Below are positions 1 to 64,000 of a DNA stretch of 64,000 nt, piece by piece (position 1 is the stretch's first letter; every line of letters begins with the position of its first letter). Under the pieces are notes generated by a model. It searched no databases and was not told where the DNA came from. It was given only the letters and a program-made list of their open reading frames with translations. The position numbers and the translations under genes are program-made. Source of the stretch: Candidatus Nomurabacteria bacterium (GTDB lineage: Bacteria; Patescibacteriota; Minisyncoccia; Phycocordibacterales; UBA9973); assembly GCA_016699365.1 (NCBI GenBank), contig CP064973.1, forward strand, positions 365,684-429,683. Direction: 5' to 3'.

Positions 1-67
1 TGGTATTGCGTTTGTTGATAAAATTTCTGATAAGGCTGCTAATGCTGTAGAGAATAGTGCAGTAGGG

Positions 68-484
68 GTGAGTAACTGGATAAATGAAAAAGCGCAGGCA
101 ACAAAAAAATTCGCAGAGGAAAAAGCCGTACTAACCGCTTCTATCGTTGCTTACAAAGCAGAGCGTACCAAGGAAGGTCTCGCAAGGATTCAAGACAGTA
201 TATTTAACCAATTTAATAAACTTAATAACTTTATGACCGAGGCAGGCAATTTTGCTAGTGCGGAGGTTAGAAGAATAAAAATGAGACTAAAAGATGAAAT
301 TATAGCTTATAAAATGAGAGAGCTGGATAAAGAAATTGCGAGAGATGCTATGGTCGCAAATAATTTAGAAGATGCTAAGCAGGCTAGATTAAACGCAATA
401 AAAGATAAGGCCAACAAACTCATTTCTCTAAGAGACGGTCTAAACAAGGTTGCAATAACAAATAATTCACAAGTAGCTATATAA
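68..484 (+). CDS. hypothetical coiled-coil protein (K/E/A-rich, no recognisable domain)
   Basis: Intact 138-aa ORF from the six-frame track; the composition suggests coiled coil. No family recognised from sequence. Confidence 0.35.
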   Translation: MSNWINEKAQATKKFAEEKAVLTASIVAYKAERTKEGLARIQDSIFNQFNKLNNFMTEAGNFASAEVRRIKMRLKDEIIAYKMRELDKEIARDAMVANNLEDAKQARLNAIKDKANKLISLRDGLNKVAITNNSQVAI

Positions 485-486
485 TT

Positions 487-864
487 ATGACTTTAGACGA
501 TTATATAAATGAAATAAAAAATTCTGATGTACTTCCACCAGAACAGAAAGCAAAGGCTGTTGCACTTCTAACATCTCGAGCTATTACTCCAGCGGTACTT
601 GATGAGGTACAAGCTTTGATTGACAGTGAGTTGGACAAGTCTTTCTCTGAAGCTGGAATACAAGCTGATCTTAAAAATCCTGAAGTTGCAGAGATTATTG
701 CTAAAGCTGATGCGGATATATCTTCCGTGGAACAAGACTTAGATAATAGTGTTAAATTTTTTGAAGAAGAAATGAACGCTCTTGAGGCGCAGGTGAAAGA
801 AGTAGATGATGCTGTAACTCAAGGTAAAATTGAGGATTTGAAAAAAGATTTGGCTTCAGTATAA
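487..864 (+). CDS. hypothetical acidic protein
   Basis: 125-aa ORF that starts 3 bp after the previous stop, so translational coupling is likely. D/E-rich; no family recognised. Confidence 0.35.
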   Translation: MTLDDYINEIKNSDVLPPEQKAKAVALLTSRAITPAVLDEVQALIDSELDKSFSEAGIQADLKNPEVAEIIAKADADISSVEQDLDNSVKFFEEEMNALEAQVKEVDDAVTQGKIEDLKKDLASV

Positions 865-902
865 ACTTAGTGAATCAAAGCCCTAGATAATAGGGTTTTG
901 AT

Positions 903-931
903 TTGACATAAAAGCCCGATTTTGATAGTAT
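903..931 (+). promoter_or_regulatory. sigma70-like promoter (TTGACA-17 bp-TAGTAT) in front of the rpsN-led ribosomal gene string
   Basis: TTGACA at 903-908 and TAGTAT at 926-931 with a 17-bp spacer, read directly from the sequence. It follows a terminator-like hairpin (aagcccta..tagggttt) after the upstream gene. Confidence 0.4.
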
Positions 932-1047
932 AGGCGAAGCCAAATAGGTATCTGGCGAATCCGTGTTTCTCCTTTAGTTTGCTCGTTTTTGAGCTAATTT
1001 AAGAAAAGACACGAGATATTCCCAAATACTAAAAGGCTTTTATATAT

Positions 1048-1233
1048 ATGGCTAAAAAATCAACCGTTGCACGGTCAAAAAGAAAACCAAAATTTAGTAC
1101 TCGAAAAGTAAATCGATGTTTTCGTTGTGGTCGCACACGTGGTTTCATGGGAGATTTCGGAGTTTGTCGTATTTGCTTTAGAGAATTAGCAAACGAAGGT
1201 AAGATTCCAGGTATCCGTAAATCTAGTTGGTAA
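1048..1233 (+). CDS. rpsN: 30S ribosomal protein S14, zinc-binding type Z (61 aa)
   Basis: [46 protein letters not shown] shows the Cys4 zinc motif and the classic S14-Z sequence. Confidence 0.92.
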
Positions 1234-1258
1234 TCATAATTCAATAATAAAAATCACT

Positions 1259-1645
1259 ATGGATCCAATCGCAGACATGTTAATAAAGCTAAAGAACGCT
1301 AACCGTGCAGAGCACGAAACTGTTAGTGTTCCTTTTTCACAGATAAAACTCGCTATTTTAGAGTGTTTGGTTGGTGAAGGGTACATAAAATCAGTTACAA
1401 AGAAGACTGAAAAAACTCACCCAACTCTTGAAGCTGAATTGGCTTATAGAGATGGATCTCCTCGTATAAGTGATGTTTCTAGAATTTCAAAGCCTTCTCG
1501 CAGAATGTACATGGGTGCAAAAGATATCAGACCTATCAAAAATGGCTTTGGACTTATTGTCCTATCAACTCCAAAGGGTATTATGTCTGGAACAAAAGCA
1601 AAGAAAGAACTGGTCGGTGGAGAGGTGCTATTTAAAATGTGGTAA
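1259..1645 (+). CDS. rpsH: 30S ribosomal protein S8
   Basis: N-terminus MDPIADMLIKLKNANRAEHETVSVPFSQIK and C-terminal GGEVL...W are typical S8. Its position after S14 matches spc operon order. Confidence 0.92.
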   Translation: MDPIADMLIKLKNANRAEHETVSVPFSQIKLAILECLVGEGYIKSVTKKTEKTHPTLEAELAYRDGSPRISDVSRISKPSRRMYMGAKDIRPIKNGFGLIVLSTPKGIMSGTKAKKELVGGEVLFKMW

Positions 1646-1658
1646 TAACAAAAGATTT

Positions 1659-2192
1659 ATGTCACGCGTAGGAAAAAAACAACTTAAAATCGAATCTGGA
1701 GTAACAATTACTTACGTTGATGGTCTTTGTACTGTTACAGGTCCAAAGGGTACTATTACAAAAAACTTCCGAGATGATATTGAAATAAAAATCGAGGATG
1801 GATTGGTAACTTTCTCACCAAGAAAAGACACAGTGTTCAGTAGAGCTCTATGGGGAACATATGCTTCTCATGTTGAAAACATGATTAACGGTGTTACAAA
1901 TATGTTCTCAAAGAAATTGATTCTTGAGGGAGTTGGATTCAAGTCAGAGGTTTCTGGTCAAAATCTAAACCTAGCATTAGGCTTCTCTCACCCTGTGGTT
2001 GTTCCAATCCCAGCAGGTCTTACAGTAACTGCTGAAAAGAACGTAATCACTGTTTCTGGAATAGACAAAGAACTTGTAGGACAATTTACAGCAAAAGTTC
2101 GTGCGATGAAAAAGCCTGAGCCTTATAAAGGTAAAGGATTCCGTTACGACACAGAGACTATTCGCCGAAAACAAGGTAAGAAATCTGCATAA
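1659..2192 (+). CDS. rplF: 50S ribosomal protein L6
   Basis: [22 protein letters not shown]... is an L6 N-terminus. The track ORF 1470-2192 is an in-frame upstream extension that overlaps rpsH. The true start is ATG 1659. Confidence 0.9.
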
Positions 2193-2197
2193 AAAAT

Positions 2198-2548
2198 ATG
2201 AAAACAGTAAACAAAAAAACAGAAAAGAGAAACCGCATAAAACGAAAGATCAAGATCAAGATCAGTGGTACTTCAGAGCGTCCACGCTTGTCAGTTTTTC
2301 GCTCAAATAAGTTTATATACGCACAGCTTATTGATGACACAAAAGGCACAACTCTGGCTTCATATTCAGATGTAAAAATAGACAAAGGAACAAAAAATGA
2401 AAGAGCAATAAGTGTTGGAAAAGAAATTGCTAAGATTGCTATTGAGAAGGGAATAAAAACTGTTGTTTTTGATAGAAATGGATTTAAATATACTGGACGT
2501 GTAAAACTTCTTGCAGATAAAGCTCGAGAAGGAGGATTAATTTTTTAA
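2198..2548 (+). CDS. rplR: 50S ribosomal protein L18
   Basis: [35 protein letters not shown] is an L18 signature. Confidence 0.9.
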
Positions 2549-2557
2549 ACTAATTAT

Positions 2558-3199
2558 ATGGATACAGAAGAGAACAAAAACATAACACCTGAAGTTGTAG
2601 CAGCAGAACCTAAGAAGGAGGCTGTTGTTCCACAGAAGAGAGAAGGTGGATCTCGTGGAGCACCAAAAGGTCATGGAGGAAATCGCTCTGGAGGCAGAAG
2701 TGGAGGTTTTTCTAGACCAAAACCAGAATTTGACCAAAAGATTATTGATATCCGTCGCGTTACTCGTGTTGTAGCAGGAGGACGTCGCATGAGTTTCTCT
2801 GTAGCTATGGTTATAGGAGACAAGAAAGGTTCAGTAGGATTTGGAACAGGAAAGGCTACAGATACAGCGCTCGCTATATCTAAAGCACTAAAGAATGCTA
2901 GAAAGAACATGATAACAATCAAGACTACAAAAGGAATGTCTATTCCTCATGAAGTAGAAGCAAAATTCGCAAGTTCACGAATCAAAATATCTCCAAACAA
3001 GAGACACGGAATAGTTGCAGGTAGTACTGTTCGTGATATCGTAATACTAGCAGGATTGAAAAACATTACAGGAAAGATTCATTCAGGAAGTAAAAACAAA
3101 TTGAATAACGCACAAGCTACTCTTAAGGCATTGTCACTTATAGCAACAAAGAAGCGAGTTGCTCCTGTAGAAGAAGTACAATCATACGTACAGCAATAA
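2558..3199 (+). CDS. rpsE: 30S ribosomal protein S5 (with Gly/Arg-rich N-terminal extension)
   Basis: IIDIRRVTRVVAGGRRMSFSVAMVIGDKKGSVGFGTGKATDTALAISKA is an S5 core. It is followed directly by L15 with no L30 gene in between. Confidence 0.9.
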   Translation: MDTEENKNITPEVVAAEPKKEAVVPQKREGGSRGAPKGHGGNRSGGRSGGFSRPKPEFDQKIIDIRRVTRVVAGGRRMSFSVAMVIGDKKGSVGFGTGKATDTALAISKALKNARKNMITIKTTKGMSIPHEVEAKFASSRIKISPNKRHGIVAGSTVRDIVILAGLKNITGKIHSGSKNKLNNAQATLKALSLIATKKRVAPVEEVQSYVQQ

Positions 3200-3210
3200 T
3201 TTGAAATTTT

Positions 3211-3654
3211 ATGCAAATACACAAACTAAAAAGAAATACTCCAAATAAAAAGAGCGCTCAAGTAGGACGTGGTGGTACTCGTGGAAAAACTTCTGGACGT
3301 GGAACAAAAGGACAGAAGTCACGCGCAGGTAACAAGAGACGCCCTCATATTCGAGATATCATAAAAAAGCTACCTAAACTTCGTGGTAGAGGTAAAAACA
3401 GTTTCGTTAGTTTTGAAATTAAACCAGCAGTTGTGAACCTATCTGCAATCGAATCTAATTTCAAAGCAGGGGATATTGTTACACCAACTATATTACTTGA
3501 AAAAAAGCTCGTAAAACGCATCCGTGGTATTACACCAAAAGTTAAACTATTAGGTACTGGTGAATTAACTAAGAAAATAATCTTCTCAAGAATACTAGTT
3601 TCAGAATCAGCAAAAGCTAAGATAGCTGCAACTGGAGGAGAAATACGCAAATAA
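3211..3654 (+). CDS. rplO: 50S ribosomal protein L15
   Basis: MQIHKLKRNTPNKKSAQVGRGGTRGKTSGRGTKGQKSRAG is a glycine/lysine-rich L15 N-terminus. Confidence 0.9.
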   Translation: MQIHKLKRNTPNKKSAQVGRGGTRGKTSGRGTKGQKSRAGNKRRPHIRDIIKKLPKLRGRGKNSFVSFEIKPAVVNLSAIESNFKAGDIVTPTILLEKKLVKRIRGITPKVKLLGTGELTKKIIFSRILVSESAKAKIAATGGEIRK

Positions 3655-3659
3655 AAATT

Positions 3660-4931
3660 ATGACAAAGTTCTGGCAAAAAATACATAAAATATTTACTGA
3701 TAAACAACTAAGAAAGCGAATATTGTTCACTGTGTTAATGCTGGCGGCTTTTAGAATTTTGGCTGCTATTCCAGTTCCGGGGATAGATACATCTCGACTA
3801 GCTTCTCTGCTCGCAAACAACCAATTCTTGGGAATAATAAATATATTTTCTGGAGGAGGACTATCAAACCTATCAATTATAATGTTGGGTGTAGGTCCAT
3901 ATATCACAGCTTCTATCATAATGCAGCTTCTTACTCTTATGATCCCTCGTTTGAAGGAGATGTATCAAGAAGAAGGTGAGATCGGAAGAAAGCGTTTTAC
4001 TCAATACTCAAGACTTCTTACAGTCCCTCTAGCTGCTATTCAAGGTTTTAGTTTGCTTGTAATACTTGCAAGACAAGGAGTTTTGCCTGCACTAGGATTA
4101 TTTGATCTTATAACTAGCATAGTAGTTATAATTGCTGGTTCTATGCTTTTGATGTGGATTGGTGAACTTATCACAGAATTCGGTATAGGTAACGGTGTCT
4201 CAGTTATAATTTTTGCAGGTATCGTAGCGACAGTTCCAACTCAAATGAGTCAAATCTTGTTCTCTTTTGATCCATCTCAGGTGCCATTTTATATACTCTT
4301 TATATTGGCTGGTATATTGATGATTATTGGAGTTATATATGTTACTGAGGCTGAAAGACCTATCCCTGTTACATATGCAAAACAATCAAGAGGTAACGCA
4401 ACAACACAAGGAGCTTCTACATATATCCCACTGCGCGTTAACCAAGCTGGAGTTATTCCTATAATTTTCGCACTATCAATACTTCTATTTCCACAACTTA
4501 TAGGTAACTACCTAGCAACTTCAACATCACTGTTTCTTTTGAAAGTTTCTGACTTCATGCTCTTGTTTGCTCAAGGAACACTTTGGTATGGAATTGCATA
4601 CTTTGTATTGGTATTCTTGTTCACTTACTTCTACACTGCTGTTACTTTTGATCCGCACGCTATGGCTACAAACTTACAAAAAGGCGGTGCTTTTGTTCCA
4701 GGTATTAGACCAGGAACTGCAACAGAAGAATATGTAGGTAACATAGTTACTCGCATAACATTCCTAGGCGCTCTATTCTTGGGATTGGTAGCAGTATTTC
4801 CATTCATCATTCAGAAAGTTACAGGTATCACACAACTTGCTATCGGCGGAACAGCACTCTTGATCGTAGTTTCTGTAGTGCTTGATATAATCAAAAAAAT
4901 CGACGCTCAGCTATCAATGCGAGAATACTAA
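3660..4931 (+). CDS. secY: preprotein translocase subunit SecY
   Basis: 423-aa polytopic membrane protein with SecY motifs (LFTVLMLAAFRI..., GGTALLIVVSV). Canonical position after rplO. Confidence 0.95.
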   Translation: MTKFWQKIHKIFTDKQLRKRILFTVLMLAAFRILAAIPVPGIDTSRLASLLANNQFLGIINIFSGGGLSNLSIIMLGVGPYITASIIMQLLTLMIPRLKEMYQEEGEIGRKRFTQYSRLLTVPLAAIQGFSLLVILARQGVLPALGLFDLITSIVVIIAGSMLLMWIGELITEFGIGNGVSVIIFAGIVATVPTQMSQILFSFDPSQVPFYILFILAGILMIIGVIYVTEAERPIPVTYAKQSRGNATTQGASTYIPLRVNQAGVIPIIFALSILLFPQLIGNYLATSTSLFLLKVSDFMLLFAQGTLWYGIAYFVLVFLFTYFYTAVTFDPHAMATNLQKGGAFVPGIRPGTATEEYVGNIVTRITFLGALFLGLVAVFPFIIQKVTGITQLAIGGTALLIVVSVVLDIIKKIDAQLSMREY

Positions 4932-5027
4932 AATATAAAGTAGCAAAAAACATACTGTCCAAAAATAATTCATAAATAAATTTATGAATTATTTTTCTAA
5001 AAGGACATTTTATGTTAGGATGCGAGT

Positions 5028-5636
5028 ATGGAAAACAAACCTCAAACATTTATATTCTTTGGCAGATCTGGATCTGGCAAGGGAACACAAGCTAAATTAC
5101 TCAAAGAACTTCTAGAAGGTAAAAACCGCAAGGTTATTTACCTTGAAACGGGTGAAAAGTTTAGAGACTTTATTCAGAAAGATAACTATACAGCTAATTT
5201 AACGAAGGGTGTTATGAAAGACGGAGGGCTACTGCCACCTTTTTTACCTGTATGGATTTGGGCAGATTCACTAATTGAGCAGTTTACTGGAGTAGAAGAT
5301 TTGATACTAGACGGACTTGCTCGTAGAGCATCAGAGGCTCCGGTGCTTGATTCTGCAATTTCTTTTTACAAAAGAGAAAGACCTTATGTTGTATCTATAA
5401 ATGTATCTAGGAATTGGTCAAAAGAACGCATGATGAGTCGAGGTAGGAGTGATGATACAGAAGAGTATATAGAGTCACGACTTGATTGGTATGATAGGGA
5501 TGTGGTGCCTGCTATAGAGTATTTTAGAAATCACTCAGGTTATCATTTTATTGATGTGCACGGTGAGCAGTCTATTGAAAAAGTTCACGAAGAATTGATT
5601 AAAAAGATTTCAATTTTAAAAGGTGATAATAATTAA
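5028..5636 (+). CDS. adk: adenylate kinase-like (P-loop GRSGSGKGTQA)
   Basis: FIFFGRSGSGKGTQAKLL P-loop. Canonical spc-operon position between secY and map. Divergent, without a LID zinc motif. Confidence 0.75.
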   Translation: MENKPQTFIFFGRSGSGKGTQAKLLKELLEGKNRKVIYLETGEKFRDFIQKDNYTANLTKGVMKDGGLLPPFLPVWIWADSLIEQFTGVEDLILDGLARRASEAPVLDSAISFYKRERPYVVSINVSRNWSKERMMSRGRSDDTEEYIESRLDWYDRDVVPAIEYFRNHSGYHFIDVHGEQSIEKVHEELIKKISILKGDNN

Positions 5637-6387
5637 AACAAAAAAAGAAATAGAAATTTTGCGTGAGGGCGGGAAGATCTTGGGTAAGGTGTTGGATTCC
5701 GTGGTCAAAAAAGTAAAACCAGGAATCACTACAGACGAGTTAGATAGATATGCGTATGAATTGATAAAAAAGGCTGGTGGTAAGCCTGCTTTTTTAGACT
5801 ACCAGCCTGATGGAGCTTCTTACCCATATCCAGCAACAATATGTATTTCAGTAAATGACGAAATAGTGCACGGTATTCCAAGTCCTAGAATTTTAAAAGA
5901 AGGCGATGTCGTTTCTCTTGATTTAGGACTTAATTACAAAGGTATGTTTACTGACCATGCTCGAACCGTGGGTGTGGGTAAAACAAATCTTAAATCTAGA
6001 AAATTACTTTCTGTCGCAGAAGAAGCATTGCATATAGGTATTGACCAGGCTCGTGCTGGAAATACTACAGGAGATATAGGGCATGCTATAGAAAGTTTTA
6101 TAAAACCATATAAATATGGAATCGTAAGAGAGCTTGCAGGACACGGAGTAGGACGTGCAATTCACGAAGATCCTTATATACCTAACTTTGGTAAGGCAGG
6201 GCATGGAGAAAAGCTTGTGGCGGGTATGGTGATTGCGATAGAGCCTATGGTAAACGAAGGCACAGCTTCTGTTGTATTTGAAGATGATGGATATACTGTT
6301 TCTACAAAAGACGGTAAAAAGAGTGCCCATTTTGAGCATACGGTTCTTATAACCGATGGAGATCCAGAAGTTTTAACAGAAGTATAA
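5623..6387 (+). CDS. map: methionine aminopeptidase type I
   Basis: 254 aa with metal-ligand regions (DVVSLDLG, HGVGRAIHE, IEPM). It overlaps adk by 14 bp. Confidence 0.9.
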   Translation: MIIIKTKKEIEILREGGKILGKVLDSVVKKVKPGITTDELDRYAYELIKKAGGKPAFLDYQPDGASYPYPATICISVNDEIVHGIPSPRILKEGDVVSLDLGLNYKGMFTDHARTVGVGKTNLKSRKLLSVAEEALHIGIDQARAGNTTGDIGHAIESFIKPYKYGIVRELAGHGVGRAIHEDPYIPNFGKAGHGEKLVAGMVIAIEPMVNEGTASVVFEDDGYTVSTKDGKKSAHFEHTVLITDGDPEVLTEV

Positions 6388-6414
6388 AATACCCCGTGAA
6401 TACGGGGTATTTTA
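6387..6414. terminator. bidirectional intrinsic terminator hairpin (ataccccgt gaat acggggtat)
   Basis: Perfect 9-bp GC-rich stem flanked by A and T runs, lying between convergent map(+) and 6412-7122(-). Confidence 0.6.
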
Positions 6415-7122
6415 TACTAATTCTTCTTCAAATACTTCTTCAGGTTTCAATGTTTTATTTTTTAAATTTTCTTGTGCCTGTAAATTTGTATATTCGATAT
6501 GAGTCTCCTTGTCTTTTTCGCTGACTTCTTGGTACCCATTTTCGATTTTACCGGATGATTCTTTAAAGAATTTTTTAGTTGCATCTACATTGTTCGGATG
6601 CATATATTCATATAAAAATTCCTCTGCCTCTTCTTTGTTTTTTATATCACTAGGTTCATATACCTTGTTGTATAATCTTTCATATCTTTTGATCTCACTT
6701 TTGTAATCCTCATATAATTTTGTAAAGTCTCGCAGGCTTTCTGCCGAAGAATCACGATATTTCATTGTAATTAGTATTAATGCTTCTAGAGCTTTCAGTC
6801 GATCCAGCATGTTTATTTGTGTCATGGAACTCATTTTTTCAAAATTAGCATCTTCTCTTAAGTCCAGACCATATTTACTGAACACTGATTTTTCAAAAGT
6901 ATTCATTTTATTGAAATCTTCTTCTGACATACTCGCAATATTTACATGAGTCCCTCTTTGGTAATATTCAGGTTTTGGGTGAGTAATTTCTTCTGCCTTT
7001 TGCTGAGTTACACCTCCAGTGTTTGATATATCCCTCTCTCCTGGGTCCATATCCTCAAGTGGCTTGGCTTGATCAAAGTTATTCATTTTATCCATATGGC
7101 TACTATACCATCTATTTTTCAT
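6412..7122 (-). CDS. hypothetical acidic protein
   Basis: 236-aa ORF, E/K/D-rich, with no recognisable family. It is divergent from the 7141-9867 ATPase with only an 18-bp spacer. Confidence 0.4.
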   Translation of the reverse strand: MKNRWYSSHMDKMNNFDQAKPLEDMDPGERDISNTGGVTQQKAEEITHPKPEYYQRGTHVNIASMSEEDFNKMNTFEKSVFSKYGLDLREDANFEKMSSMTQINMLDRLKALEALILITMKYRDSSAESLRDFTKLYEDYKSEIKRYERLYNKVYEPSDIKNKEEAEEFLYEYMHPNNVDATKKFFKESSGKIENGYQEVSEKDKETHIEYTNLQAQENLKNKTLKPEEVFEEELV

Positions 7123-7140
7123 ACTGTATAATAGAAAGTA

Positions 7141-9867
7141 ATGGAACCCAATTTTTTCAAAGAATTACCCAAATTTCAATCTCCTGAAGAGGAGTTGAAA
7201 TTTTTGCGAGAACACATAGCAAAAAGAGAGCAACAGTTAACTGAAGCAGGTTCTACTCCTGAGAAAAAAAATATAGCAGATGAGACCTTGCAGGCTTACA
7301 AGAATATTCCTCAAGAACAAGTTTTGTTGGAAAAAAATAAAGTCTCTGAAGCAGAAGCAGGACAATTTGTATTAAGACTAAAGCCAGAAGCCCACGATGC
7401 AAAGATGGAAGAGCTTTTGGGTGTTTTGATCTCTAGAGGCATAAAGGCTGCTATGGAGATGGCGTCTGGATTTAAGAATCCACATATAGATGATGACTTT
7501 CATAGATTCTTGGTTCAGTACTTAACTTCAACTCAAAACATTCCTGGATTAAAAGAAGGAACTCCGATGTTTAAGGGTCTTAACATGTCTCTTTTTGAAG
7601 TTACACTACCTCCTTCTGCGACAGGTAACGAAAAGAATTTCAAAGAACTTTTAGGTGCTATGGAGCAGTTTTATGCAGGTATGCAATCTGTTGCAGGGGA
7701 TATGAGCAATAAAACAAAAGAATATTACACACTCGAAATTGCTCTATCTAGTTCAAGCAACGAAGTTGTTGTGTACGCTGCTGTTCCAAAAAACAAAGGT
7801 CAACTATTTGAAAAACAAGTTTTATCTTTTTATACAGACGCAAAAGTTCGAGAAGTTAGTGATGACTACAATATATTTTCTGTAGGAGGGGCTTCTTCTG
7901 GTGCGTACGCTAGTTTGTCTGAGAATCCAATTATGCCAATCAAGACTCACGATATGCTTGATCATGATCCTATGCAAGCAGTTTTGAATGTTTTTTCAAA
8001 GATGAAACGTGAAGGTGAAGGAGCAGCTATACAATTTACCATCATCCCAGCTGGGGATACTTTTATAAAACGATTCACAAGTATCTTAAAGGATGTAAAA
8101 GATGGCTTATCTATAAAAGAGGCCAATGAAAAATATAAAGTCGGTTCTGCTATCCTAAGTGCTTCAAAAAATCTATTATTTGGATCTGGAAAAGAAAAAG
8201 ATAAAGACAAAAAAATTGATGATAATGCTGTAAATCATATAAGTGAAAAGATCAAAAGTTCCATTTTAGAAGTCGGCATACGGGTAATTGCTTCTGCAGA
8301 GACAAAAGAGAGAGCAGATGATATCTTGGTTGAGCTAGAAAGTGCGTTCAATCAATTTAATGATCCTGGAAGTAATAGATTTGCTTTCAATAAAATTTCA
8401 GACAAGAATTTACCAGGATTATTTCATGAGTATTCATATAGACTGATAAATGAATCCGAGAACCTTCCTCTAAATCTAAAAGAAATTTCAACAGTTTTTC
8501 ATTTTCCAGTTGGAGTAGGTAATCCACAGCTCAAAGAAGCAAAAGCTGGTATTGCTCCAGCACCACTCGATATGTCTAGTGATGGAATATTGCTCGGTAT
8601 AAATAAATACAGAGGTATGGAAACTCCTGTGCATATGAAGCGCGAAGATCGTATGCGTCACTTTTATGTTATTGGTCAGACCGGTACTGGTAAAACTGTG
8701 ATTTTGAAGAATATGATTGCTCAGGATATTGCAAATGGTGATGGATGTTGTTTTATAGATCCACACGGCACCGATATTCAAGATATATTGTCATATGTTC
8801 CGCCAGAGAGAATCGATGATGTTATCTATTTTGATCCTGCTTATATTCCTCGACCAATGGCGCTAAACATGCTTGAATTTGATCCACGATACCCAGAGCA
8901 GAAGACTATGGTTATAGACACACTCATGATGATCTTCAACCAGCTCTTTTCAAAAGAATCTATGGGGCCGATGTTTGAGCAGTATTTTAAAAATGGTGCA
9001 TATTTGGTTATGGATCATCCAGAGAGTGGCTCTACCTTGCTTGAAATCACCCGTGTTCTAGCAGATAAAGCTTTCCGAGATATGAAGCTACAACACTGTA
9101 AAAACCCTATTGTGAAGCAATTTTGGGCTTCTGCTGAAGCAACTACAGGTGATCAAGGTCTTTCAAACTTCGTACCCTACATCACTTCAAAATTTGATGT
9201 GTTTATCTCAAACGAGTTTACTCGTCCTGTTGTACTCCAAGAAACTTCTGCACTTAATTTTAGAGATATCATGGATAACAAGAAAATTCTTCTTGTGAAT
9301 CTGTCCAAGGGAAGACTAGGGGAACTGAATGCAAACTTGATAGGTATGCTTATTGTTATGAAGTTTCAGATGGCAGCACTTTCACGCGTTGATTCTTATG
9401 GAAAGCAGATGTCAGATTTTTATTTATACATAGATGAATTCCAGAACGTAACAACTCCTGCAATAGCATCTATTCTATCTGAGGCTCGTAAATATAGACT
9501 GTCGCTCAACGTTGCTCACCAATATATTTCACAGCTTCCAGATGATATTAAAAATGCAGTTTTTGGTAACGTGGGTTCAATGGCAGTATTTCGCATAAGT
9601 CCAGAAGATGCTTCGTTCTTGGAACCAAAATTTACTCCAACATTTACTGCACAAGATATTTCAAGACTCGATAACTACAACGCATATATGAGTATGATTA
9701 TAAATGGTGCACCGGCGTTGAAACCCTTCAATATAGAAACATTGGCGCCACGAAAAGGAAACGTAGAAATAGTAGAAAAATTGAAACAAATCTCATATCT
9801 AAAATACGGGCGTGATCGCGCAGAAGTAGAGGAAGAAGTTTTTGCAAAATTCAAGAAGTCTCAATAG
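7141..9867 (+). CDS. large P-loop ATPase, type IV secretion coupling-protein-like (VirD4/TraD/TrwB-type AAA domain) with ~500-aa N-terminal domain of unknown function
   Basis: Walker A HFYVIGQTGTGKTVILKNMI followed by IDPHGTDIQDIL. Walker B DFYLYIDEFQNV and an RKYRLSLNVAHQYISQL region resemble TrwB/TraD-type coupling ATPases. No other T4SS genes nearby. Confidence 0.55.
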   Translation: MEPNFFKELPKFQSPEEELKFLREHIAKREQQLTEAGSTPEKKNIADETLQAYKNIPQEQVLLEKNKVSEAEAGQFVLRLKPEAHDAKMEELLGVLISRGIKAAMEMASGFKNPHIDDDFHRFLVQYLTSTQNIPGLKEGTPMFKGLNMSLFEVTLPPSATGNEKNFKELLGAMEQFYAGMQSVAGDMSNKTKEYYTLEIALSSSSNEVVVYAAVPKNKGQLFEKQVLSFYTDAKVREVSDDYNIFSVGGASSGAYASLSENPIMPIKTHDMLDHDPMQAVLNVFSKMKREGEGAAIQFTIIPAGDTFIKRFTSILKDVKDGLSIKEANEKYKVGSAILSASKNLLFGSGKEKDKDKKIDDNAVNHISEKIKSSILEVGIRVIASAETKERADDILVELESAFNQFNDPGSNRFAFNKISDKNLPGLFHEYSYRLINESENLPLNLKEISTVFHFPVGVGNPQLKEAKAGIAPAPLDMSSDGILLGINKYRGMETPVHMKREDRMRHFYVIGQTGTGKTVILKNMIAQDIANGDGCCFIDPHGTDIQDILSYVPPERIDDVIYFDPAYIPRPMALNMLEFDPRYPEQKTMVIDTLMMIFNQLFSKESMGPMFEQYFKNGAYLVMDHPESGSTLLEITRVLADKAFRDMKLQHCKNPIVKQFWASAEATTGDQGLSNFVPYITSKFDVFISNEFTRPVVLQETSALNFRDIMDNKKILLVNLSKGRLGELNANLIGMLIVMKFQMAALSRVDSYGKQMSDFYLYIDEFQNVTTPAIASILSEARKYRLSLNVAHQYISQLPDDIKNAVFGNVGSMAVFRISPEDASFLEPKFTPTFTAQDISRLDNYNAYMSMIINGAPALKPFNIETLAPRKGNVEIVEKLKQISYLKYGRDRAEVEEEVFAKFKKSQ

Positions 9868-9931
9868 AATCTTGCTTAAAGACCTACTCTCAGGTATTAT
9901 GAGGGCACTTTAGTATTAATATAAAGAATAT

Positions 9932-10408
9932 ATGGCACGACCAAATGAAGAAAAGTCATTAATAATCATCAAACCAGATACACTTCAGCGAAATCTTGTG
10001 GGTGAAATAATAAGTCGCTTTGAAAGAAAGGGTTTGAAGATAATTGGTATGAAAATGATGACAGTAGAGGATGCTGTTTTAAAAGAACATTACGCACATA
10101 TTGCAGATAAACCATTTTTCCCTGGTATTTTAAATTACATGAAAACATGTCCTGTTATAGTAATGGCGGTTTCAGGTATCAATGCTATATCAGCAATAAG
10201 ACTAATAGTCGGCCCAACACGAGGATATGAAGCAGACGCTGGTAGCATAAGAGGAGATTTCTCTATGAGTGCTCAATCCAATCTGGTTCACGCATCTGAT
10301 TCTTTGGAGGCTGGAGAAAATGAGATAAAAAGATTTTTTAAATCGGAAGAATTATTTTCTTATGGAAAAATTGATACAGATTTAATATATTCTGAACACA
10401 AAGATTAA
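9932..10408 (+). CDS. ndk: nucleoside diphosphate kinase
   Basis: EKSLIIIKPDTLQRNLVGEIISRFERKGLKIIGMKMM and the active-site region GSIRGDFSMS...NLVHASDS. Confidence 0.9.
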   Translation: MARPNEEKSLIIIKPDTLQRNLVGEIISRFERKGLKIIGMKMMTVEDAVLKEHYAHIADKPFFPGILNYMKTCPVIVMAVSGINAISAIRLIVGPTRGYEADAGSIRGDFSMSAQSNLVHASDSLEAGENEIKRFFKSEELFSYGKIDTDLIYSEHKD

Positions 10409-10417
10409 TTTTTTGAC

Positions 10418-10448
10418 AAAAACCCATTAAGATGGGTTTTTGTTTTGT
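10418..10448 (+). terminator. intrinsic terminator after ndk (aaacccat taa gatgggttt + T run)
   Basis: Perfect hairpin followed by tttttgtttt. Confidence 0.6.
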
Positions 10449-10485
10449 TTAAAAGTTGTAAAACAAATAAAAATGTTCGTCTAGA

Positions 10486-10514
10486 TTGCGAGATTGAAAA
10501 CACTAGTCTATAAT
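10486..10514 (+). promoter_or_regulatory. sigma70-like promoter TTGCGA-17 bp-TATAAT
   Basis: TTGCGA at 10486-10491 and TATAAT at 10509-10514 with a 17-bp spacer. It drives the ~185-nt leader/sRNA described next. Confidence 0.4.
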
Positions 10515-10520
10515 ATCCAT

Positions 10521-10704
10521 AGGATTACTTACAAGTATTACCGAGAACATTTAAGTTTATGGGATTCTAATCTTTTGTAATGTTGGTGGAGCCGAAAGGT
10601 GACCGATACACTACATCGAGGAGGCCCACGTAGCATAAAATACGCTACGGTAAAACTCTGGGTAGTCCTAAAAAGTCTCTCTGCCGCGTGGCAGGGATTT
10701 TTTT
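10521..10704 (+). ncRNA. candidate structured leader or small RNA ending in an intrinsic terminator (ctgccgcgtggcag + T7) that abuts the ATG of the downstream membrane-protein gene
   Basis: The promoter-to-terminator unit lies wholly in an intergenic region. The terminator hairpin at 10681-10694 is followed by ggattttttt and then the ATG at 10705, an attenuator-like arrangement. The class was not identified. Confidence 0.3.
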
Positions 10705-11157
10705 ATGGTTTTAAAGTATAATATATCCATGACAACCGCAAAGTATATCAAAATCAGACTTCTTGGGCTTATTTTGTTTATTTTATTTACCAATCTTTTG
10801 GCAATGAAGTTCTTTTGGTATTTGAGTATTTGGTGGTTTGATATGCCGATGCACTTTTTAGGCGGAGTATTTTTAGGATTTTTATATATTGGACTTGGTC
10901 ATACTATAAAATCTAGCTTCTTTACTTTACCATCAGCTATCCTGTCTCGTTCTAGTGTAATTCGTTTCGTAATATTTGTTTTGTCGATTGGTTTTGCATG
11001 GGAAGTGTACGAATTTGGAGTCGCTCGTATAACATTTGGAGATTTAGGCACACCGCTCGATTCAATTAGTGATTTATTTTTTGATATAGCAGGAGGTTTG
11101 TTTGCTTACATTTTGGTTCTAAGAAATATATGGGCAAATAAAAATAATAATATATAA
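10705..11157 (+). CDS. hypothetical small membrane protein (4 predicted TM helices)
   Basis: Hydrophobic 150-aa ORF. It lacks the CrcB/Fluc GGxxTFSTF motif. Confidence 0.4.
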   Translation: MVLKYNISMTTAKYIKIRLLGLILFILFTNLLAMKFFWYLSIWWFDMPMHFLGGVFLGFLYIGLGHTIKSSFFTLPSAILSRSSVIRFVIFVLSIGFAWEVYEFGVARITFGDLGTPLDSISDLFFDIAGGLFAYILVLRNIWANKNNNI

Positions 11158-11165
11158 TATACTAG

Positions 11166-12533
11166 ATGGATAAAAAAGAAGCCGTTGTAACTTTTTGCTC
11201 TGGTGCAGGCACTGTGACTGGTGCTAATTTTCTTTTTGAAGCTAGTGGTCACAAAATACTAATTGATTGCGGTCTATTACAATCAACAAAACTTGCCGAT
11301 GAAATAAACTGGCAGGATTTCTCTTATGACCCAAAACAAATTGATGCTTTGTTTATAACACATGCGCATATAGACCACATAGGTCGTATACCAAAATTAT
11401 TCAAGGATGGATTCAGGGGTGTTATATATTCTACAAATGCTACCAAGGATTTAGCGCTACCTATGCTTTTAGACACAACTGTAATACTAGGTAGAGACAT
11501 AGAACATAAATTGGATGAGATATACACAGCAGAATCGGTAGTTGAAATTATGAAGCTATGGAAAGGTGTAGACTATCATGAGAAAGTTAGCGAATTCTCA
11601 GAATTAGAGATTTTTTATAAAGACGCTGGTCATATACTTGGTTCTGGAATGCTTTATATAAAATATAACGGCAAGAATATAGTCTTTACTGGAGACTTGG
11701 GCAATTCTCCTTCGCCTATACTTTTAGATACTGAAAAAGTCGACGATGCCGATTATATGATAATGGAATCTGTCTATGGTGATAGAAATCATGAGTCTAG
11801 AGGAGAGCGCAAACAAAGACTGCAGGCTATAATTCAAGATAATTTTAAAAGAAATGGGACATTGATAATCCCAACCTTCTCTCTCGAGCGTTCACAAGAA
11901 CTATTATTTGAAATAAATGATCTTGTTGAAAATGAGCGCATACCTAAGATGCCTATATTTTTTGATTCACCTCTAGCAATAAAACTAACAAAGGTTTATA
12001 GGAATTATGAAAAACTTCTAAACAAAGATGCTCTTGTCCATATAGACCATGGAGATGATATTTTTATGTTTAAGGGTTTACACACAACTCTAAAAACAGA
12101 AGAATCAAAGATGATATTAAATACACCAGACCCTAAGATAATTATTGCCGGAAGTGGTATGTCTAATGGGGGAAGGATTGTTCATCATGAAAAAAATTAT
12201 CTTCCAGACGAAAACAATACACTGCTTTTGATAGGGTATCAGTCTTCAGGCACAATGGGGCGTGCAATAGAAGATGGTGCTGAAACTGTAAAGATATTTG
12301 GTGAAGATGTCCCAGTTAGGGCCCATATTGAAAAAATTAGTGGATATTCTGGACACAAAGATTCTGACAATCTAATAAATTTTGTATCGGACACACAAGA
12401 AAGGGTAAAGAAAGTTTATCTGGCGATGGGAGAACCAAAGTCTTCATTATTTTTAGCTCAAAAGTTACGTGATAATTTTGGTATAGACGCAGTTGTGCCA
12501 AAAGGAGGGGATGTTGTAACCCTCGCATGCTAA
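11166..12533 (+). CDS. beta-CASP family MBL-fold hydrolase (RNA-metabolising metallo-beta-lactamase, RNase J/CPSF-like)
   Basis: HxHxDH motif FITHAHIDHIGRIP and a GD..NS/ESVYGD beta-CASP arrangement. Length 455 aa. Confidence 0.7.
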   Translation: MDKKEAVVTFCSGAGTVTGANFLFEASGHKILIDCGLLQSTKLADEINWQDFSYDPKQIDALFITHAHIDHIGRIPKLFKDGFRGVIYSTNATKDLALPMLLDTTVILGRDIEHKLDEIYTAESVVEIMKLWKGVDYHEKVSEFSELEIFYKDAGHILGSGMLYIKYNGKNIVFTGDLGNSPSPILLDTEKVDDADYMIMESVYGDRNHESRGERKQRLQAIIQDNFKRNGTLIIPTFSLERSQELLFEINDLVENERIPKMPIFFDSPLAIKLTKVYRNYEKLLNKDALVHIDHGDDIFMFKGLHTTLKTEESKMILNTPDPKIIIAGSGMSNGGRIVHHEKNYLPDENNTLLLIGYQSSGTMGRAIEDGAETVKIFGEDVPVRAHIEKISGYSGHKDSDNLINFVSDTQERVKKVYLAMGEPKSSLFLAQKLRDNFGIDAVVPKGGDVVTLAC

Positions 12534-12542
12534 TATATTTAT

Positions 12543-13175
12543 ATGGGTACTGAATATTTATGTTACAACGGTCCGATTGGGAATGGAGACAAACACAATC
12601 ATTTAAAAGTAAAGCTCGGTGTATCCGGTGCAGCAGAAACTGGTCACTGTGGTGTTAATGCACTCGAAAAGGCGAAAGAACTTGGTAGGGAAATAGTCCG
12701 ACAAGGTGGTATTCTCGTTACTGGTGCAACAACCGGATTTCCTCTTTGGAGTGCTATGGGTGCAAAAGAAGAAAAAGGAATGTCTATAGGCTTATCTCCT
12801 GCGACTAGTGAGCGAGAACATGTCGATACATACAGACTTCCTCTGGACTATATGGATTTGATTATATACACAGGATTTGGTTATCCAGGAAGAGATCTGC
12901 TATTTACTCGCACCTGTGATGCTGTGTTTATAGGTTGTGGACGTATAGGTACAATACATGAATTCACCATTGCTTTTGAAGACAACAAACCAATTGGAAT
13001 ACTAGAAGGTGAATGGGATACGGCTAAAGATATAAAAAAATTATTAGAAGACGGCCATAGACCAAATGCTAAAATCGTTTTTGATTCTGATCCAAAAGAG
13101 TTAGTAAAAAAAGTAATGAAGCTTGTTGAAGCAGACAAGGTTCAAGAGTTTAAATTAAAATCTGACTCTCTATAA
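12543..13175 (+). CDS. Rossmann-fold LOG-like/TIGR00725-like protein
   Basis: LGVSGAAETGHCG..GGILVTGATTG...PGRDLLFTRTCDAVFIGCGRIGTIHEF resembles the SLOG/LOG family topology. Assigned with moderate confidence. Confidence 0.45.
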   Translation: MGTEYLCYNGPIGNGDKHNHLKVKLGVSGAAETGHCGVNALEKAKELGREIVRQGGILVTGATTGFPLWSAMGAKEEKGMSIGLSPATSEREHVDTYRLPLDYMDLIIYTGFGYPGRDLLFTRTCDAVFIGCGRIGTIHEFTIAFEDNKPIGILEGEWDTAKDIKKLLEDGHRPNAKIVFDSDPKELVKKVMKLVEADKVQEFKLKSDSL

Positions 13176-13179
13176 AATA

Positions 13180-13209
13180 AAAAACTCCCCAAAGGTAGGG
13201 GAGTTTTTT
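13180..13209. terminator. bidirectional terminator hairpin (ctcccc aaaggta ggggag + T7)
   Basis: Lies between convergent 12543-13175(+) and rplT(-). Confidence 0.6.
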
Positions 13210-13211
13210 AT

Positions 13212-13556
13212 TTATGCTACTTGTTTGAATATCTTTTCAAAAGTTGCTGGATTTTCGATTGCGATTTGTGATAGAACTTTTCTATCCAATCCGATATTGT
13301 TCTTCTTTAGCTTGTCTATGAACTTGCTGTATGACATTCCTAGTTCGCGAGTTGCAGCATTTATGTCTACTTGCCAACTTGCTCTACGATCTGCCTTCTT
13401 GTCTTTTCTGTGTGCAAAAGCATGTGTTCCTGCGTGTGCAATAGCTTCTTTTGCTTGAGCTTCTTTAGTACTTCTTCCAAAACGATAACCTTTTGTTTTA
13501 GAAAGTACATTTTTGCGACGCTTGTTTTTTATGACTCCTCTTTTTACTCTTGACAT
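13212..13556 (-). CDS. rplT: 50S ribosomal protein L20
   Basis: MSRVKRGVIKNKRRKNVLSKTKGYRFGRS...AHRKDKKADRRASWQVDINA is an L20 signature. Confidence 0.9.
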   Translation of the reverse strand: MSRVKRGVIKNKRRKNVLSKTKGYRFGRSTKEAQAKEAIAHAGTHAFAHRKDKKADRRASWQVDINAATRELGMSYSKFIDKLKKNNIGLDRKVLSQIAIENPATFEKIFKQVA

Positions 13557-13557
13557 A

Positions 13558-13746
13558 TTACATATTTGGAAGCATCTGGCTTCTTATCTTATTTTTCATA
13601 ATAAACTCTTTCATCTTTCGGCCTGCAAGTTGTTCTGTACGACTTTGTTTTGCATTGAAGTGGTTGAATCCTGGTTTTCTACCCAAGAGCTTTCCGCTTT
13701 TTGTCTTTTTCAAACGCTTTGCGTATGATTTGTTTGTTTTTATCAT
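13558..13746 (-). CDS. rpmI: 50S ribosomal protein L35
   Basis: MIKTNKSYAKRLKKTKSGKLLGRKPGFNHFNAKQS is L35. It sits in the infC-rpmI-rplT arrangement. Confidence 0.85.
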   Translation of the reverse strand: MIKTNKSYAKRLKKTKSGKLLGRKPGFNHFNAKQSRTEQLAGRKMKEFIMKNKIRSQMLPNM

Positions 13747-13776
13747 AGTCTTCTTAAATATTTTTGCTTGTAATAA

Positions 13777-14298
13777 TTAAATGATTGCTTTTTTAGTATC
13801 ACGTTCTAGTGTTACTGTTATACCCTTTGGACCTCGTTTGTATGATTCGCTGACTTTATAATCTTCGGTTATGAGATGTAGTACTCGGTCCAATCTTTCT
13901 CGCAAGAATGCATCAGCCATGAATTTTGCTCTACCAGCAAGGAATAATTCAACTTTTATGCGATGGCCTTCTTTTAACCAATTTGAAGCTTGTTTAGCTT
14001 TTAGTTCGAGATCATGCTCGCCTGTAGCTATTTTAACTTGTATTGATTTTGTTTCTGTAGGTTTCGCTCCTGCTTTTGCCTTCTTCTGTTTCTTGTTTTG
14101 TTCATACTGATACTTCCCGAAGTCCATTATCTTTGCAACTGGGGGATTGGCGTTTGGAGATATTTCAATCAAATCCATGCCTCGCTCTATTGCCATATCT
14201 AGGGCTTCTTTGAATGAAAGTACACCCAAATTGCCATTTTCACTATCTATGACTCTTAGTTCTTTAGCTCGTATTTGGTTGTTTATGCGTTCTCGCAA
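13777..14298 (-). CDS. infC: translation initiation factor IF-3 (TTG start)
   Basis: RINNQIRAKELRVIDSENGNLGVLSFKEALDMAIERGMDLIEISPNANPPVAKIMDFGKYQYE aligns with the IF3 N- and C-domains. The annotated start codon is TTG at 14298-14296, a non-AUG start typical for infC. Confidence 0.85.
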   Translation of the reverse strand: MRERINNQIRAKELRVIDSENGNLGVLSFKEALDMAIERGMDLIEISPNANPPVAKIMDFGKYQYEQNKKQKKAKAGAKPTETKSIQVKIATGEHDLELKAKQASNWLKEGHRIKVELFLAGRAKFMADAFLRERLDRVLHLITEDYKVSESYKRGPKGITVTLERDTKKAII

Positions 14299-14419
14299 GC
14301 GTTCAGTATTGTTAAGAAATAGGTAATTTAGTTCGAATACCTTGGTCCATATAATAGCCTTTTATAAGGATAAAGTCAATAAACAGCTTGGCCTTTTGTT
14401 GTGCTAATCTATTTAATAT

Positions 14420-15175
14420 ATGGGGCCGATACTTTTCTATAAAAACCTAGGCGAAACACCTCTTGAGGCTATAGAGCGTTTTCGCCTTATAAACCCACTC
14501 TACAAGAATGTGCCTATGACATATGCTGGCAGATTGGACCCTGCGGCCACAGGTCTCTTAGTGCTCCTGGGGGGTGATTTATGCAAAGAAAAGGATCTGT
14601 ACACTAGTCTGCCAAAGACATATGAAGTTTCGATGCTTTTTGGTTTCAATACTGATTCATACGATCTTTTGGGTATTCCTAATATTTCTAAAAATAGTAA
14701 TAAAATATCAGAAGAAGATATAAAAAATGAATTGCAGAAAATTTTTACAAACACACCAATCACTTTGAATCAGAAATACCCGATATTCTCTTCTAAGACA
14801 ATAAAAGGTAAGTCCCTTATATCACTTGCTAGAGCTGGTATTGAAATTACAAGACCAAGACACAAAGTTGAGTTATATAGCGGATATTTGAAGTCTATAA
14901 AGAAAGCATCTAGTATAGAGATAGAGAATAGAGTTTCAGAAATATGCGGTTTGGTAAAAGGAGATTTTAGACAAGAAGAAACACTAAGGTCTTGGAGAAA
15001 TGTTTTAAAAAATTGGGGACATTTTACAATTGCTACATTTGAAATAAAAGTTGGTTCTGGTTTCTATGTCAGAACATTTGTAGATGATATTGGTAAAAAG
15101 TTAAAAACTGGAGCAGTTGTGTATTCGCTGAATCGAATAACAGTTGGGGATTATGAAATAGAAAATGCTCTCTAG
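14420..15175 (+). CDS. truB: tRNA pseudouridine synthase, TruB family
   Basis: Catalytic motif YAGRLDPAATGLLVLLGG with the conserved Asp. Length 251 aa. Confidence 0.65.
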   Translation: MGPILFYKNLGETPLEAIERFRLINPLYKNVPMTYAGRLDPAATGLLVLLGGDLCKEKDLYTSLPKTYEVSMLFGFNTDSYDLLGIPNISKNSNKISEEDIKNELQKIFTNTPITLNQKYPIFSSKTIKGKSLISLARAGIEITRPRHKVELYSGYLKSIKKASSIEIENRVSEICGLVKGDFRQEETLRSWRNVLKNWGHFTIATFEIKVGSGFYVRTFVDDIGKKLKTGAVVYSLNRITVGDYEIENAL

Positions 15176-15193
15176 AACCTAGAGAGCATTTGT

Positions 15194-16417
15194 TTAATTT
15201 TTGCGTGCCAAATTTGCATTTGAATATTCTTCTTCACCTGTAACTTCACGAATTACGTAAGGTTCAACGAACGACGGTATGATTATTTTCTGATTTTTTT
15301 CGGTCAGTTCGAGTTCCAGCAAAGAATCTTTTGGGAATCTTTTTAAACTCTGATCGAAGAAGTCGTGTTCCAAATACTGATCATCCCATATATAACAGGC
15401 TCTATCTTTTACGACTGGCCAGCATTTTGGATCTTGTCTTATAAGTAGAGTATTGTATTCGTTTTGCTCTAAAATCCTTTCTATTTCTTCTTTGGCGCTT
15501 TTACTATTCAAGATCGGTATCTTTATAGTGTTGTAAAAAGCAAAGAATCCACCTTGACCTTTTCTACGCACTCTTTCGCTTATGCCTCTCTCTGTTAGTA
15601 AATAGTGCTGTATGATGTTTACTTTTTGATAGTGGACAGGTATGTTAGACATTTTAAATTTTCTATCAATCAAAAATTTGCGTTCATCTTCGATTGGTAC
15701 AGGTATTCCTAGAAAATTAAAAACTAACTTAACAACTTCGTTTACTTTTCCTTTGAAGGTTTTGTTTTTGTTGTTCACTATTCGTAAATGTGCGTGCCCG
15801 GTCCAAGACTCTTTAAGTCTTTTGTCTCGGTATCGAGCTTGTCTAGGTGTTTCATACCTCGCTTCGTTACTCAATGTACTGTAGAAATCTAAGGCACCAT
15901 CTGCTGCGGTTACCATGTGTATCACTGCTTCGTATCGAGCATCTCGCAGTCCCACTACCGAATGTCCTTTTGATTGGATCATTTGTTCGTATGCTCTTTG
16001 TTCACGCCTGTTAACATAAGCCAATCCTTCGATTGCCCCACGGTCGTAGAGTATTACTACCTTTTCTGCACCTGTGTCTTTTGCGTATTGTTCGATCATG
16101 TCTTCATAATGCAACATGAAATCTAAAACATACTCTTGGAATTTTATACTTCCAGGTATGAGACGGGAGTTTATAAGGATCGTTGCTGTCTCATGAGCAA
16201 TAAGCACCTTATACCCAAGACTTGTTAGTTTGCTGTGTAAGACTGAAAGCACAGTAGTCTTGCCTGAGCATGGGCCACCAGTTAGAGCGATTTTGTATAT
16301 TCTTTGCTTTTTCATATTTAAATGTACTTTTATATACCCATTAAACGCGATTGTGCTCAGTAAGTCAAACCATAGTAAAAGGCGCATAATTTGTGCGCCT
16401 TTGTTTAGTTTATGCAA
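15194..16417 (-). CDS. fusion protein: N-terminal P-loop NTPase (NadR ribosylnicotinamide-kinase-like/AAA_28) + C-terminal CYTH (triphosphate tunnel metalloenzyme) domain
   Basis: Walker A IALTGGPCSGKTTVL lies near the N-terminus. The C-terminal domain begins with the CYTH hallmark EDERKFLIDRKF and continues with ...YIWDDQYLEHDFFDQ...LELELTE. Confidence 0.55.
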   Translation of the reverse strand: MHKLNKGAQIMRLLLWFDLLSTIAFNGYIKVHLNMKKQRIYKIALTGGPCSGKTTVLSVLHSKLTSLGYKVLIAHETATILINSRLIPGSIKFQEYVLDFMLHYEDMIEQYAKDTGAEKVVILYDRGAIEGLAYVNRREQRAYEQMIQSKGHSVVGLRDARYEAVIHMVTAADGALDFYSTLSNEARYETPRQARYRDKRLKESWTGHAHLRIVNNKNKTFKGKVNEVVKLVFNFLGIPVPIEDERKFLIDRKFKMSNIPVHYQKVNIIQHYLLTERGISERVRRKGQGGFFAFYNTIKIPILNSKSAKEEIERILEQNEYNTLLIRQDPKCWPVVKDRACYIWDDQYLEHDFFDQSLKRFPKDSLLELELTEKNQKIIIPSFVEPYVIREVTGEEEYSNANLARKN

Positions 16418-16818
16418 ATATTTTGGATCAAGTCGGGTAAGATAATCGAGTTAACACTGGGCCCTTTTTTTTCCAGCAACGCATCCTTACTATAAGTTTT
16501 TCCGTGAGGGAATATATACACCAATCCTACTATTTTAGAATTTATTTTTATCGTCCCTCCTGGCATCTTGCTCCATACATCTTTATTGATATTGAAGCTA
16601 ATGCAGCTTTCTGGATGTTTATCCATACTCCACTTGTTATTTTTTTTGTTGTATACACAAATGTTTTTCAGTAACACAAAAAGAAACTTCTCGCTTTGAG
16701 AGTAGTGTTCTATCTCTGCTCTGCAGTGTTTTCCGTGCCTATAGAACTCCACGTATCTATTGGCACCTTCAGTATTGAGTATGTGCGTAAGCTCTCTCCA
16801 ATTATCAACAGTTTTCAT
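16405..16818 (-). CDS. hypothetical protein
   Basis: 137-aa ORF whose 3' end overlaps the start of the AAA-CYTH gene by 13 bp. No family recognised. Confidence 0.35.
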   Translation of the reverse strand: MKTVDNWRELTHILNTEGANRYVEFYRHGKHCRAEIEHYSQSEKFLFVLLKNICVYNKKNNKWSMDKHPESCISFNINKDVWSKMPGGTIKINSKIVGLVYIFPHGKTYSKDALLEKKGPSVNSIILPDLIQNICIN

Positions 16819-16901
16819 ATGTAACTTTTTTTACATTTAATCATAAAAAGAGCGGGGTGTCAAAGGAAAAATAAATAGCCGATAATATCGGCTATGAAAA
16901 T

Positions 16902-17075
16902 TTATTTGAAAGATTTTGATCCAATTTTTACTGCCAAGTACGCAGCTCCAGAAGATGCTGTATTTTTCTTGAGCTTTGACCAGTCTATTTCCTCTGCGAT
17001 ATTTTTATTTTCACTTGAGGCTAACTTGAGCTCATTTATCAATACAAGCTTATTTATTGTTTCTTTGTCTAACAT
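16902..17075 (-). CDS. possible small protein (57 aa) MLDKETINKLVLINELKLASSENKNIAEEIDWSKLKKNTASSGAAYLAVKIGSKSFK
   Basis: It falls below the 60-aa track cutoff and was found by manual translation. It looks more protein-like than the antisense 69-aa ORF at 16894-17103. It lies ~60 bp downstream of conserved box A. Confidence 0.2.
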   Translation of the reverse strand: MLDKETINKLVLINELKLASSENKNIAEEIDWSKLKKNTASSGAAYLAVKIGSKSFK

Positions 17076-17134
17076 ATACGTCGTTTTTTGTGAGTATAGG
17101 TGAAAAATTCAATGAGTGCAAGGATGGGGGGTTG

Positions 17135-17187
17135 GTCACAGATATTTTGCTCGCCGTCGCTTGCAAAATTCCGCGACCCAGGCTCAC
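17135..17187. repeat. conserved ~53-bp box, copy A (gtcacagatattttgctcgccgtcgcttgcaaaattccgcgacccaggctcac)
   Basis: About 85% identical to 20873-20927, copy B. It contains a GTCGC-N12-GCGAC hairpin whose stem is conserved between copies while the loop differs. Confidence 0.6.
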
Positions 17188-17267
17188 TTGTTTTTCTTGC
17201 TAGAAAAATATAATTGCGCCTTTCGCCTCCCCCACGTGAAGTGCGCAGGCACTTCACTCATTTTCAC

Positions 17268-17305
17268 TGAAAAAATAAAAGCGCCTTTTGGGCGCTAATA
17301 TTTTT
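17268..17305. terminator. intrinsic terminator at the 3' end of tmRNA (gcgcc ttttg ggcgc flanked by A and T runs)
   Basis: Read on the minus strand it is GCGCCCAAAAGGCGC + UUUUAUUUUUU, immediately after the tmRNA acceptor end. Confidence 0.6.
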
Positions 17306-17310
17306 ACCAG

Positions 17311-17694
17311 TGGAAATGGGGGGAGTCGAACCCCCGTGCAAGGGAGGTTTCGTATGGAGTCTACGTGCATAGTTTGTTTTATTTGTTTAAAGCAAATATC
17401 TATAAAACCAACAAAATAATATTTACTCGATTCTCAATTGTTTCGAAAATTATCTGAGACGCGATATTTTTCTATCCCGATAGATGTTGCCTCGTGTATT
17501 TTATCGGAAGTCGAACACAGAGACACTCGCGAGCTTAAGCTCGAGCGAGAGCAAGATCAGCCATACCGAAGTATGGTGATGTTACCTTACCAAATGTTTT
17601 TGCATTTGAGTTTTGTGCGCTGTTTTACGAGCGTTTCGCACGAGCTCGGCACGCACCATACAAAACTAATCCTTTGTCGATGCCTTACATTCCC
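17311..17694 (-). ncRNA. ssrA: tmRNA (transfer-messenger RNA, ssrA), ~384 nt
   Basis: Minus-strand 5' end is GGGAATGTAAGGCATCGACAAAGG. The 3' end is GGGGGTTCGACTCCCCCCATTTCCA, a T-arm plus an acceptor that pairs with the 5' end. An internal tag reading frame is present, and the gene lies immediately downstream of smpB. Confidence 0.85.
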
Positions 17695-17698
17695 ATTA

Positions 17699-18160
17699 TT
17701 ACTTTTTCAAAGTTCTACCTATTTCACGATCTATATCACGTTTCTTGATTGTCTCACGTTTATCAAATTTCTTCTTACCTCGTGCGACCGCAACAGAGAC
17801 CTTTATCTTAGGGCCTTTATTATACAATGATATAGGTATTAGTGTCAAACCCTTAGTAGATTCGGTTTTTAATAGGGTTTCGATTTCTTTTTTGTTTAAT
17901 AGTAGTCGTCGAGTTCGAAGCGAGTCGTAATCTTCTTTGGTGTTATTCGGCTGATAAGGGGATATGTTCATCCCTAGGACATAAGCTTCACCACCTCTTA
18001 TTATTACACGCGCACCTTCAAGCGTTGCCTTGCCTGTTCGTATTGATTTGACCTCATTCCCAAAAAGCTCGATTCCTGCTTCTATTTTTTCCAGGAATTC
18101 GTAGTTGAAGTGAGCTTTTCGATTTTCAGTAAATGTAGGCATAGGCAGATTGTAGCACAT
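17699..18160 (-). CDS. smpB: SsrA-binding protein SmpB
   Basis: FNYEFLEKIEAGIELFGNEVKSIRTGKATLEGARV...RRLLLNKKEIETL...KIKVSVAVARGKKKFDKRE is an SmpB signature. The probable true start is the second Met at 18142. Confidence 0.85.
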   Translation of the reverse strand: MCYNLPMPTFTENRKAHFNYEFLEKIEAGIELFGNEVKSIRTGKATLEGARVIIRGGEAYVLGMNISPYQPNNTKEDYDSLRTRRLLLNKKEIETLLKTESTKGLTLIPISLYNKGPKIKVSVAVARGKKKFDKRETIKKRDIDREIGRTLKK

Positions 18161-18393
18161 TTATTTTCTGCATTTTTATAGCTCATTCATTCTCAAAGCT
18201 TTACTTTGAGAATGAATGAGCGAGGAAAGGGGATCGGGGAAAACTCTAGTTTTCTCCGTGGAGGAGAGCAGTGAAACGTTGAGAACCGAGAGGTTCTCAA
18301 AAAAAATTCTCTCGTTTAATATTGTATTTAATGATCTACAAAGATTATAGACGAGGGTAATTTTTTGGTGTATAGTGAAGTACGTTTAAATAT

Positions 18394-20313
18394 ATGAAAT
18401 CACCAATAAAAAACTTAAAAAATCTTAATTCTAAAGGAAAAAAACCAGGTGGCGCACCTACGACTTTTGGTAGTCACATAATCACAGCTTTCTTGATATT
18501 TATGTTGATCTCAGCTCTGTATACTGTAATCACAGAAAATAAGAAAGAAGTCCAAGAAGTTACTTTGTCTGAGGTTGCTTCTCTAATTGAGACCAGTCAG
18601 GTGAAGAGTATTGAAGTTGAAGGGGATGTTTTAAATATCGAGCTCAATGACGGAACTCTCAAGAAATCTAAAAAAGAGATAGAATCTTCTCTATCTGAAA
18701 CTTTAGCAAACTACGGTGTTGCTAGTGAGAAAATTTCTGCTACTCCAATCAATATAAAAAGTCAGACAGGATTTGGGTATTGGCTTATTACAATTCTTCC
18801 GATACTAATTCCGATTGCTTTTATAATCCTATTCTTCTGGTTTATGTCACGTCAGGTAAAAGGCGCGGGGATGCAAGCTTTTTCCTTCGGTCAATCAAAA
18901 GCAAAAATAACTGATCCAAATGATAAAAATAATCGTGTAACTTTCAAAGATGTTGCTGGTTCAAAAGAAGCAAAAGAAGAGTTGAAAGAAATAGTAGATT
19001 TTCTTCGTAATCCAAAAAAGTTTCTTGATATTGGTGCCCGTATTCCAAAGGGTGTTTTGCTTACAGGTGTACCAGGAACAGGAAAGACACTTCTTGCTCG
19101 TGCTGTTGCAGGAGAAGCTGGGGTTCCGTTTTTCCACCTATCAGGTTCAGAGTTTGTAGAGATGTTTGTTGGAGTTGGAGCTAGTCGTGTGCGTGATCTT
19201 TTTCAGCTAGCAAAACGCACAGCACCAGCGATTATATTTATAGATGAGATTGATGCAGTAGGACGAGTGCGTGGAACAGGTGTTGGTGGAGGTAACGACG
19301 AGCGCGAACAGACTCTAAACCAGATTCTAGTAGAGATGGACGGTTTCGAACCCAATGAAAAAGTTATTGTAATGGCTGCAACAAATCGCTCTGATGTACT
19401 GGATCCAGCGTTGCTTCGTCCAGGACGTTTTGATAGAAGAGTAGTCTTGGACTTACCAGATAGATCAGACCGAGAGGAGATTTTGGCTATTCATGCTATT
19501 AGAAAACCACTAGCAGAAGATGTGAACCTCAAGGTTATAGCAGAACGTACACCAGGATTTTCTGGTGCTGATCTATATTCTCTAATGAACGAAGGAGCAA
19601 TACTTGCTGCACGTGAAGATCGCAAGAAAGTTGCTCAGTTTGATTTTATTCGTTCAATCGAAAAAGTTATGATGGGTCCTGAACGCAAGAGTCATTTGTT
19701 GTCTCCAATTGAGAAGAAAATTACTGCATATCACGAAGCCGGTCATGCGGTTGTGGCGAGTGTGCTTCCATATGCAGACCCAGTTCACAAAGTTTCTATA
19801 GTTGCTCGTGGACGTGCTGGAGGATATACACTGAAGCTTCCTCTAGAAGATCGCAAACTTCAATCACGCAAAGAATTTCTAGATGATATAGCTATGTCAC
19901 TCGGTGGATACGTTGCGGAGGAAATGATTTTTGGTGATATTACGACTGGTCCTTCGAACGATCTTCAAGTTTCAAGTTCTCTTGCACGTGCGATGGTTAC
20001 ACGATGGGGGATGAGTGATCTTATTGGTCCAGTAGCGCTTGAAAGCGACGGTGGGCGCACAATGTTTGGTCGCGGCGTAGAAGACCGAGAATATTCTGAA
20101 ACAATGTCTACGAAAATTGATGATGAAGTAAAACGCATAATGAATGAAGCTCTCGAGAAAGCTCGTAAAGTTTTGACTGAAAATCGTAAGTGCCTCGATG
20201 CTGTTGCAGACAAGTTGATTGAAGTAGAAACACTTGAGCAACCAGAGTATGAGGAGATAATTAAAGCTCACGGTATTAGTCCAAAAAAGAAATCTGAAGA
20301 AATAAAAGCATAA
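18394..20313 (+). CDS. ftsH: ATP-dependent zinc metalloprotease FtsH
   Basis: N-terminal TM helices, AAA module [23 protein letters not shown], an SRH region, and the zinc motif HEAGHAVV. Confidence 0.95.
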
Positions 20314-20314
20314 T

Positions 20315-20345
20315 AAAATCCCCCGCAGACGTGGGGGATTTTATT
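20315..20345. terminator. bidirectional terminator hairpin (atccccc gcagacgt gggggat + T run)
   Basis: Lies between convergent ftsH(+) and 20344-20814(-). Confidence 0.55.
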
Positions 20346-20814
20346 ATTGAGCTTTGGTTTGTCCGACTGATTGGAGTTCAGAGGATATTGTATCAAGTAG
20401 GTCGTGGTGGAAGTTCATGCATTCTTCTGCAAGTGTCATAAGGAGTTCATGATTCAGAGTTTCCGCTACACCTTTTACAAGCCCCCAGTGCACGAAAGCT
20501 GCTCCTTCAAAGAACCCTGACCACTCGAGTATTTCTGTTGGATTCTCCCACTCTCCGCCGATATAAAGTTCACGCATCTCTCGAAGCTTTGCACCGGTCT
20601 TTTCAAATTTTGCATTTACGATTTCAGATACACCAAGTTCGCCGGCAAGTTTTTTAAGCTCATCTGCATGAATACGATTTTTATCTAATATATCTGTTAG
20701 TTCGTTTTCTCCTAGAACAGGGGATAGGACAGATCGTCCTTTTTCTAGTGTCTCATCTCCAACCAATGCGAATGCCAATACCTCTCCCAATTTTTTAGCT
20801 GCGAATTCGTTCAT
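20344..20814 (-). CDS. hypothetical protein (possible ferritin-like/four-helix-bundle)
   Basis: 156-aa helical ORF with weak E..H-type motifs (EECMNFHHDLLD). Conserved box B lies ~60 bp upstream of its start. Confidence 0.3.
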   Translation of the reverse strand: MNEFAAKKLGEVLAFALVGDETLEKGRSVLSPVLGENELTDILDKNRIHADELKKLAGELGVSEIVNAKFEKTGAKLREMRELYIGGEWENPTEILEWSGFFEGAAFVHWGLVKGVAETLNHELLMTLAEECMNFHHDLLDTISSELQSVGQTKAQ

Positions 20815-20872
20815 ATGTTTTATTGATTAAGTTATAAGGGTATTTTTATTTTAGCATACGAGTCTATTTGTC

Positions 20873-20927
20873 GTCACAGATATTTTACTCGCCGTCGCTC
20901 GTAAAATTCCGCGACCCCGGCTCGTGG
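20873..20927. repeat. conserved ~53-bp box, copy B (gtcacagatattttactcgccgtcgctcgtaaaattccgcgaccccggctcgtgg)
   Basis: Paralog of 17135-17187. Like copy A it lies just beyond the 3' end of a minus-strand RNA gene (tRNA-Ile) and just upstream of a minus-strand CDS. Confidence 0.6.
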
Positions 20928-21003
20928 TTTTGCGTGCTCGCAAAACATCACTGCGCCTTGGGCTAGTATCGAAAATAGGAAGCAGTTCCTATTTTCTATC
21001 TAG

Positions 21004-21077
21004 TCCACCCTCTTGGATTCGAACCAAGGACCCCAGAGGTATAAGCTCTGTGCTCTAACCAACTGAGCTAAGGGTGG
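21004..21077 (-). tRNA. tRNA-Ile with anticodon UAU (decodes AUA)
   Basis: Minus-strand read CCACCCT TA GCTC AGTTGGTTA GAGC A CAGAG CTTATAC CTCTG GGGTC CTTGG TTCGAAT CCAAG AGGGTGG A. The anticodon loop CTTATAC gives UAU. Confidence 0.7.
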
Positions 21078-21186
21078 ATATATTTGGCTAGACTTTGATA
21101 TTAGCTTATTTAGAGATTTTTTTCAAAGTTTTTGGTGTACTTGCCAACCTAGACAAATGAGTGTAGAGTGATAAAAAAATCGCACA

Positions 21187-21996
21187 ATGAAAAGCGTTAA
21201 AAAAAGATTCAATGATCTTGCTAGTAGAAATCTAGACAAGGTACAGGCATATCATAAATATACACAAGACGACCAGAGAACCTGGAAGTTGTTGTGGGAC
21301 AATCAGACCAGACAACTGGAACATATTGCTCACAAAGCCTTCTTTAAAGGTTTAAAAAAACTTGGGATTACAGGAGAAAAGATTCCTGTATTTTCAGAAA
21401 TTAATCGTCGACTCGAGAAACTCACAGGATGGAGAATATATGTCTGTGATGGAACTCTTGATGATGATATTTTGTACTACGGGCTCATGAACAAGATGTT
21501 CCCGGTGACGAACTTTTTTCGTCTATTGAAGGATTGGCAGTATACTCCTGCCCCCGACATGTTTCATGAGATATTCGGGCATTTGCCGATGCTTACTTTA
21601 AAAAAGTATGGCGAATGTATTCAGATGTTTGGAATAGTGGCGAAAAGATATAATTTCTCACCAGAAGTTATGAAAATCCTCCCACCAGCATTTTGGTTTT
21701 TAGTGGAGTTCATACTTGTTCGTGGTCATGGGGATCGTCGTATTGCTGGCCCAGGAATACTTTCGTCTGTAGGAGAAACTTTATATGCAGCCGCAAGCTC
21801 AAAGCCGACAATTCACTCTTGTGGAGATAGTCCCGAGGCGATGAAGAATTTTATTCGTCAGGCAATGTATACGAAGTATGATATTACTAAGCTTCAAATT
21901 GAATATTTTCAAGTAGAAAGTTTTGACTTGTACTATGAGATGATTATGAAGTATCTGCCTAAGGTTGTTGCCGAAGAATTGAAAATCGCAGCTTAA
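21187..21996 (+). CDS. biopterin-dependent aromatic amino acid hydroxylase-like (phenylalanine 4-monooxygenase-like)
   Basis: Iron-binding motif PDMFHEIFGHLPML (PDxxHExxGHxP) in a monomeric bacterial-size (269 aa) protein. Confidence 0.6.
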   Translation: MKSVKKRFNDLASRNLDKVQAYHKYTQDDQRTWKLLWDNQTRQLEHIAHKAFFKGLKKLGITGEKIPVFSEINRRLEKLTGWRIYVCDGTLDDDILYYGLMNKMFPVTNFFRLLKDWQYTPAPDMFHEIFGHLPMLTLKKYGECIQMFGIVAKRYNFSPEVMKILPPAFWFLVEFILVRGHGDRRIAGPGILSSVGETLYAAASSKPTIHSCGDSPEAMKNFIRQAMYTKYDITKLQIEYFQVESFDLYYEMIMKYLPKVVAEELKIAA

Positions 21997-22000
21997 ATAA

Positions 22001-22031
22001 AAAAATCCCCCAATTTTGGGGGATTTATTTT
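22001..22031. terminator. bidirectional terminator (aaatcccccaa tt ttgggggattt + T run)
   Basis: Perfect palindrome lying between convergent genes. Confidence 0.6.
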
Positions 22032-24212
22032 TTACTCAAAATGCATATCGTTGTATCTTTCGCGTATAGCTTCGACGAGTATAGGGTAGTCGCCAAGCGC
22101 GCAATCTTTCTCTATAAGCGTGCGGGCTTCATTGCGCGCAGCTTCTACCATCTTTATATTGCGTATTGCTTCCATACCAAGATCAGTTATACCCCATTGT
22201 TTTCCTCCTCCGAGTTCTCCAGCTCCGCGAAGTGCCAAGTCTAATTCTGCTAGCTCAAAACCACTTTTTGCTGACACAAGTGCCTTCAATCTGTCTGCGG
22301 TTTTTTGTGATTTTGCATCAGCAAATAAGTAGCAATATGCTTGATGATTTGATCTGATTACACGTCCACGCAACTGGTGAAGTTGTGCTAGTCCGAAACG
22401 TTCCGCGCCTTCTATTACGATTATGGTTGCGTTTGGTACGTTTACTCCGACTTCGACAACTGATGTCGCACAGAGAATATTGATTTCATGATTATAGAAA
22501 GATTCCATCACTTCTTCTTTTTTCTGTTTGGTCATTTTAGAATGCAGTACTCCAATTTCGTATTCTGGAAAGACTTCTTTTTTCAATCTTTTGGCTTCTT
22601 CTGTAACAGACTTTGCTATGATAGCCATTTCTTTTTCTGGGTCGGGCTCGTTGATACGTGGACAGATTATGTATACCTGTCTACCGTTTTTTAATTCTTC
22701 ACGAATTTTTTCATATGAACCTTCTCTTTTGTTTGAAGGAATTATTTCAGTATGAATTGGTTTTCTGCCAAGCGGCATTTGATCAAGTACAGTTAGGTCT
22801 AAGTCTCCATATATTGTTAGGGCCAGTGTGCGCGGGATAGGCGTTGCAGTCATAGAGAGTAGGTGAGGGGCGATTACTTTACCATTCGACTCTTTGTGAG
22901 CAAGCTTACTTCTCTGTATTGTTCCAAATCTATGCTGCTCATCGATTATAACTAGAGCTAAATGTTTAAATTTTACAGATTTTTGAATTAGTGCATGTGT
23001 TCCTATAAGTATTGGGATTTCTCCATTTTCTACCCATTTCAAAAGTTGTGTTCGAGATATATTTGTCCAGTTGCCAACATTGGAGGCTACTTTGGATGGG
23101 AATTTCCTACAGCCACTTCCTGTGATCAGTCCTATGTTTATTCCAGTGTGTTCAAAAAAAGAAATAAAGTTTTCAAAAAGTTGTGTAGCAAGTATTTCAG
23201 TCGGAGCCATATATGCGACTTGTAGTGATCCAAAAGTTTGTTTTGCGGGACGATTTGTAATGATGCCGTATGCGGCACTTGCTGCTACTGCGGTTTTACC
23301 ACTTCCAACATCACCCTCGAGCAGTCTAGACATGGGGTGTGTTTTTACTAAATCAGCTCGGATTCCTTCAATTGCATTTTTTTGCCCATCTGTAATTGGG
23401 AATGGGAATCTGTCTGTGAATTCTTTTAGGTCTTCTTTTTCAATTTTTATTTCGTATGAATATGAGCTCTTGAATATATGGCGTTCCTGTTGCTTCTTCA
23501 GTTGAATCAAGAAAACTTCTTCAAATGCAAAACGCTTACGCGCTGCTTCTGCGTCATTTTCATTGCGAGGTGTGTGAATCCAAATCAGTGCTGTTCCGAG
23601 TTTTGGTAAGTTGTATTTTTTTAATATATATTCTGGTATTGGGTCTGTAATAGAATTTTGGATTCCCGATTTAAATATTCTATCTATTGCGTGATATATA
23701 AACTTTGAAGTAACACCTCGGCTCTCTGGATATATAGGATATCGGATACCTGAGTTTTCTACTCCTTCTTTTACAAAAAGGGTATCGTGGATATCAATTG
23801 GTAGAGTAGGTGTTTTTTCAATTTCAGGATTGGTTATAGATAAGCCATTTTTGGTTTGGCTTATTTTACCTGTCACTTTTACACTATCACCAACTGTAAA
23901 CATCTTCGCGAGATATGCCTGATTGAACCAGACTATGCTGATTGTTCCTGTCTGGTCCTCGACAGTTGCTTCGCCCATTGGGACTTTTGTGCGAAAAGAT
24001 TTCTTTGTTTTTGCGCGCGTGATTGTGCCGTGAATAGTCGCGATTTCTCCTGGGTTTAAATCACGAATAAAGTGCAGTTCTGATATATCACTATAACGAG
24101 TGGGGAAGTGATATAAGAGGTCATGTATGGTGTTTATACCAAGGCGCAAGAGCGCCTTCTCTTCTGTTGTTTGTATCTTGAAATGTTTTTTTAGTGGGTC
24201 AGAGGTTTGCAT
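22032..24212 (-). CDS. recG: ATP-dependent DNA helicase RecG
   Basis: 726 aa with an N-terminal wedge/OB region, helicase motif I LLEGDVGSGKTAVA, and DEQHRFG (motif II). Confidence 0.9.
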   Translation of the reverse strand: MQTSDPLKKHFKIQTTEEKALLRLGINTIHDLLYHFPTRYSDISELHFIRDLNPGEIATIHGTITRAKTKKSFRTKVPMGEATVEDQTGTISIVWFNQAYLAKMFTVGDSVKVTGKISQTKNGLSITNPEIEKTPTLPIDIHDTLFVKEGVENSGIRYPIYPESRGVTSKFIYHAIDRIFKSGIQNSITDPIPEYILKKYNLPKLGTALIWIHTPRNENDAEAARKRFAFEEVFLIQLKKQQERHIFKSSYSYEIKIEKEDLKEFTDRFPFPITDGQKNAIEGIRADLVKTHPMSRLLEGDVGSGKTAVAASAAYGIITNRPAKQTFGSLQVAYMAPTEILATQLFENFISFFEHTGINIGLITGSGCRKFPSKVASNVGNWTNISRTQLLKWVENGEIPILIGTHALIQKSVKFKHLALVIIDEQHRFGTIQRSKLAHKESNGKVIAPHLLSMTATPIPRTLALTIYGDLDLTVLDQMPLGRKPIHTEIIPSNKREGSYEKIREELKNGRQVYIICPRINEPDPEKEMAIIAKSVTEEAKRLKKEVFPEYEIGVLHSKMTKQKKEEVMESFYNHEINILCATSVVEVGVNVPNATIIVIEGAERFGLAQLHQLRGRVIRSNHQAYCYLFADAKSQKTADRLKALVSAKSGFELAELDLALRGAGELGGGKQWGITDLGMEAIRNIKMVEAARNEARTLIEKDCALGDYPILVEAIRERYNDMHFE

Positions 24213-24285
24213 CTAAGCATTGTAACTTTTTAAGGGAATAATAAAAAATCCCTCTCATTTATAGAAAGGGATTCTTAAATTTATT

Positions 24286-24789
24286 TTATTTATCTCCCAA
24301 GACTACAACTGTTCCGCGCATACTAGGATTTGAGTGATTGTGGTATTCATAGGTCCCACTCTCAGTGAATGTAAAAGAGTATGATTCTCCATTTTGGTAG
24401 TTTCTCCCTGCGTCAAAGTCTGAGAACTCTGTGTGCTGTGGGTGTGGATTTGATGCGACCCACATATTGAGAGAGGAGTCATTTGAGAATCTTACTGTAT
24501 CTCCCATTTCTATATTTATTATATTTGGACTAAAACCAGAAGAAGTATACATTACTAAAATTTCTTCTCTTTGAGATTCTTTTGTTTCAGAAACTTTTTC
24601 GGTGTCTATATTTGGATTCTCTGTTTTTTCGACTAAAATTTCTTGTTCAGTTTCTAGTTGTGTTTCAGTATTTTTTTCTTCTCCGAATATAATAAACCCT
24701 CCGATTGCTATAAGTGCGATAAGTCCCAATATTGCTGATGTTTTACTCATTTGTTTTTTAGTTAATTTTATTAAATATAAATCAGACAT
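24286..24789 (-). CDS. secreted/membrane-anchored cupredoxin-like domain protein (no Cys ligand)
   Basis: N-terminal TM helix. The C-terminal beta-rich domain GDTVRFSNDS...GTYEYHNHSNPSMRGTVVV resembles EfeO/YtkA-type cupredoxin folds. It is the last gene of the HK-RR operon. Confidence 0.4.
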   Translation of the reverse strand: MSDLYLIKLTKKQMSKTSAILGLIALIAIGGFIIFGEEKNTETQLETEQEILVEKTENPNIDTEKVSETKESQREEILVMYTSSGFSPNIINIEMGDTVRFSNDSSLNMWVASNPHPQHTEFSDFDAGRNYQNGESYSFTFTESGTYEYHNHSNPSMRGTVVVLGDK

Positions 24790-24790
24790 T

Positions 24791-24820
24791 ATAAAAACAG
24801 GCCTGAGCCTGTTTTTATAA
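24791..24820. terminator. terminator hairpin (aaacaggc ctga gcctgttt)
   Basis: Perfect 8-bp stem flanked by A and T runs. Confidence 0.5.
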
Positions 24821-25186
24821 TCCTAATATAGATTTTATTTTATCAGACAATTCGTCTAGCGTGAAGTTTGATTTGATCATGAAATCTGTTGCACCAAGTT
24901 CACGAGCACGTGCTATGTCTTTGTCTTCTGATAGATTTGAGAAAACTATTACAGGTGTTTTTGCGAGAGCAGCATTTGAGCGTATTTTTTCTAGAACTGT
25001 GAATCCGTCCATAGTAGGAAGTACTAAGTCTAGGAGTACAAAATCAGGATTTTCACTATCTGCAATCTTCACTGCATCTTCACCTGTTGAGGCAGTAAGT
25101 ACTTGAAATCCATCTTTTGATAATTTTCCTGCTGCAAGTCCTTGTAGGAATGAATCGTCTTCAATTATAAGAATTTTCTTTGGCAT
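24815..25186 (-). CDS. response regulator, receiver domain only (CheY-like)
   Basis: KILIIEDD...DFVLLDLVLPTMDGFTVLEKIR...KTPVIVFSNL carries the phospho-acceptor Asp and Lys. Confidence 0.8.
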   Translation of the reverse strand: MPKKILIIEDDSFLQGLAAGKLSKDGFQVLTASTGEDAVKIADSENPDFVLLDLVLPTMDGFTVLEKIRSNAALAKTPVIVFSNLSEDKDIARARELGATDFMIKSNFTLDELSDKIKSILGL

Positions 25187-25210
25187 ATAATGTATTGTAC
25201 TCGTGACACC

Positions 25211-25963
25211 TTATCTGTGCAAGGGTAGTGAAAATGTAAAAGTAGTGCCTTCACTTTCGGTAGATTTGAAGTTTATTTTACCACCATGTTTTTCTATTAT
25301 GTGCTTAGTTGTATATAAACCCAATCCTGATCCAATAGAGTCTTTGGCTTTGGCATTTGTAGCTCTATAAAATTTACCAAATATTTGTTCTTGCTCACTT
25401 ACAGGTATTCCTATGCCAGTGTCTTTTACTGAAATTTCCACTTCGTTTTCATTTGCATGAATAGATATGAGCACCTTGTCTCCTGTATTGCTGTATTTAA
25501 TTGCATTTTCGATTAGATTTTGAATAACAACTCTAACCTTTTCTTTGTCGCAAGTTATCTGTTTGATTGGATTTTCTGGTTTTAAGAAAATTGTCTCAAT
25601 ACCTTTTTTGAAAGCTTCACTAGAGAAGTCAAAAAGAGTTTCATCTATTAGTTTGACCATATCCACTTCTTCAAAATTGTAAGTCAGAGATGTTGTGTCT
25701 GCATGATTGAGTGAAAGCATTTCGTTTACAAGCGATAACATGCGTTCGTTTGAATCACTTGCACGTTTCATAAAATCTGTTTGCTCAGGAGTTAGTTCGC
25801 CAAAATCTTTGTCTAGAAACATGCGGAGTATCCACTTCACAGCGGAAAGGGTAGTTCGGAGCTGGTGCGCAGATATAGAAATCCAATTACTTTTTAGTGC
25901 ATTTTGTTGCTTGAGTTCTTCGTTCTCTTTTTTAAGTTGTTCAATTTCTTCTGTTTCAGTCAT
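25211..25963 (-). CDS. cytoplasmic sensor histidine kinase (coiled coil + HisKA + HATPase_c)
   Basis: H-box ISAHQLRTTLSAV, N-box NLIENAIKYS, and G-boxes DTGIGIP and GSGLGLY. The track ORF continues to 26230, but those extra 89 codons are translation of the GC-rich inverted repeat. The proposed start is MTETEE. Confidence 0.75.
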   Translation of the reverse strand: MTETEEIEQLKKENEELKQQNALKSNWISISAHQLRTTLSAVKWILRMFLDKDFGELTPEQTDFMKRASDSNERMLSLVNEMLSLNHADTTSLTYNFEEVDMVKLIDETLFDFSSEAFKKGIETIFLKPENPIKQITCDKEKVRVVIQNLIENAIKYSNTGDKVLISIHANENEVEISVKDTGIGIPVSEQEQIFGKFYRATNAKAKDSIGSGLGLYTTKHIIEKHGGKINFKSTESEGTTFTFSLPLHR

Positions 25964-26003
25964 GAGAGCATTATACCTTGCGAGGGTATGTAGTACAAAA
26001 TTT

Positions 26004-26214
26004 GCGGTGTTTGTTGGACAAAGTTCGAAACTATTTCGAGCAAAATCCAAACGATTAAAACTAATATAATGGACTCGGCAGGGCGAAACAATTTGTCTGG
26101 GGGAATGGATTCGCCCTGCCTCGGCTGATTTCCCGCCCGCAGGAGGGGTCTGGGGAGGAATGCGGGCGGGTTTCGGACTGGGGGTTTTCAGAAATTTCGC
26201 CATCGGATTTCGTA
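26004..26214. repeat. inverted copy of the left 211 bp of the 327-bp GC-rich unit (reverse complement of 27794-28004, 1 mismatch seen)
   Basis: Direct comparison of the two stretches. GC-rich and hairpin-dense, e.g. cccgcccgca...tgcgggcggg. Confidence 0.85.
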
Positions 26215-26235
26215 CCAATAAAGTTGGCACACCGC

Positions 26236-26667
26236 CTATGTTTTTATTCTATCAATATTTTCTACCGATAGCCAAGCCGACATCATTCCAAATCCTGCCT
26301 TGTTAATTTCAAACGGCTCAATTTCTTTCGGATTTTTCAAAAATATCAAAAGACAATAATTTTTATTTTTGAATAACTCAAAAAATTCCTTAATTTTATC
26401 TTTTTCGATTCCGTCATCATTTCCGTATTCATCTAAAATCTGACTAACTTTTTCGGGTGTTAAATCGGAAAAGGAAACCACTTTTTCTACTTCGGTCTTG
26501 ATTGAAACAGGTTCACCAGAATCTTTGAAATAAACAGTATCGCCTTTTCCGATTTTTCCCCAAGGAGAGTGTTTTGATTTATACCACCGAGATTCAATTT
26601 TCTTTTGTCCCGAAAGAATTTTTTGAGTTAATCCCCATGATTTTTTCATTATTGCCACATGGTCCAT
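26236..26667 (-). CDS. ASCH-like (PUA-fold) domain protein
   Basis: MKKSWGLTQKILSGQKKIESRWYKSKHSPW...GDTVYF resembles ASCH-domain openings. Moderate to low confidence. Confidence 0.35.
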   Translation of the reverse strand: MDHVAIMKKSWGLTQKILSGQKKIESRWYKSKHSPWGKIGKGDTVYFKDSGEPVSIKTEVEKVVSFSDLTPEKVSQILDEYGNDDGIEKDKIKEFFELFKNKNYCLLIFLKNPKEIEPFEINKAGFGMMSAWLSVENIDRIKT

Positions 26668-26705
26668 ATTTATTTTTTCTTTAGTTCATAATACTTGCTA
26701 ATTTT

Positions 26706-27473
26706 CTAATAACCTTTTGTTTTCAGCCAATCAATAATTATGTTAGAAAATTTTTCTGGATTAAACAAACACCAATCATGATTACCGTCTACGAATTTTA
26801 ATTCAGAATTTTCTATATTCCGATGAAAATTTTCTGCAAGATTTTTAGGAAATATTTCATCTTGTTCGCCCCACAAAATTAAGGTTTTTGCACTAACATT
26901 ATGGAAATCAGGGAAGTCGGTCAATAAAAACTTTTTTACCACACTTATCGTAAATTTCCGTTCAGAAAATCTTTTGGAAACATTTTCAAAAAAGTCTCTA
27001 ACAATTAGCAAAAAAGTCCCAAGATTTCTATATTTGAAAATGTCGCGGATTGTTTTTTCAATAAAATAAATATACAAAAACTTAAATTTTGAAATATTTT
27101 GTGAAAGTCCGACAGAATCAGTCAGAACCATTAACTGAATATTTTTATTGCTCGCTGATAACTGTAGAGCTACAACACCACCGAAAGAATGGCCAACAAT
27201 TGCAATTTTCCCAAAGTTAAGGAAAGTTATAAATTTTTTCAAAATTTTGGAATAATCTGAAATATTGCTTGAGCATGTGGATTTTCCAAAACAAGGTAAG
27301 TCGGGAGCAATAACTAAATATTCTTTTGACAAAAAATCCAAAACTTTTTTATAAGTTAAGGCATTTACTCCACCACCATGCAAAAACAAAATCGCATTTC
27401 CCGAACCAACTTGAAAATATCTCAATTTATCATGCCCGTCTTCAAAATATTTTTCCGTATATTGCATGGTCAT
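26706..27473 (-). CDS. alpha/beta-fold hydrolase
   Basis: Nucleophile elbow GHSFGG, HGGG oxyanion-region LFLHGGGVNA, and a C-terminal His (DGNHDW). Confidence 0.7.
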   Translation of the reverse strand: MTMQYTEKYFEDGHDKLRYFQVGSGNAILFLHGGGVNALTYKKVLDFLSKEYLVIAPDLPCFGKSTCSSNISDYSKILKKFITFLNFGKIAIVGHSFGGVVALQLSASNKNIQLMVLTDSVGLSQNISKFKFLYIYFIEKTIRDIFKYRNLGTFLLIVRDFFENVSKRFSERKFTISVVKKFLLTDFPDFHNVSAKTLILWGEQDEIFPKNLAENFHRNIENSELKFVDGNHDWCLFNPEKFSNIIIDWLKTKGY

Positions 27474-27682
27474 TTCATTAGATCATCAATTGAAACGCCC
27501 AACCCTTTGGCGATTTTTGCCATAGTTTCAATTGTCGGATTCGGTGTTGCGCCAGATTCAACTTTGATAATCACATTATAAGCAATATCAGCCAACTTCG
27601 AGAGTTTATCCTGCGAAATACCGAGTTTCTCTCTGTATTTTTTTATATTTTTTGCAATTGTTGGTAATTCTTTTGACTTCAT
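27470..27682 (-). CDS. XRE-family helix-turn-helix transcriptional regulator (70 aa)
   Basis: LGISQDKLSKLADIAYNVIIKVESG...IETMAKIAKGLGVSIDDL is a Cro/C1-type HTH. It overlaps the hydrolase gene by 4 bp. Confidence 0.75.
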   Translation of the reverse strand: MKSKELPTIAKNIKKYREKLGISQDKLSKLADIAYNVIIKVESGATPNPTIETMAKIAKGLGVSIDDLMK

Positions 27683-27793
27683 AGTATAATTATACTAGTA
27701 TAGATAGTGAGATAAGTTTTACTATTATAACTTTACCAAATAAAATGAATTTAATCAAACAAAATTTTTGGCGGTGCATTTCGCAAAGCGAAA

Positions 27794-28120
27794 TACGAAA
27801 TCCGATGGCGAAATTTCTGAAAATCCCCAGTCCGAAACCCGCCCGCATTCCTCCCCAGACCCCTCCTGCGGGCGGGAAATCAGCCGAGGCAGGGCGAATC
27901 CATTCCCCCAGACAAATTGTTTCGCCCTGCCGAGTCCATTATATTAGTTTTAATCGTTTGGATTTTGCTCGAAATAGTTTCGAACTTTGTCCAACAAACA
28001 CCGCCAAAATTGAAAATCGGAATCGGAAGCCGAAATGGGGTCGGCACGAAGTGCCGACACAAATGTATTCCCCCCAAAAAATCCTGAATCTGAAAGGGTT
28101 CGCCACGCTCCGCGTGGCTC
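27794..28120. repeat. 327-bp GC-rich, hairpin-dense unit (U). Its left 211 bp and right 120 bp each recur as inverted copies at the outer ends of the 26004-29639 segment.
   Basis: Strong stems such as ggcagggcgaa...ttcgccctgcc, ggtcggcac gaa gtgccgac and gccacgc tcc gcgtggc sit in an otherwise AT-rich genome. The two inverted repeats overlap by 4 bp, CCGC at 28001-28004. Confidence 0.8.
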
Positions 28121-28139
28121 CTCGTTTGCCAATACAATT

Positions 28140-29648
28140 ATGAATAATCAAACCAAAAAGTTTTTCATTTATACTCGCAAGTCTACGGACGACAAAGACA
28201 GACAAGTCCGCAGTATTTCTGACCAATTAGCGGAATTGAAAAGTTTAGCGTTGAAAGAACAAATTGATGTTGTTGATGTCTTTGTCGAAAAGCAGACCGC
28301 CAAAATACCAGGTCGCCCTGTGTTTAATGAAATGTTGGAAAGAATGGAAAAGGGTGAAGCGACTGGTATTTTGGCGTGGCATCCCGATAGACTTGCGAGA
28401 AACTCGGTAGACGGAGGAAAAATCATCTACCTCGTTGATACTGGAATAATTAGTGAAATGAAATTTCCAACTTTTTGGTTTGATCCGACACCGCAAGGCA
28501 AATTCATGCTTTCAATCGCTTTTTCGCAATCCAAGTATTATGTAGATAATTTGTCGGAAAATATAAAGCGAGGTCATCGCAACAAAGTGAAAGACGGAAT
28601 ATGGCCTCAAATGGCTCCGCTTGGATATGTGAACAAAAATAGAAAAATTATTCCCGATGAGAATATCGCACCTTTAATCAAGAAAACATTTGAGGCATAT
28701 TCGTCTGGGTCTTTCACTTTGCGCCAACTCCGCGATAAGTTTAACGAACTTGGATTGAAGCGAAAAAGCGGAAAGGAACTTGCGGTGTCGAATTATCAAA
28801 AACTTTTGAAAAATCCAATTTACACAGGACTAATGTTGTATAACGGCGAGATACACGAAGGTAAACACGAACCGATTATCACAAAGAAACTTTTTGATTC
28901 CGTTCAGGAAGTGATGATGAGAAAAAGCAAACCTCATTCCAAAGGACTAAAACCATTTTTGTACAGAGGATTTTTCCGTTGCGGAGAATGTGGCTGTTTC
29001 ATTACCACTGAAACACAGAAAGGTTATAACTATTTGCGATGTACGAAACGGAAAAATCCTTGCTCACAAAAATATACCCGTGAGGAAATCATCACTTCCG
29101 AAATTCAAAAGGAAATCAAAAAAGTTTCTTTGCCAGACGATTGGGCTAAATGGATGTTAGCGGAAAATGAAAAAGACAAATTGGTGGAAGCCCAATCGTC
29201 TACGCTTTTTGCCGACAAAACAAAAGCCGATATTTCTCTTTTGGATTCCAAAATTGAGAAGCTGATGAACGCTTACTTAGAGAACGCTTTATCACTTGAG
29301 GAATATCGAGAAATGAAAAACAAGCTAGTGAACGAAAAACAGCTTCTCAAAGAGAAATTATCGGCTTTTGAGCAAAAAGCGAATAATCGGTTCGAACTTA
29401 CCGAAAAGTTTTTGAAATACAATATGGAATTGGCAAACGAGGGAATAAATGAAGAGAAACTTCATTTATTCAAAAAAGTCGGTTCGAACTTTATTATTGA
29501 AGCTCGAACCGTACTTTTTGAGCCACGCGGAGCGTGGCGAACCCTTTCAGATTCAGGATTTTTTGGGGGGAATACATTTGTGTCGGCACTTCGTGCCGAC
29601 CCCATTTCGGCTTCCGATTCCGATTTTCAATTTTGGCGGAGGATGTGA
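28140..29648 (+). CDS. large serine recombinase (resolvase catalytic domain + recombinase domain + zinc ribbon + coiled coil)
   Basis: FIYTRKSTDDKDRQVRSISDQ holds the catalytic Ser region. GILAWHPDRLARN, a Cys cluster CGECGCF...C..., and a long C-terminal coiled coil follow. The proposed start is ATG 28140 (MNNQTKK). The last ~40 codons run into inverted repeat 29520-29639. Confidence 0.85.
   Translation: MNNQTKKFFIYTRKSTDDKDRQVRSISDQLAELKSLALKEQIDVVDVFVEKQTAKIPGRPVFNEMLERMEKGEATGILAWHPDRLARNSVDGGKIIYLVDTGIISEMKFPTFWFDPTPQGKFMLSIAFSQSKYYVDNLSENIKRGHRNKVKDGIWPQMAPLGYVNKNRKIIPDENIAPLIKKTFEAYSSGSFTLRQLRDKFNELGLKRKSGKELAVSNYQKLLKNPIYTGLMLYNGEIHEGKHEPIITKKLFDSVQEVMMRKSKPHSKGLKPFLYRGFFRCGECGCFITTETQKGYNYLRCTKRKNPCSQKYTREEIITSEIQKEIKKVSLPDDWAKWMLAENEKDKLVEAQSSTLFADKTKADISLLDSKIEKLMNAYLENALSLEEYREMKNKLVNEKQLLKEKLSAFEQKANNRFELTEKFLKYNMELANEGINEEKLHLFKKVGSNFIIEARTVLFEPRGAWRTLSDSGFFGGNTFVSALRADPISASDSDFQFWRRM
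29520..29639. repeat. inverted copy of the right 120 bp of unit U (reverse complement of 28001-28120, 120/120)
   Basis: Exact match on direct comparison. Its outer end overlaps the CCA end of the adjacent tRNA. Confidence 0.9.
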
Positions 29649-29723
29649 GATTCGAACTCACGGAGCTGTTTAAGGCTCGGCAGTTTAGTAAACTGCTGGT
29701 TTCAACCACTCACCCAATCCTCC
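29634..29723 (-). tRNA. type-II (long variable arm) tRNA with encoded CCA and non-canonical anticodon loop UUACUAA (formal anticodon ACU); identity uncertain (Ser-like)
   Basis: Minus-strand read GGAGGAT TG GGT GAGTGGTTGAA ACC A GCAGT TTACTAA ACTGC CGAGCCTTAAACAGCTCCG TGAGT TCGAATC TCACA TCCTCC G CCA. It has a good acceptor and T-arm, but the anticodon loop is unusual. Confidence 0.5.
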
Positions 29724-29744
29724 ATATTTCAAATACAGAAACAG

Positions 29745-29831
29745 CGGAGACGGTGAGATTCGAACTCACGGGGGTTTTTACACCCCGCCTCCTTAGCAAG
29801 GAGGTACCTTAAACCACTCAGACACGTCTCC
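29745..29831 (-). tRNA. tRNA-Ser (anticodon GCU), type II
   Basis: Minus-strand read GGAGACG...CCTCC TTGCTAA GGAGG + long variable arm CGGGGTGTAAAAACCCCCG + TGAGT TCGAATC TCACC GTCTCC G. The anticodon loop gives GCU. Confidence 0.7.
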
Positions 29832-29876
29832 ATATCGAGATGAGAATACCACAACACGGCCATTTTTTCTAGTTTT

Positions 29877-30593
29877 TTAGTGCGCCACCACTAGTGCGAT
29901 TATGTTTCTCGCACCAGCTTCGCGTAAGACTCGGCGAGCTTCTTTTAGAGTTGCACCAGTTGTATATACATCGTCGATCAAGATTATATTTTTTCCTCTC
30001 ATATCTACTCCAGACTTTATTTTGTATGCACCTTGTAGATTTCTCAATCTTTCCAATCGGTTCCTGACTTTTGCTTGAGCTTTTGTGTCGCGGATTTTTT
30101 CTAATATATCTCCACCATATAGAAACTCTTTATCCGTGAGATTTTCTATAAAAGCTCTCGCCAGGAGTGCTGATTGATTATATCCACGTATGCGTTTTCG
30201 GTTTCTTGTGATTGGTATCGGTATAATCAGAGTTTCTTTGTTTGCATTGAAAATATTCTTTTCACTCAATATGTCTATGTTGTGTTCATACAAAGATTGG
30301 CCTAATATTTTTGCAATAGGGAATCTGCCATGGTATTTGAGTAGCCACAATGCATGCTTTACCGTACTGTCTTTATATGAAAAGCATGCATGCACAAAAG
30401 AATCTGGGATTTGGTTCGGTTCGGGGATTTTTCCTAGACATTTATCACATAGTACACTCCCTGTATTTTTGCACTTTATACACTTGGTTGGGAAAATGTA
30501 CTCGAGTATTGATGAGATTATATTCATAAATAAAATATGTATATATGATATAATACAATTACTGAATTTTATATATGGCAAACACATTTTCAA
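29877..30593 (-). CDS. comF: ComF family protein (competence protein ComFC; zinc finger + phosphoribosyltransferase domain)
   Basis: N-terminal CxxC...CxxC (CIKCKNTGSVLCDKC) and the C-terminal PRTase motif ILIDDVYTTGATLKEA. The true start is probably an internal Met near 30527. Confidence 0.75.
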   Translation of the reverse strand: MKMCLPYIKFSNCIISYIHILFMNIISSILEYIFPTKCIKCKNTGSVLCDKCLGKIPEPNQIPDSFVHACFSYKDSTVKHALWLLKYHGRFPIAKILGQSLYEHNIDILSEKNIFNANKETLIIPIPITRNRKRIRGYNQSALLARAFIENLTDKEFLYGGDILEKIRDTKAQAKVRNRLERLRNLQGAYKIKSGVDMRGKNIILIDDVYTTGATLKEARRVLREAGARNIIALVVAH

Positions 30594-31720
30594 AAATACT
30601 AAACGACGGATTGGCGATTTTTAAGAAGACTTCCAATGAGAGTGTTGTTGGAATAGATATTGGATCTTCAGCCATAAAGGTTGTTCAATTAAAGAAGAAG
30701 GGCGCAAAAGCAGTACTAGAGACTTACGGTGCTCTTTCACTTGGCCCGTATTTGGAGGGAGGGGTTGTTGGTCAGACTACAAATCTACCTATAGAAAAAA
30801 TTGCCCAAGGATTAACTGATGTTATGCGCGAAGCTGGTATTACAACAAAACAAGGTGCGGTATCCATACCTGCATCTGCCAGTTTAGTTTTTCTAATTGA
30901 ATTACCTGCAGTTATAGATGAGAGTCAGTTAGCATCGATTATTCCGACTGAGGCTAGAAAATATATTCCAGTTCCAATATCCGAAGTATCACTTGATTGG
31001 TGGCCTATTCCTAAAAAAGATTCTGCTTTAGATGGTGCTGTTGGTCCAGACGGTAAACCTCTAAAAGAAGCAGCGAAGACTGAAGTTTTAGTTGCTGCAA
31101 TTCACAATGACACTATACAAAAATACAGAGACATAATCGCAAAGACAAGTCTGTCAGTAGATTTTTTTGAAATAGAACTTTTTTCAAGCATACGAAGTAG
31201 TTTTGGTAGGGAGCTTTCTACTGTTTTAATAATCGATATGGGTGCTCTTAAAACTAAGTTATCTATTATAGAGTACGGTATCGTCAGAAAGTTCCATAGT
31301 ATTGATCGAGGCTCTCAGGATATAACCAACGCACTGTCAAAATCTTTAGGTGTAACTTTTTTGCAAGCAGAGCAGATGAAGAGAGATTTTGGAATGCTTG
31401 GTAATCAAAAAGATCCAAGTATGCCAGAAATTATTTCATTGTCTGTAGACTATATATTGAGTGAGACAAACAGTGCAATTCTAAATTACGAAAGACAGTA
31501 CGGAAAAACTATTAGTAAAGTTATTTTGACAGGTGGGGGAGTTCTATTGAAAGGTTTTAAAGAAAGAGCAACAGAACAGTTGAGATCAGAAGTTGTGATG
31601 GCTAGACCATTCGACAAAGTAGAGGCACCTGCTTTCTTGGACAATGTTCTTGAAACCGCTGGTCCGGAGTTTGCTGTCGCAGCAGGACTTGCTTTGCGAC
31701 GATTGCAGGAATCTTCATAG
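30575..31720 (+). CDS. pilM: type IV pilus assembly protein PilM (actin-like ATPase fold)
   Basis: VVGIDIGSSAIKVVQLKKKG N-terminus and 381-aa length. First gene of the pilM-N-O string. Confidence 0.85.
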   Translation: MANTFSKILNDGLAIFKKTSNESVVGIDIGSSAIKVVQLKKKGAKAVLETYGALSLGPYLEGGVVGQTTNLPIEKIAQGLTDVMREAGITTKQGAVSIPASASLVFLIELPAVIDESQLASIIPTEARKYIPVPISEVSLDWWPIPKKDSALDGAVGPDGKPLKEAAKTEVLVAAIHNDTIQKYRDIIAKTSLSVDFFEIELFSSIRSSFGRELSTVLIIDMGALKTKLSIIEYGIVRKFHSIDRGSQDITNALSKSLGVTFLQAEQMKRDFGMLGNQKDPSMPEIISLSVDYILSETNSAILNYERQYGKTISKVILTGGGVLLKGFKERATEQLRSEVVMARPFDKVEAPAFLDNVLETAGPEFAVAAGLALRRLQESS

Positions 31721-31802
31721 TTTTACACATTATTTTCTATACATAGTAGCTAGTTCGTATTACAATATAACAATGTTAGAAGCTTGTGCTTCGTTTATGT
31801 AA

Positions 31803-32495
31803 ATGGATAAAGACTTTCAAACATCTTTTATACCTAAAAAATCTCTTGCAGAAGAGCGTGTTACTACGCGTCGACCTGCAAGCCTACTTGTGTTTTTTGC
31901 AACATTAGTTTTCTTTGCATCTTTAGCTTCTGCAGCAGGCGTGTATTTTTATAGAGCGTCATTGGTAAAACAAGTAGAAGCTATGTCTAGTCAGCTTGAT
32001 AAAGCTAGAGCACGTTTTGAACCATCGCTTATCACTGATCTTGAAGACTTAGATCGTAGACTATCTGCATCAGAGAGTGTCATATCAAATCATACAGTTA
32101 TAAGTCCTATATTTGAGACACTTGAAACTTTGACTCTAAAAACAATTCGCTATACAAGCATGGATTATGAGATTGATAAAGAAAATGGAGGAGCTGTAAA
32201 TATAAAACTCCGAGGCCAGTCTTCAAGTGGCTATACTCCTATAGCGTTACAGTCTGATATGTTCTTGCAAAACAAATACATAATAGATCCAATATTTTCA
32301 AATCTTTTAGTTGATGCAAGCGGAAAGGTGAACTTTGATTTAGAGTTTACAGTCGATCCTACATATTTGTCATACACAGAATTTGTAAATAGATCTGCAG
32401 TTTCAGACACTTCAGATATAGTTCCGGTTAGCACACAGACAACAGATACATCTGCAACAGAAGACACTACCAATAGTACCCAACTAAACCCATAA
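31803..32495 (+). CDS. PilN-like pilus assembly protein (single TM + periplasmic domain)
   Basis: N-terminal TM helix, then a coiled/periplasmic domain. Position after pilM. Confidence 0.5.
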   Translation: MDKDFQTSFIPKKSLAEERVTTRRPASLLVFFATLVFFASLASAAGVYFYRASLVKQVEAMSSQLDKARARFEPSLITDLEDLDRRLSASESVISNHTVISPIFETLETLTLKTIRYTSMDYEIDKENGGAVNIKLRGQSSSGYTPIALQSDMFLQNKYIIDPIFSNLLVDASGKVNFDLEFTVDPTYLSYTEFVNRSAVSDTSDIVPVSTQTTDTSATEDTTNSTQLNP

Positions 32496-32499
32496 ATTT

Positions 32500-33081
32500 A
32501 TGATGAGATTTATTTTTCCAATTATTTTGTTTGTAGCCTCAATAGGATTGTTTTTGGGTGTAACAAATCCTATCTATAAAGCCACAAAAGAACTCAAAGC
32601 AGAAACAGCAACCTATGCTGAAGCTTTGGCTAATTCAAAACAATTGGAAGAGAGACGTGATGAGCTTGTGGCTAAATACAATGAATTTGCTCCAAGTGAT
32701 GTTGAGAGATTGCGAAAGCTCTTGCCAGACAACGTAGACAATATACGTTTGATTTTAGAGATTGATTATATAGCTTCTAGATATGGTATGTCAGTTACAA
32801 ACGTAGCTTTTGACGTAGACAACAAAGAAGCTTCAGATACAGAAAATTCAATAGCTGAAGGGGGAAGTAGTTTGAGTATGACAAATCGAGATATTGGAAC
32901 ATTTGATTTGAGTTTTTCTACACAAGCTTCTTATGATAATTTTCAAAAGTTTTTGATTGATTTGGAAAATAGTTTGCGTATTGTAGATATACAGGAAATT
33001 ACTTTCGATTCAACAGCTTCAGAAGGCAGAGATTTTTATAAGTACAACATTAAGATTAAAACATATTGGTTAAAGAATTAG
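32500..33081 (+). CDS. PilO-like pilus assembly protein
   Basis: N-terminal TM helix plus a coiled-coil. Position and topology typical of PilO. Confidence 0.5.
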   Translation: MMRFIFPIILFVASIGLFLGVTNPIYKATKELKAETATYAEALANSKQLEERRDELVAKYNEFAPSDVERLRKLLPDNVDNIRLILEIDYIASRYGMSVTNVAFDVDNKEASDTENSIAEGGSSLSMTNRDIGTFDLSFSTQASYDNFQKFLIDLENSLRIVDIQEITFDSTASEGRDFYKYNIKIKTYWLKN

Positions 33082-33085
33082 ATTT

Positions 33086-33706
33086 ATGAGCAAGATTATT
33101 AAACGTCTAATAACAGTAGCAGTATTGGTTGCCTTAATTGCAATCGGGTATTCTTTGGTTTCGAACAAGAAGCAAGACAGTCAGTCTCTATCAACTGTAG
33201 GAGCTTCTGCAGACAGTACAAATGAAACCGGAGATGAATTCTTGGCGACTCTTCTGAATCTTCAAGTATTAAAACTAGATGGTGATATCTTCAATGCAAA
33301 TACATTTACAGGTTTACAAGATTTCTCAATAACTCTTGTTCAGCTTGGTAACCAGGGTCGTCCAAATCCTTTTGCTCCTATAGGATCAGACCTTTCTCCT
33401 ACGAGTGTAATATCAAGTCCTAGTGTCATAACAAATACGCCTACTTCTATAACAACTACAAGCTCAGTACTTCAGGGTGCTTTGCTAGCTGGAACAGTCG
33501 CAACTGAAAGATGGTTTGAGTGGGGTCTCACAGAATCTCTGGGTGCAAGTACAACAAAATTACTAGGCAGTACTAGTCCTTATACTGCTACGGTTTCTGG
33601 TCTAACAGCAAACACAACTTACTTCTATAAGGCTGCAGCTAAAATAAACGGACAGACTGTTTACGGATCGGTTGTATCTTGGAAAACGCTCAGCACAAGT
33701 AATTAG
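33086..33706 (+). CDS. hypothetical pilus-associated membrane-anchored protein (S/T-rich)
   Basis: TM anchor plus a Ser/Thr-rich region. It belongs to the pilMNO string, where a PilP-like protein would be expected. Confidence 0.3.
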   Translation: MSKIIKRLITVAVLVALIAIGYSLVSNKKQDSQSLSTVGASADSTNETGDEFLATLLNLQVLKLDGDIFNANTFTGLQDFSITLVQLGNQGRPNPFAPIGSDLSPTSVISSPSVITNTPTSITTTSSVLQGALLAGTVATERWFEWGLTESLGASTTKLLGSTSPYTATVSGLTANTTYFYKAAAKINGQTVYGSVVSWKTLSTSN

Positions 33707-33726
33707 TTGTTTGTTCAAATTTTTAT

Positions 33727-35463
33727 ATGACTTTTTTAGAACATCTTGCTGGTCAAGGTATTATTACAGACAATCAAATAAGTGAAGTAATCAGACTCGC
33801 CGAAGAGAAACATGGCGGGAATATTGACGATATGCTCGTAGAGCTTGGTTTAGATGATAAAAAACTTTTGGAACTTAAAGGTAGTTTTTTCAATGTTCCA
33901 ACAAAAGATGTTGATCTAAGACAAATAACTTCTGACACATTGAAATATATTCCTGAAGATTCAGCGAAGCATTATATGTTTGTTCCTCTAGGTATAAAAG
34001 ATGGAGTGCTCGAGGTTGGTATAGTGAACCCTGACAATATAGGAGCAATAGATGCTATACAATTTATAACTTCAAAGATGAATATTCCTTATAAGATATT
34101 TTTGATATCAAGTAAGGCATTTGAAGGTATTTTAAAAAATTATGAGGGCCTAACAGGAGAAGTTGATCAAGCAATATCTGAAATTGATAAAGAAATAGAG
34201 TCTGTAAATACTAGCGATATTGTAATAGAAGATAGAAATATCCAGGCTAAATTAAAACCAGGCGAAGAAGAGCGTATTGTTGAAGACGCGCCTATAATCA
34301 AAGTTGTTGCAGTTATATTGCGTCACGCAACAGAAGGAAACGCTTCTGATATTCACATAGAAAACACAGGTGACAAAGTAAAGGTACGTTTTCGTGTGGA
34401 CGGAGTCTTGCATACTAGTCTTGTACTACCTTTAAATGTTTACGCAGGAATAGTTGCTCGTATAAAGATAATGGCAAAACTACGATTGGATGAAAAACGT
34501 AAACCTCAAGACGGAAGTTTTGCTACAAAGATAGCTGGTAGAAAAGTAGAGTTTCGTGTGTCTACATTCCCAGCCTATTATGGTGAAAAAGTTGTGATGA
34601 GAATTCTCGATTCTTCACGTGGAGTGAAGAAGCTTTCAGAATTGGGCCTATCTGAACATAACTACAAACTTATAAAAGAAGCATTGGCAAAGCCATACGG
34701 TCTTATACTGATGACAGGTCCAACTGGTTCCGGTAAATCTACTACTGTGTATTCGATGTTGAATGAGCTCGACAAAGAAAAGTCCAATGTCGTGTCTCTA
34801 GAAGATCCGGTTGAATATCAAATCCCAGACGTAAACCAGTCTCAGGTTATGCCAGAGATAGGGTACTCTTTTGCTTCAGGTCTTCGTTCAATATTGCGTC
34901 AAGATCCGAACATAATAATGGTGGGAGAAATACGCGACAAAGAAACAGCTCAGCTTGCAATTCAGGCGGCTCTAACAGGTCACTTGGTATTGTCTACTTT
35001 ACACACGAACTCTGCTGTTGGTGTAGTTCCGCGTTTGGTGGACATGGGAGTTGATCCTTATCTAATTGCGCCAACACTTATACTCTCTATAGCTCAACGT
35101 CTTGCTCGTGTTGTGTGCGAGGATTCACGCAAAGAAGTTCCTATGGATGAAACCATGAAAGAGCTTTTGGACAATCAATTTAAAGATTTACCAGAGAAAT
35201 ACAGAGGTCAGTTGCCTGCACGGGACAAAATGTATGAAGTTGTGCCTTCAGCTGAATGTCCAAATGGAACTCGCGGACGTATGGCAGTATTTGAAATGTT
35301 CGCCGTTAGTAAAGAGATGCAACATGTTATTTTAACTAGTCCGGTAGAGGCGGAAATATATAAAGTGGCTAGAGCAGACGGTATGCTTACCATGAAAGAG
35401 GATGCGATTATTAAAAGTCTAAAAGGGGAGTTGCCGTTTCAAGAAATCTACAATGATTTGTAA
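33727..35463 (+). CDS. pilB: type IV pilus assembly ATPase PilB (GspE family)
   Basis: Walker A LMTGPTGSGKSTT, an Asp box and a His box, and N-terminal GspII_E-like domains. Length 578 aa. Confidence 0.9.
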   Translation: MTFLEHLAGQGIITDNQISEVIRLAEEKHGGNIDDMLVELGLDDKKLLELKGSFFNVPTKDVDLRQITSDTLKYIPEDSAKHYMFVPLGIKDGVLEVGIVNPDNIGAIDAIQFITSKMNIPYKIFLISSKAFEGILKNYEGLTGEVDQAISEIDKEIESVNTSDIVIEDRNIQAKLKPGEEERIVEDAPIIKVVAVILRHATEGNASDIHIENTGDKVKVRFRVDGVLHTSLVLPLNVYAGIVARIKIMAKLRLDEKRKPQDGSFATKIAGRKVEFRVSTFPAYYGEKVVMRILDSSRGVKKLSELGLSEHNYKLIKEALAKPYGLILMTGPTGSGKSTTVYSMLNELDKEKSNVVSLEDPVEYQIPDVNQSQVMPEIGYSFASGLRSILRQDPNIIMVGEIRDKETAQLAIQAALTGHLVLSTLHTNSAVGVVPRLVDMGVDPYLIAPTLILSIAQRLARVVCEDSRKEVPMDETMKELLDNQFKDLPEKYRGQLPARDKMYEVVPSAECPNGTRGRMAVFEMFAVSKEMQHVILTSPVEAEIYKVARADGMLTMKEDAIIKSLKGELPFQEIYNDL

Positions 35464-35506
35464 ATTGGTAAAAAACGGAGTGTTTATAGTATAATTAGAA
35501 GCAATT

Positions 35507-35908
35507 ATGGAAGAATCCAAAAAATACAAAATATTAATTATTGACGACGACAATTTTTTGCTAGACATGTACGCTATGAAATTTTCTCAGGAGCCAAAAT
35601 TTTCTGTAGATACAGCTCTCGGTTCTACTTTGGCTTATGAGAAATTAAAAGCAGGGGCTTCTCCAGATGTTATGTTGATGGACATTGTTATGCCGGGAAT
35701 GGATGGATTTGAACTTCTCGAAAAGTTGCGCGATGAAAAAATAGCAGAAGGTACTATGAAAATTATACTTTCAAACCGTGGTCAACAATCTGACATAGAA
35801 CGTGGTGCGACTCTAGGAGTGGCTGGTTATATCGTAAAAGCTTCTAGTACACCAGGCGAGGTTATTACTAAAGTAACTGAAATTGTTACCAAACAATTAC
35901 CAAGATAA
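35507..35908 (+). CDS. CheY-like response regulator receiver (PilH-like) within the pilus locus
   Basis: KILIIDDD...VMLMDIVMPGMDGFELLEKLR...KIILSN carries the receiver motifs. It lies between pilB and pilT. Confidence 0.75.
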   Translation: MEESKKYKILIIDDDNFLLDMYAMKFSQEPKFSVDTALGSTLAYEKLKAGASPDVMLMDIVMPGMDGFELLEKLRDEKIAEGTMKIILSNRGQQSDIERGATLGVAGYIVKASSTPGEVITKVTEIVTKQLPR

Positions 35909-35910
35909 TT

Positions 35911-36969
35911 ATGGATTACGCAAAAGAACTAGAAGATTTATTGGTTACTCTTATTCGTGAAGGCGGATCAGATCTTCATATTGCTGGAATGCGCTATCCT
36001 GCAATCCGCGTTTCAGGACAATTAAACTTTTTAGTTAAGCATAATATTTATACAAAAGAAGATTCTTTGGGAATACTTCGAGAACTGTTGGACGATGTTA
36101 AATATAAAAAGTTTTTAGAAGACCAAGAGATTGATTTTTCATACGATTTTAAAGGTGAGGCTAGGCTTCGTGGTAACGCCTTCTTTACAAAAGGTATAGC
36201 GGGTATTGCTCTCCGACTTATACCACAAGTTAAGACTCTAGCTGAGCTCAGACTTCCTCCAATTATTGAAACTTTTTGTAGAAAAAAACAAGGATTTTTT
36301 CTTGTCGTAGGACCAGTTGGTCAAGGTAAGTCCACAACTCTTGCCTCTATGATAAGTCTTATAAACAACGAACGTGCAGAACACATAGTAACTATCGAAG
36401 ACCCAATAGAATACATGTATACACCGAAGCACTCTATTATAGATCAGCGTGAAGTTGGTATAGATACAAAAGATTTCAATTCAGCCCTGAAGTCTGTGTT
36501 TCGTGAAGATGTAAACGTAATACTGATTGGTGAGATGCGCAATGCTGAGACTATTTCTACTGCTGTTACAGCTGCTGAAACAGGTCACTTGGTTTTCTCT
36601 ACTCTTCATACAAACAACGCTTCTCAGACTATTGACCGTATCATCGATGCGTTTCCACCTGGCCAACAAGATCAGATTCGTATACAACTTGCTTCAAGTT
36701 TGATCGGAATATTTTCTCAGCGTCTTATACCTTGTATAACTGGGGGACTTGTTCCAGCATATGAGCTTCTCGTAAACAACAACGCTGTACAAAACCTTAT
36801 CCGAGAAAAACGTACACACGAGATAGATGTAGTAATAGAAACTGGATATGAGCACGGTATGATAGATATGAACCGCTCCCTTGTAGAACTTGTACGTGCA
36901 GGACAAATTACAATGGACAATGCTTACTTATATTCACTTAACCCAAAAGCTCTAGAGCGATTGCTATAA
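35911..36969 (+). CDS. pilT: type IV pilus retraction ATPase PilT
   Basis: Walker A VVGPVGQGKSTTLASMI and a compact 352-aa PilT architecture. Confidence 0.9.
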   Translation: MDYAKELEDLLVTLIREGGSDLHIAGMRYPAIRVSGQLNFLVKHNIYTKEDSLGILRELLDDVKYKKFLEDQEIDFSYDFKGEARLRGNAFFTKGIAGIALRLIPQVKTLAELRLPPIIETFCRKKQGFFLVVGPVGQGKSTTLASMISLINNERAEHIVTIEDPIEYMYTPKHSIIDQREVGIDTKDFNSALKSVFREDVNVILIGEMRNAETISTAVTAAETGHLVFSTLHTNNASQTIDRIIDAFPPGQQDQIRIQLASSLIGIFSQRLIPCITGGLVPAYELLVNNNAVQNLIREKRTHEIDVVIETGYEHGMIDMNRSLVELVRAGQITMDNAYLYSLNPKALERLL

Positions 36970-36978
36970 TTTTAAAAT

Positions 36979-38181
36979 ATGACCTTCAAATATAAAGTTG
37001 TTTCAAATACAGGTGAACAAAAAGAGGGCTCAATCGATGCTCAAACAAAAGATTTGGCGATCGCCGCACTTCAGCGTCGTGGTTTTATAGTTGTTTCTAT
37101 AAAAGGGGAAGAGGACAAAAACCTACTTCAAATGTCAGTCTTTGAACATGTGCCAGCAAAAGACATAGTCATACTTTCTCGTCAGATAGCAACACTTTTC
37201 GAAGCACAAGTTTCTGCACTAAAAGCATTTTCACTTCTTGCTTCAAACGTAGAGAACCCGCTACTTTCTAGAAATTTGAATCAAGTAGTAGATGACTTGC
37301 AGGCCGGATATTCTATTTCAGGAGCATTGGCAAAACATCCAGATGTGTTTTCAGCTTTTTATGTAAACATGGTAAAAGCTGGAGAAGAGTCTGGAAAATT
37401 GAACGACACTTTCAATTTCCTAGCAGACTATCTAGACCGAAACTATGCTCTCACATCGAAAACTCGCAACGCACTCATATATCCAGCGTTCGTTATTTTT
37501 ACTTTCTTTGTGGTAATGGGGTTGATGTTTACAATAGTTATACCTAAACTCTCTTCTATTATCACAGAAAGTGGTCAGGATATACCTCTGTATACAAAGG
37601 TGGTAATCGGTGCGAGTGACTTCTTTGTAAATTATGGATTTTTCATACTAATATTCTTTGTTATTGCTGGAGTATATATCTGGTATCTTTCACGAACTAA
37701 CTCTGGTAAACAATATCTCGATGGTTTGAAGATATCTTTTCCTGTTATAGGCAAGCTCTTCAAGAAACTTTATCTTGCACGTATTGCTGACAACTTGGAT
37801 ACGATGCTTTCTTCTGGTATATCAATCGTGCGTTCTATAGAAATCACAGGAGACGTTGTTGGAAACCGTGTCTATTCTGAGATTTTAAAAAAAGCTGAAG
37901 AAGATGTAAAAGGTGGTTCATCTCTCTCTGATGCATTTGCAAAACACGAACCTATTCCACCGATTTTGGTGCAGATGGTAAAAGTGGGTGAGGAGACTGG
38001 GTCTCTAGGAAGTATCTTGAAAACTTTGGCTAAGTTCTACAAACGTGAAGTGGACGATGCAGTTGATACGCTCGTATCACTTATCGAGCCTATTATGATC
38101 GTCGCACTTGGTTTGGGTGTTGGTGTGCTCCTAGCATCAGTTCTCGTCCCGATCTACAACATCGCAGGAGGGATATCGTAG
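36979..38181 (+). CDS. pilC: type IV pilus platform protein PilC (GspF family)
   Basis: 400-aa polytopic protein with two T2SSF repeats (ALIYPAFVIFTFFVVMG..., IEPIMIVALGLGVG). Confidence 0.9.
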   Translation: MTFKYKVVSNTGEQKEGSIDAQTKDLAIAALQRRGFIVVSIKGEEDKNLLQMSVFEHVPAKDIVILSRQIATLFEAQVSALKAFSLLASNVENPLLSRNLNQVVDDLQAGYSISGALAKHPDVFSAFYVNMVKAGEESGKLNDTFNFLADYLDRNYALTSKTRNALIYPAFVIFTFFVVMGLMFTIVIPKLSSIITESGQDIPLYTKVVIGASDFFVNYGFFILIFFVIAGVYIWYLSRTNSGKQYLDGLKISFPVIGKLFKKLYLARIADNLDTMLSSGISIVRSIEITGDVVGNRVYSEILKKAEEDVKGGSSLSDAFAKHEPIPPILVQMVKVGEETGSLGSILKTLAKFYKREVDDAVDTLVSLIEPIMIVALGLGVGVLLASVLVPIYNIAGGIS

Positions 38182-38194
38182 AATAAATATAATT

Positions 38195-38224
38195 AAAACC
38201 CCGCATATTGCGGGGTTTTTTTTA
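38195..38224. terminator. bidirectional terminator (aaaaccccgcaatattgcggggtttt)
   Basis: Perfect hairpin with a long T run, between pilC(+) and the 38222-41164(-) gene. Confidence 0.65.
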
Positions 38225-41164
38225 TTGAATTATGAATTTTTCTGAATGAATAATATGCCCGTTTTGTATGATTTCTGCTTCATATAATCCTGACGGGAAT
38301 AATGAAATGTTTAACTCGACAATATTATTTTCATCTGTATTCATATTAGACACAGGCTGACCTAAATTATTTACAATAACAATATTAGTATTTGTATTTT
38401 TGAAAACACTTAAGTCAATATATATTTTATTGCTAGATGGATTGGGGTAGAGGATGGTATTTTCTACATCAATACCTTCTTTGCATACAATGGATACAGC
38501 AATACTGTTTGAATTTTTAAAACAACCAGTTGCTGTTTTTATTACTCTGCATTTGTAGTTTCCGGCTGATGTTGCTGTGTAATTTATATTAGTAGCACCA
38601 GTTATTGCTGTGGCACCTTTGTACCACTGGTAGCTTAAGCCCACTCCTTCATTTGCTGTAAGAGTAACACTCTCTCCGGCACAGAAACTTGTCGGTCCTC
38701 CTGCTGATATACTTGCTGGCGGATTTTTATTTACTGTTACTATTATTGCGTTTGAAGCTGTGCCTGAGCACTCGTTGGAGCTTATGCAGGTATAAGATCC
38801 TGTAGTTGATACGGTTAAAAATTCATTTGTTTCTCCTGATATTGCAACACCATTTTTATACCACTGTACAGCTGTACCTGTATGAGTTGTTGTTAATACA
38901 ATACTATTGCCTTGGCAAAAAGTGGTAGAACCTAGAGCATTTATAGACACAGAAGGTCCGGTGTCTTCATCGGTGAGTCCATCGCAGTCATCATCTATAG
39001 TATTGCAGATTTCGGGGGATGGAATACATTCGCCAAATAATTTTATAACCCAGTAGTCGAAATTACCTATAGAATTTTCAGTTTTATCACCTGAAATATT
39101 TGATTGAGACATACCACCTAGTATGTATCCTTTATCAGAAGTTTGTTGTAATGAGAAAAAATAATCATCTCCGCTTCCTCCTATAGTATTTTGCCATTCG
39201 ATTACACCAGACTCATTAATTTTGACTACCCAGTAATCACTTGATAGAGACGCCTCATTTTTATCCCCGTATATACCAGAGGCTGAAGTTCCTCCAAGAA
39301 TATAGCCCCCATCTAGTATATTTTTTACAGACAATAAATCATCCGTAGAATTACCTCCTATTGTGTTTTCCCATTCAATAAATCCTTCGGCGCTTAATTT
39401 AATAACCCAATAATCAGAGCCTCCAAAATTTATTTCAGTCTTATCGCCTGAGATGCTTGAAAGAGAAATTCCTCCCAGTATATATCCTCCGTCAGGGGTT
39501 TGTTGCACAGAATACATTATATCGCTCATGTTTCCTCCTATGGTATTCTGCCATTCAATATTTCCATCATTATTTAATTTAACAACCCAATAGTCGTACA
39601 TTGAAGATACTTCAGTTTTATCACCAGATATACCAGAGGATGAATTTCCACCTAAAATATATCCTCCATCCACTGTTTGTTGAACTGATTGAAGATTATC
39701 ATCTCCGCTTCCTCCTATAGTATTTTGCCATTCGATTACACCTGAGCTGTCTAATTTAATAACCCAGTAATCTAAGAATCCAATTAATACTTCAGTTTTA
39801 TCACCAGATATACCAGAGGATGAATTTCCACCTAAAATATATCCTCCATCCACTGTTTGTTGAACTGATTGAAGATTATCATCTCCGCTTCCTCCTATAG
39901 TATTTTGCCATTCGATTACACCTGAGCTGTCTAATTTAATAACCCAGTAATCAGATAAGCCTAAGGATAATTCAGTCTTATCTCCTGAAATACCTGAATA
40001 AGAAGATCCACCTAAAATATATCCTCCATCAGAGGTTTGTTTAATAGAGTAAAAAAAGTCTTGACTACTTCCTCCTATGGTATTCTGCCATTCAATATTT
40101 CCATCATTCCCCAATTTAATAATCCAATAGTCATCAGATAAAGATATTTCCGTTTTGTCACCCGATATACCAGAGGATGAATTACCTCCTAAAATATACC
40201 CACCGTCATATGTCTGTTCTATTGAGTAAAGGCCATCATAGTTTGATCCTCCTATGGTATTCTGCCATTCGATTTCTGGTGCAGTTTCGATATAAGTACT
40301 TGGTCTATTTGCATCGATGAAGTCTGTTCCATCAATAATTCCATCACGTTGCATATTAGCAAAAGCAATAGTTGTTTGTTCAGCTGTCATTGTTCCTGCG
40401 AAATGAATTCCGCTATTTGCACAAGGTTCAATACAGTCAACTAGTCCTCCGTAACCACCTCTACCGTTATCTCTTGGGTAAAGGATATTTCCATTTCCTG
40501 AATAACTGTACAAAGAGTTTCGTATACTAAAATGAAGATGGGGAGACATAGGGGTGCCTCCTCCGGGTGCAGTATAACCTGATCCAATTCTAGCAATTGG
40601 CTGACCTCTTGTTACCCATTCACCAATAGATACAGTAAAATCATCAATACTATTACAAATACTTCCATCGGTATTGTTTAGAGTAGTGACGTGATTGTAT
40701 TCACTTGTATTTATACTGTCGCCTTCATAATAATGCTCTACAACAATAACCCATCCGGAATACGCTGCAACACCTAATCCGCTTGAAATTTTTATATCAA
40801 CAATAATTCCATTAGCAGAAACAAATATTGTGTCTCCGTTGTCTCCTCCTTCTCGGTTTAAGTCACATCCTGGGTGATCACCTTTACTTGTATTACCAAA
40901 GTCACCCTCGTCTCCTGCGCTGAATATTCCAGTACATCCAGTCAAACACTCTCTTTGAGGATTTGCAATTGGATTGTTGGGGTAGAGTGTATTTTGTTCC
41001 GGACTAAGATTTTCACTTATCTCGTACTCATTACCTTCGGCTGTGTAACCCCTATCATCAACAGGGTAGTCCCAGCCGTCTACATAAAGAGTGTCCGGTG
41101 TTTGCGAAAAGATTGCGGATGCAATTATTAGCATCAACGCAATTAGAAGAATAAACTTTTTCAT
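38222..41164 (-). CDS. secreted 980-aa multidomain protein: M23 (LytM) peptidase domain + ~8 SBBP-type beta-propeller repeats + MopE/Ig-like region + T9SS-type C-terminal sorting domain
   Basis: N-terminal signal peptide. The M23 motifs are HPGCDL and SPHLHFSIR. Repeats have the form IEWQNTIGG...DGGYILGG.SSSGISGDKTE....DYWVIKL. The C-terminus is NTILYPNPSSNKIYIDLS...GLYEAEIIQNGHIIHSEKFIIQ. Confidence 0.7.
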   Translation of the reverse strand: MKKFILLIALMLIIASAIFSQTPDTLYVDGWDYPVDDRGYTAEGNEYEISENLSPEQNTLYPNNPIANPQRECLTGCTGIFSAGDEGDFGNTSKGDHPGCDLNREGGDNGDTIFVSANGIIVDIKISSGLGVAAYSGWVIVVEHYYEGDSINTSEYNHVTTLNNTDGSICNSIDDFTVSIGEWVTRGQPIARIGSGYTAPGGGTPMSPHLHFSIRNSLYSYSGNGNILYPRDNGRGGYGGLVDCIEPCANSGIHFAGTMTAEQTTIAFANMQRDGIIDGTDFIDANRPSTYIETAPEIEWQNTIGGSNYDGLYSIEQTYDGGYILGGNSSSGISGDKTEISLSDDYWIIKLGNDGNIEWQNTIGGSSQDFFYSIKQTSDGGYILGGSSYSGISGDKTELSLGLSDYWVIKLDSSGVIEWQNTIGGSGDDNLQSVQQTVDGGYILGGNSSSGISGDKTEVLIGFLDYWVIKLDSSGVIEWQNTIGGSGDDNLQSVQQTVDGGYILGGNSSSGISGDKTEVSSMYDYWVVKLNNDGNIEWQNTIGGNMSDIMYSVQQTPDGGYILGGISLSSISGDKTEINFGGSDYWVIKLSAEGFIEWENTIGGNSTDDLLSVKNILDGGYILGGTSASGIYGDKNEASLSSDYWVVKINESGVIEWQNTIGGSGDDYFFSLQQTSDKGYILGGMSQSNISGDKTENSIGNFDYWVIKLFGECIPSPEICNTIDDDCDGLTDEDTGPSVSINALGSTTFCQGNSIVLTTTHTGTAVQWYKNGVAISGETNEFLTVSTTGSYTCISSNECSGTASNAIIVTVNKNPPASISAGGPTSFCAGESVTLTANEGVGLSYQWYKGATAITGATNINYTATSAGNYKCRVIKTATGCFKNSNSIAVSIVCKEGIDVENTILYPNPSSNKIYIDLSVFKNTNTNIVIVNNLGQPVSNMNTDENNIVELNISLFPSGLYEAEIIQNGHIIHSEKFIIQ
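39607..39952. repeat. perfect tandem duplication inside the SBBP-repeat gene: 166 bp at 39607-39772 identical to 39787-39952 (period 180 bp = one 60-aa repeat)
   Basis: Direct comparison of the two stretches. Flanking repeats are more diverged. Confidence 0.85.
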
Positions 41165-41376
41165 ATTTTATTTTTTTTTTGTTAAAGAAAATTTATTAAA
41201 TTTTATCTCCAAATTTATATTTTGTCATTTAGAAGTAGTCATTTTTTGTGGATATTTATCCACAACTAGGGGATTTACATAGTAAAAACCCTTTTATGCT
41301 ATACTTTAGGTATTATAAATAGGTCGCGTCGCAATCGATTAATGAAAGCGGCAAATTTTAAAAAGTTTTATTTTAT

Positions 41377-41850
41377 ATGTCACAAAAAAACAAAGGTTTC
41401 ACACTTATAGAACTCTTGGTTGTTATCGCAATCATCGGTATTCTAGCTTCAGTAGTTTTGGCTTCACTTAACACAGCACGTACAAAAGGTGCAGATGCTG
41501 CAGTAAAAGCTAACTTGTCCAATGCTCGTGCACAAGCAGAACTTTTCTATGATGCAAATAGCAATAGTTATGATTCAGTTTGTACAACTGACCTTGCTAC
41601 TGTAAAAGGTATTGGAGATTCTGTATTAGCAGCTGCTAAAGCTCATACAGGGGCTACAGCTTCTATAGGGGTAGATACAACTGTGTTTAATTACACATCT
41701 CAAATCGTTGCTTGTCATGATGACGCAACAGGATGGGCTGCAATTGTAAGTTTGAAAAACCCAACAACTGCAAGTAGTGGATTCTGTGTTGACTCAACTG
41801 GTGCTGCTAAAGAAGCGACAACTCTAGCTTCAACTATTGTAACTTGTTAA
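41377..41850 (+). CDS. type IV pilin (prepilin-type N-terminal cleavage/methylation domain)
   Basis: The MSQKNKGFTLIELLVVIAIIGILASVVLASL leader is followed by a variable C-terminal domain with a Cys pair. Confidence 0.75.
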   Translation: MSQKNKGFTLIELLVVIAIIGILASVVLASLNTARTKGADAAVKANLSNARAQAELFYDANSNSYDSVCTTDLATVKGIGDSVLAAAKAHTGATASIGVDTTVFNYTSQIVACHDDATGWAAIVSLKNPTTASSGFCVDSTGAAKEATTLASTIVTC

Positions 41851-41870
41851 GTTGAGTCTATTGAAGTTTT

Positions 41871-41900
41871 AAAAAACACTCCACAATGGAGTGTTTTTTT
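41871..41900 (+). terminator. intrinsic terminator after pilin gene (aacactcca caa tggagtgtt + T7)
   Basis: Perfect 9-bp stem plus a T run. Termination after the first pilin gene could make it the most highly expressed one, consistent with it being the major pilin. Confidence 0.65.
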
Positions 41901-41990
41901 GTGAAAGATACTCACAGTGCATAGGTGATTCCTGCTATTATATAAGATTGCTTATGATACAATTAATATATTGTTAATAATTTTTTTACC

Positions 41991-42506
41991 ATGAAAAAAG
42001 ACAAATACACAAAAGGTTTTACACTCTTGGAATTACTTATTGTGATTGTAATTATCGGCCTACTTTCTGCCATAATTATGGGTGCCTTGAATAGTGCTAG
42101 AGCAAATAGTCGTGATTCTAAAGATATCACCGAACTTAAATCAGTAGTAAATGCACTAAATCTATATTTTAGTACAAACGGATATTATCCTGCTGTAGCA
42201 ACATCTCTAGTTCCAACATATATTCCAGTTATGCCTTCAAATATATACTACACCGGCTTGAGTGGTTCAGCTGGACAGTGCGCCTCTTATCATGTAGGTG
42301 TTTCTTTGGAAAAAAACAATGTAGTCCTTAATACAGACCGAGATCTACTTTCTACGACTGCAGGTCTTGTGGGGACAGGCTATACAAACCTTTGTGGTAA
42401 TACAAATGGATTGAACGCTAGCTCTATCAGAGGTGATGATGCGCAGTCTTGTAAAGGTACAGTAGTAGAGCCTGCTGGTGGAAAATGTTTTGATCTTGTA
42501 CCGTAA
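41991..42506 (+). CDS. type IV pilin-like protein
   Basis: KGFTLLELLIVIVIIGLLSAII prepilin N-terminus. Confidence 0.7.
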   Translation: MKKDKYTKGFTLLELLIVIVIIGLLSAIIMGALNSARANSRDSKDITELKSVVNALNLYFSTNGYYPAVATSLVPTYIPVMPSNIYYTGLSGSAGQCASYHVGVSLEKNNVVLNTDRDLLSTTAGLVGTGYTNLCGNTNGLNASSIRGDDAQSCKGTVVEPAGGKCFDLVP

Positions 42507-42513
42507 AAAATAA

Positions 42514-43320
42514 ATGTATACCTTCTTACCAATATTTATAATATTTATTTTAGGACTCTTTATCGGGAGCTTTCTTAATGTTGTTATATACAGATATCAG
42601 ACCGGCTGGGGACTTGGCGGCAGATCTATGTGTTTGTCATGCGGCAAGACACTTCATTGGTATGAGCTTTTTCCAATTTTCAGTTATATATTTTTGCGTG
42701 GTAAGTGTTCAGTTTGTAAATCAAAAATTTCTATTCAGTATCCACTTGTTGAAATATCAACAGCTTTTATCTTTGTCTTTTTAGCCAATAAATTTCTATC
42801 TTCTGAAGTGGTATCTTTTGTAACTGTCGCTCCGCTCATATACTCTATGTTTATGGCATCGCTTCTTATAGTGATAGCTGTGTACGATATTCGACACAAG
42901 ATTATTCCCAACGCACTTGTATATACTTTTATCCTATTTGCTTTTCTAGGAATGTTTACAAATGTATATGGGATTGTTGCTCCAGCTCCGATAGATGCAT
43001 TTGCTGGAATACTCTTACCTTTACCTTTTTATCTACTTTGGCTTTTGTCAAAAGGTAGACTCATGGGGTTTGGTGACCTGAAGCTTATGATGGGAATGGG
43101 ATTCTTTTTAGGTTTATCAAATGGAGTAGCGGCACTCATGATATCTTTTTGGGTTGGTGCAGTTGTATCAATACTCCTTCTTCTAGCAAAACACTCTCGA
43201 TATACTATGAAGAGTGAAGTTCCTTTTGGTCCGTTTTTAGTATTCGGTACATTGTTTGTTTATGTTTTTGAAACATCTTTCCAAACGCTTTCTATTTTTT
43301 TGAGTAATTTATTTTTCTAA
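42514..43320 (+). CDS. pilD: prepilin peptidase (A24 family, PilD)
   Basis: Cytoplasmic zinc finger CLSCGKTL...CSVCKSK, conserved Asp-containing helices, and a polytopic topology. Confidence 0.85.
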   Translation: MYTFLPIFIIFILGLFIGSFLNVVIYRYQTGWGLGGRSMCLSCGKTLHWYELFPIFSYIFLRGKCSVCKSKISIQYPLVEISTAFIFVFLANKFLSSEVVSFVTVAPLIYSMFMASLLIVIAVYDIRHKIIPNALVYTFILFAFLGMFTNVYGIVAPAPIDAFAGILLPLPFYLLWLLSKGRLMGFGDLKLMMGMGFFLGLSNGVAALMISFWVGAVVSILLLLAKHSRYTMKSEVPFGPFLVFGTLFVYVFETSFQTLSIFLSNLFF

Positions 43321-43968
43321 ATGAAGGTAAATAAAAACAATTATAAATACACAAGAGGGATGACATTCATAGAGCTTATAGTGGTTTTGTCTATAGTCGG
43401 GATTATATCTAGTGTCACACTCTTGAATTTCTCTGATTTCTCTACCAGGGCATCACTCCAAAATCTTTCTCAAGATATTGCTCTTCATATTAAAAAAGCT
43501 CAGACCAATGCAATATCTGGAAGATTGACTGGAGGTTTAGATACAGGCCAGCCGCCTGCTTATGGAATTTATTTCAACATGGATACGCCAGAGTCTTTTA
43601 TTTACTTTAGAGATTTGGGTTCTCCTAGAAATTTCTTGTTTGATGGTAACTGTGATAATCCTGGTGAGCTCGGGGTTGAGTGTTTATCTACAACAACAAT
43701 CCAGTCAAATGACGCAATATCTGATATTTGTACACACGATGGGTCTTGTGGTTACGAGGATTTATCAGTTACATACGTTAGACCTTTTCCAGAGCCAAAA
43801 ATTTATGGAACAAAATTTGATACTTTATACGAATTACCATCAGGTGCAAAAATAGAAATAATTTCTCCAAAAGGAATAAATATGAATATTTCTATATGGC
43901 CAACAGGGCAGATCAGTGTTTCTGACGGTGCTGTTGATGCATGTGGTGGAGGAGGAGTAGCTTGTTAA
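43321..43968 (+). CDS. minor pilin-like protein (prepilin N-terminus)
   Basis: GMTFIELIVVLSIVGIISS motif. Confidence 0.6.
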   Translation: MKVNKNNYKYTRGMTFIELIVVLSIVGIISSVTLLNFSDFSTRASLQNLSQDIALHIKKAQTNAISGRLTGGLDTGQPPAYGIYFNMDTPESFIYFRDLGSPRNFLFDGNCDNPGELGVECLSTTTIQSNDAISDICTHDGSCGYEDLSVTYVRPFPEPKIYGTKFDTLYELPSGAKIEIISPKGINMNISIWPTGQISVSDGAVDACGGGGVAC

Positions 43969-44621
43969 TTTATATGAAATACAAAAATCATAAAAATAAA
44001 AATTCTGGATTTACGATTATTGAGATTGTTATAGCAGTAGGTCTTTTTACTGTTGTGATGATTATTGGTATTGGAGCAGTTTTAAAAGTAAATCAAATTC
44101 ATAAAAAAACAACTGATACTAGACAGGCAATAGACAGCATGCACTTTGTTCTAGAAGATATGTCTAGAAATATTAGACTAGGAAGTTTTTATAATTGTAG
44201 AGCATCTATCGGAGGTTTAGGGGAAACAGAAGATTGTCCGTTTGAGGAAGGTATAACCCCATACCAATCTATGGCTTTTGAGAGAGTAAATGGCAACCCT
44301 GCTGATGATGGTGACCAGGTTGTGTATAGAATTGTAGAGGTATCTGGTACTGGAATATATAAGCTGGTAAAGGGCACTGGTATTGCTTGTGCTACTTCTC
44401 CTACAGGTAGTGGATGTCTTGATTTGACCCCGTATTCTGTACACATAGATCCAAACAAATCCGGTTTCAATATTGAAAACGCAGAAAATCCAAACCCATT
44501 GCTCGGTGATGGAACACAACCAAGAGTTATTATCCGATTAGCTGGAGATATAGTTTATCAAGATATAGTGACTCCTTTTTCAGTCCAGACAACTATATCT
44601 CAAAGACAAATTGATTTCTAA
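43941..44621 (+). CDS. minor pilin-like protein
   Basis: SGFTIIEIVIAVGLFTVVMII motif. It overlaps the upstream gene by 28 bp. Confidence 0.6.
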   Translation: MWWRRSSLLIYMKYKNHKNKNSGFTIIEIVIAVGLFTVVMIIGIGAVLKVNQIHKKTTDTRQAIDSMHFVLEDMSRNIRLGSFYNCRASIGGLGETEDCPFEEGITPYQSMAFERVNGNPADDGDQVVYRIVEVSGTGIYKLVKGTGIACATSPTGSGCLDLTPYSVHIDPNKSGFNIENAENPNPLLGDGTQPRVIIRLAGDIVYQDIVTPFSVQTTISQRQIDF

Positions 44622-44626
44622 AATAT

Positions 44627-45223
44627 ATGCATAAAATTTTTTCAAAAATAAACAAAGAAAAAAATAGCAACCAAGGTTTTACTATTGTAGAGACTCTTGT
44701 AGCTTTGGCTATATTTTCTTCATCAATTGTTTTTTTGATAGTTGTTTCAAGTGGTGGTGTATCAAATACCACACTAGCGAAGTCTAGGCTTACAGCCTCA
44801 TACTTGGCCCAAGAGGGAGTAGAGATTGTTCGCAATCTCAGAGATACTTCAGTTATAGCTGATCCTTCAGGTGAGGGATGGTCTACTTTCATATCAAGTA
44901 CTAGTTCTTGTACAGGAACTCAAGGTTGTAATATAGATCCATCAAGTCTAGATATTTGTGCATGTACTGGCTCCACTTGTAATATTCCATACTCAGAAGC
45001 TTCAGGATATTTCGGATATGACCAGAGTCATGCTTGCGACCTGCCTAGTGGTTCAATTGCTTCGCCTTTTACTAGAACAATATTTATTTTGCAAATTCCA
45101 GAAACTACAGCAAACGATGTTTTGGTTACTAGTAAAGTTACTTGGTATCAAGGTGTTTCAGAACAGACAATTACTTATCAAAATATATTGATGGATTGGC
45201 AGCCTCATATAAGTGCAATATAA
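44627..45223 (+). CDS. minor pilin-like protein
   Basis: QGFTIVETLVALAIFSSSIVFL motif. Confidence 0.6.
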   Translation: MHKIFSKINKEKNSNQGFTIVETLVALAIFSSSIVFLIVVSSGGVSNTTLAKSRLTASYLAQEGVEIVRNLRDTSVIADPSGEGWSTFISSTSSCTGTQGCNIDPSSLDICACTGSTCNIPYSEASGYFGYDQSHACDLPSGSIASPFTRTIFILQIPETTANDVLVTSKVTWYQGVSEQTITYQNILMDWQPHISAI

Positions 45224-45226
45224 AAT

Positions 45227-45823
45227 ATGAAAATATTTATTAAACAAATAAAAAAAGCAGACAAAAATCAGGGTGGTTTCGTCGTACTTTTTACAGTTTT
45301 GATATCAGTGATTGTTTTAGTTTTAGCAACTGGAATATTTAATATAGCTTTAAAAGAAACTGAACTTACCATATCTGCAAAAGAATCTAACTTAGCATTT
45401 TATGCAGCAGACGCTGGTAGTGAGTGTGCACTTTACTATGACCTTAAAGAAAACGCTTTCAATCCAATTTCTCCAATAACACCAGAGTGTAGAGACGGCG
45501 TCGTGTCTAATTTTGAGACTATCTCTCCAACATTATTTACATTTGAATTCGACCTATCTCCTCGTAGCTGTGCGACAATTGAAGTCAATAAAAATTTTGA
45601 CATAGATGGTGCTAGTTTCACACGTATAATATCTCAAGGGTATAACATAGATTGCGCACAATTGGATTCATTTGATACAAATCGTATAGTCGAGAGACTC
45701 TTGGAAGTAAAATATCCAAATCCAGTAGCTGCGGTTCCAGACGGTGGTTTTGTCGAAGCCGGCGAAGCACCAGCCCCAGAGGGCGGAGTAGTTGATGATG
45801 GGGCGGGCGCAGGGGTACTCTAG
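45227..45823 (+). CDS. PilX-like minor pilin/pseudopilin
   Basis: NQGGFVVLFTVLISVIVLVLATGIFNIALKE hydrophobic N-terminus without the canonical G-F/E motif, plus a Gly/Ala/Pro-rich tail. Confidence 0.5.
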   Translation: MKIFIKQIKKADKNQGGFVVLFTVLISVIVLVLATGIFNIALKETELTISAKESNLAFYAADAGSECALYYDLKENAFNPISPITPECRDGVVSNFETISPTLFTFEFDLSPRSCATIEVNKNFDIDGASFTRIISQGYNIDCAQLDSFDTNRIVERLLEVKYPNPVAAVPDGGFVEAGEAPAPEGGVVDDGAGAGVL

Positions 45824-45871
45824 ATTCGAATATTTTTTGGATAATACATATATCACGAGGTATACTCATAA

Positions 45872-47914
<2,043 letters not shown>

Positions 47915-47937
47915 AATCGCCATTTACGGCGATTGGT

Positions 47938-48240
47938 TTAAGTCCGAGTTTTAAGCAGGAAATCAAGCAAGACCCATACTTTGCTGAATTCTTGTCTACG
48001 TAATTCAGTAAGTTCTTCACTCATTAAAACTGCTTTTAAAAATATATCGTGCGTGAATACGTTGAGCTCCGTTGCAAGTCGACTAATAAAAGTCATTTGT
48101 ATGCCACATGGATCATCTATTGGTGTTTCATCAATTTCATTTATAACTGATATATCGATCGCAGTTCTTTGCGCTAACTGCTCGATGGTCATATTTCGCA
48201 CGGAGCAGTAATGTTCAATTGCTTTCTTTAAGTTTTTCAT
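47938..48240 (-). CDS. small HTH-domain protein
   Basis: MTIEQLAQRTAIDISVINEI is a helix-turn-helix like segment. Length 100 aa. Confidence 0.35.
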   Translation of the reverse strand: MKNLKKAIEHYCSVRNMTIEQLAQRTAIDISVINEIDETPIDDPCGIQMTFISRLATELNVFTHDIFLKAVLMSEELTELRRQEFSKVWVLLDFLLKTRT

Positions 48241-48320
48241 TCTAGTATTTTTTCTTTAATCTATCATAAAAGATTGATTTGTCAAATGAAATAATAATCA
48301 AAATAAGCTATAATTTGGGG

Positions 48321-48599
48321 ATGCAAAAGGCAGATATAGACAAATTGGCCACACTGGCGCGCCTCGACATGAGTGATTCCGAGAAGGAAAGCTTACTTGG
48401 GGACTTTGGTGCAATACTTGAATACATAGACCAGATCAGCTCTGTAAATGTTTCTAGTACTTCTGATATCCAAAATAATACTTTAAACGTGGTACGTGAA
48501 GATGTGGCTATTCGTGCTGATGAAAATACTCTTGGATTGATTTCTGAGAATTTACCTGAAAGCACAGATGGATTCCTAAAAGTAAAACAGATTTTGTAA
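48321..48599 (+). CDS. gatC: Asp-tRNA(Asn)/Glu-tRNA(Gln) amidotransferase subunit C
   Basis: ADIDKLATLARLDMSDSEKESLLGDFGAILEYIDQI is a GatC signature. The track ORF starts at 48279. The likely start is Met 48321, which gives 92 aa. Confidence 0.8.
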   Translation: MQKADIDKLATLARLDMSDSEKESLLGDFGAILEYIDQISSVNVSSTSDIQNNTLNVVREDVAIRADENTLGLISENLPESTDGFLKVKQIL

Positions 48600-48600
48600 T

Positions 48601-50034
48601 ATGAAAATTGATTTAAATTCTCTAACAATACAAATTGCGCATGATGCAATAAAAGCGGGCGAGTATTCTGCTCGAGATTTGGCAAATGCGTATTTGGAAC
48701 AAATTGAAAATAAAAACAAAGATCTCAATATATACATTGAAGTTTTTTCTGATGTATTAGAACAAGCTGATAGGGCAGATGAAATGTTCAGGTCAGGTTC
48801 CGCAACTCTACTTACAGGTATTCCGATTGCTCTAAAAGACAATATGCTCATTAGTGGAAAATCTGCAACCTGTGGATCACAAATACTAAGTGGGTATGTT
48901 GCAAGTTACGATTCTACTGTTGCAAAAACTCTAAAAGAAAATGGCGCTGTAATACTTGGGCGTACAAATATGGATGAATTTGCTATGGGAAGTTCTTCAG
49001 AGACTTCTTTTTATGGTGTTCCAAAAAATCCATATGATACTTCTCGTGTACCAGGAGGATCTTCTGGTGGGTCGTCTGCAGCTGTAGCGGCAAACATGGC
49101 ACTGGCAACTCTCGGTTCAGACACAGGAGGTTCTATTCGACAACCCGCAGCATTTTGCGGAGTAGTAGGTCTCAAGCCTACATACAGCACAATCTCCCGC
49201 TATGGAATAATCGCGCTTGCAAGTTCGCTTGATCAGGTTGGTCCATTTACACGAAATGTAGATGATACGAAAATACTTTTTGATACTCTAAGTGTACCAG
49301 ACAAATCAGAGGCTACTTCTATTAGCGCAGAAAATCGTAAAGTTAATTTTGCAAATACAAAAAAAATTGGTATTCCGAGAGACTTTTTGACTGGATTGAA
49401 TCCTGAGGTAGAAAGAAATTTCAATGAATCAATTGAGCATTTAAAATCTCTTGGTTATGAAATTGTTGACGTATCACTACCTCTTATAAAGTATTCACTT
49501 GCTGTGTATTATATTATTCAGCCAGCTGAAGCGTCTTCTAATCTGGCGCGTTTTGATGGAGTACGCTACGGACTTCGTAGTGAAGGAAAAAATCTTGAAG
49601 AAGTTTATTCAAAGACTCGCGGAACTGGATTCGGCAAGGAGACGCGTCGTCGCATCCTGCTTGGAACATATGTACTTTCACATGGATATTATGATGCGTA
49701 TTACAACAAAGCCCTACTGCTTCAAAAAGAAATCACAAATGAATTAAAAAATATTTTTAAAAGCGTGGATTTTATCTTTACACCCACAACAGCAACAGGT
49801 GCATTCAAAATAGGAGAGAAGTCCGACCCTGTTTCTATGTATCTGTCTGATATTTTTACAGTGCCAGCAAACATCGCAGGTACTCCAGCTATATCAGTAC
49901 CTTCAGGATTTACATCCGAAGGATTACCAATTGGTATGCAATTCATGGGAGCGCATTTTAGTGAACAAGAACTTTTTGAAGTCGCGAAAAAGTTTGAAGA
50001 TAAAACTGGCTTTAACAGACCTGTGTTAGAATAG
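48601..50034 (+). CDS. gatA: Glu-tRNA(Gln) amidotransferase subunit A (amidase signature family)
   Basis: Amidase signature GGSSGGSSAAVAA...GSDTGGSIRQPAAFCG. It starts 1 bp after the gatC stop. Confidence 0.9.
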   Translation: MKIDLNSLTIQIAHDAIKAGEYSARDLANAYLEQIENKNKDLNIYIEVFSDVLEQADRADEMFRSGSATLLTGIPIALKDNMLISGKSATCGSQILSGYVASYDSTVAKTLKENGAVILGRTNMDEFAMGSSSETSFYGVPKNPYDTSRVPGGSSGGSSAAVAANMALATLGSDTGGSIRQPAAFCGVVGLKPTYSTISRYGIIALASSLDQVGPFTRNVDDTKILFDTLSVPDKSEATSISAENRKVNFANTKKIGIPRDFLTGLNPEVERNFNESIEHLKSLGYEIVDVSLPLIKYSLAVYYIIQPAEASSNLARFDGVRYGLRSEGKNLEEVYSKTRGTGFGKETRRRILLGTYVLSHGYYDAYYNKALLLQKEITNELKNIFKSVDFIFTPTTATGAFKIGEKSDPVSMYLSDIFTVPANIAGTPAISVPSGFTSEGLPIGMQFMGAHFSEQELFEVAKKFEDKTGFNRPVLE

Positions 50035-50038
50035 TTTT

Positions 50039-50737
50039 ATGGCAGCAGCTCCAAAACCAAAACCAAAAGCCGGAGGAGGAAGTGGAATAGGACCAATACC
50101 TTGGGTTATTATCTCTGTGTTAGGAATATTGGCTGTAATAGTATTTTTGGGCCAAGGTGTGAGAGTAAGTGGTGGCTCTGCTTTTCCAACATATTTAAAT
50201 GTTGAGTATCTTTTCTACAGGATTGTTAAATTACTTGAAATTCTCTGGGATGCTATTGTAAATGGAGGAATATTCAATTTCTTTTCTATTGTATTAGGAA
50301 TCATAGGTGTACTGATGGCTGTTTTGATTGCGTATACATACTTGCGTATAAAAGAAATTGAAGATGCAAAGCATCATGAGCTTGAAAAAGAGGGTGTAGA
50401 GCCAGAACCTGTTGTACAAAAACAAAATGAACGTTGGGAGTCTATAGAGCGACATATGGATACTGAGAGTGAGGCAGAATGGCGCCAAGCAATACTTGAG
50501 GCAGATATAATACTCGATGACATGGTTGCACGTATGGGTTATAAAGGCGAGAATCTTGGTGAGAGATTGAAAAATGTAGAGCCTAGTGATTTCAAAACTT
50601 TGCAAAACGCATGGGAAGCTCACAAAGTTCGCAACCGTATTGCACACGATGGATCAGAATATGTACTTTCACGTCACGAAGCAAAAAGAGTAATCGAACT
50701 GTACAAATCTGTTTTCCAAGAGTTTGAATATATATAA
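50039..50737 (+). CDS. hypothetical membrane protein (2 TM + charged C-terminal domain)
   Basis: Gly-rich N-terminus, two TM helices, then a helical acidic domain. Confidence 0.35.
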   Translation: MAAAPKPKPKAGGGSGIGPIPWVIISVLGILAVIVFLGQGVRVSGGSAFPTYLNVEYLFYRIVKLLEILWDAIVNGGIFNFFSIVLGIIGVLMAVLIAYTYLRIKEIEDAKHHELEKEGVEPEPVVQKQNERWESIERHMDTESEAEWRQAILEADIILDDMVARMGYKGENLGERLKNVEPSDFKTLQNAWEAHKVRNRIAHDGSEYVLSRHEAKRVIELYKSVFQEFEYI

Positions 50738-50740
50738 AAT

Positions 50741-50770
50741 AAAAAGCACCTTAAAGGTGCTTTTTATTTT
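50741..50770. terminator. bidirectional terminator (aaagcacc ttaa aggtgcttt)
   Basis: Perfect hairpin. It lies between the + gene end and the 3' end of the minus-strand tRNA cluster. Confidence 0.6.
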
Positions 50771-50771
50771 G

Positions 50772-50845
50772 CGCGACCGACCGGACTTGAACCGGCAACC
50801 TCCCGCGTGACAGGCGGGTGCTCTAACCAGTTGAGCTACGATCGC
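50772..50845 (-). tRNA. tRNA-Asp (GUC)
   Basis: Minus-strand read GCGATCG TA GCTC AACTGGTTA GAGC A CCCGC CTGTCAC GCGGG ... TTCAAGT ... CGGTCGC G. Confidence 0.8.
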
Positions 50846-50882
50846 ATTTTTATTTTCCGAACACAAATATAAATGTCCGTGT

Positions 50883-50955
50883 GTCGGAGGTGGGGATCGA
50901 ACCCACGACCCCAGGCTTATGAGTCCTGTGCTCTACCGACTGAGCTACCCCGACA
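50883..50955 (-). tRNA. tRNA-Met (CAU), elongator type (G1-C72 paired); Ile2/lysidine type not excluded
   Basis: GTCGGGG TA GCTC AGTCGGTA GAGC A CAGGA CTCATAA GCCTG GGGTC GTGGG TTCGATC CCCAC CTCCGAC A. Confidence 0.7.
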
Positions 50956-50990
50956 TTTTCCAGTTTCAAAGCCTGGATTGTTGCGGGGGG

Positions 50991-51062
50991 ACGATTCGAA
51001 CGTCCGTCTTCAGGTTATGAGCCTGATGAGATAACCACTTCTCTACCCCGCTATATAAAAAA
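50991..51062 (-). tRNA. initiator tRNA-fMet (CAU)
   Basis: AGCGGGG ... TCAGG CTCATAA CCTGA ... GGACG TTCGAAT CGTCC CCCCGCA A. Position 1 and position 72 are both A and cannot pair; an unpaired 1-72 position is the hallmark of an initiator tRNA. The overall sequence is close to bacterial tRNA-fMet. Confidence 0.75.
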
Positions 51063-51170
51063 TTGCCTTTTCTAAGACAAAGGTATTGTACCTAAATAGG
51101 GTATTTTTGCAACCCGCAAGGTGTTTTTAACCTTTATAAACATTATTTTTCTCTGCTATACTAAAATTAC

Positions 51171-52127
51171 ATGAAGCATATAGGACTTATAGCTATAGGG
51201 GGTTTTGCTGGACTACTCATAGTTTCTGCTTTTCCAAATATTTTTCCTAATAATTTTGACAATAGATCACTTACTGGTTTTTCTGCGGGTGCATTGAATT
51301 CTTGGCGAGCACAAGGCGGATTCAAGACTGATTATAATATTGGTTCAAAAAGTACAGACATAAGTTATATTCAAAGTTATTTACAAGGATTATATCCTGA
51401 TATTGTTGTTAAATCGGATGGGGTTTTGGGTAAGATTACCTCATCTACTTTAATCAGATTTCAAGAAGATGAAGAAATTCCTCTCACAGGAGTTGTCGAT
51501 AGCAAGACACGTGAAGCTTTCAATGAGGTTCTCTTGTCTGAGTTATGCCCAAAAGTTTCTGGCGAAGATGTAGATTTACTTTTTGCCATAAACAAGAAAA
51601 ATAAAGTTAGTTCTGAATTTATTCCTAGCAACTTAGTTGTTTTACCAGATTACACTAATCCAAATGGAATTATCTGTTTGAAAGATATTGCAAGTGAGGC
51701 TTATATAAAAATGTTTGATGATGCAAAAAAAGAAAACATAACACTTGGTATTACTTCAGGTTTTAGAAAATATGAAATCCAAGATTATCTTTTCAATCTT
51801 TATACAGAAACTATGGGTCTTGCAGAGGCGTCGCGAGTGAGTGCTCTGCCAGGGCACTCTGAGCATCAGCTTGGTACTACTATGGACTTAACTGGATCAT
51901 CGATCGGTTTTGCATCCACAAGCAAGCTAATGTCTAGTAATATAGAAGGTAATTGGTTAGAGCAAAACGCGTACAAATATGGTTTTGTAATGTCTTATCC
52001 AGAAGACAAGGAAAGTATTACGGGTTATTCATATGAACCATGGCACTACAGATATGTTGGCGTAGAAGTTGCCGAAGCAGTGAAAGATTCAGGATTAACT
52101 TTAGGTGAATATTTACAAATAATTTAA
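51171..52127 (+). CDS. D-alanyl-D-alanine carboxypeptidase, VanY/M15B family, with N-terminal peptidoglycan-binding domain
   Basis: Signal peptide, a PG_binding_1-like segment (LGKITSSTLIRFQEDEEIPLTGVVD), and the M15 motifs SGFRKYEIQ and GHSEHQLGTTMDL. Confidence 0.75.
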   Translation: MKHIGLIAIGGFAGLLIVSAFPNIFPNNFDNRSLTGFSAGALNSWRAQGGFKTDYNIGSKSTDISYIQSYLQGLYPDIVVKSDGVLGKITSSTLIRFQEDEEIPLTGVVDSKTREAFNEVLLSELCPKVSGEDVDLLFAINKKNKVSSEFIPSNLVVLPDYTNPNGIICLKDIASEAYIKMFDDAKKENITLGITSGFRKYEIQDYLFNLYTETMGLAEASRVSALPGHSEHQLGTTMDLTGSSIGFASTSKLMSSNIEGNWLEQNAYKYGFVMSYPEDKESITGYSYEPWHYRYVGVEVAEAVKDSGLTLGEYLQII

Positions 52128-52181
52128 TATTCTAATTGTAAAACGCTTTTATTTTGCTATACTTTTTGCGTTTATACAAAA

Positions 52182-52254
52182 GCCCACGTAGCTCAGTTGG
52201 TAGAGCACGTTCATGGTAAGAACGAGGTCATCGGTTCAATCCCGGTCGTGGGCT
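52182..52254 (+). tRNA. tRNA-Thr (GGU)
   Basis: GCCCACG TA GCTC AGTTGGTA GAGC A CGTTC ATGGTAA GAACG AGGTC ATCGG TTCAATC CCGGT CGTGGGC T. Confidence 0.85.
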
Positions 52255-52285
52255 CAAAAGTCAGTATTTACACTAAACATGTAGT

Positions 52286-52903
52286 GTGGTAGAGTTTAGA
52301 AAATTTACAAATGTGAACGAAGAAAGAAAGTCTACAATTGAGGATCAGATTCTCAATAAATTGTTCACTATAGGAGGGATTATAAAAAACGGAGATTTGC
52401 CTGATCGGGAAAAAGAGAAGATCTTGCATATTTTAGAGCAAGTTACGAAAGGCAATTTTGACCTTGTGTTAAAAGATTCTGCAGACAGGAGAGAGACTAT
52501 TGTCGAAGGGGTTGCAAAACTTCTAGTAGATGAGCCTCATGCTTGTATTGCAGTAATCGGTACAGGGAAAAACAAGCTCCATGTTTTGAAGGCTATAGCA
52601 AAATCTTATGGATTGAGTGATAGAAATATTGAAATCGTAAACGGTTTCGAACATTCACATAACATTCCTGTTGATGAGCTAAGAGGGCACAAATGGAAAG
52701 GTGTTCTACTTGGTCCAGTTCCGCATTCTATTCATGGCGTGGGTGGCCACACAAGTCTTTTTGATTTTGTAAAAGATAGTGTGGGCAAACCAGTCGTTCT
52801 AATGAAGACGAATTCGGACAGTGGCGAGGTCAAGGTCACAAAATCCTCTTTTAAGGTTGGTCTCGAAGATTTGCTTTACAAGATAATCACTTCTACAGTG
52901 TAA
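52286..52903 (+). CDS. hypothetical protein
   Basis: 205-aa ORF, no family recognised. Confidence 0.35.
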   Translation: MVEFRKFTNVNEERKSTIEDQILNKLFTIGGIIKNGDLPDREKEKILHILEQVTKGNFDLVLKDSADRRETIVEGVAKLLVDEPHACIAVIGTGKNKLHVLKAIAKSYGLSDRNIEIVNGFEHSHNIPVDELRGHKWKGVLLGPVPHSIHGVGGHTSLFDFVKDSVGKPVVLMKTNSDSGEVKVTKSSFKVGLEDLLYKIITSTV

Positions 52904-52930
52904 AAACCCCGAATTTCGGGGTTTTAATTT
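52903..52930 (+). terminator. intrinsic terminator (aaaccccgaa ttt cggggttt)
   Basis: Perfect hairpin plus a T-rich tail. Confidence 0.6.
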
Positions 52931-53021
52931 TGCCTATTAAAGCATTTGAACTGTATATGAAATATTTCGAGTTCAATTCTCGGAGGTGGCTCAAAAGGGT
53001 TAATCAAGGTATAATATTTTT

Positions 53022-53702
53022 ATGAAATTTGATCGAAAAATAGTGTCTTTTGAAGAAAAAAAGGATTATCCTGACGATAAAGAGAGAATGGTTTCCGGTA
53101 TTGTTTTAGAGGCAGATAAACAAGAGCAAATGATGCAATTTTTAGAAACTTACGACGGGAGAACTGTCAGTCAATTTGTATATTTTGTTGAGGCAATGTC
53201 ACATGTTGGAGAGTTCCAAATCGACAATAAAAAAATGGTTATGGCAAAAACGTTTGATGGAAATACAGTTAGTTACTTGGACCCCACACAGGCTGTATTG
53301 TGCGGAGAGGCTACTGATCAGGCTAGTTATGAGTACATGTATGATAAATTCTGGAATTTGAAAATGGTTAATTCATTCGGCTCTATAAAAAGAGAAGCTA
53401 CATCCAGAAAAGATGAGATTCGTCGGATATGGTCATTGTGGGATCCGAAATTTAAAGAACTTGAAAATGAAGTATCCGAGGAAAAAATTAAGCTACAGGA
53501 TGAAATGGAAGGAAATGCAAGACGAGAGGGAGTATTGAAGCTTCAAGAATATAAAAAGAGAACCAACGAAGTACTCGAAAAAGAACGAAAAGACAGGATT
53601 GCAGACATATATAAAAAAGCACATGAACAGATAATTCAATATACCAATGATCTTCTTTTAGATCTCAAAAACATACCAGAAAATCTTCCATGGGAGGATT
53701 AA
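53022..53702 (+). CDS. hypothetical Lys/Glu-rich protein
   Basis: 226-aa ORF, no family recognised. Confidence 0.35.
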   Translation: MKFDRKIVSFEEKKDYPDDKERMVSGIVLEADKQEQMMQFLETYDGRTVSQFVYFVEAMSHVGEFQIDNKKMVMAKTFDGNTVSYLDPTQAVLCGEATDQASYEYMYDKFWNLKMVNSFGSIKREATSRKDEIRRIWSLWDPKFKELENEVSEEKIKLQDEMEGNARREGVLKLQEYKKRTNEVLEKERKDRIADIYKKAHEQIIQYTNDLLLDLKNIPENLPWED

Positions 53703-53720
53703 TATTCTGTATTTTCTCTT

Positions 53721-54599
53721 GTGGACAAAGAACAAATCAAAAACCGCATAATAGAAATTGAAATCGCCATGGCAGGGGTGGATTTTTGGTCTGACAAAAA
53801 CAAAGCTCAGGCAATGATCCGAGAAATTGGAGACTTAAAAAACAAACTTGAAGGTGTGGGAGAATTTGACCGAGGGGATTGTATTATGACAATTTTTTCT
53901 GGCGCTGGCGGAGACGATTCCGAAGATTTTACTAGAATGCTTTTTAATATGTATTTAAAATTATTTGCGCGCAAGAATTTTAAATATTCACTACTTTCTC
54001 AAAACGAAAATGATCATGGTGGATTTAGAAATATATCTATCGAAGTGATGGGAAAAAACACCTATGGAACTTTGAAGAACGAATCCGGTGTTCATAGACT
54101 TGTTAGACTCTCACCATTTAATGCAAAGAAATTACGCCAGACATCTTTTTCACTCGTGGAAGTGATTCCAAAAATTCCTGAAGGTGCTTTACCTGAAATA
54201 AGGCCTGACGATATAAAAGTAGAAATGTCCAAGTCCGGTGGTCCTGGGGGACAGAATGTAAACAAACGCGAAACTGCAGTACGTGCCACCCATATACCAA
54301 CTGGCATCAATGTATACGTAACTACTGAAAGATCTCAAGAACAGAATAGAGCTCGTGCAATGGAGATGCTTGCTGGAAAATTATATAAACGCGCAGAAGA
54401 GGATAAGAAAACTCTTGCGGAAAGTCTCCAGATATCGAAGACTACAGATATAGAGTGGGGGAATCAAATCAGGTCATATGTACTCCATCCCTACAAAATG
54501 GTCAAAGATCATCGAACAGATATAGAAACAAGCGATGTGGACGGAGTGCTTTTAGAAGGCCAGTTGGACGATTTTCTAGAAGCAGAGAAAGGTATATAG
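53721..54599 (+). CDS. prfB: peptide chain release factor 2 (GTG start, no programmed frameshift, short N-terminal domain)
   Basis: SPF motif (RLSPFNAKK) and GGQ motif (SGGPGGQNVNK). A continuous ORF from GTG 53721. Confidence 0.85.
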   Translation: MDKEQIKNRIIEIEIAMAGVDFWSDKNKAQAMIREIGDLKNKLEGVGEFDRGDCIMTIFSGAGGDDSEDFTRMLFNMYLKLFARKNFKYSLLSQNENDHGGFRNISIEVMGKNTYGTLKNESGVHRLVRLSPFNAKKLRQTSFSLVEVIPKIPEGALPEIRPDDIKVEMSKSGGPGGQNVNKRETAVRATHIPTGINVYVTTERSQEQNRARAMEMLAGKLYKRAEEDKKTLAESLQISKTTDIEWGNQIRSYVLHPYKMVKDHRTDIETSDVDGVLLEGQLDDFLEAEKGI

Positions 54600-54730
54600 A
54601 TGTTTTAAATATGGTCTAAAAACTGGAATTTTGAAACAAAAAAATATGCTATAATACATTACGTCCAATCTTGTAATTATTTTCATTTTTTTGTTGTAAA
54701 ACAAAAATCTTCCAATTAAAACTTTTTATT

Positions 54731-55414
54731 ATGATAAATTTTAATAACGTTACTAAAATATACCCAGGCGCAGACGAACCATCTCTTGAGGGTATAGACA
54801 TAGCCATCACCCAAGGTGAATTCGTGTCTATTGTGGGCCATTCTGGTGCTGGAAAAACTACTTTAACCAAACTTATATTAGCCGAAGAGCATCCGAGTAC
54901 AGGTACGGTTTTCTTTGAATCTTCAAATATTCATGCACTTAGACCTAGTGATGTAACAAAATTGCGTCGCAAGATAGGTGTTGTCTTCCAAGATTTTAGA
55001 CTACTTCCAAATAAAACTGCATACGAGAATATAGCTTTTGCTATGGAAGCAGCAGGCAAGACAGACGAGGAAATCCAAGCAGACGTCCCACACGTACTAG
55101 AACTTGTAGATTTGTCTAGTAAGATTTTTCATTTTCCATCTCAGATGTCTGGAGGAGAAAAGCAGAGACTAGCTATAGCAAGAGCAATCATAAACCAGCC
55201 AGACGTGATTATTGCTGATGAGCCAACAGGGAACCTTGATCCTATAAATACATACGAAGTTGTGCAGATCCTAAAGAAGATAAATGATCTTGGTACTACT
55301 GTTCTACTTACTACACATAACCGTGGTGTGATAGAATCAATTGGGCGAAGAGTTATAACTTTAGAAAAAGGTCGTATCGTGCGAGATGATAAAGAAGGTA
55401 AATACGTAATATAA
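54731..55414 (+). CDS. ftsE: cell-division ABC ATPase FtsE
   Basis: Walker A GHSGAGKTT, signature LSGGEKQRLAIARA, Walker B VIIADEPTGNLD. Followed by ftsX. Confidence 0.9.
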   Translation: MINFNNVTKIYPGADEPSLEGIDIAITQGEFVSIVGHSGAGKTTLTKLILAEEHPSTGTVFFESSNIHALRPSDVTKLRRKIGVVFQDFRLLPNKTAYENIAFAMEAAGKTDEEIQADVPHVLELVDLSSKIFHFPSQMSGGEKQRLAIARAIINQPDVIIADEPTGNLDPINTYEVVQILKKINDLGTTVLLTTHNRGVIESIGRRVITLEKGRIVRDDKEGKYVI

Positions 55415-55418
55415 AAAT

Positions 55419-56342
55419 ATGTCTTGGATAGATTCAAAAAGAATTATTAGATCAGGTTTCTTGAACTTTTGGCGCAACGGGATTGTTTCTGTAGCTTCTT
55501 TACTTGTTGCTACTATTACTTTGTCTGTTATAACTTCTCTGATACTCCTTCAGGCAGTTTTACATTTTTCTCTTGAGCAGATACAGAACAAGGTAGATGT
55601 AACTATATACATGACGAATAATGCTCCAGAAGATCAAATTCTAGATCTAAAGGCATCTCTAGAAAAACTCCCAGAAGTTACTGCTGTTACTTATACTTCA
55701 AGCGAGCAGGCTTTAGAGAATTTTAAAAATCTACATCAAGATGATTTCCTAACACTTCAGGCTTTAAATGAACTAGATGAAAACCCTCTAGGTGCGTCTT
55801 TGAATGTAAAAGCAGAAGATACTTCTCAATATGAAAGCATAACCAACTTTCTCGAAACTGGACCGGTTTTATCAAACGAGGGGACTTCTATCATAGATAA
55901 GGTAAACTATCATCAAAATAAATTAGTCATAGACAGATTAACTTCCATAATAAATGGCGCTCAAAAACTTGGCTTCATAGTAACTTTGATTTTAGTTCTA
56001 ATCTCAATCGTTATAACTTTCAATACTATTAGACTAACCATATACTTTGCTCGAGAAGAAATTGGAGTAATGCGACTTGTGGGTGCAGAAAATAAATACA
56101 TCAGAGGTCCTTTTATGGTTGAAGGAATACTCTATGGATCGATTGCTTCAGTACTGACACTTATACTTTATATACCTATAACTTTCTGGTTAGGTAGAAA
56201 TATGACAGGATTTTTCGGCATGAATTTGTTTACATATTATTTGAATAATATCTTTCAGGTTTTTATTATAATTCTGTTTTCTGGTGTGATACTTGGAGCA
56301 GTGTCGAGCTTCCTAGCAGTTCGTAAGTATTTAACAAAGTAA
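55419..56342 (+). CDS. ftsX: cell-division permease-like protein FtsX
   Basis: N-terminal TM helix, a periplasmic domain, and three C-terminal TM helices. Position after ftsE. Confidence 0.8.
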   Translation: MSWIDSKRIIRSGFLNFWRNGIVSVASLLVATITLSVITSLILLQAVLHFSLEQIQNKVDVTIYMTNNAPEDQILDLKASLEKLPEVTAVTYTSSEQALENFKNLHQDDFLTLQALNELDENPLGASLNVKAEDTSQYESITNFLETGPVLSNEGTSIIDKVNYHQNKLVIDRLTSIINGAQKLGFIVTLILVLISIVITFNTIRLTIYFAREEIGVMRLVGAENKYIRGPFMVEGILYGSIASVLTLILYIPITFWLGRNMTGFFGMNLFTYYLNNIFQVFIIILFSGVILGAVSSFLAVRKYLTK

Positions 56343-56353
56343 GAATATTTTAT

Positions 56354-58006
56354 ATGAGGAAAAACACAAAATACATTTTTGTGGTGGGCGGTGTTATATC
56401 AGGAGTTGGAAAAGGTATCACCACATCATCAATTGGCAAGATTCTCCAGGATCGAGGATTAGAAGTCACTGCAATAAAGATTGACCCGTACGTAAATGTC
56501 GATGCGGGTACTATGAACCCCACCGAACATGGTGAGGTTTTTGTATTACACGATGGAGATGAGACAGATCAGGATATGGGTAACTATGAGCGCTTCTTGG
56601 ATATTAAGCTCGGTAGAGTCAATTATATGACCACAGGGCGTGTATACAAGAGTGTTATAGACCGTGAGCGCAATCTTGGCTATGGTGGAAAATGTGTGCA
56701 AGTTGTGCCTCATATACCGCTTGAGATAATTGATCGTATTCACAAGGCTAGAGATGAGGCAGGTGCTGATGTTGTAGTCATAGAAGTAGGCGGAACTGTA
56801 GGTGAATACGAAAATATATTGTTTCTAGAAGCTGCTCGTATGATGAAGATAAAGAATCCGAAAGATGTATTTTTTGTGATGGTTTCATATCTGCCTGTGC
56901 CAAGTAAGGTTGGGGAAATGAAAACCAAGCCTACTCAACATGCAGCACGTTTGCTAAACGCTTCTGGTATTCAGCCGGATATAATCATTGCACGTTCTGA
57001 TAAAAAACTTGATGAAAAACGAAAAGAAAAATTATCTTTCTTTTGCAATATCCCAGAAGATAGAGTTATATCAGCACCAGACGTAGAAAGTATTTACGAT
57101 GTTCCTCTAAATTTTGAACGCGAAGGCTTAGGTGACACACTCTGTGACATTATGTCTTTGTCTTGCAGCAAGCCTAACAAAGGTCATTCGAAGGATTGGA
57201 ATAAATTTGTTGGGAATGTACGCAATTCAAAAGACGAGGTCCGTATTGCTATCGTTGGAAAATATTTTGATACGGGAGACTTTACTTTATCTGACTCCTA
57301 TCTGTCTGTTATTGAAGCTTTAAAATATTCTGCTTATGCTTTAAAAAAGAAACCTGTTCTAACATGGCTAAATGCATTTGATTTTGAGAAAAATCCTAAA
57401 AAAGTTTCTGAGCTAAAAAAATATGATGGAGTGCTGGTTCCGGGAGGGTTTGGTGCGCGTGGTATCCCAGGGAAACTCATGGTTATAAAATATGCGCGCG
57501 AGCACAAGATCCCATACTTCGGACTATGTTATGGTATGCAACTTCTAACTATTGAGTACGCTAGAAATATTCTAGGATTGAAAGATGCCACATCTCGCGA
57601 GATTGACCCTAAGTCAAAAAATCTAGTCATAGATCTTATCCCAGAACAAATAGAAAAGCTTTCCAAGATGCAATATGGTAACACTATGCGACTTGGAGAT
57701 TATGTAGCTAAACTAAAGCGGGGGACTTTAGCTTTTGGTGCATACAAATCAGATTCTATAACAGAGCGCCATAGACATAGATATGAAGTAAACCCAGAAT
57801 ATGTAAAAAGATTGGAAGACAAGGGATTGGTTTTTTCTGGTAAATCTCCAGATGGTTCACTTTGTGAAATTGCAGAGTTGCCAAAAAATGTACATCCATT
57901 TTTCTTGGGCGTACAATTTCATCCAGAATTTTTAGCACACCCACTACACCCGCACCCACTATTTACAGCTTTTATAAAAGCTTCAATAGAAAACAAGAAA
58001 AAGTAA
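56354..58006 (+). CDS. pyrG: CTP synthase
   Basis: N-terminus IFVVGGVISGVGKGITTSS and a glutaminase domain with GLCYGMQL and the His/Glu region. Length 550 aa. Confidence 0.95.
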   Translation: MRKNTKYIFVVGGVISGVGKGITTSSIGKILQDRGLEVTAIKIDPYVNVDAGTMNPTEHGEVFVLHDGDETDQDMGNYERFLDIKLGRVNYMTTGRVYKSVIDRERNLGYGGKCVQVVPHIPLEIIDRIHKARDEAGADVVVIEVGGTVGEYENILFLEAARMMKIKNPKDVFFVMVSYLPVPSKVGEMKTKPTQHAARLLNASGIQPDIIIARSDKKLDEKRKEKLSFFCNIPEDRVISAPDVESIYDVPLNFEREGLGDTLCDIMSLSCSKPNKGHSKDWNKFVGNVRNSKDEVRIAIVGKYFDTGDFTLSDSYLSVIEALKYSAYALKKKPVLTWLNAFDFEKNPKKVSELKKYDGVLVPGGFGARGIPGKLMVIKYAREHKIPYFGLCYGMQLLTIEYARNILGLKDATSREIDPKSKNLVIDLIPEQIEKLSKMQYGNTMRLGDYVAKLKRGTLAFGAYKSDSITERHRHRYEVNPEYVKRLEDKGLVFSGKSPDGSLCEIAELPKNVHPFFLGVQFHPEFLAHPLHPHPLFTAFIKASIENKKK

Positions 58007-58007
58007 G

Positions 58008-58415
58008 CTATTTCTTAGCGCACTTATTACATGTCCCAAAAAATTCTAAAGAGTGAGAATGTATTTTTGCAAACTTACTAACCTTGTTTAGTAACTTGGA
58101 CTCGTCTATCATTTTGCAATTATCTATATCTTCTATATCTCCACAGGAGTTGCATATTATATGGTGATGATGCGAGTGAATGTATTCAAAATACATTTTA
58201 TCTTTTCGCATTTCAATTTTGGATATAATATTGTATTTCTTGAATTGTTCGAGAGTTCTGTAGATTGTGGTCAGGTTAATTGAGGGGATTTTAAGGTTTA
58301 TCTCTTCCGCAGAAACAGGTCTTTTTATTTTGTATAAGAAATCAAACACCTCCATCCTTGCAGGTGTTATTTTTAGATTCAAGTCTTTTAGTATTTTTGC
58401 GTAATCTAATGACAT
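58008..58415 (-). CDS. Fur-family metalloregulator (Zur-like)
   Basis: DNA-binding N-domain, a HHHHxxCxxC metal site (SHHHHIICNSCG), and a C-terminal CxxC (CNKC). Divergent from the ZIP transporter gene. Confidence 0.8.
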   Translation of the reverse strand: MSLDYAKILKDLNLKITPARMEVFDFLYKIKRPVSAEEINLKIPSINLTTIYRTLEQFKKYNIISKIEMRKDKMYFEYIHSHHHHIICNSCGDIEDIDNCKMIDESKLLNKVSKFAKIHSHSLEFFGTCNKCAKK

Positions 58416-58432
58416 AATCCAACTGTACCAAA

Positions 58433-58471
58433 AAGATATCTAAATGCAAATGACTTGCATTTAGATATCTT
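58433..58471. promoter_or_regulatory. Fur/Zur-box-like operator: perfect 17-bp inverted repeat aagatatctaaatgcaa-N5-ttgcatttagatatctt
   Basis: Palindrome read directly from the sequence, centred in the 73-bp divergent intergenic region between the Fur-family gene (-) and the ZIP transporter gene (+). Confidence 0.7.
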
Positions 58472-58488
58472 CAATATATAATAATTGT

Positions 58489-59235
58489 ATGTTAATAATT
58501 ATTGCTTTACTCATTGCCGCTGCTATTTTCTTAGGTGGCTTGTTTGCTTTAAAATTTAAAGATAAGTCACACTTGATTGTAGGTTTTAGTGCTGGAACAG
58601 TAGTCGGTGTTGCTTTCTTTGATCTTTTGCCTGAGGCTATTGAAATTGGTAATGCTCAGAATATAGACTACATAGCTACTATAGTTGCTGTCGGTTTTGT
58701 CATATATCTTTTAGTTGATAGGTTTTTTCATACACATTCTCATGGTGATATAGGCGGAGAGTGTCACGTTCATGAACATAAAAACGAGGATTCAAATAGA
58801 GGGGTAGTTAGGGCTTCTAGTATATCTATACATAGTTTGCTCGATGGTGTAGGTATTGGACTTGCATTTCAAGTTTCTAGTACATTGGGAGTGGTAGTTA
58901 CCTTGGCTGTGCTTGCTCACGGATTCTCTGATGGTATAAATACCGTATCTTCTATTATAAAAGATGGTGGAAGTAAGAATAAGGCATTCAGATGGCTTAT
59001 TGCAGATTCTGTTGCTCCAGCTGTAGGTATACTTTCTACATTATTTTTTAGTGTTACAGATAAAGCCTTGGCCATAGTCCTCGCTTTGTTTACAGGATTC
59101 TTCATCTATCTAGGTGCGAGCGATCTTGTTCCAGAGAGCTATCATTCGCATCCTACAAAATGGACTACAATACTGACACTTGCTGGTATGGGATTGATAT
59201 ATATTGTAATTAAAATAGCGCATTCAGCACATTAA
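58489..59235 (+). CDS. ZIP-family divalent metal transporter (ZupT-like)
   Basis: 8 TM helices, a His-rich loop (HTHSHGDIGGECHVHEH), and conserved HGFSDG and GxxxD motifs. Confidence 0.8.
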   Translation: MLIIIALLIAAAIFLGGLFALKFKDKSHLIVGFSAGTVVGVAFFDLLPEAIEIGNAQNIDYIATIVAVGFVIYLLVDRFFHTHSHGDIGGECHVHEHKNEDSNRGVVRASSISIHSLLDGVGIGLAFQVSSTLGVVVTLAVLAHGFSDGINTVSSIIKDGGSKNKAFRWLIADSVAPAVGILSTLFFSVTDKALAIVLALFTGFFIYLGASDLVPESYHSHPTKWTTILTLAGMGLIYIVIKIAHSAH

Positions 59236-59273
59236 AAAACGGGTTTTAAACCTGTTTTTGTTATAATATTTCT

Positions 59274-60440
59274 ATGTTTAAATTTTTTAAGATCAGTCTT
59301 GTTTTAATATGTTTTATATTACCTGGATTTTCTAATGCAAATACAGAAGACTCTCTCATCGAAGATACTGTAACCAGCTCTAAAGCTAAGGTTATCCAAG
59401 TAGTAAATAAAGAAGTGGATCTTGAGGATGGTGTTTTTGTAAACCCAGTTCATCAAGAAATTACAGCTCTTATAATAAGTGGGGAAGAAAAGGGGAAAGA
59501 AGTTTCTTTTATAAATGATTATATAGAGCTGAAAGAAGGCGAAATTTTTTACTTAAAACATGTAACAAACGAATATTTCAAAACAGATCATTATAGTGTT
59601 GAGGATCCATACAGAATACCAATTCTATATATTTTAATTGGACTTTTTATAATATCAGTTCTAGTTTTCGGTGGTATACAAGGATTGCGTGGATTGGTGA
59701 GTCTTTTTGGAAGTCTTTTCCTCATACTATATGTATTGATGCCTGCTATTTTGAATGGATATTCTCCAATAATGGTTTCCATAGGAGTTTCTTCTCTTAT
59801 TATTATTATCGGTTCATATGTTACTCACGGTTTCAACAAGACCACTACATCTGCTGTGATTGGTATGATTGTGACTGTTTTAATTACTGGAGTTTTGGCA
59901 TATTTATCTGTACATCTAACGAGTCTAACTGGTTTTTCTGATGAAGAATCTATTTATCTAAACTTCAATACGGGAGGGTCTATAGACTTTATAGGATTAT
60001 TGTTTGGAGGAATTATGATTGGTTTGCTTGGAGTTCTTTATGATGTCGCGATTGGGCAAGCAATTTCAGTAGAAGAACTTCACAGGATAGGTCCGCATGT
60101 TTCCCGGGTAAATATATATAAACGTGCTATTCGTATGGGGCGTGAACATATCGGTGCATTAGTAAACACGCTTGCAATTGCATATGTGGGTGCGTCACTG
60201 CCACTGTTACTACTTTTTTACTCTGTTAGTGGATTAGGCTCTCATGCACCGATTATAAACCAAGAAATATTTGCAGTAGAAATAGTACGTACAATGATAG
60301 GGTCTATAGGTCTTGTTTTGGCTGTACCAATAACCACATTGTTATCAGTTTTTATTTTAATGAAAAAACAAAAAGAGGGTAATTCAGAAATTGAAGAAAA
60401 GGAGATGGAAGAAATAAAAAACCACAAACATCATCATTAG
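59274..60440 (+). CDS. polytopic membrane protein, YibE/F-like (N-terminal extracellular domain + ~7 TM, C-terminal His tail)
   Basis: Topology and the GIQGLRGLVSLFGSLFLILYVLMPAI region resemble the YibE/F family. Low confidence. Confidence 0.35.
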   Translation: MFKFFKISLVLICFILPGFSNANTEDSLIEDTVTSSKAKVIQVVNKEVDLEDGVFVNPVHQEITALIISGEEKGKEVSFINDYIELKEGEIFYLKHVTNEYFKTDHYSVEDPYRIPILYILIGLFIISVLVFGGIQGLRGLVSLFGSLFLILYVLMPAILNGYSPIMVSIGVSSLIIIIGSYVTHGFNKTTTSAVIGMIVTVLITGVLAYLSVHLTSLTGFSDEESIYLNFNTGGSIDFIGLLFGGIMIGLLGVLYDVAIGQAISVEELHRIGPHVSRVNIYKRAIRMGREHIGALVNTLAIAYVGASLPLLLLFYSVSGLGSHAPIINQEIFAVEIVRTMIGSIGLVLAVPITTLLSVFILMKKQKEGNSEIEEKEMEEIKNHKHHH

Positions 60441-61072
60441 TTTTTAAATTCATTTATTTTCTCGAACAGTTCTTCTACTGTGTCTACAACAGCGAGTAAT
60501 TTTTCGTATTTTTCTCTCATAAAATATTCCCTGTCATGTGATCCCCAGGTCACAGCAATTGTTGGTATATTCAAAACCGAAGCTTCACGTATATCTCCAA
60601 CAGTATCTGTTATAAAAATAGTTTCACCTGCAGTTGTGTTGTATCTTTCCAATATTATTTTAAATTTTTCTACTTTACTCCTCCCAACCTCACTTGTTGC
60701 CATGAAGCTAAAACAGGGAAGTATTCCGGCGCGTTCTAGTAGTGGATTGCAGTTTCGCTCTCCAGCAGAAGTGTTGATTGCAAGTATGAGCCCTGAATCT
60801 TTTAGAGAGTGTATGAGTTCTGGCATGCCACTAAAAACCGGTAGTTTATTTTTACCTTCCGTATATGCATACTGTCGAGCCTTTTTCTCCTCAGGAGTTT
60901 CCTGTTTTCTTAGGTGTGCTATTTTTGCGGTTTCTTCAAAATAGTTTCCACACATTATTTCCTTTTGCATTTCGGGAGTTATTCCAGGATAAATGTTTTG
61001 TAGATTTTTTGCAGCATATCCAACACTGTCTACTATTACACCGTCTAGATCGAAGATGATTAGTTTTTTCAT
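60437..61072 (-). CDS. HAD-superfamily hydrolase (subfamily IA)
   Basis: Motif I IIFDLDGVIVDS, motif II (S/T) INTSAG, and the Lys/Asp motifs near the C-terminus. Confidence 0.7.
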   Translation of the reverse strand: MKKLIIFDLDGVIVDSVGYAAKNLQNIYPGITPEMQKEIMCGNYFEETAKIAHLRKQETPEEKKARQYAYTEGKNKLPVFSGMPELIHSLKDSGLILAINTSAGERNCNPLLERAGILPCFSFMATSEVGRSKVEKFKIILERYNTTAGETIFITDTVGDIREASVLNIPTIAVTWGSHDREYFMREKYEKLLAVVDTVEELFEKINEFKN

Positions 61073-61109
61073 ATTATATTTTTCATTGTGAATTTTAAGA
61101 TATTTAATT

Positions 61110-61901
61110 TTAGTTAGAAGAATATTTTTTTATAAAAAACTTTCCCTTTTCTGTTAATTCAATTTTATCTTTTGTTTTATCAATTTTTATTAATTCATTG
61201 GTATGAGAATAGACTAAAATATCTTTCGGTATCATAAATGTAGTCATATTGTTATAGCTGTCAAATTCTTTTATGTTTCCACTATGCAGATAAATTGAAT
61301 CTATAATTGATTCGAACTTTGAAAAATATGTTGAGTTAAAAAACTTTGCATACTCTTTTTCCCAAAGCATTTCAGGTGCTTCAGACGCAATTTTTTTCTC
61401 TTCTTTAATTTTCTGTAACTCCTGTTTAATTACTTCGGTCTCGTCTTTTATAAGTTCTGTCTTTTCTTTAGCTTCCTTTCTTGTTTCTTGAATCTCGATT
61501 ACTTTTAAAGCGATTTGGTTTTTTATACTTTTTCTGTAAAAGATTCTTGTAATTTTTGGAGAAACCCAAAAGAAAAAGAACGTCAAAAGTATTGGTAGTA
61601 TTAAAAAATTAAACCAATGATCCCAACTATATATAGAAGGAAAAATTGTTGATAAATATTCATTTCTTAGTACGTTATATTTATTATATATTTCTTCCTG
61701 ATTTATAAAGAAAGCGATATATATTATTTTCCAGTTAACCATCAGCCATGAAACTATGAAGTATCCATAAAAAGGTGAGGTAATACGTTCTTTTATCGCC
61801 AAATCAAATGAAGCAACGAATTCATTGTTATCTCCAAAAAAGTCTTTTATTGTTTGAGTAAATTTAGAAATCATAATTACATAACTTGTCGAGGCCTTCA
61901 A
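61110..61901 (-). CDS. hypothetical membrane protein with coiled-coil
   Basis: 263-aa ORF with TM helices plus a KE-rich coiled coil. No family recognised. Confidence 0.35.
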   Translation of the reverse strand: MKASTSYVIMISKFTQTIKDFFGDNNEFVASFDLAIKERITSPFYGYFIVSWLMVNWKIIYIAFFINQEEIYNKYNVLRNEYLSTIFPSIYSWDHWFNFLILPILLTFFFFWVSPKITRIFYRKSIKNQIALKVIEIQETRKEAKEKTELIKDETEVIKQELQKIKEEKKIASEAPEMLWEKEYAKFFNSTYFSKFESIIDSIYLHSGNIKEFDSYNNMTTFMIPKDILVYSHTNELIKIDKTKDKIELTEKGKFFIKKYSSN

Positions 61902-62103
61902 AGGTGGTATACATGGATTCGGTCACGAGTTACTAAGTCTGCTCGTATGAGTACACACTGCGCGGACTAAGTACTCTCGACCCCGACTCGGCGACAAGCA
62001 TTCTTCGCTTCACTCAGAATCTTGTATACCGCCTGCGTCTTTCGAATACATGTACCCTCATAGCTGATTTTTTAATATTAAAAAATATTCAAAAATCACC
62101 TTG

Positions 62104-62174
62104 CTGGGGTACATGGATTCGAACCACGATTAAAGGCTTCAAAGGCCTCTGTCCTACCATTAGACGATACCCCA
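62104..62174 (-). tRNA. tRNA-Gln (UUG)
   Basis: Minus-strand read TGGGGTA TC GTCT AATGGTA GGAC A GAGGC CTTTGAA GCCTT TAAT CGTGG TTCGAAT CCATG TACCCCA G. Confidence 0.8.
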
Positions 62175-62220
62175 ATATAATACGTTACGAACTCTACAAT
62201 AGTACAAAAAAGCACTTTTT

Positions 62221-62694
62221 TCAAGCTTTTTTGTAGTTTCGTATTAGGGGTATCAGATATTCAACAAGTTTTTCTAGATTTTCAAATTGTGGAATGTTGT
62301 ATTTTTCGGAGACTATATCTACATTACCTTTTCTCCAAAATCCCGACGGACATACGATTAGAAGTTTTCCGTCATGGGCAAACAGGCCTGTCTCGAGTAG
62401 TGAGATAGGGGACTTTGTTTTAGGGTCAAAATACATGATTATGTAATCGGATACTGTAAGAGAATTGAGCTCCCATTCTACCTGTTCTTTGAAGTCAGGG
62501 TTTTCTTTTGTTTGTTCCCAAGTAGAATTCCACGCATCTCGGCGAGGGTTTAAAAGTATTACATCTTCATCCTCAAGCATTTCAGAAACTTTTGTCTGCC
62601 AGTCTTCTGCGACACCCATTTCGATACTTCCAGCTAGAAATATTTTCGGTTTAGAATTTTCCGGTATTTTATGAGGCGCTTTTATCACTTCCAT
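62221..62694 (-). CDS. nucleoside 2-deoxyribosyltransferase-like protein
   Basis: N-terminal KIFLAGSIE and a mid-protein glutamate region (SLLETGLFAH) fit the NDT/Rcl-like fold. Moderate confidence. Confidence 0.45.
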   Translation of the reverse strand: MEVIKAPHKIPENSKPKIFLAGSIEMGVAEDWQTKVSEMLEDEDVILLNPRRDAWNSTWEQTKENPDFKEQVEWELNSLTVSDYIIMYFDPKTKSPISLLETGLFAHDGKLLIVCPSGFWRKGNVDIVSEKYNIPQFENLEKLVEYLIPLIRNYKKA

Positions 62695-62791
62695 ATATCT
62701 GTATTATATACCTTCATATATTGTGTTGCAAGTACACTAACAAAATGGCAAATTTAAAACCCCTCCGTTTATAGGGTAGGGGTTTGTATTT

Positions 62792-63100
62792 TTATTGCAT
62801 AACCTTGTAGCGCTGGTTAAACTGCGCTAATTTATTTTGCAGTACTTCAGGTGGAACTTTACCACCATACTGCTCTTTTAAAATAGCAACTTCCTCTTGC
62901 CATATATAGGCTTGAGTACGGAGCTCTTCTTTAGCTCTCTTCTTTAGCTCTGCAGTTTCGGGGTCGTCCTCCTTGGACTTCAAAGCTTCTGAAAAGCTTT
63001 TGATTCCAATAAAGATTACTCCAATCGCCAATATGACGATTACAATTGTTGATACCATCTCTCCAGTTCCGCTGGAGGCATACGCTATTATTTTTTCCAT
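62792..63100 (-). CDS. hypothetical small membrane protein
   Basis: One TM helix plus a charged helical tail. Length 102 aa. Confidence 0.3.
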   Translation of the reverse strand: MEKIIAYASSGTGEMVSTIVIVILAIGVIFIGIKSFSEALKSKEDDPETAELKKRAKEELRTQAYIWQEEVAILKEQYGGKVPPEVLQNKLAQFNQRYKVMQ

Positions 63101-63158
63101 ATAGTGCTATTTTTTAAAATCATAGCACATATAGAATATTTGTCAAATTAAAATCCCC

Positions 63159-63740
63159 TCAGCTAGTAGGGGATTTTTTGTACTTGAAATATGCTATGAG
63201 GCATATTATTGCCGACAGTGCTTGGTATGTTGAGAATATCGGATAGTAAACTTCTGTTTCTTCTACAAGACTATCTGTAATCTTTTCATACATCCACATA
63301 CTTACAGCAACGTGAGCTACTGTGTAGAATATCCATCCCAGAGCCTTTTTTCGGGCAATCATAGGGCCACCTACAACAAATCCAGCGATCACTATAAGCT
63401 GGTAATGCATGTATTCTACTTTGTGTATGAACTCTAGTGTAATAACCGTAAGTCCAGCAACAATAGCAAAAGCGGTAAAGATTCTATCGAACCATGTCTT
63501 CTGTACTACACCAGGGAACTTGTGCCATTTTATGAATCCGTATAAATAAAACAGGGTAGTACCAGCTTCTAATATTGCTAGTCCTGTATCTGGGTTTGGT
63601 ATATATAGATAGAAGAATACAGACAATAGTGCTGCCACGCCTCCAACCACCCAGCCTGCTATATTTTTCCTAAGCAAGAATAGCTTGCTAGTTAAATACA
63701 TAAGCAATAAACATATCTGAAAAAACAAGAACTTATCCAT
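63159..63740 (-). CDS. PnuC-like nicotinamide riboside transporter
   Basis: 7 TM helices and Trp/Tyr-rich motifs (RKNIAGWVVGG, LFYLYGFIKWHKF) resembling PnuC. Moderate to low confidence. Confidence 0.4.
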   Translation of the reverse strand: MDKFLFFQICLLLMYLTSKLFLLRKNIAGWVVGGVAALLSVFFYLYIPNPDTGLAILEAGTTLFYLYGFIKWHKFPGVVQKTWFDRIFTAFAIVAGLTVITLEFIHKVEYMHYQLIVIAGFVVGGPMIARKKALGWIFYTVAHVAVSMWMYEKITDSLVEETEVYYPIFSTYQALSAIICLIAYFKYKKSPTS

Positions 63741-63831
63741 GTAATGAATTTGTTTATAACTATACGTACTTTTCAGGAATAATCAATCTATTGGAAAATT
63801 TAAACCCCTGCATAGTGCAGGGGTTTTTGTT

Positions 63832-63999
63832 TTATATGTTTGCGAACCTTTTTTCGTGCATATATTTACACATGTATTCAGCGGTTTCTTTTGTGCCGAG
63901 TGTTTCGTATCTTCCATCTAAAAGGACATTTTCCACAGCGGATTCGATTAGGTCTGCGAACCACTGTTCTCCAATGTATTCAAGCATCATTTTTGCCGA
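63832..63999 (-). CDS. 3' fragment of a minus-strand gene running off the window (...MMLEYIGEQWFADLIESAVENVLLDGRYETLG...FANI*)
   Basis: Manual translation gives an open frame from the window edge down to a TAA stop at 63832-63834. It is followed by the terminator hairpin aaacccctgcatagtgcaggggttt. Confidence 0.35.
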   Translation of the reverse strand, partial: SAKMMLEYIGEQWFADLIESAVENVLLDGRYETLGTKETAEYMCKYMHEKRFANI

Positions 64000-64000
64000 A

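What the first reader, a model, noticed from the sequence alone, without database searches (positions are those of the whole stretch)
38222..41164. 980-aa surface protein combining an M23 peptidoglycan peptidase, eight SBBP beta-propeller repeats and a T9SS-type C-terminal sorting domain in a CPR-like, pilus-rich genome
The C-terminal ~80 aa (NTILYPNPSSNKIYIDLS...GLYEAEIIQNGHIIHSEKFIIQ) match the Por/T9SS C-terminal sorting-domain pattern, which is characteristic of Bacteroidota and related FCB-group phyla. The rest of the window looks Patescibacteria-like, and no T9SS components are evident. One reading is horizontal acquisition of a predatory or cell-wall-attacking effector (LytM-type peptidase plus SBBP adhesin repeats). 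Another is that the sorting domain has been co-opted for a different export route. For an episymbiont this is a plausible host-interaction factor.
Basis: partly seen in the sequence, partly recalled or inferred. Interest (0 to 1): 0.55.

Follow-up and report, generated by a model that had tools for sequence, protein, structure and literature searches.

The report
Swappable cell-wall-cutting protein in pilus locus
A tiny symbiotic (CPR/Paceibacteria) bacterium carries, inside its pilus gene cluster, a secreted cell-wall-cutting enzyme built on a surface-protein scaffold typical of Bacteroidota; the scaffold still carries that phylum's secretion tag, and its parts are swapped between strains, so it is a good candidate for a host-attachment or host-attack factor.

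Summary
The 980-aa ORF (38222-41164, minus strand) is real. It encodes a Sec signal peptide, an extended M23/LytM peptidase head, a seven-bladed beta-propeller (not eight; no Pfam SBBP hit), a MopE-like Cys motif, two Ig domains and a T9SS type-A C-terminal domain. The CTD passes both curated cutoffs (PF18962 39.6 vs 27 bits; TIGR04183 34.2 vs 23).

The genome is CPR, class Paceibacteria. It has no uL30 gene, and SecY is 100% identical to a 'Candidatus Pacebacteria' MAG protein. No T9SS gene is in the window.

New findings:
- The gene is an accessory insertion at the pilC|pilin junction of the type IV pilus locus. Nine other CPR loci carry it there, in both orientations. Most related loci have the slot empty.
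- It is a mosaic hypervariable cassette. Neighbours are 90-98% identical to the closest genome, but this protein is 52% identical (head 37-43%). One head swap has a mapped breakpoint.
- It is under purifying selection (pN/pS 0.13) and its codon usage is native.
- The full architecture also exists in a Bacteroidota context as ordinary T9SS cargo.

Best reading: a horizontally acquired, pilus-associated, host-directed peptidoglycan hydrolase and adhesin. Its CTD is conserved but cannot act through a T9SS here. This is a new variant of a known kind.

The parts
38222..41164 (-). Complete 980-aa ORF: signal peptide, M23 head, 7-blade propeller, MopE-like motif, Ig x2, T9SS-type CTD
   Evidence: ORF list; domain scans. 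pN/pS is 0.13 against a 98.5%-identical strain, so it is a maintained gene.
41105..41164 (-). Sec-type signal peptide (aa 1-20, MKKFILLIALMLIIASAIFS)
   Evidence: It is the only hydrophobic 19-aa window in the protein. There is no lipobox and no LPXTG motif. Cleavability is inferred; no signal-peptide predictor was available.
40274..41104 (-). Head domain (aa 21-297): extended M23/LytM metallopeptidase, core at about aa 89-223 (nt 40496-40900). This is the most variable module.
   Evidence: PF01551 scores 29.4 bits. PDB profile hits 8s3m, LytM and SpoIIQ. H97, D101, H158, H209 and H211 are invariant in 32 family members. AF2 pLDDT is 87.9, and the Foldseek top 17 are all M23 hydrolases. PHROG endolysin family hit, E 6e-10. 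No DNA similarity to the closest genome over 40354-41148.
39023..40273 (-). Seven ~60-aa repeats (aa 298-714) forming a predicted seven-bladed beta-propeller. Blades 3 and 4 (39560-39916) are 88% identical at nucleotide level.
   Evidence: Repeat starts; CylK propeller homology at E 4e-15; no SBBP Pfam hit; tandem-repeat and blade identity matrix.
38945..39022 (-). MopE-like Cys-rich motif (aa 715-740, C..C..DDDCDG)
   Evidence: PF11617 is sub-threshold at 17.6 bits. The motif is conserved in Bacteroidota 'MopE-related' homologues.
38486..38944 (-). Two Ig-like domains (aa 741-893). Ig2 is the most conserved module, 77-82% identical across phyla.
   Evidence: Ig_2 and Ig_7 above GA; per-domain identities.
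38225..38467 (-). T9SS type-A C-terminal sorting domain (aa 900-980)
   Evidence: PF18962 39.6 bits against 27; TIGR04183 34.2 against 23. Canonical motifs are retained in all CPR alleles. It is the only CTD-bearing ORF in the window and in 158 kb of CPR target loci.
38195..38219 (.). Bidirectional intrinsic terminator hairpin between the convergent pilC and target stops
   Evidence: An 11-bp stem with 6 GC pairs and T-runs on both strands. The left boundary of the divergent island coincides with it.
41165..41376 (.). 212-bp intergenic region between the divergently transcribed target and major pilin. It is conserved between alleles and is a likely shared regulatory region and recombination anchor.
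   Evidence: 84.5% DNA identity to L001 over 41148-41556, while the adjacent head-coding DNA is unalignable. A promoter-like ATGACA-17-TAAAAT lies at 41228-41200 (-), but promoter-like sites are not enriched over shuffles.
41377..42506 (+). Two type IV pilins (157 and 171 aa). The first has a hypervariable C-terminal half.
   Evidence: N_methyl motif. They are 63% and 70% identical to L001, against 90-98% for the machinery. pN/pS is 0.28 for pilin 1.
30575..38181 (+). Upstream pilus machinery: PilM, two PilN/O-like proteins, an unknown ORF, PilB, a response regulator, PilT, PilC
   Evidence: Pfam; 90-98% identity to L001; pN/pS 0-0.02.
42514..45823 (+). Prepilin peptidase PilD and four minor-pilin-like ORFs
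   Evidence: Pfam A24 in orthologous loci; N_methyl motifs.

Best explanation
The gene is a horizontally acquired accessory cassette. It originated from a Bacteroidota family of T9SS-secreted surface proteins and inserted at the pilC|pilin junction of the type IV pilus locus in one subclade of Paceibacteria (CPR).

Its product is exported by the Sec pathway. CPR cells have no outer membrane, so that step alone should place the protein outside the cell. There it most likely works together with the pilus. The seven-bladed propeller and Ig domains would bind a partner-cell surface. The catalytically intact M23 head would cut peptidoglycan cross-links in that partner, which may be a host or prey cell. 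This would help the episymbiont attach to, or gain access through, the wall.

Modules (head, propeller, Ig, CTD) are exchanged between strains by homologous recombination at conserved junctions. This is what is expected of a specificity determinant tracking variable targets.

The T9SS C-terminal domain came along with the scaffold. It is kept intact but cannot function as a T9SS signal in this organism. Its present role is unknown; it may be structural, or it may bind something.

Shown: domain identities, intact active-site residues, M23 fold, CPR identity, conserved pilus-slot synteny, patchy presence, mosaicism and one mapped head swap, purifying selection, native codon usage, and Bacteroidota counterparts of the whole architecture.

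Inferred: secretion route, partner-directed activity, cooperation with the pilus, and the role of the CTD.
For: Domains:
- CTD above curated cutoffs.
- M23 by profile, invariant H97/D101/H158/H209/H211 and fold.
- PHROG endolysin hit.
- Seven blades homologous to the CylK propeller.

Secreted, not anchored:
- One N-terminal hydrophobic segment, no lipobox or LPXTG, 16 Cys.

CPR identity:
- No uL30; SecY identical to a Pacebacteria MAG protein.
- No T9SS genes in the window.
- T9SS is reported as confined to Bacteroidetes (PMC11611037, PMC7906972, PMC10202324).

Pilus slot:
- Same pilC|pilin position in L001, L002/3, L004, L007, L008, L017, L021, L022 and L023, in both orientations.

Accessory status:
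- 80 related PilC loci (0.69 Mb) contain no head, blade or CTD ORF. Most show pilC directly followed by a pilin.

Hypervariable and mosaic:
- Neighbours are 90-98% identical to L001 but the target is 52%.
- The DNA island has sharp boundaries.
- Modules reassort.
- L022 is collinear with L002 except that its head-coding 952 bp matches only L004, at 85.5%.

Maintained gene:
- pN/pS 0.13; native GC, GC3 and RSCU; CTD motifs intact in all CPR alleles.

Bacteroidota origin:
- Thousands of scaffold homologues.
- Full architecture in a Bacteroidota context (L024).
- The same head with a CTD in Microscillaceae (L005).

Precedent:
- A pilus-locus protein with a seven-bladed propeller and a non-pilin signal peptide (PilX2) is needed for host binding in Saccharibacteria TM7x (PMC12206443).
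Against: - There is no experimental or expression data.
- The host of these Paceibacteria is unknown.
- Nothing shows physical association with the pilus. In the window the gene is a separate, convergently terminated transcription unit.
- No immunity gene is evident in the window. A wall-degrading exoenzyme would therefore have to spare the producer's own peptidoglycan by some unexplained means.
- If the CTD were useless baggage, some decay or loss would be expected. Instead it is retained with all motifs in every CPR allele, including the most divergent one. This hints at a function that this explanation does not supply.
- The direction and number of transfers are not resolved by the trees.
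- Only the 64-kb window, not the whole genome, was checked for T9SS genes.
Confidence: 0.5

Rival explanations
1. It is a housekeeping pilus-assembly autolysin. The M23 head locally remodels the CPR cell's own peptidoglycan so the pilus can pass through the wall. Known examples are the M23B peptidase Mpg for Neisseria type IV pili and LytF for the competence pilus of Streptococcus sanguinis.
For: - It has an intact M23 active site.
- It is encoded inside the pilus cluster in ten loci.
- Precedents exist in PMC11980366 and PMC13192262.
- The window encodes its own peptidoglycan-related genes (VanY with PG_binding_1, FtsEX).
Against: - A self-directed assembly factor should be as conserved as the machinery. 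Instead it is 52% identical where PilB/T/C are 95-98%, its head is swapped between strains, and its pN/pS is several-fold higher than the machinery's.
- Most related pilus loci lack it altogether, so the pilus does not need it.
- The ~680 aa of propeller, Ig and CTD have no obvious role in self-remodelling.
Confidence: 0.12
2. It is a PilY1/PilX2-like pilus-tip adhesin. The propeller docks on the minor-pilin tip complex and mediates long-range host recognition. The M23 head is secondary, or acts mainly as a binding module.
For: - It has a seven-bladed propeller and a non-pilin signal peptide, and it sits next to pilins and minor pilins.
- PilX2 of TM7x has these same features and is required for host binding (PMC12206443).
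- In L007 and L017 the gene is co-directional with the pil genes.
Against: - It has no sequence match to the PilY1/PilC family in Pfam.
- The propeller belongs to a Bacteroidota surface-protein family that has no link to pili.
- All five M23 catalytic and zinc-ligand residues are invariant, which argues that catalysis matters.
- Docking to minor pilins was not tested.
Confidence: 0.15
3. It is a bacteriolytic exoenzyme used against competitors (for example rival episymbionts or bystander bacteria) rather than the host. It would behave like lysostaphin-type M23 bacteriocins or polymorphic toxins.
For: - The closest folds include lysostaphin, LytM and EnpA.
- The catalytic head is modular and swapped between strains, as in polymorphic toxin systems.
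- In relatives, extra small genes sit next to some alleles and could be immunity or accessory factors, such as the LysM-like ORF in L001.
Against: - No conserved adjacent immunity gene accompanies the alleles.
- The variable enzyme is N-terminal, not the C-terminal toxin typical of polymorphic toxins.
- The strict pilus-slot location is not explained.
Confidence: 0.1
4. It is an assembly or binning artefact: a Bacteroidota gene joined chimerically to a CPR contig.
For: The scaffold's closest named relatives are all Bacteroidota, and the CTD is a Bacteroidota hallmark.
Against: - The same insertion is found at the same junction in nine other independently assembled contigs from NCBI, JGI, ENA and Logan, with conserved flanks on both sides.
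- GC, GC3 and codon usage match the rest of the window.
- A 98.5%-identical strain shows collinear DNA across both junctions.
Confidence: 0.01

Closest known systems
Bacteroidota T9SS type-A cargo of the 'propeller - MopE-related - Ig - Por_Secre_tail' family (e.g. Chitinophagales and Adhaeribacter 'T9SS type A sorting domain-containing protein')
   Same: - It has the same repeat family, MopE-like motif, Ig pair and CTD.
- It is 50-58% identical over the propeller and up to 77-78% over Ig2.
- One Bacteroidota-context protein (P0099) has the entire architecture including the M23-type head.
   Different: - It is encoded in a CPR genome with no T9SS genes in view and, from general knowledge, no outer membrane.
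- It is a single copy, not one of the tandem arrays seen in Bacteroidota.
- It is embedded in a pilus locus.
- Its CTD cannot be used as in Bacteroidota.
M23/LytM peptidoglycan endopeptidases (lysostaphin, LytM, ShyA, EnpA, StM23; PDB 'Lytic endopeptidase' 8s3m)
   Same: - It has the HxxxD...H...HxH zinc and catalytic residues.
- The predicted fold matches with probability 1.00.
   Different: - The head is an extended ~280-aa subfamily with conserved N-terminal (DGFDYPxGxRGY) and C-terminal (DGIxDxSDFIxxxRPS) additions. It has 95 cluster representatives at E<1e-30.
- It barely passes the Pfam cutoff.
- Its substrate is unknown.
PilY1 (Pseudomonas/Myxococcus) and PilX2 of Saccharibacteria TM7x: pilus-associated seven-bladed propeller adhesins
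   Same: It is a large non-pilin protein with a seven-bladed propeller, encoded among pilin genes. PilX2 is needed for host binding in a CPR bacterium (PMC12206443).
   Different: - It has no detectable sequence relationship.
- The propeller family is different.
- It carries an enzyme head and a T9SS CTD.
- It is an accessory gene, absent from most related loci.
Pilus-linked wall hydrolases: Neisseria Mpg (M23B) and Streptococcus sanguinis LytF
   Same: It is a peptidoglycan hydrolase functionally tied to a type IV pilus (PMC11980366, PMC13192262).
   Different: Those are conserved, self-directed enzymes. This one is hypervariable, mosaic, dispensable for the locus, and carries adhesin-like domains.
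Polymorphic toxin / modular surface-effector loci
   Same: An enzymatic module is exchanged on a conserved scaffold by recombination at a conserved junction.
   Different: - The variable enzyme is N-terminal.
- All modules reassort, not only the enzyme.
- No cognate immunity gene was seen.

Membership tests
Peptidase M23 (LytM-type metallopeptidase) | Match to the family profile at or above the curated threshold | tested here: met
   PF01551 scores 29.4 bits against GA 28.7, which is marginal. The PDB profile search hits M23 proteins with E down to 1.5e-13.
Peptidase M23 (LytM-type metallopeptidase) | HxxxD and HxH zinc-binding/catalytic motifs plus the intervening catalytic His | tested here: met
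   H97, D101, H158, H209 and H211 are invariant in 7 orthologues and in 32 family members.
Peptidase M23 (LytM-type metallopeptidase) | LytM beta-sheet fold | tested here: met
   The AF2 model has pLDDT 87.9. All 17 Foldseek PDB hits with E<=0.001 are M23 hydrolases, each with probability 1.00.
Peptidase M23 (LytM-type metallopeptidase) | Zinc-dependent cleavage of peptidoglycan peptide bridges | not testable with these tools
   This requires an enzyme assay.
T9SS type-A cargo (Por_Secre_tail / TIGR04183) | C-terminal domain matching the curated models, at the extreme C-terminus | tested here: met
   PF18962 scores 39.6 against 27 over residues 905-979. TIGR04183 scores 34.2 against 23 over residues 905-980. 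Motifs are shown.
T9SS type-A cargo (Por_Secre_tail / TIGR04183) | N-terminal Sec signal peptide | tested here: met
   There is a single N-terminal hydrophobic segment preceded by KK. No dedicated predictor was available.
T9SS type-A cargo (Por_Secre_tail / TIGR04183) | T9SS machinery (GldK/L/M/N, SprA, PorV, PorU) and an outer membrane in the same organism | tested here: not met
   No such gene is among the ~60 ORFs scanned in the 64-kb window. The organism is a CPR bacterium. T9SS is reported as confined to Bacteroidetes (PMC11611037, PMC7906972). The rest of the genome could not be scanned.
T9SS type-A cargo (Por_Secre_tail / TIGR04183) | CTD-dependent export and CTD removal by PorU | not testable with these tools
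   This requires proteomics or genetics.
SBBP repeat (PF06739) | Match to the Pfam repeat model | tested here: not met
   No hit at E<=1 on the whole protein. No hit at E<=10 on the repeat region or on a single repeat.
Seven-bladed beta-propeller | Seven tandem blade-length repeats homologous to a solved seven-bladed propeller | tested here: met
   Seven repeats of 59-60 aa. phmmer hits the CylK propeller (7fh8, 7ron) at E 4e-15. No structure model of this region was made.
PilY1 / PilC-type pilus tip adhesin | Sequence membership in the PilY1/Neisseria PilC family | tested here: not met
   There is no such Pfam hit at E<=1.
PilY1 / PilC-type pilus tip adhesin | Encoded with pilins, and carries a propeller domain | tested here: met
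   Pilus-slot synteny in ten loci; propeller.
PilY1 / PilC-type pilus tip adhesin | Physical association with the minor-pilin tip complex | not testable with these tools
   No complex prediction or experiment was available.
Polymorphic toxin system | Variable enzymatic module exchanged on a conserved scaffold | tested here: met
   The head swap in L022 relative to L002 and L004 has its breakpoint at the head/propeller junction. See also the module identity matrices.
Polymorphic toxin system | Cognate immunity gene immediately adjacent | tested here: not met
   No conserved neighbour is present. The window has only 40 bp between the gene and pilC. Relatives carry unrelated extras: LysM-like, DKNYY and GIY-YIG ORFs.

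The most novel reading that the evidence does not exclude
The cassette is the host-range determinant of this Paceibacteria clade, and its ancestry identifies the hosts as Bacteroidota of the Chitinophagales/Cytophagales type.

On this reading the episymbiont displays a copy of its host's own T9SS surface-protein scaffold. The T9SS C-terminal domain is kept intact because it engages host components, namely the host's T9SS shuttle or attachment machinery, or the host's surface coat. Engagement would occur once the M23 head has opened the wall, or at the host surface itself.

This would be molecular mimicry of a host secretion signal by a CPR bacterium. Module swapping would then track host strain variation.
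Probability: 0.08. Interest if true: 0.9.

Novelty: new variant of a known kind. Interest (0 to 1): 0.62.

Why it matters
How Paceibacteria and Parcubacteria, among the most abundant uncultured bacteria, recognise and exploit partner cells is essentially unknown. For most lineages their hosts are unknown too.

This locus offers a concrete, testable candidate. It is a secreted, catalytically intact wall-cutting enzyme fused to binding domains. It sits in the pilus locus next to the hypervariable major pilin, and its modules are demonstrably exchanged between strains.

Its clear ancestry in Bacteroidota surface proteins gives a specific hypothesis about which organisms these CPR bacteria live with.

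It also shows that a 'phylum-specific' secretion tag (the T9SS CTD) can persist, fully conserved, in an organism that cannot use the cognate machinery. That matters for genome annotation, because 'T9SS sorting domain-containing' does not imply a T9SS. It also raises the question of what else the domain can do.

Tried and rejected
- **First AF2 run of the head.** With only 7 sequences it gave pLDDT 34 and was discarded. A 32-sequence alignment fixed it.
- **The search for homologous proteins with the head profile.** It returned only 2 hits and missed the known orthologues. I treated this as a limitation of the word index and replaced it with the exhaustive representative search.
- **SBBP assignment.** Rejected after two Pfam scans.
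- **NJ tree of the MopE-Ig region.** It first suggested CPR polyphyly. After removing duplicates and bootstrapping, the deep nodes were unsupported: CPR monophyly at most 7%, subgroups about 46%. I make no claim about the number of transfers.
- **Rapid positive selection as the cause of divergence.** Rejected: pN/pS is 0.13 between near-identical strains. Allele and module replacement fits better.
- **P0099.** I initially counted it as a CPR allele. Its context is Bacteroidota-like, so it was re-labelled.
- **Exact-sequence look-up of the window protein.** It found nothing; the 99% allele P0001 was used instead.
- **Phage vehicle.** No relative of the head was found in IMG/VR.
- **PDB entry 8s3m.** No paper was found for it.

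Full report
**1. The observation**

Pfam finds Por_Secre_tail at residues 905-979 (39.6 bits, gathering score 27). It also finds two Ig-like domains (Ig_2/Ig_7, roughly 745-890), Peptidase_M23 at 123-216 (29.4 bits against 28.7) and a sub-threshold MopE-type Cys motif at 717-733. NCBIfam TIGR04183, the T9SS type-A sorting domain, scores 34.2 against a cutoff of 23.

The repeat claim is only half right. There are seven repeats of 59-60 aa (298-714), not eight. The SBBP model gives no hit at E<=1 on the whole protein, or at E<=10 on the repeat region alone. The repeats do match the beta-propeller of CylK (7fh8/7ron, E about 4e-15). From my own knowledge that propeller is seven-bladed, so 'beta-propeller' stands.

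**2. The head is an intact M23 peptidase of an extended subfamily**

A profile of seven orthologous heads hits PDB 8s3m, 'Lytic endopeptidase' (E 1.5e-13), and more weakly an M23 family peptidase, SpoIIQ and LytM.

The zinc ligands and catalytic histidines are H97 and D101 (HxxxD), H158, and H209/H211 (HxH). All five are invariant in the seven orthologues and in 32 diverse family members.

With the deeper alignment, AlphaFold2 gives pLDDT 87.9 and pTM 0.87. All 17 significant Foldseek matches in the PDB are M23/LytM peptidoglycan hydrolases: StM23, lysostaphin, ShyA, Csd1/2, LytM, EnpA, DipM and phi29 gp13. PHROGs places residues 89-223 in an endolysin family.

An exhaustive HMMER search shows the whole ~280-aa head is a family of its own. 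It has 95 cluster representatives at E<1e-30 and 258 at E<1e-10. It occurs in many secreted multidomain proteins, some of them with T9SS CTDs.

The protein has one N-terminal hydrophobic segment, no lipobox, no LPXTG motif and 16 cysteines. This is the profile of a secreted, unanchored extracellular protein. Signal-peptide cleavage is inferred.

**3. The organism is a CPR bacterium**

The ribosomal operon reads L6-L18-S5-(11 bp)-L15-SecY-Adk-Map. The uL30 gene is therefore absent, which from established knowledge is a hallmark of CPR.

SecY is 100% identical to a protein annotated 'MAG: Candidatus Pacebacteria bacterium', seen on a contig of up to 705 kb. Every other named relative is Parcubacteria, Nomurabacteria or Paceibacterota.

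Pfam scans of about 60 ORFs in the window found housekeeping genes and a full type IV pilus cluster, but no T9SS component. The literature in the library describes the T9SS as limited to Bacteroidetes/Bacteroidota (PMC11611037, PMC7906972, PMC10202324). I found no paper that links T9SS sorting domains with Patescibacteria.

The rest of the genome could not be scanned with the tools available.

**4. It is not a chimera: the synteny is conserved**

Full-length relatives sit at the same place, between pilC and the first pilin gene. This holds in nine other independently assembled contigs:
- L001/L006 (NCBI GCA_964634365.1)
- L002/L003 (JGI)
- L004 and L007 (Paceibacterota MAGs)
- L008 (Nomurabacteria MAG)
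- L017 (ENA; a 1460-aa two-propeller version)
- L021 (ENA; the 99% allele)
- L022 (Logan)
- L023 (NCBI GCA_964460555.1)

The gene lies opposite to the pil genes in most loci and co-directional in L007 and L017.

In the window a perfect bidirectional terminator hairpin (38195-38219) separates it from pilC. A 212-bp region separates its start from the divergently transcribed major pilin.

GC (z = 0.04), GC3 (z = -0.63) and codon usage (RSCU distance rank 8 of 16 among long genes) are indistinguishable from the rest of the window.

**5. It is an accessory insertion**

I scanned metagenome contigs with PilC as the anchor. This returned 80 related pilus loci (PilC 47-74% identical, 0.69 Mb in all). 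None contains an ORF matching the head, blade or CTD profiles.

In the 39 loci with enough downstream sequence, the usual order is pilC, pilin(s), pilD, minor pilins, LigA, with nothing in the slot. A few carry unrelated inserts there. One empty-slot locus (L026) has PilC at 74% identity. Carriers of the gene have PilC at 72-76%. Presence is therefore patchy.

In the window and in 158 kb of CPR carrier loci, this is the only ORF with a CTD or with blades. By contrast a 22-kb Bacteroidota locus (L019) has about ten CTD-bearing ORFs.

**6. It is a mosaic, hypervariable cassette**

Identity of the window to its closest genome (L001) is as follows:

| Gene | Amino-acid identity |
|---|---|
| PilM | 95% |
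| PilB | 95% |
| PilT | 98% |
| PilC | 97% |
| PilD | 91% |
| Target protein | 52% |
| Pilin 1 | 63% |
| Pilin 2 | 70% |

At the DNA level, identity to L001 changes sharply along the locus:

| Window region | DNA identity to L001 |
|---|---|
| Up to the pilC stop (about 38198) | 85% |
| Scaffold-coding part (38428-40354) | about 66% |
| Head-coding part (40354-41148) | undetectable |
| Start codon, intergenic region and pilin 5' end (41148-41556) | 84.5% |

Per-module identities between alleles are incongruent:
- P0036 has a head 91% identical to P0017, but a propeller 82% and a CTD 96% identical to P0076.
- P0042 and P0047 share 96% heads, but only 58% propellers and 42% CTDs.
- P0076 and P0042 share 90% Ig regions, but only 41% heads.

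One exchange is mapped directly. L022 is collinear with L002 at 87-96% DNA identity on both flanks and through propeller-Ig-CTD-pilC. Its head-coding 952 bp has no similarity to L002 and matches L004 at 85.5%. The breakpoint lies at the head/propeller junction.

Within the window allele, blades 3 and 4 are 88% identical in DNA, against 59-78% for other pairs. This points to recent intragenic duplication or conversion.

Comparison with a 98.5%-identical strain (L021) gives pN/pS = 0.13 for the target (7 nonsynonymous, 15 synonymous changes). The pilus machinery gives 0-0.02 and the major pilin 0.28. The gene is therefore functional and under purifying selection. The deep divergence between alleles reflects replacement and reassortment of old modules rather than rapid point substitution.

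**7. Origin**

The propeller-MopE-Ig-CTD scaffold has thousands of relatives. Those with names are 'T9SS type A sorting domain-containing' or 'MopE-related' proteins of Adhaeribacter, Chitinophagales and other Bacteroidota. Identity to these is 50-58% over the propeller and up to 77% over Ig2, as high as to the CPR orthologues.

Contexts examined for headless and other-headed versions are Bacteroidota-like. They show Arm-type integrases and tandem arrays of CTD-bearing genes (L018, L019). One version carries a SpoIID head instead of M23 (P0038).

Most importantly, P0099 has the entire architecture (M23-type head, propeller, Ig pair, CTD; 990 aa) in such a Bacteroidota context (L024). A Microscillaceae protein combines the same head with a CTD (L005).

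Together with the patchy presence in CPR, this supports transfer from Bacteroidota into a Paceibacteria subclade. Bootstrapped trees of the short Ig region do not resolve whether this happened once or several times.

The core CPR alleles share a distinctive CTD ending, '...I(H/Y)SEK(F/I)I...'. This is compatible with common ancestry followed by recombination within CPR.

No relative of the head was found on viral contigs.

**8. Mechanism**

The best-supported model has five steps:
1. The protein is exported by Sec. In a cell without an outer membrane (general knowledge about CPR), that step alone should place it outside.
2. Its expression is probably coordinated with the major pilin through the conserved divergent intergenic region. 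This is inferred.
3. The propeller and Ig domains bind a partner surface.
4. The M23 head cleaves partner peptidoglycan.
5. Module exchange diversifies specificity.

The Saccharibacteria precedent makes a pilus-linked adhesive role credible. PilX2, a pilus-locus protein with a seven-bladed propeller and a non-pilin signal peptide, is required for host binding there (PMC12206443).

The self-directed alternative is an Mpg- or LytF-like pilus autolysin (PMC11980366, PMC13192262). It is hard to reconcile with the hypervariability, or with the gene's absence from most related pilus loci.

**9. What remains unexplained**

The CTD is retained, with every canonical motif, in all CPR alleles, including the most divergent. 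If it were inert baggage, some loss would be expected. It may simply be a stable terminal beta-sandwich. It may also have a binding role.

The most novel reading not excluded is that the CTD engages the T9SS-related surface machinery of a Bacteroidota host. I give that low probability.

Also unexplained is how the producer would protect its own wall. No conserved immunity gene accompanies the cassette.

**10. Verdict**

The gene is a conserved but accessory, recombining cassette in the pilus locus, with a clear Bacteroidota pedigree.

It is a new variant of known kinds (pilus-associated propeller adhesins, M23 lytic enzymes, T9SS cargo scaffolds) rather than something categorically new.

Noticed in passing
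window 21003-21077 (-), 29634-29723 (-), 29744-29831 (-): Unusual tRNA anticodons: tRNA-Ile(UAU), and a tRNA-Ser(ACU) lying directly beside tRNA-Ser(GCU).
   Followed up: no
window 28035-29648 (+): A large serine recombinase (Resolvase + Recombinase + Zn ribbon) whose 3' end overlaps tRNA-Ser. Local GC is 0.40-0.41 against a background of 0.37, and its GC3 (0.40) is the highest among the long genes. This may be the edge of an integrated element.
   Followed up: no
window 41377-41850 (+): The major pilin's C-terminal half is hypervariable. There are 14 nonsynonymous differences between strains that are 98.5% identical in DNA (pN/pS 0.28). DNA similarity to L001 is lost after about 41556.
   Followed up: partly
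window 2558-3654: Ribosomal protein genes S5 and L15 are separated by only 11 bp. There is no uL30 gene, which is a CPR signature.
   Followed up: yes
window 7141-9867 (+): A 908-aa ORF with a weak TrwB-type coupling-protein ATPase match. It may be part of the monoderm-type conjugation/T4SS machinery described for Patescibacteria (PMC12102498 listed).
   Followed up: no
window 21187-21996 (+) and 24286-24789 (-): A biopterin-dependent aromatic amino-acid hydroxylase and a cupredoxin-like copper protein. Both are unexpected in a minimal CPR genome.
   Followed up: no
L001 12992-13570; L023 4179-5156; L017 9643-9873: Relatives carry extra small genes in the same pilC|pilin slot. L001 has a 192-aa membrane-anchored LysM-like protein, L023 a 325-aa DKNYY-domain protein, and L017 a 76-aa GIY-YIG protein. 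The slot therefore seems to be a hotspot for accessory genes.
   Followed up: partly
window 39560-39916 (-): Propeller blades 3 and 4 are 88% identical at nucleotide level (TRF period 180, 91% matches). This indicates recent intragenic duplication or gene conversion.
   Followed up: yes
L018 10001-14620 (protein P0038): A Bacteroidota-context protein carries a SpoIID (PF08486) head on the same two-propeller-MopE-Ig-CTD scaffold. In Bacteroidota the scaffold is therefore also used with a different peptidoglycan-related head.
   Followed up: partly
head family (proteins P0123-P0267): The ~280-aa head is an uncharacterised extended M23 subfamily with conserved flanks (DGFDYPxGxRGY ... DGIxDxSDFIxxxRPS). 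It is found at N-terminal, internal or C-terminal positions of proteins up to 4530 aa, and 15 of 147 retrieved members carry T9SS CTDs.
   Followed up: partly
L029, L055, L056, L058, L064, L066: Some related Paceibacteria pilus loci carry other, unrelated ORFs (210-587 aa) between pilC and the pilins or among the pilins. They were not characterised.
   Followed up: no
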